NCBI GenBank assembly: GCA_001695645.1
Contig: LVZN01000020.1
Location: 1-30,622 of the forward strand
Length of the DNA stretch: 30,622 bases
Origin: Erysipelotrichaceae bacterium MTC7
GTDB taxonomy: Bacteria > Bacillota_I > Bacilli_A > Erysipelotrichales > Erysipelotrichaceae
Direction: 5' to 3'
Made by a program: the position numbers and the translations under genes. Positions 1-30,622 of this stretch are shown in pieces. The notes below the pieces were generated by a model. It saw only the letters and a list, made by a program, of their open reading frames with translations. It was not told the DNA's origin and did not search any database. Position 1 is the stretch's first letter. Each line of letters opens with the position of its first letter.

Positions 1-79
1 CAATCCCAATTTTGAGGAACGTGTTAACAAGTACATTAACTTCCATTAATTACTTACACACTTTTCTTGACACTCCCGG

Positions 80-1126
80 TTGGTGGCACTTATTCTTATT
101 GCAGTTGCTGGGTTTTATTGGTATTTTGAAAACGATGCACAAGTCTTGTTTGTTGGTGAACAGTCAATTGCAAGTACCACCTTATTAGTAGGTACAATCT
201 GTGGTGTTCTTAGCTTTACCTTGTTTTTTATTTTAGCCAAACGTAAGCGAATTGAAGCATCAAGTAAATATATTTATTGGCGAAACTTCCCAGCAGTACT
301 ACTTTCATTTACCATTGTGTTGGTGGTCGGTATCATGGGATTCTTTAAACTCATGGAGTTGACGTTTGGAGGAGCAAGTTTTGATCCATACACCGCAACC
401 TTTTTGTTTTTTTGCTTTATTAGTTCGATTGTTTTTGGAATGAGTTATCTTGCAAAAATTATGACACCAACAATTTTAACAAGAGTGTTGAGTTTGGTGA
501 TTGTTGGTGGTGTGATTCTATCTATGATCAACAACAACGATCAAAACTGGTGGCAAGAAAACTTTAGTTATTTGGGAACACCTGATGCAATCAACTCTTG
601 GCAGTTTAATATTACCCTTGTTTTTTCAGCCATGCTTTTGGTTGCTTTGATTGACTACATCTTTGTCATCCTTCAACAAGCCATTCCAAAAAGTCGAAAG
701 TTGAGTATACTTCGCGTACTATTAACATTGACGGCACTATGCTTGGGTGGTGTAGGAATGTTTCCTTACAATGAAATGAAGTTGTTTCAAAACATTCACG
801 ATGTAGTTGCGCGATTGATGGTTGTCTTCATTGTTGTCATCATTGTGCTATTGCGTTGGCTCTTGCCAAAAATTTCAAAAGATTTTTTACGAATTAGTTA
901 TCTAGTGGGATTTTTGTTGATTGTTGCCACCGTATTATTCTTAGGTGTTGATTATCTATCATTGATGGCGTATGAACTTCTTGCATTTATCTTTGCATTC
1001 TTCTGGATCATCTTATTACTTAACCAGTTGCAGTTATTGGTAAACAAGGTAACGAGTTATGAAGTGATTCTGCAATGCAAAACACAAGCACAGTCAAATA
1101 CCGAAGAAAGTGAGCAAGTTAGTTGA
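80..1126 (+). CDS. Polytopic integral membrane protein, function unknown
   Basis: 348-codon ORF whose translation is a succession of hydrophobic helices (LILIAVAGFYWYF, LLVGTICGVLSFTLFFILA, VLSLVIVGGVILSMI, LLIVATVLFLGV, FIFAFFWIILLL). Start is TTG/GTG just after an in-frame TGA at 68-70 with no clear SD, so the 5' end is uncertain. Confidence 0.5.
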   Translation: MVALILIAVAGFYWYFENDAQVLFVGEQSIASTTLLVGTICGVLSFTLFFILAKRKRIEASSKYIYWRNFPAVLLSFTIVLVVGIMGFFKLMELTFGGASFDPYTATFLFFCFISSIVFGMSYLAKIMTPTILTRVLSLVIVGGVILSMINNNDQNWWQENFSYLGTPDAINSWQFNITLVFSAMLLVALIDYIFVILQQAIPKSRKLSILRVLLTLTALCLGGVGMFPYNEMKLFQNIHDVVARLMVVFIVVIIVLLRWLLPKISKDFLRISYLVGFLLIVATVLFLGVDYLSLMAYELLAFIFAFFWIILLLNQLQLLVNKVTSYEVILQCKTQAQSNTEESEQVS

Positions 1127-1185
1127 TGTAAACTTTTTCATCTCATACAATGAACATATAGAAATACAAGAAAGAAGGAACCTAT

Positions 1186-1710
1186 ATGAACGTATATGAT
1201 TTTAAAGTTATGGATAACAAAGGAAATGAAGTATCGTTAGACACCTACAAAGGAAAGACCTTATTAATTGTAAATACGGCAACAAAGTGTGGGTTAACAC
1301 CACAATATGAAGCCTTAGAAGCATTGTATGAAAAGTACAAAGAGCAAGGTTTTGTTATTCTTGACTTCCCAAGTAACCAATTTTTGGAACAAGCGCCTGG
1401 AACTGATGAAGAAATTGATAGTTTTTGTACACTTACATACAATACAACATTCCCGCGTTTCAAGAAAATTGATGTAAACGGTGAACATGCTGATCCATTA
1501 TACAAATGGTTAAAAGAAACTGGACCAAAAGCTGAAGGCTCAAGTATGGTTGATGTGTTTACGAAAGTATTTAAACGTCAACCAAATAAGGATGACATTA
1601 CTTGGAATTTCGAGAAATTCTTAATTGATAAGCAGGGAAATATCGTGCAACGATATACACCAGGAACAAAACCAGAAAAACTAGAAAACGAAATTGTTTC
1701 GATTCTCTAA
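1186..1710 (+). CDS. gpo: Glutathione peroxidase (Cys-type)
   Basis: GPx signature blocks are seen in the translation: NTATKCGLTPQY (active-site Cys), FPSNQF, WNFEKFL. SD-like agaaggaa lies upstream of the ATG. A hairpin terminator follows. Confidence 0.9.
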   Translation: MNVYDFKVMDNKGNEVSLDTYKGKTLLIVNTATKCGLTPQYEALEALYEKYKEQGFVILDFPSNQFLEQAPGTDEEIDSFCTLTYNTTFPRFKKIDVNGEHADPLYKWLKETGPKAEGSSMVDVFTKVFKRQPNKDDITWNFEKFLIDKQGNIVQRYTPGTKPEKLENEIVSIL

Positions 1711-1712
1711 TG

Positions 1713-1733
1713 AGCACCTACGGGTGCTTTTTT
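1713..1733 (+). terminator. Rho-independent terminator after gpo
   Basis: agcacc-tacg-ggtgct stem-loop (1713-1728) followed by ttttt (1729-1733). Confidence 0.75.
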
Positions 1734-1734
1734 G

Positions 1735-1743
1735 TGATATAAT
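1735..1743 (+). promoter_or_regulatory. Extended -10 element (TGaTATAAT) 6 nt upstream of the HAD gene ATG
   Basis: tgatataat at 1735-1743. The ATG is at 1750 and there is no SD in between. The would-be -35 lies inside the terminator hairpin. Confidence 0.4.
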
Positions 1744-1749
1744 GAGCGC

Positions 1750-2352
1750 ATGATAAAAAATATAATATTTGACATTGGAAATGTCCTTTTAAGTTTTAAA
1801 CCGCTTGAACATTTTGCCAAATATGAGGATGGTGAAGTTGTTTGTGAGAAGATTTTTAGTGATCCACTGTGGAAAGAATACGATCGTGGAACGGTTACAC
1901 TTGCAGAAATAGAAGCACAAGTAGCAAGTGATATTCCTGCATACAAGGAATTGGTTCACACCATTTTGGAAGAATGGATGGATGTATTACAACCATTAGA
2001 AACACTTGCTTATATTGATAGCTTACAAGCACTTGGGTATAAGGTATATCTACTAAGCAATTTATCATTTGATGCAGCCAACTACATTGAGACAAACCTA
2101 GACTTATTTCAAAAAGTTGATGGGTATGTACTTTCATGTAACGAAAAGGTGATTAAACCAGAAGCTGCCATATACGAAGCCTTGTTTGCAAAGTTTCAAA
2201 TCAAACCAGAGGAAAGTATCTTCCTGGATGATTTGCCAGCAAATATCACAGGGGCAAAAGCACTTGGTATGGATGGAATTATCGTAAGTCATCCAAAACA
2301 AGCCATTAACGATTTAGAACAAAAATTAAACAAGGAGCTATATGCTAAATAA
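1750..2352 (+). CDS. HAD-superfamily hydrolase (subfamily IA-like phosphatase)
   Basis: N-terminal IIFDIGNVLL motif I, LLSN motif II-like block, and C-terminal FLDDLPANITGA (motif IV-like DD). Length of 200 aa fits the family. Confidence 0.8.
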   Translation: MIKNIIFDIGNVLLSFKPLEHFAKYEDGEVVCEKIFSDPLWKEYDRGTVTLAEIEAQVASDIPAYKELVHTILEEWMDVLQPLETLAYIDSLQALGYKVYLLSNLSFDAANYIETNLDLFQKVDGYVLSCNEKVIKPEAAIYEALFAKFQIKPEESIFLDDLPANITGAKALGMDGIIVSHPKQAINDLEQKLNKELYAK

Positions 2353-3697
2353 AAAAACAAAAGTCAAAGGTGAAATTCTACATATTGAAGACAATGGCTT
2401 GGGTTGTATGCAAGTTAAAAAAGACAAGGTCTATGTCAAACAAGTCCTTGTTGGGGAACTTGTTGAAGCAACCATCACCAAAAAAATCAAAGATGGATAT
2501 ATTGCGGATTTACTAAAGGTGGTAAAACCTAGCAGTATTCGTACAAAAGTAAAGTGTCAGTATTTTACACGTTGCGGTAGTTGCAGTTATTTACATATGC
2601 TGTATCCATTTGAACTAAAAATGAAAACCGATCAGGTAAAGAAACTTGTTGAACAATATCGTTTACCATTACAAGTTAGTAATTGTGAAGGTATGAAAGA
2701 ACCGTATGCATATCGCAACAAGTTGATTTTATCGTTTGGCAAAAACCGTAAGAATGAAGTGGTCTCAGGTTTTTATGAACCCTATTCACATAAACTCGTC
2801 AATATCGGTAGTTGCTTGCTGCATGATAAGAAAACAAATGACTTGTTTACCCACATGAAGGAATGTGTTAAAAAATGTCGTATTGATGTTTATGATGAAG
2901 CAACAAAGCGTGGATTTTTAAAACACATTCAAGTTCGTGAAAATCAAAAGGGTGAGTTTTTAGTAACCATTGTGGTTGCGGATACAGAGTTCAAAGGAAA
3001 GAAGAAGTTCTTGGATATGTTGTTGGATGGACATCCAGAAATTGTAAGTGTTGTGCAAAACATCAACAATCGTCATACGGTCGTCGTACTTGGAAACCAA
3101 GAAATTGTAATGTATGGAAAAGGGTACATTGAAGATACGTTATGTGGATTAACTTTCCGTATTTCCAGTAAATCGTTCTACCAAATCAATCATGAACAAT
3201 GTGAGAAATTATATACAAAAGCACTGTCCATGCTGAAATTAAAAGGCAATGAAACCGTTGTTGATACCTATAGTGGAATCGGTACGATTTCCTTACTTCT
3301 GGCTAAACAAGCAAAGAAAGTTTACGGAGTAGAAATTAATGCACAAGCAGTCAAAGATGCAAACGTAAACAAAGAACTTAACGACATAAAGAACGTAGAA
3401 TTTGTATGTAGTGATTCTGGTGAATACATGCAACGCTTGGCAAGAGTCAAACAACCCATTGATGTTGTTGTGATGGACCCTGCGCGCGATGGTGCAGATA
3501 AAAACTTCATTGATGCATTGTTGAGTTTGAAACCAAAGCACATCCTATACATTTCGTGTAATCCAGAAACACAAATGCGTGACATTAAACAAATGAGTCG
3601 AACCTATGGATGTAAAAGGGTCGAATTGTTTGACATGTTTCCACGCACAAGCCATGTGGAGGCGGTTGTTCTTTTGTCCCGCAAAGATATCGAGTAG
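2342..3697 (+). CDS. rumA: 23S rRNA (uracil-C5)-methyltransferase, RumA/RlmCD family
   Basis: N-terminal TRAM-like segment, Fe-S Cys cluster CQYFTRCGSCSYLHM plus GSCLLHD, SAM-binding VVDTYSGIGTISL, VVMDPARDG, and catalytic YISCNPET. aaggag SD precedes the ATG at 2342, which overlaps the HAD stop. Confidence 0.9.
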   Translation: MLNKKTKVKGEILHIEDNGLGCMQVKKDKVYVKQVLVGELVEATITKKIKDGYIADLLKVVKPSSIRTKVKCQYFTRCGSCSYLHMLYPFELKMKTDQVKKLVEQYRLPLQVSNCEGMKEPYAYRNKLILSFGKNRKNEVVSGFYEPYSHKLVNIGSCLLHDKKTNDLFTHMKECVKKCRIDVYDEATKRGFLKHIQVRENQKGEFLVTIVVADTEFKGKKKFLDMLLDGHPEIVSVVQNINNRHTVVVLGNQEIVMYGKGYIEDTLCGLTFRISSKSFYQINHEQCEKLYTKALSMLKLKGNETVVDTYSGIGTISLLLAKQAKKVYGVEINAQAVKDANVNKELNDIKNVEFVCSDSGEYMQRLARVKQPIDVVVMDPARDGADKNFIDALLSLKPKHILYISCNPETQMRDIKQMSRTYGCKRVELFDMFPRTSHVEAVVLLSRKDIE

Positions 3698-3875
3698 TGC
3701 GGCGAACTCTCTTATAAACCTAGGTAAGATAACTATCATTAGTAGAAAAATATAAAAGTTTCTTTGTGTCCAGAGAATAAAAAAAAGCAACCAATGCAGT
3801 ACAAGATCATTTAGAAATGATAAATGATTGGAAGAAGTGGGTAGAATAAATTAAATGCTGTAAACGCGTTTTAAG

Positions 3876-3911
3876 AGCCGCAAGTGAGTATTTGCTCCCC
3901 TGCGGCTTTTT
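3876..3911 (+). terminator. Hairpin plus T-run, orphan terminator about 180 nt after rumA
   Basis: agccgcaagtgag / ctcccctgcggct imperfect 13-bp stem (2 mismatches), loop tatttg, then ttttt. Confidence 0.5.
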
Positions 3912-4374
3912 GGTTACTTAAAACAGCTATGAGGGCGAGAAGGTAAATAATTGGTTCCGATTAAGGTTCTCTATACTAAATTGTCGAAATTACTTTAAGC
4001 CAATCTGGATTTATTTTGAAGACTGAGTATCGGCTAACAATGTTTTTTTAATGGTATCTGGGATTGGATAAGTTTTTGCTGCATCTAATGCGGCAAGAAG
4101 GAATTTGCCGTTGCTATTAGTGTCAAGTGTTGTTTGGATTCATCATGTAGTTTTTCGGTGTTAAATGTAACATCAATCCAGTATTCATCGACCTCAGTGA
4201 ATGCGATAAGAGTAGTGTACATAAATCCGTTGAATTTGACGTTGAATTACAATTCAGTAACTTATGATTCAGTATAGCTTTTTTTCTTGAGAAAAATTTG
4301 TGAATAATCCACATACATTACCTACATCCATGCTGTACTGAATATAGTAAGATAGTACAAAAGTAGGTGATGTT

Positions 4375-4971
4375 ATGAGTCAAGCAGAGAAATTAATGAA
4401 TTTTGCCAATAAAAACAATGGGATTATTACAACTAACCAACTGACCCAATTGGGCATAGGAAGGTGGGTACTTCAAAGACTCGAGGAATTAGAAGAAATT
4501 TTTCCGGTCCAACGAGGCGTTTATGTGACAAAAAATGGCTATGCAGATGACTTTTTTCTATTACAAGAGCGTTACCCTAAGGGTGTTTTTTCTCATGAAA
4601 CCGCTTTGTATTTACTAGGGTTCTCAGATCGAACCCCGATTCAAATTAATATGACTTTTGTAAAAGGTACGTCAACGACGCGTATGAAGCCCGATAATAT
4701 TCGTCCAGTTACTATTGGTGATAAGGAACTATTTGAAGTTGGGATAACTTCAGTCGAAAGACCCGGGGGGACAACAGTTAGGGTTTATGAAATCGAACGT
4801 GTTTTGGTGGATTTGATGAGATCGAGATACGATGCGGATTTGGAACAAGTCATCCCGGCATATAAGCGATACGCTGCGAGCAAGAAGAAGGATGTGAACA
4901 AGCTCTTTCGTTATGCGCGGATGTTTGAAGTGGAGGAAAAAGTAAGAAATTATATGAGGGTGCTATTGTGA
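4375..4971 (+). CDS. abiEi: AbiEi-family antitoxin / transcriptional regulator (type IV TA, abortive infection AbiE)
   Basis: 198 aa. The N-terminal block (NNGIITTNQLTQLGIGRWVLQRLEELEEIFPVQRGVYV) and following HETALYLLGFSDRTP are typical of AbiEi_4/COG5340 antitoxins. aggtga SD is present. Its stop overlaps a GTG (GTGA at 4968-4971) that opens the cognate toxin frame. Confidence 0.8.
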   Translation: MSQAEKLMNFANKNNGIITTNQLTQLGIGRWVLQRLEELEEIFPVQRGVYVTKNGYADDFFLLQERYPKGVFSHETALYLLGFSDRTPIQINMTFVKGTSTTRMKPDNIRPVTIGDKELFEVGITSVERPGGTTVRVYEIERVLVDLMRSRYDADLEQVIPAYKRYAASKKKDVNKLFRYARMFEVEEKVRNYMRVLL

Positions 4972-5810
4972 TTTTTAAAAATTCGATGAGTTTTAAGGCT
5001 AAGATTAAGCAAATTGCGAAAGAAAAAGGTATCACGACACAACAAGTTCAGTAGAATTATTTGATAGAAGCGTTTCTTTCAAAACTAGCTAAGTCAGAAT
5101 ATAAGCAGAACTTTATTGTAAAAGGTGGCTACTTAATTGGTGGACTTGTTGGATTGGACATGCGTGCCACAATGGATTTAGATACCACGATAAAAGGCTT
5201 TACCCTCACGCATGAAACATTACTTGAGATTGCTAATGAAATCATCAAAATCACCACGGAAGAGTCATTTGAATTTAAAGTTGAAGGTATTGAGGATATT
5301 CGAGAAACGGATGATTACCCCGGCTTGCGATTAAAACTCATCGCCTCTTTTGAAAGAATTGAAGTTGCGGTTATGGTTGATGTGACAGCGGGAGATGCTA
5401 TTACTCCAAACGAAGTCAGATATAGCTTTAATAAAATTTTTGAAGATGAAAAAGTAGAGTTGTTGACATACCCGTTGGAAACAATCCTGGCGGAGAAGAT
5501 AGAGACGATTCTTTCTCGTGGGATTGCAACCACTCGGCCCCGTGATTTTTATGATGTGTACATTTTGTACAAGTTGAAGGACAGCCAAGTTGATTATCAA
5601 TTGTTTAAGCAAGCACTCATTAATACGATGAAGAAACGGCAATCAGAATTCAACATGTCTGATTACAAGATGGTACTAGAGGAATTACGGACCAACGATT
5701 TCCAACAAGATATATGGAGAAAATATCAAAGACAATATGCATATGCATCGGATACCAGTTTCGATGAAGTAATGGGTGTAGCAGCTGAATTGCTTGAGAA
5801 AGTTCAATAA
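4968..5810 (+). pseudogene. abiEii: AbiEii/AbiGii-family nucleotidyltransferase toxin (DUF1814), interrupted by in-frame TAG at 5052-5054
   Basis: The frame opening at GTG 4968 reads VIFKNSMSFKAKIKQIAKEKGITTQQVQ-stop-NYLIEAFLSKLAKSEYKQNFIVKGGYLIGGLVGLDMRATMDLDTT... It is continuous with the 5061-5810 ORF in the same frame. The N-terminal helix plus the GG...DLD NTase core match the AbiEii architecture. A single TAG is at codon 29. Confidence 0.8.
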
Positions 5811-6092
5811 ATAGAGTCATTGTGTTAACGCCCGCAATGCCACGTTGAACTGTTCTCCAATAGAGAGAATCTATTTCAAAGTACCTTGACATCAATAACG
5901 ACGAGGTGTTGCATGTGTAAAGTGTTTGGTTGTTAACGAGAATTACCAAGCAAAAGTGTGTTGAACCTCAAGTATGAGATTCCACGTAAAGAATGGCTGA
6001 TGATGTGTGATGTCGATTAGATTCATGATACACAAGTAGAAAGATCATACTTTGTATAACAGTAAGTGAGACAATAAGGAGGATGAATAATA

Positions 6093-6206
6093 ATGCATGA
6101 TAAGATTTATACAGAATCTGATTGGAAATTATTTAGAAAAAATATTGTTCTTTGGCAAGAAAATTATATGGCCCGACTTTGTGAAGAATATGAGGAACTT
6201 GGATAG
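6093..6206 (+). pseudogene. Short ORF (37 aa), probable 5' fragment of a larger gene
   Basis: aaggagg SD, then MHDKIYTESDWKLFRKNIVLWQENYMARLCEEYEELG-stop. It resembles the N-terminus of a longer conserved hypothetical protein family. It sits in a region full of relics. Confidence 0.3.
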
Positions 6207-6271
6207 GTTACAATAAGGTAGACAGAAAAGATAAGGTTGTCATGGTAAAATAGAAGAGTGAGGTAAACGAT

Positions 6272-6420
6272 ATGACAACAAGAAGAGAACGTAGAGTATT
6301 TACAAGTGAATTCAAACAACAAATGGTAAATTTGTATAACATTGGGAAGCCAAAGCTGAGATCATTAGAGAATATGATCTAACACCCTCCGCACTTACCA
6401 AATGTAGAATAGCGTCATAG
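6272..6420 (+). pseudogene. IS3-family transposase orfA relic (N-terminal HTH part only, frameshifted)
   Basis: MTTRRERRVFTSEFKQQMVNLYNIGKPK in one frame continues as AEIIREYDLTPSALTK in the +1 frame. This fits a 1-nt deletion near 6352-6355. No orfB, no DDE domain and no terminal repeats follow. Confidence 0.7.
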
Positions 6421-6746
6421 ATGCAACGAAACCACCAAATAAAAATCAAAATAAATGAACCAGTAATTGCAAAAGTATGACTAGATGCTAGTCAAAGATA
6501 TGCAAATGCTGGTTTTTATGTTATGGATAAATAGAAAGGAATCATTAAGCAAAATAAAAAGAAGAAAACCGTCCTGCAAGACACCAATTTTCTTCCCGCT
6601 CAATAGCAACTATATGGTAACTAAAAAAATCGAAACTTGCAAGTATAAAAATTTTTAGTGTGATGAAATATCATAGAATGATTTTTTTATATTATACTTG
6701 ATTTTTATTAACTAATTTTCTTAAGTTGTAAGTTTTAAAAAAGTTC

Positions 6747-6775
6747 TTGCATATGATTTTTAATGGATTTATGGT
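6747..6775 (+). promoter_or_regulatory. Candidate sigma-A promoter for the serine hydrolase gene
   Basis: TTGCAT (6747-6752), 17 nt spacer, TATGGT (6770-6775), about 35 nt upstream of the aaggag SD. Confidence 0.3.
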
Positions 6776-6811
6776 TAATGCAGAATATCCAAACAACATA
6801 AGGAGATCAAG

Positions 6812-7795
6812 ATGAAACAAAGCATAAAAGAACTAGAAGCAACGATTCAAAACCACCATCCAAACCTAAGGGGAATAAAGGTGGTAAAAAAAGGACAACC
6901 GATTTACGAACAATATTTGCATGGTGGTAAAAAGGATGATTATTATCATGTGTATTCTCTTACAAAGAGCATTGTATCTGTACTTATTGGGGTTGCGATA
7001 GCCCAAGGAAAACTTGAAAATGAACAAGTGAAACTGATTGATGTGATTGATGATGTACCACGCAATCGTCGCCTTTCGGCTTTTGATCAACTGCGTGTGG
7101 TTGATATCTTAAAGATGGAAGCACCGTATGTTTATGAGGATAATGAACAACTGTACCAAGATTATTTTTCAAGTCCTTCATGGATACGCTTTACTTTAGG
7201 CCTGTTTGGTTCGCCTAATGAGATAGGAACATTTCGCTATACACCAATTGTCGGACCAGATGTATTAACGTACATGCTAACAAAGGTAACCGGACAGTCC
7301 GTTTTGGACTATGCAAAGACATATCTGTTTACACCACTGGATATCGAAGTTAAAAAGCCCATTCACTTTGCCAGTGTAAAGGAACAGTTTCAATTTTATC
7401 AGTCGACTGACATAAGTGGTTGGGTACATGATGATGAAGGTTTATACGCCGCTGGTTGGGGATTAACACTGAGGTTGGACGATTTGGCTAAGCTTGGGCA
7501 ACTTTGTTTACAACATGGTACATGGCAAGACAAACAAATTGTGAGTGAAACTTGGCTACAAATAAGTACAACAAGGCAAAGTTACTCCCCACAGTTACAA
7601 CTTGCTTATGGGTATCTATGGTGGATATTGGATGAGCAAAGCCACACCTATGCAGCAATTGGTGATGGTGGAAATCTCATCTATGTCAACGAAGCACAAG
7701 AACTTGTGGTGGTAACAACAGGAGTGTTCAGTGAGAATGCCGGAGACATCATGGACTTGTTGAAAACGACAATTGAACCAACGTTTTTTGAATAG
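6812..7795 (+). CDS. Serine hydrolase, beta-lactamase/transpeptidase-like family (class C-related)
   Basis: S-x-x-K motif in YSLTKSIVSVLIG, about 330 aa with no signal peptide, a C-terminal GDGGN block, and a strong aaggaga SD. Confidence 0.75.
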   Translation: MKQSIKELEATIQNHHPNLRGIKVVKKGQPIYEQYLHGGKKDDYYHVYSLTKSIVSVLIGVAIAQGKLENEQVKLIDVIDDVPRNRRLSAFDQLRVVDILKMEAPYVYEDNEQLYQDYFSSPSWIRFTLGLFGSPNEIGTFRYTPIVGPDVLTYMLTKVTGQSVLDYAKTYLFTPLDIEVKKPIHFASVKEQFQFYQSTDISGWVHDDEGLYAAGWGLTLRLDDLAKLGQLCLQHGTWQDKQIVSETWLQISTTRQSYSPQLQLAYGYLWWILDEQSHTYAAIGDGGNLIYVNEAQELVVVTTGVFSENAGDIMDLLKTTIEPTFFE

Positions 7796-7866
7796 ATGTC
7801 ATATACAGTCGCTTTTGTGTCACCAACATTTACGCACATCTCATAAAACTGTTTTATAATAGAAGT

Positions 7867-8241
7867 ATGAAGCGATTTGAAAAAAATGAGAAAATGTTTC
7901 TGATTCCATTTGCGATTTTTGTGTTGATTGTTTCAATAATTTGTATGCATAGCATCAATGAACAAAACGTCATCGAAGAGAATTTCTACGTGCCAAATGT
8001 ATTTGTGCAACATCACAACTACTTCGAACAAGAACCGCAAACTTATGCAGAAACACTAGCGGATGAATATACGTCGTATGGGACTATTAAGTCACGAGTT
8101 AAAGCTAGAACGCTAACAAACAAAGATTTAACAACCAACCACAACAAGTACTTAGGAAGAGAAGTGTTTGTCAGTGAAGATGACACGTATATCTTTATTC
8201 AACTGAAAGATGGGCGTTATGAATGCCTAATCAAAGAGTAG
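7867..8241 (+). CDS. Small N-terminally anchored hypothetical protein
   Basis: 124-aa ORF with one N-terminal TM segment (MFLIPFAIFVLIVSIICM), followed by a terminator. Confidence 0.5.
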   Translation: MKRFEKNEKMFLIPFAIFVLIVSIICMHSINEQNVIEENFYVPNVFVQHHNYFEQEPQTYAETLADEYTSYGTIKSRVKARTLTNKDLTTNHNKYLGREVFVSEDDTYIFIQLKDGRYECLIKE

Positions 8242-8244
8242 TAG

Positions 8245-8281
8245 AAAAGAAGAAGCGAAAAAGCATCTTCTTTTTCTTTTT
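8245..8281 (+). terminator. Rho-independent terminator
   Basis: aaaagaagaagc / gcatcttctttt 12-bp stem (1 mismatch), loop gaaaaa, T-rich tail. Confidence 0.7.
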
Positions 8282-8304
8282 GCACAAGTCAGTTCGTACG
8301 CAAA

Positions 8305-9024
8305 ATGACGGAAACTGTGTATAATATACCTATGAGTAAAAAGAAGAAAACATCATGGTTTGGAAAACTGGTGACACGGCTTTTGATCCTCCTCGTACTT
8401 GCTAGTATCGTCGGTGGTTATTTTGTGCTTGATTACTATCGTATCATTCCGCGAAAAAGCTACGATGCAAGTGATTTTTATTTTGAAGAAGAAGTTAGCG
8501 GTGTGGATTACAACCACAATGGTGTTGATGATTATAAAGATATTTTAGCGGGGGCAAAAAAGGATGCAAAAAAACATCCCAAGTATGTGGAAGCTTACTA
8601 TACAACAGCTTATCCACCTGATGATGAAGGGATCGAAGGGGATGTAGTTTGGCGTGCTTTGCAGCATGCTGGATACGATTTGAAAGCTTTGATGGATGAA
8701 GATATCAAAAACAATCCAGGCATTTATCCAAGTGAAGAAGATAGCAATATGAATTTCCGGTTGGTGGACAATCAACGCATGTATTTTGAACGCTACATTC
8801 GACGCATTGATGCTCCAACAGAAGAAATTGGCAGTTGGATTGCTGGTGATATTGTGTTTTTTACAAATGGGAGTGTGGCGATTTTAAGTGATAAACGAAA
8901 CAGTGATGGATATTGTTACATCATCCATAATGATGGACAACCCATGCGTGAAGAAGATACCTTTGAACGCTATGCATCACAGGGAATTATTGGCCACTAT
9001 CGTTGGCAATTTGAAGGAGAATAA
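8305..9024 (+). CDS. DUF1287-domain protein with N-terminal membrane anchor
   Basis: Anchor KKKKTSWFGKLVTRLLILLVLASIVGGYF, then blocks typical of DUF1287 (AYPPDDEGIEGDVVWRALQHAGYDLKALMDEDIKNNPGIYP, NMNFRLVDNQRMYF, GDIVFF, IIHNDGQ). The true start may be ATG 8332 (MSKKKK). Confidence 0.75.
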   Translation: MTETVYNIPMSKKKKTSWFGKLVTRLLILLVLASIVGGYFVLDYYRIIPRKSYDASDFYFEEEVSGVDYNHNGVDDYKDILAGAKKDAKKHPKYVEAYYTTAYPPDDEGIEGDVVWRALQHAGYDLKALMDEDIKNNPGIYPSEEDSNMNFRLVDNQRMYFERYIRRIDAPTEEIGSWIAGDIVFFTNGSVAILSDKRNSDGYCYIIHNDGQPMREEDTFERYASQGIIGHYRWQFEGE

Positions 9025-9026
9025 AA

Positions 9027-10082
9027 ATGATTGAACCAATTTATATAGCGACAGGTATTTCCATTGTTATCTTTTTGATTTCATGGAGTATTGATCGTCG
9101 TAAAATTACCAATGGGTTTCTTTTTAATGTTTGCATTGGCTTGACTTGTATCTCCCTTGCAGAAATCGGTAACATCTATGAACAACCAATCTTTACGTTT
9201 TTGGGTATGGTAGGACTGCTGTTTATTATTGGCTATTTGTTATTTGGGATTGTGGTGATTATGCTTGCTGCATTTATCAATGGTTTCATCTTGATCAAAA
9301 AAGAAGGTAGAGGTTTGATGAATCTGTTCGTTCTTTTTGTTGGCGTTGCGATACTGATCTTTTTAATTTTGGCGACAGTGAATATCAAAAACGCAACTTT
9401 TACCTTGTTTCAAAGTTTCTTGATTGGTTATGGTTGGTTTGTGGTCATCTATTTGTTGATTAACTTAGCTAACTACATTATGTCATCCTTACTTTATTCG
9501 GTGTATCGTCCACGGTTAAATAAAGATTTTATTATTGTTTTAGGTGCAGGTTTGATTAATGGAGAATATCCAACACCGTTACTCCAAAGACGAATTGATA
9601 AGGCGATGAATTTATATTTTGCGCATGTCAATAAACAAAAACACCGCAAGATTCCTAAAATCATCATGAGTGGTGGAAAAGGGCCGGATGAAAAAGTGAG
9701 TGAAGCTGATGCAATGGCGACTTATGCTAGAGAACATGGCGTGCCACGAGAAGATCTTATCTTGGAGAATAAAAGTAGAAATACAAGAGAAAATATGCGC
9801 TTTTCCAAAGCAAAAATTGCAGAAAGTCATAAAGGCGATTGTGAAGTTGTCTTTGCAACCAGCAATTATCATGTCATGCGCTCAGGTATGTTAGCGCGCC
9901 AAGAAGGTTTAAAAGCACAAGGTATTGGCAGTCGCACCCCATTCTATTTTTGGTTTGGTGCAACTTTACGGGAATTTGTGGCCATCATGAGTATGTACAA
10001 ATGGATTCACGTGGTGGTTTTGGTACTCGGTTTGATTGCAACCATTGCACTGTTGATTATCAATCACACCATCATTTCATAA
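9027..10082 (+). CDS. YdcF/DUF218-family membrane protein (SanA/ElyC-like)
   Basis: Five to six N-terminal TM helices, then a DUF218 core (IIVLGAGLINGEYPTPLLQRRIDKA, IIMSGGKG, SEADAMATYA, ENKSRNTRENMRFS, FATSNYHVMRS). gaaggaga SD is present. The gene starts 2 nt after the previous one. Confidence 0.8.
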   Translation: MIEPIYIATGISIVIFLISWSIDRRKITNGFLFNVCIGLTCISLAEIGNIYEQPIFTFLGMVGLLFIIGYLLFGIVVIMLAAFINGFILIKKEGRGLMNLFVLFVGVAILIFLILATVNIKNATFTLFQSFLIGYGWFVVIYLLINLANYIMSSLLYSVYRPRLNKDFIIVLGAGLINGEYPTPLLQRRIDKAMNLYFAHVNKQKHRKIPKIIMSGGKGPDEKVSEADAMATYAREHGVPREDLILENKSRNTRENMRFSKAKIAESHKGDCEVVFATSNYHVMRSGMLARQEGLKAQGIGSRTPFYFWFGATLREFVAIMSMYKWIHVVVLVLGLIATIALLIINHTIIS

Positions 10083-10096
10083 GGAGGGAAATTAAC

Positions 10097-10576
10097 ATGA
10101 AAAAAATAGAAAGCTTTCAAGTGGATCATCGAAATCTAAATCGTGGGATTTATGTTTCAAGAAAAGACGATGTAGGAAATGAAGTACTTACGACCTTTGA
10201 TATTCGTATGACTTTACCAAATCGCGAACCCGTGATGAATACAGCAGAAATTCACACGCTAGAACATTTAGGAGCAACCTTTTTGCGTAACCATGACGTG
10301 TATGATGAAAAAACGGTGTATTTTGGTCCAATGGGATGTCGTACTGGCTTTTATGTGATTTTTAAAGGTGATTTAACTAGTCATGAAGTTGTTGATATTA
10401 TTAAAGAGATGTTTGTATTTATTATGAATTATGAAGGTGAGATTCCTGGTGGTGATGATTACTCATGTGGTAATTATTTGGATTTAAATCTGCCAATGGC
10501 TAAGTACTGGGCAAAACAATACTTAGATAAGACATTAGCAAACCTAAGTGAAGAACATTTAGTATATCCAAAATAG
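10097..10576 (+). CDS. luxS: S-ribosylhomocysteine lyase LuxS
   Basis: MKKIESFQVDH..., metal-binding HTLEH motif, GPMGCRTGFY. aaggaggg SD lies 8 nt upstream of ATG 10097. The longer ORF-track start at 9950 overlaps ydcF and is not credible. Confidence 0.95.
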   Translation: MKKIESFQVDHRNLNRGIYVSRKDDVGNEVLTTFDIRMTLPNREPVMNTAEIHTLEHLGATFLRNHDVYDEKTVYFGPMGCRTGFYVIFKGDLTSHEVVDIIKEMFVFIMNYEGEIPGGDDYSCGNYLDLNLPMAKYWAKQYLDKTLANLSEEHLVYPK

Positions 10577-10599
10577 AGTGCATATATGCATTCTTTTTT
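10577..10599 (+). terminator. Weak hairpin plus T-run after luxS
   Basis: agtgcat..atgcatt palindrome followed by ctttttta. Confidence 0.4.
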
Positions 10600-10699
10600 A
10601 TAGCAATTTCTACCACGCTGTATAATGCGAGTAATTTGTATAATAAAAACTAGTTTGTTCGATTGACGGCATAAATGAACTAATTGTAAAAAATGTTTA

Positions 10700-10733
10700 C
10701 AACCCGTGTTATTCATTAAAATAACACGGGTTG
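10700..10733. other. Perfect 13-bp stem-loop in non-coding DNA (orphan terminator-like structure)
   Basis: caacccgtgttat - tcattaaa - ataacacgggttg. A T-run is present only on the minus-strand side (gtaaacatttttt). Confidence 0.5.
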
Positions 10734-10934
10734 CTATAAAATTAGAAAGATATATCAAAAAGTATTGAACATTCTGTACAGGAATTGTGATAAAAATACC
10801 ATAAAATTTCTAAAAAGTTAGATAATTGTCATAGGTCAAACAAGGAGTTAACAAATATAATCGAAAAGTACTTGCATTTAATATGTTCATGTATTTTTTT
10901 AGATACCTGATAATCACAACTCATTCTCTATATA

Positions 10935-10969
10935 AAAGAAGATGATTTTTATATATTATCATCTTCTTT
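10935..10969. other. Perfect 12-bp stem-loop in non-coding DNA
   Basis: aaagaagatgat - 11-nt loop - atcatcttcttt. Confidence 0.45.
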
Positions 10970-11076
10970 ATTTGTGTAAATACAACTTTCTAATATTTAT
11001 TTGCGTAAGATAACGGGTTAGAAGGTTAGTGAATATGACATGAAGAATGTGATGAAAAATTGTATATTTTTTATGT

Positions 11077-11102
11077 AAAAATAGCATAAAAATCTAGTTA
11101 TC
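11077..11102. repeat. Tn916 left terminal imperfect inverted repeat
   Basis: aaaaatagcataaaaatctagttatc aligns with the reverse complement of 29084-29109 (aaacaaagtataaatttctaattatc) at 20 of 26 positions, counted by hand. Confidence 0.9.
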
Positions 11103-11149
11103 CGCATAAAAACTGGACTTATCACACTTTATCAAGGTCAAAACCACTC

Positions 11150-11171
11150 AATTTACTACTAATTTACTACT
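11150..11171. promoter_or_regulatory. Tandem direct repeat aatttactact x2, Int arm-type (DR-2) binding sites at the left end
   Basis: Two exact 11-bp copies are head to tail. Related copies (aatttactactt, atttaccactt) sit at 28947-28969 near the other end. Confidence 0.8.
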
Positions 11172-11255
11172 TATGAATGAGCTTTGATACGACGATTTAT
11201 CCTTGAAAAGTGAAGATATAAAGATACTTCCAATAAAATTTGAATATTTAATAGG

Positions 11256-11289
11256 TAGACACTTCAAAAAATGAGGTGTCTATTTTTTT
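11256..11289 (+). terminator. Strong hairpin plus T7 inside the Tn916 left end, upstream of orf24
   Basis: tagacacttc - aaaaaat - gaggtgtcta (10-bp stem with one G-U pair) followed by ttttttt. Confidence 0.7.
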
Positions 11290-11315
11290 ACCCGATTTTG
11301 AAAGGAAGTGAACTT

Positions 11316-11390
11316 ATGAAAACAAAAAATCAAGAATCAAAAGGTCGTTCCCCACTCTTTAAGACCATCAAACATTCATTCAGCCAATAA
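11316..11390 (+). CDS. Small ORF (24 aa) at the position of Tn916 orf24
   Basis: aaaggaag SD, then MKTKNQESKGRSPLFKTIKHSFSQ-stop. It is below the ORF-track size cutoff and coding status is uncertain. Confidence 0.35.
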   Translation: MKTKNQESKGRSPLFKTIKHSFSQ

Positions 11391-11412
11391 AAAAGAAAGG
11401 ATAGGTAAAAAT

Positions 11413-11727
11413 ATGGAACTTAAATTTGTGATTCCCAACATGGAAAAAACATTCGGCAATTTAGAATTTGCTGGCGAGGATAAAGTCGTTCAGCGAAGAA
11501 TCAACGGACGGCTAACTGTCTTATCAAGAAGCTATAATCTCTATTCTGATGTTCAAAGAGCAGATGATATTGTGGTGGTGCTTCCTGCTGAAGCTGGCGA
11601 AAAACATTTCGGCTTTGAGGAACGTGTGAAGTTAGTCAATCCACGTATTACCGCAGAGGGCTACAAAATCGGCACTCGTGGTTTTACAAATTACCTTTTA
11701 CATGCTGACGACATGATAAAAGAATAA
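11413..11727 (+). CDS. Tn916 Orf23 (DUF961/YdcP-like conjugation protein)
   Basis: 104 aa, the size and position of Tn916 orf23. It is a paralog-like partner of the next ORF (shared ...VNP/INP...Y...ADD pattern). Confidence 0.85.
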   Translation: MELKFVIPNMEKTFGNLEFAGEDKVVQRRINGRLTVLSRSYNLYSDVQRADDIVVVLPAEAGEKHFGFEERVKLVNPRITAEGYKIGTRGFTNYLLHADDMIKE

Positions 11728-11742
11728 AGAAAGAGAGGAAAA

Positions 11743-12129
11743 ATGATGAGATTAGCAAATGGCATTGTATTAGATAAAGACACGACTTTTGGAGAATTGA
11801 AATTCTCTGCTCTACGTCGTGAAGTGAGAATCCAAAATGAAGACGGGTCGGTTTCAGATGAAATCAAGGAACGTACCTATGACTTAAAATCCAAAGGACA
11901 AGGACGCATGATTCAAGTAAGTATTCCTGCCAGCGTGCCTTTGAAAGAGTTTGATTATAACGCACGGGTGGAACTTATCAATCCCATTGCGGACACCGTT
12001 GCTACTGCCACCTATCAAGGAGCAGATGTTGACTGGTATATCAAGGCAGACGATATTGTGCTGACAAAGGATTCTAGTTCATTCAAAGCTCAACCACAAG
12101 CAAAGAAAGAACCGACACAAGACAAATAG
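11743..12129 (+). CDS. Tn916 Orf22 (DUF961-family conjugation protein)
   Basis: 128 aa with gagagga SD, in the position of Tn916 orf22. Confidence 0.85.
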   Translation: MMRLANGIVLDKDTTFGELKFSALRREVRIQNEDGSVSDEIKERTYDLKSKGQGRMIQVSIPASVPLKEFDYNARVELINPIADTVATATYQGADVDWYIKADDIVLTKDSSSFKAQPQAKKEPTQDK

Positions 12130-12157
12130 TCGCTAGGTAGAAAGGAGACTTTTTCGC

Positions 12158-13543
12158 ATGAAACAGCGTGGTAAAAGGATTCGCCCATCTGGTAAAGATT
12201 TAGTCTTTCATTTTACGATAGCGTCACTCCTGCCTGTTTTCCTGCTGGTTGTCGGACTGTTTCATGTGAAGACAATCCAGCAGATCAACTGGCAGGATTT
12301 TAACCTATCACAAGCAGATAAGATTGACATTCCCTATTTAATTATCAGTTTCAGTGTCGCAATTCTTATCTGCTTGCTGGTAGCGTTTGTATTCAAACGG
12401 GTTCGCTATGATACGGTTAAACAACTTTACCACCGTCAAAAACTGGCAAAGATGATACTTGAAAACAAGTGGTATGAATCTGAACAGGTCAAAACAGAGG
12501 GTTTCTTTAAAGATAGTGCTGGTCGTACAAAGGAAAAGATAACCTACTTCCCTAAAATGTATTATCGACTTAAAAATGGCTTGATACAGATACGGGTGGA
12601 AATCACGCTGGGAAAATATCAAGACCAACTCTTACACTTGGAAAAGAAATTAGAGAGTGGCTTGTACTGTGAGCTGACGGATAAAGAGTTAAAGGATTCC
12701 TATGTGGAATATACTTTGCTCTATGACACCATAGCCAGTCGTATTTCTATTGATGAAGTAGAAGCTAAAGATGGTAAACTTCGCTTAATGAAAAACGTAT
12801 GGTGGGAATATGATAAGCTCCCTCATATGTTGATTGCTGGTGGTACAGGTGGCGGTAAAACTTACTTTATACTGACACTGATTGAAGCCTTGCTTCATAC
12901 AGATTCAAAACTGTATATTCTTGACCCGAAAAATGCTGATCTTGCGGACTTAGGTTCTGTGATGGCAAATGTCTACTATAGAAAAGAAGACTTGCTTTCT
13001 TGCATTGAAACATTCTATGAAGAAATGATGAAACGTAGTGAGGAAATGAAGCAGATGAAGAACTATAAGACTGGCAAAAATTATGCTTACTTAGGTCTCC
13101 CGGCACACTTCTTAATCTTTGATGAATACGTCGCTTTCATGGAAATGCTGGGAACAAAAGAAAACACCGCAGTTATGAATAAGCTGAAACAGATTGTCAT
13201 GTTAGGTCGTCAAGCTGGCTTCTTTCTAATACTGGCTTGTCAACGTCCAGACGCAAAATATTTAGGCGACGGAATCCGTGATCAGTTTAATTTCAGAGTG
13301 GCTTTAGGTCGTATGTCTGAAATGGGCTATGGCATGATGTTTGGCAGTGACGTACAAAAGGATTTCTTCTTAAAGCGAATCAAAGGTCGTGGCTATGTTG
13401 ATGTAGGAACAAGTGTCATATCAGAGTTTTATACTCCCCTTGTACCAAAAGGATATGATTTCTTGGAGGAAATTAAAAAGTTATCCAACAGCAGACAGTC
13501 CACGCAGGCGACGTGCGAAGCGGAAGTCGCAGGTGTGGACTGA
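12158..13543 (+). CDS. Tn916 Orf21, FtsK/SpoIIIE-family coupling protein (T4CP)
   Basis: Two N-terminal TM segments, Walker A GGTGGGKT, Walker B-like LIFDEY, LILACQRP block. 461 aa. Confidence 0.95.
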   Translation: MKQRGKRIRPSGKDLVFHFTIASLLPVFLLVVGLFHVKTIQQINWQDFNLSQADKIDIPYLIISFSVAILICLLVAFVFKRVRYDTVKQLYHRQKLAKMILENKWYESEQVKTEGFFKDSAGRTKEKITYFPKMYYRLKNGLIQIRVEITLGKYQDQLLHLEKKLESGLYCELTDKELKDSYVEYTLLYDTIASRISIDEVEAKDGKLRLMKNVWWEYDKLPHMLIAGGTGGGKTYFILTLIEALLHTDSKLYILDPKNADLADLGSVMANVYYRKEDLLSCIETFYEEMMKRSEEMKQMKNYKTGKNYAYLGLPAHFLIFDEYVAFMEMLGTKENTAVMNKLKQIVMLGRQAGFFLILACQRPDAKYLGDGIRDQFNFRVALGRMSEMGYGMMFGSDVQKDFFLKRIKGRGYVDVGTSVISEFYTPLVPKGYDFLEEIKKLSNSRQSTQATCEAEVAGVD

Positions 13544-13720
13544 TCTTGCTGGCTGGTGTGGCAATAGCCACGCCAGCACTTAACCCCCCGTATCTAACAG
13601 GGGGGTACAAATCGACAGGAAACAGTCAAAAAAACATTAGAAAATCCTTTGGTTACAAGGGATTTACAAAATTTCAGCGTATGTCAAATGGGCTTTAAAA
13701 GTTGACATACGCCTTTTTGA
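13544..13720. promoter_or_regulatory. Tn916 oriT region (orf21-orf20 intergenic) with inverted repeats
   Basis: IR gctggtgtggc-aata-gccacgccagc (13552-13577, 1 G-T mismatch) and cccccc-N10-gggggg (13584-13605). In Tn916 the transfer origin maps between orf21 and orf20. Confidence 0.75.
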
Positions 13721-14926
13721 TTGGAGGGATTTTTACTGAATGAACAAACTTGGTTACAGCATTTAAAAGAAAAACGCTTGGCTTATGGACTATCTCAAAA
13801 CCGTTTAGCTGTTGCGACTGGTATTACAAGGCAGTATCTAAGCGATATTGAAACAGGAAAAGTCAAGCCATCAGAGGATTTACAGCAGTCCCTTTGGGAA
13901 GCTCTGGAACGCTTCAATCCCGACGCTCCCCTTGAAATGCTGTTTGATTATGTAAGAATTCGCTTTCCGACAACAGACGTACAGCAGGTGGTCGAAAACA
14001 TCTTACAACTGAAACTGTCCTATTTTCTTCATGAGGACTATGGTTTCTATTCTTATTCAGAGCATTATGCTTTAGGCGACATATTCGTCCTTTGCTCCCA
14101 TGAACTGGACAAAGGAGTTCTGGTGGAATTGAAAGGTCGTGGGTGCAGACAATTTGAAAGCTATCTTCTGGCACAACAAAGAAGCTGGTATGAGTTCTTT
14201 ATGGACGTTTTGGTGGCTGGCGGTGTGATGAAACGCCTTGACCTTGCCATTAACGATAAGACAGGGATTTTAAATATCCCTGTACTCACTGAAAAGTGCC
14301 AACAGGAAGAATGTATCTCCGTCTTCCGCAGTTTTAAAAGCTATCGCAGTGGCGAACTGGTACGCAAAGAGGAAAAGGAATGTATGGGAAACACCCTCTA
14401 TATCGGTTCATTACAAAGTGAAGTTTATTTCTGTATCTATGAAAAGGACTACGAGCAGTACAAGAAAAATGATATTCCCATTGAAGACGCAGAAGTAAAA
14501 AACCGTTTTGAGATTCGATTGAAAAATGAGCGTGCCTATTATGCAGTCCGTGATTTACTCGTCTATGACAATCCAGAGCATACCGCCTTTAAAATTATCA
14601 ATCGGTATATCCGTTTTGTAGATAAAGACGATTCCAAACCTCGTTCTGATTGGAAACTGAATGAAGAATGGGCTTGGTTTATTGGGAACAATCGTGAACG
14701 ATTAAAACTAACCACAAAACCAGAGCCTTACTCCTTCCAAAGGACGCTGAACTGGCTATCTCATCAAGTTGCCCCGACCTTAAAGGTTGCGATTAAACTT
14801 GATGAAATCAACCAGACGCAGGTTGTAAAAGACATTCTCGACCATGCGAAACTGACAGACCGACACAAGCAGATTTTGAAGCAACAGTCAGTAAAAGAAC
14901 AGGACGTGATAACAACAAAAAAATAA
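13721..14926 (+). CDS. Tn916 Orf20, Rep_trans-family relaxase with N-terminal XRE HTH
   Basis: HTH LAYGLSQNRLAVATGITRQYLSDIETGK followed by a Rep_trans-like body (MLFDYVRIRFPT...). The ORF-track start is TTG 13721, lying within ttggaggg. The exact start is uncertain, and the older annotation starts at MLFDYV. Confidence 0.85.
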   Translation: MEGFLLNEQTWLQHLKEKRLAYGLSQNRLAVATGITRQYLSDIETGKVKPSEDLQQSLWEALERFNPDAPLEMLFDYVRIRFPTTDVQQVVENILQLKLSYFLHEDYGFYSYSEHYALGDIFVLCSHELDKGVLVELKGRGCRQFESYLLAQQRSWYEFFMDVLVAGGVMKRLDLAINDKTGILNIPVLTEKCQQEECISVFRSFKSYRSGELVRKEEKECMGNTLYIGSLQSEVYFCIYEKDYEQYKKNDIPIEDAEVKNRFEIRLKNERAYYAVRDLLVYDNPEHTAFKIINRYIRFVDKDDSKPRSDWKLNEEWAWFIGNNRERLKLTTKPEPYSFQRTLNWLSHQVAPTLKVAIKLDEINQTQVVKDILDHAKLTDRHKQILKQQSVKEQDVITTKK

Positions 14927-14968
14927 CTCAAATACAAATTCATTGAATATAGAGAGGAGAACATTTTT

Positions 14969-15190
14969 ATGAATTTTGGACAAAACCTTTATAACTGGTT
15001 TCTATCAAACGCTCAATCACTGGTGCTTTTAGCAATCGTTGTGATTGGCTTGTATCTTGGCTTCAAGCGTGAGTTTAGCAAACTGATTGGCTTTTTAATT
15101 ATTGCGATTATTGCGGTTGGCTTAGTCTTCAACGCTGCTGGAGTAAAAGACATTTTACTAGAGCTATTCAATCGCATTATTGGTGCTTAA
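14969..15190 (+). CDS. Tn916 Orf19, small two-TM membrane protein
   Basis: 73 aa with two hydrophobic helices and a gaggaga SD. Confidence 0.8.
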   Translation: MNFGQNLYNWFLSNAQSLVLLAIVVIGLYLGFKREFSKLIGFLIIAIIAVGLVFNAAGVKDILLELFNRIIGA

Positions 15191-15306
15191 ATAAAACCGT
15201 TCTTTTGTGGAATATAAGTGGTTTTCTTATGTTCCGCAAAGGAATGGTACACCAAACGAAGTGCGGTAGGGATTTTTGAATCTCTACAAAGAAAGGACGT
15301 GAATAT

Positions 15307-15804
15307 ATGGACGATATGCAAGTCTATATTGCGAATTTAGGCAAATACAATGAGGGCGAATTGGTCGGTGCGTGGTTTACCTTTCCCATTGACTTTGAGG
15401 AAGTCAAAGAGAAAATCGGCTTGAATGATGAATATGAGGAATACGCCATTCATGACTACGAGTTACCCTTTACGGTTGACGAATACACTTCCATTGGCGA
15501 ACTCAATCGACTATGGGAAATGGTATCGGAATTACCCGAAGAATTACAATCGGAGCTATCTGCTCTGCTCACTCATTTTTCAAGCATTGAAGAACTAAGC
15601 GAACATCAAGAGGATATTATCATTCATTCCGATTGTGATGATATGTATGACGTGGCACGCTACTACATTGAAGAAACGGGTGCTTTAGGCGAAGTACCAG
15701 CTAGTCTTCAAAACTATATTGATTATCAAGCCTATGGTCGGGATTTAGACCTTTCAGGAACGTTTATCTCAACCAATCATGGGATTTTTGAAATCGTCTA
15801 TTAA
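15307..15804 (+). CDS. ardA: ArdA antirestriction protein (Tn916 Orf18)
   Basis: 165 aa, strongly acidic, with an N-terminus MDDMQVYIANLGKYNEGELVGAWFTFPIDFEE that is characteristic of ArdA DNA mimics. Confidence 0.95.
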   Translation: MDDMQVYIANLGKYNEGELVGAWFTFPIDFEEVKEKIGLNDEYEEYAIHDYELPFTVDEYTSIGELNRLWEMVSELPEELQSELSALLTHFSSIEELSEHQEDIIIHSDCDDMYDVARYYIEETGALGEVPASLQNYIDYQAYGRDLDLSGTFISTNHGIFEIVY

Positions 15805-15892
15805 ATCTGTCGGTACATTACTACTGGCAGATTTTCTATTTTACGGGGTGGCTCAATCAGCTACCCCTATTTTTTATGAAAGGATTGATTAC

Positions 15893-16285
15893 ATGAAGAA
15901 AATACGAAGCTATACCAGTATCTGGTCTGTGGAAAAGGTACTGTATTCTATCAATGATTTTAGACTTCCGTTTCCCATAACCTTTACGCAAATGACATGG
16001 TTTGTCGTGTCACTCTTTGCAGTGATGATACTTGGCAACTTGCCCCCTCTTTCCATGATAGAGGGAGCATTTCTCAAATACTTTGGGATTCCTGTGGCTT
16101 TCACATGGTTTATGTCTACAAAAACTTTTGATGGTAAAAAGCCTTATGGATTTTTGAAGTCTGTCATTGCTTATGCACTGCGACCAAAGCTGACCTATGC
16201 AGGAAAAAAAGTAACGCTTGGCAGAAACCAGCCACAAGAAGCCATTACAGCAGTTAGGAGTGAATTTTATGGCATATCCAATTAA
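15893..16285 (+). CDS. Tn916 Orf17, TcpE-like membrane protein (VirB3-like)
   Basis: ATG 15893 is preceded by an aaagga SD, giving MKKIRSYTSIWSVEKVLY... with two TM helices. The ORF-track start at 15779 overlaps ardA and a hairpin/T-run at 15845-15875. Confidence 0.8.
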   Translation: MKKIRSYTSIWSVEKVLYSINDFRLPFPITFTQMTWFVVSLFAVMILGNLPPLSMIEGAFLKYFGIPVAFTWFMSTKTFDGKKPYGFLKSVIAYALRPKLTYAGKKVTLGRNQPQEAITAVRSEFYGISN

Positions 16286-18716
16286 ATACATTGAAAACAA
16301 TCTCGTCTGGAATAAAGACGGGGAATGTTATGCTTACTATGAGCTTGTTCCTTACAATTACTCATTTCTAAGTCCAGAACAGAAAATACAAGTGCATGAT
16401 TCTTTCAGACAGCTTATCGCACAAAATCGTGATGGCAAAATTCATGCTTTACAAATCAGTACAGAATCCAGCATACGTTCTGCACAAGAGCGTTCCAAAA
16501 ATGAAGTCACTGGCAAGCTCAAAGCGGTTGCCTATGACAAAATCGACCAACAGACAGACGCTTTAATATCCATGATTGGCGAAAATCAAGTGAACTACCG
16601 TTTCTTTATCGGCTTTAAGTTGCTTCTCAACGATCAGGAGTTTTCTATGAAAAGTCTTACCGTTGAAGCAAAAAATGCTTTGTCTGATTTTGTCTATGAT
16701 GTGAACCATAAGCTGATGGGCGATTTTGTTAGTATGAGTAATGATGAAATCCTGCGTTTTCAGAAGATGGAAAAGCTCTTAGAAAATAAAATCTCTCGTC
16801 GTTTCAAAATCCGCAGGTTAGATAAGGACGACTTCGGCTATCTGATTGAACACCTTTACGGACAGACAGGCACTGCCTATGAAGAGTATGAGTACCATCT
16901 ATCAAAGAAAAAGCTGGATAATGAAACGCTGATTAAATACTATGACTTGATTAAGCCTACTCGCTGTTTGGTGGAAGAAAAACAGCGATATTTGAAAATC
17001 CAGCAGGAAGATGAAACCGTCTATGTAGCTTACTTTACCATTAACAGCATTGTCGGAGAACTGGACTTCCCGTCCTCTGAAATCTTCTACTACCAGCAAC
17101 AGCAATTTACATTCCCGATTGATACGTCAATGAATGTGGAAATTGTAGCGAATCGTAAAGCCCTATCTACTGTCCGCAATAAAAAGAAAGAACTGAAAGA
17201 CTTGGATAACCACGCTTGGCAAAGTGATAATGAAACCAGCTCCAATGTGGCGGAAGCTCTGGAAAGTGTGAATGAGCTGGAAACCAATTTAGACCAAAGC
17301 AAGGAATCTATGTACAAGCTGTCTTATGTGGTAAGGGTATCAGCAAATGATCTTGACGAACTCAAACGTCGTTGTAATGAAGTGAAAGATTTTTATGACG
17401 ATTTAAGCGTAAAACTGGTACGACCATTTGGGGATATGCTCGGCTTACATGAAGAATTTTTACCTGCCAGCAAGCGTTATATGAATGATTATATTCAATA
17501 CGTGACCTCTGATTTCCTCGCTGGTTTAGGTTTTGGTGCTACTCAAATGCTGGGGGAAAATGAGGGGATTTATGTTGGCTACAGCTTAGATACTGGACGC
17601 AATGTCTATCTGAAACCTGCTCTTGCCAGTCAAGGGGTTAAGGGTTCAGTAACCAATGCGTTAGCGTCGGCTTTTGTTGGTTCGCTGGGTGGTGGTAAAT
17701 CCTTTGCGAATAACCTTATCGTCTATTATGCGGTGCTTTATGGGGCACAAGCAGTGATTGTAGACCCAAAAGCAGAACGTGGCAGATGGAAAGAAACCTT
17801 GCCAGAGATTTCCCATGAAATCAATATCGTCACTCTGACTTCTGATGAGAAAAACAAAGGCTTACTTGACCCTTATGTGATTATGAAAAATCCCAAAGAT
17901 TCTGAATCACTGGCTATTGATATTCTGACATTCCTTACGGGGATTTCCTCTCGTGATGGGGAACGCTTCCCAATCCTTAGAAAAGCCATTCGTGCAGTAA
18001 CCAATAGTGAAGTACGAGGGTTGATGAAAGTGATTGAGGAATTACGGGTTGAGAATACGCCACTAAGTACCAGTATAGCCGACCATATCGAAAGTTTTAC
18101 AGACTATGACTTTGCACATTTATTATTCAGTAATGGTTATGTGGAGCAGTCTATCAGCTTAGAAAAACAACTGAACATTATACAGGTTGCGGACTTGGTA
18201 CTTCCCGACAAGGAAACTTCCTTTGAGGAATATACCACTATGGAGCTTTTATCCGTTGCTATGCTGATTGTCATTAGTACCTTTGCTTTAGACTTTATCC
18301 ATACAGACCGAAGCATTTTCAAGATTGTAGATTTAGACGAAGCATGGAGCTTTTTACAGGTAGCACAAGGAAAAACACTATCTATGAAGCTGGTTCGGGC
18401 TGGTCGTGCTATGAACGCTGGGGTATATTTCGTGACCCAAAATACAGACGACCTCTTAGATGAAAAACTGAAAAATAACCTCGGCTTAAAATTTGCATTT
18501 CGTTCCACTGACCTTAACGAGATTAAAAAGACCTTAGCCTTTTTTGGTGTAGACCCAGAGGACGAAAACAATCAGAAGCGATTGCGTGATTTGGAAAACG
18601 GGCAATGCCTTATCAGTGATTTATATGGTCGTGTCGGTGTGATACAGTTCCACCCTGTATTTGAAGAACTGCTCCATGCCTTTGATACCAGACCACCTGT
18701 GCGAAAAGAGGTGTAA
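16269..18716 (+). CDS. Tn916 Orf16, VirB4-like conjugative ATPase
   Basis: ATG 16269 follows an aggag SD and gives 815 aa. Walker A GSLGGGKS, Walker B KIVDLDEAW. Confidence 0.95.
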   Translation: MAYPIKYIENNLVWNKDGECYAYYELVPYNYSFLSPEQKIQVHDSFRQLIAQNRDGKIHALQISTESSIRSAQERSKNEVTGKLKAVAYDKIDQQTDALISMIGENQVNYRFFIGFKLLLNDQEFSMKSLTVEAKNALSDFVYDVNHKLMGDFVSMSNDEILRFQKMEKLLENKISRRFKIRRLDKDDFGYLIEHLYGQTGTAYEEYEYHLSKKKLDNETLIKYYDLIKPTRCLVEEKQRYLKIQQEDETVYVAYFTINSIVGELDFPSSEIFYYQQQQFTFPIDTSMNVEIVANRKALSTVRNKKKELKDLDNHAWQSDNETSSNVAEALESVNELETNLDQSKESMYKLSYVVRVSANDLDELKRRCNEVKDFYDDLSVKLVRPFGDMLGLHEEFLPASKRYMNDYIQYVTSDFLAGLGFGATQMLGENEGIYVGYSLDTGRNVYLKPALASQGVKGSVTNALASAFVGSLGGGKSFANNLIVYYAVLYGAQAVIVDPKAERGRWKETLPEISHEINIVTLTSDEKNKGLLDPYVIMKNPKDSESLAIDILTFLTGISSRDGERFPILRKAIRAVTNSEVRGLMKVIEELRVENTPLSTSIADHIESFTDYDFAHLLFSNGYVEQSISLEKQLNIIQVADLVLPDKETSFEEYTTMELLSVAMLIVISTFALDFIHTDRSIFKIVDLDEAWSFLQVAQGKTLSMKLVRAGRAMNAGVYFVTQNTDDLLDEKLKNNLGLKFAFRSTDLNEIKKTLAFFGVDPEDENNQKRLRDLENGQCLISDLYGRVGVIQFHPVFEELLHAFDTRPPVRKEV

Positions 18717-18718
18717 AT

Positions 18719-20896
18719 GTGAAACCATCAATAGTAAACAGAATAAAATCAAACTGGACGCTGAAACGTCTAGGTAAAGTGGCAATGACAGTGGCTTTCA
18801 CACTTGTGATTGCCATTTTTCTTTTAGCCATGCTGGGAACGGTGGTTCAAGCTGCGGGCTTGGTAGATGATACGGTCAATGTGGCAAATGAATACAGCCG
18901 ATACCCACTTGAAAACTATCAACTGGATTTTTATGTGGATAATAGCTGGGGCTGGCTTCCGTGGAACTGGTCGGACGGGATTGGAAAACAGGTCATGTAT
19001 GGACTATATGCCATTACCAATTTTATTTGGACAATCAGTTTGTATGTTTCCAATGCGACAGGTTACTTAGTACAGGAAGCCTATTCCTTAGACTTCATTT
19101 CCGCTACAGCAGATTCCATTGGTAAGAATATGCAGACCTTAGCTGGTGTGAGTGCAAACGGATTTTCAACAGAGGGTTTCTATGTTGGATTCCTCTTACT
19201 CTTGATTTTGGTTCTTGGGGTTTATGTTGCCTATACGGGACTGATAAAGAGAGAAACCACAAAGGCAATTCATGCCATTATGAATTTTGTGCTGGTGTTT
19301 ATCCTATCGGCTTCCTTTATTGCCTACGCTCCCGACTACATTAAAAAAATCAATGACTTTTCATCAGACATCAGTAATGCCAGTTTATCACTTGGCACGA
19401 AGATTGTCATGCCCCATTCCGATAGTCAAGGCAAGGACAGCGTGGACTTAATCAGAGATAGCCTGTTTTCCATACAGGTTCAGCAACCGTGGCTACTGCT
19501 TCAATACAACAGTTCAGACATTGAAAGTATCGGTATTGACCGTGTGGAAAGCCTGCTCTCCACCAGCCCAGATTCCAACAATGGCGAAGACAGAGAAAAA
19601 ATTGTTGCGGAAGAAATTGAAGACAGAAGCAATACCAATCTAACCATTACAAAGACCATTAACCGTTTAGGTACAGTCTTCTTCCTATTTGTCTTCAATA
19701 TTGGGATTTCCATATTTGTATTCCTATTAACAGGAATCATGATTTTCTCGCAGGTACTTTTTATCATCTATGCTATGTTTCTGCCTGTGAGCTTTATTTT
19801 AAGCATGATTCCATCATTTGATGGTATGTCAAAACGAGCCATAACAAAGCTCTTTAATACCATTTTGACACGAGCTGGAATCACATTGATTATTACGACA
19901 GCATTTAGTATTTCAACCATGCTCTATACCTTATCGGCTGGTTATCCGTTCTTTTTGATTGCTTTTCTACAGATTGTGACCTTTGCAGGAATCTACTTCA
20001 AGCTGGGCGATTTAATGAGTATGTTTTCTCTACAGAGTAACGATTCTCAAAGTGTGGGAAGTCGTGTGATGAGAAAACCTCGTATGCTTATGCACGCTCA
20101 CATGCACCGTCTACAGCGGAAACTTGGACGTTCCATGACTACTCTAGGGGCTGGGTCTGCCATTGTTACAGGTAAAAAAGGACAGTCGGGTTCGGGGAGT
20201 TCTGCAAGGACACAAGCAGATCACTCCCGACCAGACGGAAAGGAAAAATCAACACTTGGAAAACGTATCGGTCAAACCATCGGTACAGTAGCTGATACCA
20301 AAGACAGAATGGTAGACACTGCTAGTGGTTTGAAAGAACAGGTTAAAGATTTGCCGACCAATGCAAGATATGCAGTATATCAAGGAAAATCCAAAGTAAA
20401 AGAGAATGTCCGTGATTTAACCAGTAGTATTTCTCAAACCAAAGCGGACAGAGCCAGTGGACGCAAGGAACAGCAGGAACAAAGGCGAAAAACCATTGCG
20501 AAGCGTCGCTCTGAAATGGAACAGGTCAAACAGAAAAAACAGCCTGCTTCTTCTGTTCATGAAAGACCGACTACAAGACAAGAACAATATCATGATGAAC
20601 AGACCTCAAAACAGTCTAATATTCAGACTTCATATAAGGAATCTCAACAAGCCAAACAAGAGCGTCCAGCAGTTAAGTCCGATTTTTCAAGTCCAAAAGT
20701 GGAACGCCAAGGCAATACCGTTCAAGAAAAAACCGTTCAAAAGCCAGCAACTTCAACCACTACAGCAGATAGAACTTCACAACGTCCAATCACAAAAGAA
20801 CGTCCGTCTACTGTTCAAAGAGTACCACTACAAAATACAAGAAGTAGACCACCAATCAAAACCGCCACCATTAAGAAAGTCGGTAAGAAACCATGA
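18719..20896 (+). CDS. Tn916 Orf15, polytopic T4SS channel protein (VirB6/TcpH-like) with long disordered C-terminal tail
   Basis: GTG start after an aagaggtg SD. It has multiple TM helices up to about residue 450, then about 265 residues of K/Q/S/T/R/P-rich low-complexity sequence. Confidence 0.9.
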   Translation: MKPSIVNRIKSNWTLKRLGKVAMTVAFTLVIAIFLLAMLGTVVQAAGLVDDTVNVANEYSRYPLENYQLDFYVDNSWGWLPWNWSDGIGKQVMYGLYAITNFIWTISLYVSNATGYLVQEAYSLDFISATADSIGKNMQTLAGVSANGFSTEGFYVGFLLLLILVLGVYVAYTGLIKRETTKAIHAIMNFVLVFILSASFIAYAPDYIKKINDFSSDISNASLSLGTKIVMPHSDSQGKDSVDLIRDSLFSIQVQQPWLLLQYNSSDIESIGIDRVESLLSTSPDSNNGEDREKIVAEEIEDRSNTNLTITKTINRLGTVFFLFVFNIGISIFVFLLTGIMIFSQVLFIIYAMFLPVSFILSMIPSFDGMSKRAITKLFNTILTRAGITLIITTAFSISTMLYTLSAGYPFFLIAFLQIVTFAGIYFKLGDLMSMFSLQSNDSQSVGSRVMRKPRMLMHAHMHRLQRKLGRSMTTLGAGSAIVTGKKGQSGSGSSARTQADHSRPDGKEKSTLGKRIGQTIGTVADTKDRMVDTASGLKEQVKDLPTNARYAVYQGKSKVKENVRDLTSSISQTKADRASGRKEQQEQRRKTIAKRRSEMEQVKQKKQPASSVHERPTTRQEQYHDEQTSKQSNIQTSYKESQQAKQERPAVKSDFSSPKVERQGNTVQEKTVQKPATSTTTADRTSQRPITKERPSTVQRVPLQNTRSRPPIKTATIKKVGKKP

Positions 20897-21894
20897 AGTT
20901 GAAAACTTTAGTGATTGGTGGTTCTGGATTATTCTTGATGGTCTTCTCACTGCTTCTGTTTGTTGCCATTTTATTTTCAGATGAACAGGACAGCGGAATT
21001 TCCAATATTCATTATGGAGGTGTGAATGTTTCCGCAGAAGTGCTGGCTCATAAGCCTATGGTAGAAAAATATGCCAAAGAATATGGCGTTGAAGAATATG
21101 TCAACATACTTCTTGCGATTATACAGGTGGAATCGGGCGGTACTGCGGAAGATGTTATGCAGTCCTCGGAATCCCTCGGTCTTCCACCTAATTCATTGAG
21201 TACAGAAGAATCCATTAAGCAAGGTGTGAAGTATTTCAGTGAATTATTAGCCAGTAGCGAAAGGCTCAGTGTAGATTTAGAATCGGTTATCCAGTCCTAC
21301 AATTATGGTGGTGGTTTCTTAGGGTATGTGGCTAATCGTGGAAATAAATATACCTTTGAACTGGCTCAAAGTTTCTCAAAAGAGTATTCAGGTGGCGAAA
21401 AAGTGTCTTACCCCAATCCCATAGCCATACCTATCAATGGGGGCTGGCGATACAACTATGGCAATATGTTTTATGTGCAACTGGTAACGCAGTATCTTGT
21501 CACAACAGAGTTTGATGATGATACGGTACAAGCCATCATGGACGAAGCACTGAAATATGAGGGCTGGCGATACGTTTACGGTGGAGCTTCCCCGACTACT
21601 TCTTTTGATTGTAGCGGACTGACACAATGGACGTATGGAAAAGCTGGAATTAACTTACCACGAACCGCACAACAGCAATATGATGTGACCCAGCATATCC
21701 CACTATCGGAAGCACAAGCTGGCGATTTGGTTTTCTTTCATTCTACCTATAACGCTGGCTCTTATATTACTCATGTTGGGATATACCTTGGCAATAACCG
21801 TATGTTTCATGCAGGCGACCCAATCGGTTATGCCGACTTAACAAGCCCCTACTGGCAACAGCATTTAGTGGGAGCAGGACGAATCAAACAATGA
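20893..21894 (+). CDS. Tn916 Orf14, bifunctional cell-wall hydrolase (lysozyme-like plus NlpC/P60)
   Basis: N-terminal anchor, IQVESGG (transglycosylase catalytic Glu block), C-terminal FDCSGLTQWTY (catalytic Cys) and THVGIYLG (His). 333 aa. Confidence 0.95.
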   Translation: MKLKTLVIGGSGLFLMVFSLLLFVAILFSDEQDSGISNIHYGGVNVSAEVLAHKPMVEKYAKEYGVEEYVNILLAIIQVESGGTAEDVMQSSESLGLPPNSLSTEESIKQGVKYFSELLASSERLSVDLESVIQSYNYGGGFLGYVANRGNKYTFELAQSFSKEYSGGEKVSYPNPIAIPINGGWRYNYGNMFYVQLVTQYLVTTEFDDDTVQAIMDEALKYEGWRYVYGGASPTTSFDCSGLTQWTYGKAGINLPRTAQQQYDVTQHIPLSEAQAGDLVFFHSTYNAGSYITHVGIYLGNNRMFHAGDPIGYADLTSPYWQQHLVGAGRIKQ

Positions 21895-22823
21895 GAAAGG
21901 AAGATTTAATGATGAAATTTAGAAAAAATCAGAATAAAGAAAAACAGATACCAAAGGAAAAGAAACCTCGTGTCTATAAGGTCAATCCTCATAAAAAGGT
22001 TGTGATTGCCTTGTGGGTACTTTTAGGGCTTAGTTTCAGCTTTGCGATATTCAAGCACTTTACAGCTATAGATACTCATACTATTCACGAAACAACTATC
22101 ATAGAAAAGGAATACGTTGATACTCATCATGTAGAAAATTTTGTAGAGAACTTTGCGAAAGTCTACTATTCATGGGAGCAATCCGATAAGTCCATTGATA
22201 ATCGAATGGAAAGTCTAAAAGGCTATCTGACAGATGAACTTCAAGCTCTCAATGTTGATACAGTACGCAAAGATATTCCTGTATCGTCTTCTGTAAGAGG
22301 ATTTCAGATATGGACGGTAGAGCCAACTGGCGACAATGAGTTTAATGTAACCTACAGTGTAGACCAGCTCATTACAGAGGGAGAAAATACAAAGACCGTC
22401 CACTCTGCTTATATAGTGAGTGTCTATGTAGATGGTTCTGGAAATATGGTACTGGTTAAGAATCCGACCATTACCAACATACCTAAGAAATCAAGTTATA
22501 AACCAAAAGCCATTGAAAGTGAGGGGACGGTTGATTCCATTACAACCAATGAAATCAATGAGTTTTTAACGACGTTCTTCAAGCTCTATCCTACAGCGAC
22601 AGCCAGTGAACTTTCCTACTATGTGAATGACGGGATATTAAAACCAATCGGAAAAGAGTACATCTTTCAAGAACTGGTAAATCCTATTCACAATCGTAAG
22701 GATAATCAAGTCACGGTATCGCTGACAGTGGAGTATATCGACCAGCAGACCAAAGCAACGCAGGTATCTCAATTTGATTTGGTACTTGAAAAGAACGGGA
22801 GTAATTGGAAGATTGTAAAATAA
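21891..22823 (+). CDS. Tn916 Orf13, anchored conjugation protein (TcpC/VirB8-like)
   Basis: 310 aa with a single TM (VVIALWVLLGLSFSFAIF) and a start overlapping the orf14 stop. Confidence 0.85.
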   Translation: MRKEDLMMKFRKNQNKEKQIPKEKKPRVYKVNPHKKVVIALWVLLGLSFSFAIFKHFTAIDTHTIHETTIIEKEYVDTHHVENFVENFAKVYYSWEQSDKSIDNRMESLKGYLTDELQALNVDTVRKDIPVSSSVRGFQIWTVEPTGDNEFNVTYSVDQLITEGENTKTVHSAYIVSVYVDGSGNMVLVKNPTITNIPKKSSYKPKAIESEGTVDSITTNEINEFLTTFFKLYPTATASELSYYVNDGILKPIGKEYIFQELVNPIHNRKDNQVTVSLTVEYIDQQTKATQVSQFDLVLEKNGSNWKIVK

Positions 22824-23097
22824 CAAATATTGGTACATGATTACAGATACTTTGTAATCATGTACTCTTTTTGATAAAAAATTGGAGATTCCTTTACAAA
22901 TATGCTCTTACGTGCTATTATTTAAGTGACTATTTAAAAGGAGTTAATAAATATGCGGCAAGGTATTCTTAAATAAACTGTCAATTTGATAGCGGGAACA
23001 AATAATTAGATGTCCTTTTTTAGGAGGGCTTAGTTTTTTGTACCCAGTTTAAGAATACCTTTATCATGTGATTCTAAAGTATCCAGAGAATATCTGT

Positions 23098-23184
23098 ATG
23101 CTTTGTATACCTATGGTTATGCATAAAAATCCCAGTGATAAAAGTATTTATCACTGGGATTTTTATGCCCTTTTGGGTTTTTGA
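23098..23184 (+). CDS. orf12, 28-aa tet(M) leader peptide
   Basis: ATG 23098 translates to MLCIPMVMHKNPSDKSIYHWDFYALLGF-stop. It ends directly before the tet(M) SD and contains the attenuator hairpin. Confidence 0.85.
   Translation: MLCIPMVMHKNPSDKSIYHWDFYALLGF
23125..23164 (+). terminator. tet(M) transcriptional attenuator hairpin
   Basis: Perfect 18-bp stem aaaaatcccagtgataaa / tttatcactgggattttt with a 4-nt loop, running into a T-rich tract inside orf12. Confidence 0.9.
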
Positions 23185-23199
23185 ATGGAGGAAAAACAC

Positions 23200-25119
23200 A
23201 TGAAAATTATTAATATTGGAGTTTTAGCTCATGTTGATGCAGGAAAAACTACCTTAACAGAAAGCTTATTATATAACAGTGGAGCGATTACAGAATTAGG
23301 AAGCGTGGACAAAGGTACAACGAGGACGGATAATACGCTTTTAGAACGTCAGAGAGGAATTACAATTCAGACAGGAATAACCTCTTTTCAGTGGGAAAAT
23401 ACGAAGGTGAACATCATAGACACGCCAGGACATATGGATTTCTTAGCAGAAGTATATCGTTCATTATCAGTTTTAGATGGGGCAATTCTACTGATTTCTG
23501 CAAAAGATGGCGTACAAGCACAAACTCGTATATTATTTCATGCACTTAGGAAAATGGGGATTCCCACAATCTTTTTTATCAATAAGATTGACCAAAATGG
23601 AATTGATTTATCAACGGTTTATCAGGATATTAAAGAGAAACTTTCTGCCGAAATTGTAATCAAACAGAAGGTAGAACTGTATCCTAATATGTGTGTGACG
23701 AACTTTACCGAATCTGAACAATGGGATACGGTAATAGAGGGAAACGATGACCTTTTAGAGAAATATATGTCCGGTAAATCATTAGAAGCATTGGAACTCG
23801 AACAAGAGGAAAGCATAAGATTTCATAATTGTTCCCTGTTCCCTGTTTATCACGGAAGTGCAAAAAACAATATAGGGATTGATAACCTTATAGAAGTGAT
23901 TACGAATAAATTTTATTCATCAACACATCGAGGTCCGTCTGAACTTTGCGGAAATGTTTTCAAAATTGAATATACAAAAAAAAGACAACGTCTTGCATAT
24001 ATACGCCTTTATAGTGGAGTACTACATTTACGAGATTCGGTTAGAGTATCAGAAAAAGAAAAAATAAAAGTTACAGAAATGTATACTTCAATAAATGGTG
24101 AATTATGTAAGATTGATAGAGCTTATTCTGGAGAAATTGTTATTTTGCAAAATGAGTTTTTGAAGTTAAATAGTGTTCTTGGAGATACAAAACTATTGCC
24201 ACAGAGAAAAAAGATTGAAAATCCGCACCCTCTACTACAAACAACTGTTGAACCGAGTAAACCTGAACAGAGAGAAATGTTGCTTGATGCCCTTTTGGAA
24301 ATCTCAGATAGTGATCCGCTTCTACGATATTACGTGGATTCTACGACACATGAAATTATACTTTCTTTCTTAGGGAAAGTACAAATGGAAGTGATTAGTG
24401 CACTGTTGCAAGAAAAGTATCATGTGGAGATAGAACTAAAAGAGCCTACAGTCATTTATATGGAGAGACCGTTAAAAAATGCAGAATATACCATTCACAT
24501 CGAAGTGCCGCCAAATCCTTTCTGGGCTTCCATTGGTTTATCTGTATCACCGCTTCCGTTGGGAAGTGGAATGCAGTATGAGAGCTCGGTTTCTCTTGGA
24601 TACTTAAATCAATCATTTCAAAATGCAGTTATGGAAGGGATACGCTATGGTTGCGAACAAGGATTATATGGTTGGAATGTGACGGATTGTAAAATCTGTT
24701 TTAAGTATGGCTTATACTATAGCCCTGTTAGTACCCCAGCAGATTTTCGGATGCTTGCTCCTATTGTATTGGAACAAGTCTTAAAAAAAGCTGGAACAGA
24801 ATTGTTAGAGCCATATCTTAGTTTTAAAATTTATGCGCCACAGGAATATCTTTCACGAGCATACAACGATGCTCCTAAATATTGTGCGAACATCGTAGAC
24901 ACTCAATTGAAAAATAATGAGGTCATTCTTAGTGGAGAAATCCCTGCTCGGTGTATTCAAGAATATCGTAGTGATTTAACTTTCTTTACAAATGGACGTA
25001 GTGTTTGTTTAACAGAGTTAAAAGGGTACCATGTTACTACCGGTGAACCTGTTTGCCAGCCCCGTCGTCCAAATAGTCGGATAGATAAAGTACGATATAT
25101 GTTCAATAAAATAACTTAG
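23200..25119 (+). CDS. tet(M): Tet(M) ribosomal protection protein (tetracycline resistance)
   Basis: [18 protein letters not shown] (G1), DTPGH (G3), NKID (G4), and an EF-G-like body ending ...[13 protein letters not shown]. 639 aa from ATG 23200, which follows a ggagg SD. Confidence 0.98.
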
Positions 25120-25216
25120 TGTATTTTATGTTGTTATATAAATATGGTTTCTTGTTAAATAAGATGAAATATTTTTTAATAAAGATTTGAATTAAAGTGT
25201 AAAGGAGGAGATAGTT

Positions 25217-25405
25217 ATTATAAACTACAAGTGGATATTGTGTCCTGTATGTGGAAATAAAACACGATTAAAGATAAGGGAAGATACTGAATTAAAAAAA
25301 TTCCCCCTCTATTGTCCGAAATGCAGACAAGAAAATTTAATTGAAATAAAGCAGTTCAAAGTAACTGTGATTACAGAGCCAGACGCAAAGACGCAGAGCC
25401 GATAA
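25217..25405 (+). CDS. Tn916 Orf6, small Cys-rich (CxxC...CxxC) KTR-type zinc-ribbon protein
   Basis: The frame reads (I)INYKWILCPVCGNKTRLKIREDTELKKFPLYCPKCRQENLIEIKQFKVTVITEPDAKTQSR-stop. aaaggagg SD is at 25201-25208. There is no ATG, so the likely start is non-canonical (ATT 25217 or ATA 25220) or TTG 25238. Confidence 0.6.
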   Translation: MINYKWILCPVCGNKTRLKIREDTELKKFPLYCPKCRQENLIEIKQFKVTVITEPDAKTQSR

Positions 25406-25439
25406 AATGAGATTAATACAATCTCATTTTATCGGCTCT
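25395..25439. terminator. Perfect 19-bp hairpin between convergent orf6 and orf9
   Basis: agagccgataaaatgagat - taataca - atctcattttatcggctct. Confidence 0.8.
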
Positions 25440-25464
25440 TTCCGTTATGTATGGATTCTTTTAA

Positions 25465-25818
25465 TTAGTCTTCGATGTTTCTTGCTTCGTTGATACCGCT
25501 GGCTAAAGATTCCATTAAGGATAGTTCTTTGTCTGTAAAGCTATCCATGTATTTCTCTATCTGTAATCGTCGGGTGCTTTTTACCAAGTTATTAGCAGGT
25601 AAGAAAAATTCATCAACGGAAACATGAAGTAACGATACAAGGTCATAAAGAACTTGTATGCTGGGGTGTTGCCCTTTATTTTCAATATTAGTTAAGTACC
25701 GTGGGTCAATTTCAATCAATGCTCCCACTTGTTCACGAGTTAAACCTCGTTTCAATCGAGCTTCTTTAATGGCTAAACCAAAGGCTCTAAAATCATATTT
25801 ATCTTCTTTTTTACGCAT
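25465..25818 (-). CDS. Tn916 Orf9, XRE-family HTH repressor
   Basis: 117 aa with [35 protein letters not shown], on the opposite strand to tet(M). Confidence 0.9.
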
Positions 25819-26313
25819 AGTAGACCACCTCTATACATTTTATTGTTCCTACTGAATTAAAAACAGGTATAGAAAAACGTGTTATATGGTTTATAGGTTT
25901 ATATTTAATAAAAAGCACTACTAAACGCCAATAAAAAAAACCGTTATATGGTAGTGCTATTTACGCTGTTAAAATATTGTATATTACTTCCAAATGGCGG
26001 TTTGTTGGAGGTCAACGTCGCCATGAAGTACATCATATACAATAAATTTCCTTACATTGGGTTCTTGTCAAAAAAAGTCGTCTATCTGCAATAGATAAGT
26101 ACGTCCACCAATGTGGTTTTATAAATCATATAGATAGAATAACAGAAGCATGTAAACAGAGAAATAAATCTGTTTATATGCTTTTTTGGCTATTCAGAAC
26201 TTTTTTACAAAGTTTATTTATCAGTAATGCAACAAATCCCCCTTTCACATTGGGACTAAGAGTGAAAGGAGATAAACGAGCAAGGCTCACTTCCTTTCCT
26301 AGACAGAAAGGGG

Positions 26314-26745
26314 GTGAGAAACATGAAACCATCTTCTTTTCAGACCACAATAGAAAATCAGTTTGACTATATCTGTAAACGTGCTATGGAAGACGAGCGA
26401 AAGAATTATATGCTTTATCTTTCAAGGATTGCAAAGCGTGAGGTGTCCTTTTCGGATGTTGGCGATTATCTTGTTAGCCAGTTTGCGACAACAGATAACT
26501 ATTCAACTGACTTTCAGATTTTTACACTCAATGGGTTATCAGTAGGCGTTGAAAATGATTTGTTGAGTGAAGCATTACGTGAGTTGCCAGACAAGAAACG
26601 TGAAATTCTACTGCTGTTTTACTTTATGGACATGAGCGATTCAGAAATTGCAGACCTGTTGAAATTGAACCGTTCTACTGTCTATCGGCATAGAACCAGT
26701 GGACTAGCCTTAATTAAAAAGTTTATGGAGGAATTTGAAGAATGA
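26314..26745 (+). CDS. Tn916 Orf7, sigma-70 region-4-like transcriptional activator
   Basis: 143 aa with LPDKKREILLLFYFMDMSDSEIADLLKLNRSTVYRHRTSGLALIKK (sigma70_r4 HTH) and a ggggtgag SD. Confidence 0.9.
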   Translation: MRNMKPSSFQTTIENQFDYICKRAMEDERKNYMLYLSRIAKREVSFSDVGDYLVSQFATTDNYSTDFQIFTLNGLSVGVENDLLSEALRELPDKKREILLLFYFMDMSDSEIADLLKLNRSTVYRHRTSGLALIKKFMEEFEE

Positions 26746-26972
26746 AAACACAATATCCTATGATTCCCTTTCCTCTCATTGTAAAGGCAACAGATGGCGA
26801 TACCGAAGCGATTAACCAGATTCTACATCATTACAGAGGGTACATAACGAAGCGTTCCCTACGACTTATGAAAGATGAATATGGCAATCAAAGTATGGTC
26901 GTTGATGAAGTCTTACGTGGAAGAATGGAAACCAGACTGATTACAAAGATTTTGTCATTTGAAATTAAGTAA
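26742..26972 (+). CDS. Tn916 Orf8, small helix-turn-helix regulator
   Basis: 76 aa with a start overlapping the orf7 stop (ATGA). Confidence 0.85.
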   Translation: MKTQYPMIPFPLIVKATDGDTEAINQILHHYRGYITKRSLRLMKDEYGNQSMVVDEVLRGRMETRLITKILSFEIK

Positions 26973-27197
26973 TATCCTCTCTCCTTTCGTGGAAGCGTGC
27001 TAAACCATTCCACGCTTCCCGAACAGGGAGGTTTGTTATTCCACCAAAGCATATTGAGCTTTCAATGTGTTTTGATAGGCTAACGAGCCATTGTTCTTTG
27101 AAAACTGAATAAAAGTAATCGAATACGTTTCGATAAGAAAAGAGCCAACGGAACTAACCGCCATGACCTATCTTATAAAGATAGCGAGCGATTCATG

Positions 27198-27449
27198 TTA
27201 GTGATCCGAGAAGCAATCTTTAGCAGGATTGCCTGCAACGACATTCTTATCGTGATAATGATACTCCCATACAGTCAATAGTCCGAGCGTGATAAAACCG
27301 TCGCAGGCAATGAGTATGGCTACATGAGAACCATGCAGGGGTGGAACTCCCGTGAGCTTTGCTAAAGCTGTTCGATTGCTGGTAAAACAACTTTTATGAA
27401 ATCCAAATAAGTGATTTGGAAAGGAGGATTTTATGAAGCAGACTGACAT
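27198..27449 (-). CDS. Tn916 Orf5 (function unknown)
   Basis: 83-aa minus-strand ORF at the canonical orf5 position. Its start overlaps the xis start region. Confidence 0.6.
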
Positions 27450-27636
27450 TCCTATTTGGGAACGTTATACCCTAACCATTGAAGAAGCGTCAAAATATTT
27501 TCGTATTGGCGAAAACAAGCTACGACGCTTGGCAGAGGAAAATAAAAATGCAAATTGGCTGATTATGAATGGCAATCGTATTCAGATTAAACGAAAACAA
27601 TTTGAAAAAATTATAGATACATTGGACGCAATCTAG
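27433..27636 (+). CDS. xis: Tn916 excisionase Xis
   Basis: 67 aa, [36 protein letters not shown]..., with a ggaaaggagga SD. Confidence 0.95.
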
Positions 27637-27717
27637 CGTCGCCAAAGGGTCTTGTATATGATAAAATAGTATTAAGTCGTATCAAGGCTCTTTCCATAAA
27701 GGAAAGGAGCAAATGCC

Positions 27718-28935
27718 ATGTCAGAAAAAAGACGTGACAATAAAGGTCGAATCTTAAAGACTGGAGAGAGCCAACGAAAAGACGGAAGATACTTATACAA
27801 ATATATAGATTCATTTGGAGAACCGCAATTTGTTTACTCGTGGAAACTTGTGGCTACAGACCGAGTACCAGCAGGAAAGCGTGATTGTATCTCACTTAGA
27901 GAGAAAATCGCAGAGTTACAGAAAGACATTCATGATGGTATTGATGTTGTAGGAAAGAAAATGACACTCTGCCAGCTTTACGCAAAACAGAACGCTCAAA
28001 GACCAAAGGTTAGAAAAAACACTGAAACTGGACGCAAATATCTTATGGATATTTTGAAGAAAGACAAGTTAGGTGTAAGAAGTATTGACAGTATTAAGCC
28101 ATCAGACGCTAAAGAATGGGCTATTAGAATGAGTGAAAATGGTTATGCTTATCAAACCATCAATAACTACAAACGTTCTTTAAAGGCTTCATTCTATATT
28201 GCTATACAAGATGATTGTGTTCGGAAGAATCCATTTGACTTTCAACTGAAAGCAGTTCTTGATGATGATACTGTCCCTAAGACCGTACTAACAGAAGAAC
28301 AGGAAGAAAAACTGTTAGCCTTTGCAAAAGCTGATAAAACCTACAGCAAAAATTATGATGAAATTCTGATACTCTTAAAAACAGGTCTTCGTATTTCAGA
28401 GTTTGGTGGTTTGACACTTCCAGATTTAGATTTTGAGAATCGTCTTGTCAATATAGACCATCAGCTATTGAGAGATACTGAAATTGGGTACTACATTGAA
28501 ACACCAAAGACCAAAAGTGGCGAACGTCAAGTTCCTATGGTTGAAGAAGCCTATCAAGCATTTAAGCGAGTGTTAGCGAATCGAAAGAATGATAAGCGTG
28601 TTGAGATTGATGGATATAGTGATTTCCTCTTTCTTAATAGAAAGAACTATCCAAAAGTGGCAAGTGATTACAACGGCATGATGAAAGGTCTTGTTAAGAA
28701 ATACAATAAGTATAACGAGGATAAATTGCCACACATCACTCCACATAGTTTGCGACATACATTCTGTACCAACTATGCAAATGCAGGAATGAATCCAAAG
28801 GCATTACAGTACATTATGGGACATGCTAATATAGCCATGACGCTGAACTATTACGCACATGCAACATTCGATTCTGCAATGGCAGAAATGAAACGCTTGA
28901 ATAAAGAGAAGCAACAGGAGCGTCTTGTTGCTTAG
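27718..28935 (+). CDS. int: Tn916 tyrosine integrase Int
   Basis: 405 aa with an N-terminal arm-binding domain (MSEKRRDNKGRILKTGESQRKDGRYLYKY). Catalytic residues are in GLRISEF, HSLRHTF and GHANIAMTLNYYAH. Confidence 0.97.
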   Translation: MSEKRRDNKGRILKTGESQRKDGRYLYKYIDSFGEPQFVYSWKLVATDRVPAGKRDCISLREKIAELQKDIHDGIDVVGKKMTLCQLYAKQNAQRPKVRKNTETGRKYLMDILKKDKLGVRSIDSIKPSDAKEWAIRMSENGYAYQTINNYKRSLKASFYIAIQDDCVRKNPFDFQLKAVLDDDTVPKTVLTEEQEEKLLAFAKADKTYSKNYDEILILLKTGLRISEFGGLTLPDLDFENRLVNIDHQLLRDTEIGYYIETPKTKSGERQVPMVEEAYQAFKRVLANRKNDKRVEIDGYSDFLFLNRKNYPKVASDYNGMMKGLVKKYNKYNEDKLPHITPHSLRHTFCTNYANAGMNPKALQYIMGHANIAMTLNYYAHATFDSAMAEMKRLNKEKQQERLVA

Positions 28936-28946
28936 TAGTACAAATG

Positions 28947-28969
28947 AATTTACTACTTATTTACCACTT
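28947..28969. promoter_or_regulatory. Int arm-type (DR-2) repeats at the int end
   Basis: aatttactactt followed by atttaccactt, related to the 11150-11171 repeats. Confidence 0.75.
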
Positions 28970-29083
28970 CTGACAGCTAAGACATGAGGAAATATGCAAA
29001 GAAACGTGAAGTATCTTCCTACAGTAAAAATACTCGAAAGCACATAGAATAAGGCTTTACGAGCATTTAAGAAAATATAAAAA

Positions 29084-29109
29084 GATAATTAGAAATTTAT
29101 ACTTTGTTT
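29084..29109. repeat. Tn916 right terminal imperfect inverted repeat
   Basis: gataattagaaatttatactttgttt. Its reverse complement matches 11077-11102 at 20/26. Confidence 0.9.
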
Positions 29110-29297
29110 AGTATAAAAAATGCACAAAGTAACATCTTGTGAAAAAAATGCTGTAAACATGCATTATTACAGTCCAAAATACACTTTTTTCTAATGCAAG
29201 ATAATATATTGCTAAGCTTGCATTAAAAAAACTTTGTAATTAAGTGATGAATGGTATAAAATTATGTATAATTAAATAGAAAAAAGGGGAATGAAAA

Positions 29298-29801
29298 ATG
29301 GATAAAGAATATGTATTAGATAAGAACGAGGTTGTAAATCTATTAAAAAGTGTTCATGTAAGCTTGTATGACAAAGCCATTTCACCAATTAAGTTACAAA
29401 AAGGATTATACTTTTTATTTGCTTTTTGGGGTGGTAGAATTCGCAAAGCAAAAAAAACAGAATTAGATCTTGTTGAAAAATATACGGAGTATTTATTTAA
29501 TCCCGCTTTTGAAGCGTGGTCATACGGACCTGTAGATAGAGAAGTATATAGCAAAAATAAACATGGGGCATTAAATGTTTACGATGTTGATAAAGCTGTT
29601 GAATATTTAGAACGTCAAGATGATTTCGTTAAGTCGTTTCTTGAAGAACTAATTCCACAAATTTTTAATTCTGGGGATTTTGGGTTAGTGAACTTAAGTC
29701 ATAAAGATAATGCGTGGATTGATAATTATGATGCAAGAGCGCTATATAATGATACGCAAATCCCATCAGAAGATATTATCGTGGAATATGCGAACAAATA
29801 A
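29298..29801 (+). CDS. DUF4065 / Panacea-domain protein (PanA/SocA/GepA-like putative antitoxin)
   Basis: 167 aa. Hallmark blocks are SPIKLQKGLYFLFAFWGG and FEAWSYGPVDREVY (consensus KLQKLLYF ... FEAW.YGPV...vY). aagggga SD is present. Confidence 0.8.
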   Translation: MDKEYVLDKNEVVNLLKSVHVSLYDKAISPIKLQKGLYFLFAFWGGRIRKAKKTELDLVEKYTEYLFNPAFEAWSYGPVDREVYSKNKHGALNVYDVDKAVEYLERQDDFVKSFLEELIPQIFNSGDFGLVNLSHKDNAWIDNYDARALYNDTQIPSEDIIVEYANK

Positions 29802-30462
29802 ACAAAAAAAGAAATCGAATATTGTATTAGTAAGCGCTCAAAATATGAGTAATGAAAAGAAAAAAAAGGAACTCGCTGAGAAATTTGTTAAATCTGCTGA
29901 AGTAAGTGATGAAAATCCATTTAGTGGGATGAACAAAGTGAAAGAAAAATTGACAGATCAAAAAAGTTTGGTGCCAAACAGTCTAAACAAAATTAAAGTG
30001 AAGTTTAGAAAAATAACAAGCGAATCTTTCCCTGATGTATATTTTACAAATAAGTTGAAACCAACTACTCAGGATGATGAGTTGTTTAAAAGTGATATAT
30101 TACGAAAATTAATCAGGTTAAAAGACCAACTAGTGAATAGTGAGGAAATACCTTGGGACGTTGAGGAAAGAGAACGTCTGATGAATAAACGTACAAAAAA
30201 GGAACTTACAAGTCCAAAAGTAAATAGAAATAAACAATTATTTACTAAAATTGGATTAGGACAAAGAGTTGATGATATTGATAAAGCACCTATTAAAAGT
30301 CAATATGGCAGTAAACATAATTCAGTTAGAGTTTATTATATTTTCGATGGAGATATTGTGGACATAGTTTTAATGGATCCGCACCACTTGGTAGCAGACA
30401 AAGAATATAGAAAAAAATACAATATGTACAAGCATTGTAAAAAATGCATTGGAAACTTATAA
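29788..30462 (+). CDS. Unassigned basic protein, candidate toxin partner of the Panacea gene
   Basis: ATG 29788 overlaps the upstream stop by 14 nt and gives 224 aa. The protein is very Lys-rich with no TM segment. The C-terminal VRVYYIFDGDIVDIVLMDPHH resembles the terminal beta-hairpin and His of RelE/YoeB/ParE-fold toxins. The tail KHCKKC, together with HH, may bind metal. The start is uncertain (29710, 29788 or 29845 are possible). Confidence 0.55.
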   Translation: MRTNKQKKKSNIVLVSAQNMSNEKKKKELAEKFVKSAEVSDENPFSGMNKVKEKLTDQKSLVPNSLNKIKVKFRKITSESFPDVYFTNKLKPTTQDDELFKSDILRKLIRLKDQLVNSEEIPWDVEERERLMNKRTKKELTSPKVNRNKQLFTKIGLGQRVDDIDKAPIKSQYGSKHNSVRVYYIFDGDIVDIVLMDPHHLVADKEYRKKYNMYKHCKKCIGNL

Positions 30463-30468
30463 AAACGG

Positions 30469-30504
30469 AACCTACGTAACCAGGATGGGATGTCGTAGGT
30501 TTTT
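30469..30504 (+). terminator. Hairpin plus T-run after the two-gene module
   Basis: aacctacg ... cgtaggtt with a 17-nt loop, followed by tttt. Confidence 0.45.
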
Positions 30505-30558
30505 ACTTTGCATGGATTTACCTTGTTTTACTTTTGTATGTGATGGGGAGTGTAAAAT

Positions 30559-30604
30559 AAACTGTGTAAGTAGAGAGCGTACGGCTCTGCTTCACAGTTT
30601 TTTT
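30559..30604 (+). terminator. Long imperfect hairpin plus T7
   Basis: aaactgtgtaagtagagagc - gtac - ggctctgcttcacagttt, followed by ttttttt. Confidence 0.65.
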
Positions 30605-30622
30605 AATTGTATATGTTAAACT

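Follow-up and report, generated by a model that had tools for sequence, protein, structure and literature searches.

The two genes at 29298..30462 of the window, by which we mean the whole 30,622-nt stretch of Erysipelotrichaceae bacterium MTC7 DNA that was analysed, probably form a toxin-antitoxin or abortive-infection module of the PanAT type, in which a stand-alone Panacea protein is encoded directly ahead of a basic partner. PanAT systems illustrate most clearly how a single antitoxin domain can be paired with dozens of unrelated toxins and, to our knowledge, about half of the predicted PanT clusters have no known fold or activity. Our results add to what is known of one such uncharacterised cluster, T16, with respect to its breadth, its tractable carriers, its invariant residues and a motif resembling that of a ribosomal protein. 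Because Orf25 of Lactococcus phage bIL312 is already listed as T16, the pair is a new member of a catalogued PanAT family and not a new kind of system.

Gene organization beside the Tn916 insertion

The first gene, panA (ORF1, 29298..29801, plus strand; gene call A4S06_10830), encodes a stand-alone Panacea (DUF4065) protein of 167 aa with an acidic pI of 5.0, which is the predicted antitoxin or sensor. The panT-like partner gene (ORF2, 29788..30462, plus strand; A4S06_10835) starts with an ATG at 29788 that overlaps the 3' end of panA by 14 nt, and ends with a stop codon at 30460-30462. Its product of 224 aa has no transmembrane segment, belongs to the bIL312 Orf25 family (PanT cluster T16) and, with a pI of 9.7, is complementary in charge to the acidic ORF1 protein. 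The Panacea signature blocks KLQKGLYF and FEAWSYGPV..VY are both present in ORF1 and are invariant across the alignment of the PanA subfamily (A5). ORF1 matches Pfam SocA_Panacea with an E-value of 1e-4 and 23.6 bits, slightly short of the gathering score of 25.7, and PF13274 is matched by all 28 aligned members of the subfamily (best E 6.3e-10). The two reading frames, their overlap and the DUF4065 blocks, all of which had been described in a first-pass annotation of this DNA, are therefore confirmed by the ORF calls and the Pfam match.

Several candidate expression signals flank the genes. An inverted repeat at 29186..29231 (15 nt, 93% complementary, 16-nt spacer) lies just upstream of a promoter-like site and might serve as an operator or as an insulating hairpin. 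The site itself, sigma-70-like with the sequence TTGTAA-17-TAAAAT (29234..29262, plus strand), is located between the Tn916 end and panA; it is a candidate only, because it matches at 9 of 12 positions and such sites are no more frequent than in shuffled sequence. A Shine-Dalgarno-like element, AAGGGGAA (29284..29291, plus strand), can be read from the sequence, with an 8-nt spacer separating its GGGG core from the panA ATG. Downstream of ORF2, a consensus terminator scan of the locus found none, yet folding revealed two hairpins with T-runs on the plus strand, in agreement with the terminator hairpins that had been described as closing the pair. The first, immediately after the stop codon (30467..30503; -14.1 kcal/mol, z -2.2), has its T-run partly inside the stem and is a weak terminator candidate, and the second (30555..30604; -20 kcal/mol, z -4.3), with a run of seven Ts at its end, is likely to be the intrinsic terminator of the operon.

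A copy of Tn916 (99.7-99.9% identity) stops at ~29121-29128, and the pair starts ~170 bp past its right end; the pair therefore adjoins the integrative element but sits outside it. This upholds the earlier description of an accessory context next to an ICE insertion. The pair has a G+C content of 30-31%, compared with 36% for the host flank, and the window extends for 160 bp past the pair on the right side. In the context of the window, the two genes amount to an ordinary accessory module next to the inserted Tn916.

Co-inheritance of the two genes and membership of cluster T16

A word-index search with ORF2 returned only ORF2 itself, an exhaustive phmmer search of 1.84 billion representatives gave just four distant matches, and tblastn against 50,697 phage records gave no match. 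The partner family was recovered from the neighbours of PanA homologues, as were the phage homologues of the pair, which were found via PanA; a word-index search with the resulting family alignment added only three more proteins. Scans with narrow partner patterns confirmed nothing in GTDB representative genomes or IMG/VR, with a second genome scan also empty, and a metagenome scan for the partner yielded one locus, a remnant. The empty pattern scans reflect a limit of the scans and not absence of the family, because the list of Kurata et al. includes T16 members from RefSeq genomes.

A homologue of ORF2 lies directly downstream in 36 of 42 distinct PanA-subfamily genes; among the others, one is followed by a frameshifted partner and two are located at contig ends. 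In the gene-caller contexts, a gene of 179-205 aa without a Pfam match overlaps or abuts the PanA homologue, and the spacing in eight further annotated pairs ranges from a 35-nt overlap to a 2-nt gap, compared with the 14-nt overlap in the window. Every intact partner found is positioned directly downstream of PanA. Scans started from the partner contributed only four extra loci, three of which (L012-L014) have PanA directly upstream, while the fourth (L015) is an N-terminally truncated remnant and the sole partner without PanA. Most loci were retrieved via PanA, so only a few independent retrievals underlie the generalization that PanA is always followed by the partner. The distances among PanA proteins correlate with those among their partners (Mantel r 0.873; permutation maximum 0.26), by which measure both families have diverged together, as one unit. 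The proposed architecture, with a PanA-type gene first and a toxin candidate second, is thus borne out by the gene order, and the gene-neighbourhood comparison suggested in the first-pass annotation came out in its favour, both in the 36 of 42 downstream partners and in the correlation of 0.87.

Most of the loci carrying the pair are accessory slots in prophages, phage satellites or genomic islands of Firmicutes. In Brochothrix phage BL3 the pair corresponds to gp24/gp25, between the endolysin and the integrase, and it is also present on the Streptococcus satellite phage Javan462 and on Lactococcus phage bIL312; at three further loci (L007, L008 and L010) it adjoins integrases.

The bIL312 proteins NP_076824.1 and NP_076825.1 (Orf24/Orf25) are listed as PanA and predicted PanT of cluster T16 (pT17) in Dataset S1 of Kurata et al. 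2022 (PMC8832971). In the same dataset the T16 entries have no CDD domain and are all marked 'notest', one member bears the HHpred remark '50S ribosomal subunit 51.5%', and the other listed pairs include those of Staphylococcus simiae, Streptococcus equi, Carnobacterium mobile and Lactobacillus kisonensis (PMC8832971). The pair had earlier been put forward as new, a claim that has to be withdrawn since its partner family was already predicted as T16 in that study (PMC8832971). When scored against an HMM of 28 family members from which both proteins were excluded, ORF2 reached 58.5 bits and bIL312 Orf25 53.5 bits, with 200 shuffles at no more than 4.5 bits; by this measure ORF2 is more than a chance open reading frame. 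Against an HMM of the bIL312/BL3/Javan subclade ORF2 scored only 13.4 bits (shuffles 5.2), and its direct link to that subclade is weak, relying on intermediate sequences.

As in the other T16 pairs, the window has a stand-alone ('noNTD') PanA first, and the gap to the partner, -38 to +3 nt in most of the listed pairs, is -14 nt; F-x-N, R and D-P-x-H are common to bIL312 Orf25 and ORF2. However, ORF2 is distant from the other members (~20-27% identity) and has a longer K/E-rich N-terminal tail, and the host family of the window, Erysipelotrichaceae, is missing from the published list of 12. Together with the pairs collected here, including BL3 gp24/gp25 and Javan462, the T16 family is widened from those 12 published entries to ~37 distinct pairs.

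In PHROGs, the unannotated phrog_28810 is the only match of the partner family, hit by 4 of 29 members, and PADLOC-DB v2.0 is matched at E-values up to 1e-3 by none of those 29 proteins or of the 28 PanA members. The statement that ORF2 fits no known toxin family stands, with no Pfam, NCBIfam or PADLOC family accommodating it. None of the T16 accessions searched for occurs in the accessible part of the NetFlax supplements, and a literature search turned up neither L15e-like toxins nor any later PanAT study of the T16 family.

Proposed function and comparison with characterized systems

In the PanAT model, the T16 protein would inhibit growth from inside the cell, PanA would neutralize it by direct binding via the Panacea domain itself, and the toxin would be freed on a trigger, for example phage infection or loss of the element. 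Direct neutralization through the Panacea domain has been reported for stand-alone PanAs (PMC10440598). When 25 predicted PanTs were tested in E. coli, 14 were toxic, nine of these being neutralized by their PanA; three could not be cloned, possibly through toxicity, and eight were not toxic (PMC8832971). The window pair resembles the validated PanAT systems (Kurata 2022; Ernits 2023), whose toxins comprise toxSAS, Doc, MazF-like RNase, nucleotide-cyclase-like and membrane toxins, in placing a Panacea antitoxin beside an unrelated partner, in its mobile, phage-linked distribution and in having a stand-alone Panacea protein of the kind reported to neutralize directly. It differs in that ORF2 is a predicted toxin, with none of those folds and no transmembrane segment.

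PanA is kept where the partner has been deleted or frameshifted (phiAT3 ORF19 and the loci L046 and L021), and the one partner that lacks PanA is the truncated remnant described above. This pattern of decay, though drawn from few cases, is consistent with a toxic partner.

The best-surviving alternative, which we regard as distinctly less probable than a toxin-antitoxin module, is that the T16 protein is an accessory phage protein that is not toxic, such as a regulator, an RNA-binding factor or a component of anti-defence or superinfection exclusion, with the Panacea protein serving as a sensor or chaperone and not as an antidote. This would accord with the 'notest' marking of all T16 members in Dataset S1 and with the lack of toxicity of eight of 25 predicted PanTs in E. 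coli (PMC8832971), with the suggestion of the NetFlax authors that sensing may be the main role of Panacea (PMC10440598), and with the many non-toxic accessory genes also held in the prophage slots that the pair occupies. Against it, the architecture is type II-like, with a tight overlap, the antitoxin-like gene first and an acidic/basic pair of products, although this is no proof of toxicity. Strict co-inheritance, and loss of the partner where PanA is kept, likewise argue against a non-toxic partner, although neither proves that it is toxic.

SocAB is a type VI toxin-antitoxin system of Caulobacter, and SocA is the founding Panacea protein. ORF1 is weakly similar to the NCBIfam SocA model (NF047745, E 6e-10) but is not a SocA equivalog, because it scores 39 bits against a cut-off of 190. 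ORF2 was placed in no family by the libraries searched, and the ClpXP-adaptor mechanism is not inferable for the window pair.

The conserved core of the partner and its remote similarities

The N-terminal K/E-rich tail of ORF2 (aa 1-64; 29788..29979, plus strand) is poorly conserved and predicted to be disordered, with pLDDT below 50. The first-pass annotation had described some 170 residues as a K/E-rich region without counterpart; low complexity is indeed found, but only in approximately the first 64 residues, whereas residues 65-224 form a conserved core. PDC-M35B (PADLOC, E 0.003) is a single weak match of ORF2 confined to the low-complexity tail. A PDB match, 9r2r 'M7r1' (E 0.003), was rejected because it reflects K/E-rich composition and ends ahead of the DxxH motif.

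Within the core, four residues are invariant in the 29 aligned members (alignment A6; all positions on the plus strand): F86 and N88, which form an F-x-N motif (30043..30051), D197 (30376-30378) and H200 (30385-30387). S78 (30019-30021) and R147 (30226..30228), the latter in the predicted second helix, are conserved in at least 90% of members. A beta-hairpin of residues 179-196 is followed by D197-P-H-H200-L-V-A203 (30322..30396), and this element has local similarity to the core motif of the ribosomal protein eL15. The two AlphaFold models of the partner, built from 8-sequence alignments, have low confidence (pLDDT 60 and 65), and Foldseek searches against the PDB, with both models, and against BFVD gave nothing significant.

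The eL15 motif is the only reproducible remote similarity of the partner and is borderline. The core motif of eL15 (PF00827), LRVLNSY...(F/Y)EVIL(I/V)DPxHxAI, matches the partner hairpin and the following I-L-I-D-P-x-H over 22-33 residues. In a PDB profile search, 26 of 28 weak matches were eL15 at this core motif (best E 0.066, which is borderline once corrected for the database), and hhalign of the partner against eL15 gave 47-75% probability (P 2e-4 to 2.5e-5) and a score of 32, compared with 16.5 or less for controls. Forced alignment brought no extension, leaving the rest of the 200-aa eL15 unaligned, and PF00827 was not matched in Pfam scans of the 29 partner members. Furthermore, eL15 is archaeal and eukaryotic whereas T16 is bacterial and phage-borne, and convergence could account for so short a match.

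The eL15 core motif is assumed to contact rRNA. From the conserved polar set (S78, N88, R147, D197 and H200), taken together with the eL15-like hairpin-DPxH element, we propose, tentatively, that the T16 effector may have RNA or the ribosome as its target and block translation; should T16 prove toxic, this would provide a concrete and testable hypothesis of an RNA or ribosome target. The further idea that T16 represents a new toxin fold, borne by phages and satellites, which borrows or mimics the hairpin-DPxH element of eL15, we consider unlikely.

It is equally doubtful that ORF2 is an enlarged ribonuclease or gyrase poison of the RelE/YoeB/ParE/HigB fold, with the C-terminal strand-turn-strand and His as its catalytic end; the first-pass annotation had likened approximately the last 40 residues to the C-terminal part of RelE/YoeB/ParE-fold RNases. 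A RelE-like sandwich plus insertions would be compatible with the element order of both AlphaFold models, beta-alpha-(beta)-alpha-beta-beta-beta-alpha, and the Arg on the penultimate strand and the His after the last strand recall the active sites of the RelE family. With the second model, Foldseek ranked HigB1/HigB2 first to third among its PDB matches, albeit non-significantly (E 0.6-1.6, TM ≤0.28), with further RelE/ParE-type toxins (7awk, 8a0x, 9w3a and 4ls4) lower in the list, and 7vd7, a toxin from a Salmonella toxin-antitoxin complex, ranked eighth for the first model, which had no significant match. However, the structural matches as a whole are non-significant (E 0.6-5, probability ≤0.13, TM ≤0.34, rmsd 7-13 Å) and the models are weak. 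Pfam RelE, ParE, YoeB, HigB and YafQ were not matched by any of the 29 members at E-values up to 10, no RelE/ParE-type chain appeared in the PDB profile searches, and hhalign against verified RelE, YoeB, YafQ, ParE, HigB and MqsR gave 0.07-0.7% probability. Several members carry Q, H, T or C in place of the Arg in question (R181). The toxins of RelBE, HigBA, YefM-YoeB and ParDE share with the partner a small size, a basic character and a place in type II modules, together with a compatible predicted order in which a C-terminal hairpin is followed by His; they are nevertheless 85-120 aa long, compared with a conserved partner core of ~160 aa whose invariant N-terminal F-x-N has no RelE counterpart. 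Judged by its sequence, the partner is not detectably a RelE/ParE protein.

It is very unlikely that ORF2 is a metal-dependent enzyme or zinc-ribbon protein with its HH...HCKKC tail as the metal site, a possibility raised earlier by the clustering of H199, H200, H216, C217 and C220 within 22 residues, because conservation extends neither to the first His nor to the Cys residues: H200 alone is invariant in the 29 members, position 199 is Y, N, F or H, position 220 is often but not always Cys, C217 and H216 are not conserved, and the tail of several members is devoid of Cys.

The compact set of invariant residues makes T16 suited to mutagenesis, and the cluster is carried by tractable, named phages and satellites, namely Brochothrix BL3, Lactococcus bIL312 and the Streptococcus Javan satellites.

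The Panacea gene and its coupled partner

ORF1, the panA-type gene (29298–29801, + strand; 167 aa), corresponds to public gene A4S06_10830, and its downstream partner ORF2 (29788–30462 from ATG 29788, + strand; 224 aa) to A4S06_10835. ORF coordinates, public gene calls and folding agree with the first-pass annotation on the two ORFs, their 14-nt overlap and the hairpins beyond ORF2. Folding places two hairpins with T-runs 3' of ORF2, of which the second (30555–30604, −20 kcal/mol, z −4.3) is the convincing one; the consensus scan reported no terminator after ORF2. An alternative ORF2 start at M20 (29845) would drop part of a K/E-rich tail, contrary to which the overlapping start is seen in 8 of 9 annotated pairs.

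ORF1 is a stand-alone Panacea (DUF4065) protein without an additional N-terminal domain, and is acidic (pI 5.0). Its own score against Pfam Panacea (23.6 bits, E 1e-4) falls slightly under the curated threshold of 25.7 bits; the initial assignment is nevertheless confirmed by its homologues (∼50, at 35–48% identity), since 28 of 28 aligned match PF13274 (best E 6e-10) and both signature blocks originally recognised are invariant among them. ORF1 is not a SocA equivalog, reaching only 39 bits where the NCBIfam cut-off is 190 bits.

The pair (30–31% G+C, below the 36% of the host flank) lies beside a complete Tn916-family ICE (∼11060–29125, 99.7–99.9% identical to Tn916) with xis (27433–27636), int (27718–28935) and a tet(M)-sized ORF (23185–25119), both ends of which match copies on plasmids of Enterococcus, Clostridium and Lactobacillus at 99.6–99.9% identity. 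The insertion lies within a very AT-rich spacer immediately 5' of the panA promoter region, and because Tn916 identity ends at ∼29125, the pair is placed ∼170 bp outside it, in keeping with the adjacency noted earlier. This 24% G+C spacer holds a promoter-like site (29234–29262, + strand) and, between it and the Tn916 end, a 15-nt inverted repeat (TTTTTCTAATGCAAG / CTTGCATTAAAAAAA, 29186–29231), which may act as an operator or as an insulating hairpin against Tn916 read-through. A Shine-Dalgarno sequence with GGGG precedes ORF1 on the + strand, with 8 nt read between the G-run and the start codon. Elsewhere on the contig, whose full 30,622 bp make up the window, an AbiEii nucleotidyltransferase toxin gene (5061–5810; PF08843, E 1e-37) follows a 198-aa ORF without Pfam match in the AbiEi-antitoxin position (4375–4971); the two (4375–5810) would make up a further toxin-antitoxin or abortive-infection module.

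The partner family and its relation to cluster T16

Direct searches with ORF2 nearly failed, with a self match only in the word-index search and four distant matches (E 3e-6 to 5e-4) by exhaustive phmmer, and the family was recovered through genes next to PanA homologues. Gene calls in five independent contexts show a 179–205-aa gene without Pfam match overlapping or abutting the PanA gene, and these neighbours align with ORF2. The PanA alignment retrieved 42 further loci from IMG/VR, and a partner HMM iterated over all ORFs of the fetched loci located the partner directly downstream of PanA in nearly all of them. The gene-neighbourhood check suggested in the first-pass annotation thus finds homologues preceded by PanA: after removal of duplicates, a full partner is present at 36 of 42 distinct PanA-subfamily genes, the others having a frameshifted partner (1), a contig end (2) or no partner (3). 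PanA is also upstream at three loci retrieved by the partner's own motif (L012–L014). Distance matrices of PanA and partner are strongly correlated (Mantel r 0.873; permutation maximum 0.26), with faster divergence in the partner, so the two genes are inherited together as a stable unit.

Pairs are found as gp24/gp25 of Brochothrix phage BL3, between endolysin and integrase, as the last two genes of Streptococcus satellite phage Javan462, and as orf24/orf25 of Lactococcus phage bIL312; other loci adjoin integrases, follow lysis cassettes or precede terminase genes, slots typical of accessory genes. Kurata et al. 2022 (PMC8832971, Dataset S1) list the bIL312 pair (NP_076824.1/NP_076825.1, the latter Orf25) as a predicted PanAT pair of toxin cluster T16 (pT17), with the antitoxin gene first and a −35-nt gap. 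The other eleven T16 pairs come from Bacilli, apart from one from a Mannheimia, and all twelve are marked as having no domain and 'notest' (PMC8832971). A family HMM built from 28 other members scores ORF2 at 58.5 bits and bIL312 Orf25 at 53.5 bits (shuffles ≤4.5). The link between the two is indirect, as ORF2 scores just 13.4 bits (shuffles 5.2) against an HMM restricted to the bIL312/BL3/Javan subclade. These profile scores place ORF2 in the T16 family as a distant member and therefore in an already known, predicted kind, so that the pair, initially a candidate new one, belongs to a family already catalogued (PMC8832971). We found no later literature on T16. Pattern scans of 185,579 GTDB representative genomes returned no T16 homologue, which does not imply absence given that back-translated motif patterns and confirmation against one divergent sequence are too narrow; Kurata et al. 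(PMC8832971), in contrast, list T16 members in RefSeq genomes.

Conserved residues and an eL15-like motif

In a 29-sequence non-redundant partner alignment, F86, N88, D197 and H200 are invariant. Conservation reaches at least 90% at S78 and R147, and R181 is mostly Arg, with some members having Q, H, T or C there. Because neither H199 nor the cysteines of the HCKKC tail are constant, the metal site suggested for HH...HCKKC is not a family feature. Most partners are basic (pI 8.6–9.7), five being acidic, and ORF2 has no transmembrane segment. Two AlphaFold runs of eight sequences each agree on a beta-alpha-beta-alpha-beta-beta-beta-alpha order, with low confidence (pLDDT 60 and 65; pTM 0.53 and 0.63). 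The first ∼64 residues of ORF2 (29788–29979) are K/E-rich, poorly conserved and predicted disordered, and attract spurious weak matches to Pfam 'Lips', PADLOC PDC-M35B and GCN4 coiled-coil fusions in the PDB. A weak full-length match to PDB 9r2r 'M7r1' also looks compositional, though aligned to the core just before DxxH.

No consistent match was obtained from Pfam for the 29 partners (E up to 10), from NCBIfam for ORF2 or from PADLOC for partners or PanA members; PHROGs gave an unannotated family only, and partner models had no significant Foldseek match in the PDB or BFVD. One likeness proved reproducible: against the PDB, the C-terminal partner profile gave weak matches, 26 of 28 to eL15/L15e (best E 0.066), all on its core motif (LRVLNSY...FEVILIDPFHKAI versus partner consensus lRif...leiiLiDpyHLv). 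Comparison with verified eL15 sequences by hhalign gave probabilities of 47–75% (P 2e-4 to 2.5e-5), and the match score of 32 compares with 9–11 for reversed eL15, ≤16.5 for 100 column shuffles and ≤15.8 for 24 unrelated proteins. The match is limited to 22–33 residues and does not extend in forced alignment.

ORF2 residues 179–203 (30322–30396), like all T16 members, carry a hairpin followed by (I/V)LIDPxH, nearly identical to EVILIDPFH, the most conserved motif of archaeal and eukaryotic eL15. The likeness may reflect remote homology of the hairpin element or convergence, and as a lead rather than a result it points to RNA or the ribosome. It presumably explains the HHpred remark '50S RIBOSOMAL SUBUNIT (51.5%)' on one T16 entry (Dataset S1, PMC8832971). 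A literature search yielded no account of eL15-like elements in proteins of bacteria or phages.

Predicted function and decayed loci

ORF1 and ORF2, respectively a stand-alone Panacea protein and a member of the T16 family, form a conserved, translationally coupled and co-diverging pair of a type carried on mobile elements. By analogy with PanAT systems (PMC8832971, PMC10440598), this is probably a toxin-antitoxin or abortive-infection module, in which the T16 protein would inhibit growth intracellularly, PanA would neutralise it by direct binding, and the module may defend against phage or stabilise the element that carries it. Base rates indirectly favour toxicity: of the 25 predicted PanTs assayed in E. 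coli, 14 proved toxic and another 3 could not be cloned (PMC8832971). The remaining 8 were not toxic, consistent with a non-toxic accessory pair, a reading we consider rather unlikely. PanA is kept where the partner is lost, by deletion in Lactobacillus phage phiAT3 (ORF19, L059 2477–3400) and L046 and by frameshift in L021, while the sole partner lacking PanA upstream (L015, retrieved from the partner's motif) is an N-terminally truncated remnant; this pattern, too, indirectly favours toxicity. A RelE-like RNase, as the supposed RelE/YoeB/ParE-like C-terminus would imply, is improbable, since hhalign gives 0.07–0.7% against RelE/ParE sequences verified with Pfam. The one hint in its favour is that HigB1/HigB2 toxins take the top three Foldseek places for the second AlphaFold model, but these matches are non-significant (E 0.6–1.6, TM ≤0.28) and not evidence. 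Of the original proposal, the PanA-type pair stands, whereas its newness gives way to the T16 listing and its metal site to the residue variation, and the profile scores do not bear out its RelE-like part.

For the MTC7 genome, the toxin-antitoxin candidate is an ordinary accessory module; its wider significance is that T16 is an uncharacterised, phage- and satellite-borne family whose eL15-like motif makes its mechanism testable. At a metagenomic locus (L005 759–4516 and L006 737–1763), a PanA-subfamily gene without a T16 partner stands in a run with several 206–248-aa ORFs without Pfam match and two more Panacea-domain genes, of 140 and 159 aa; the run may represent arrayed Panacea modules that have different partners.
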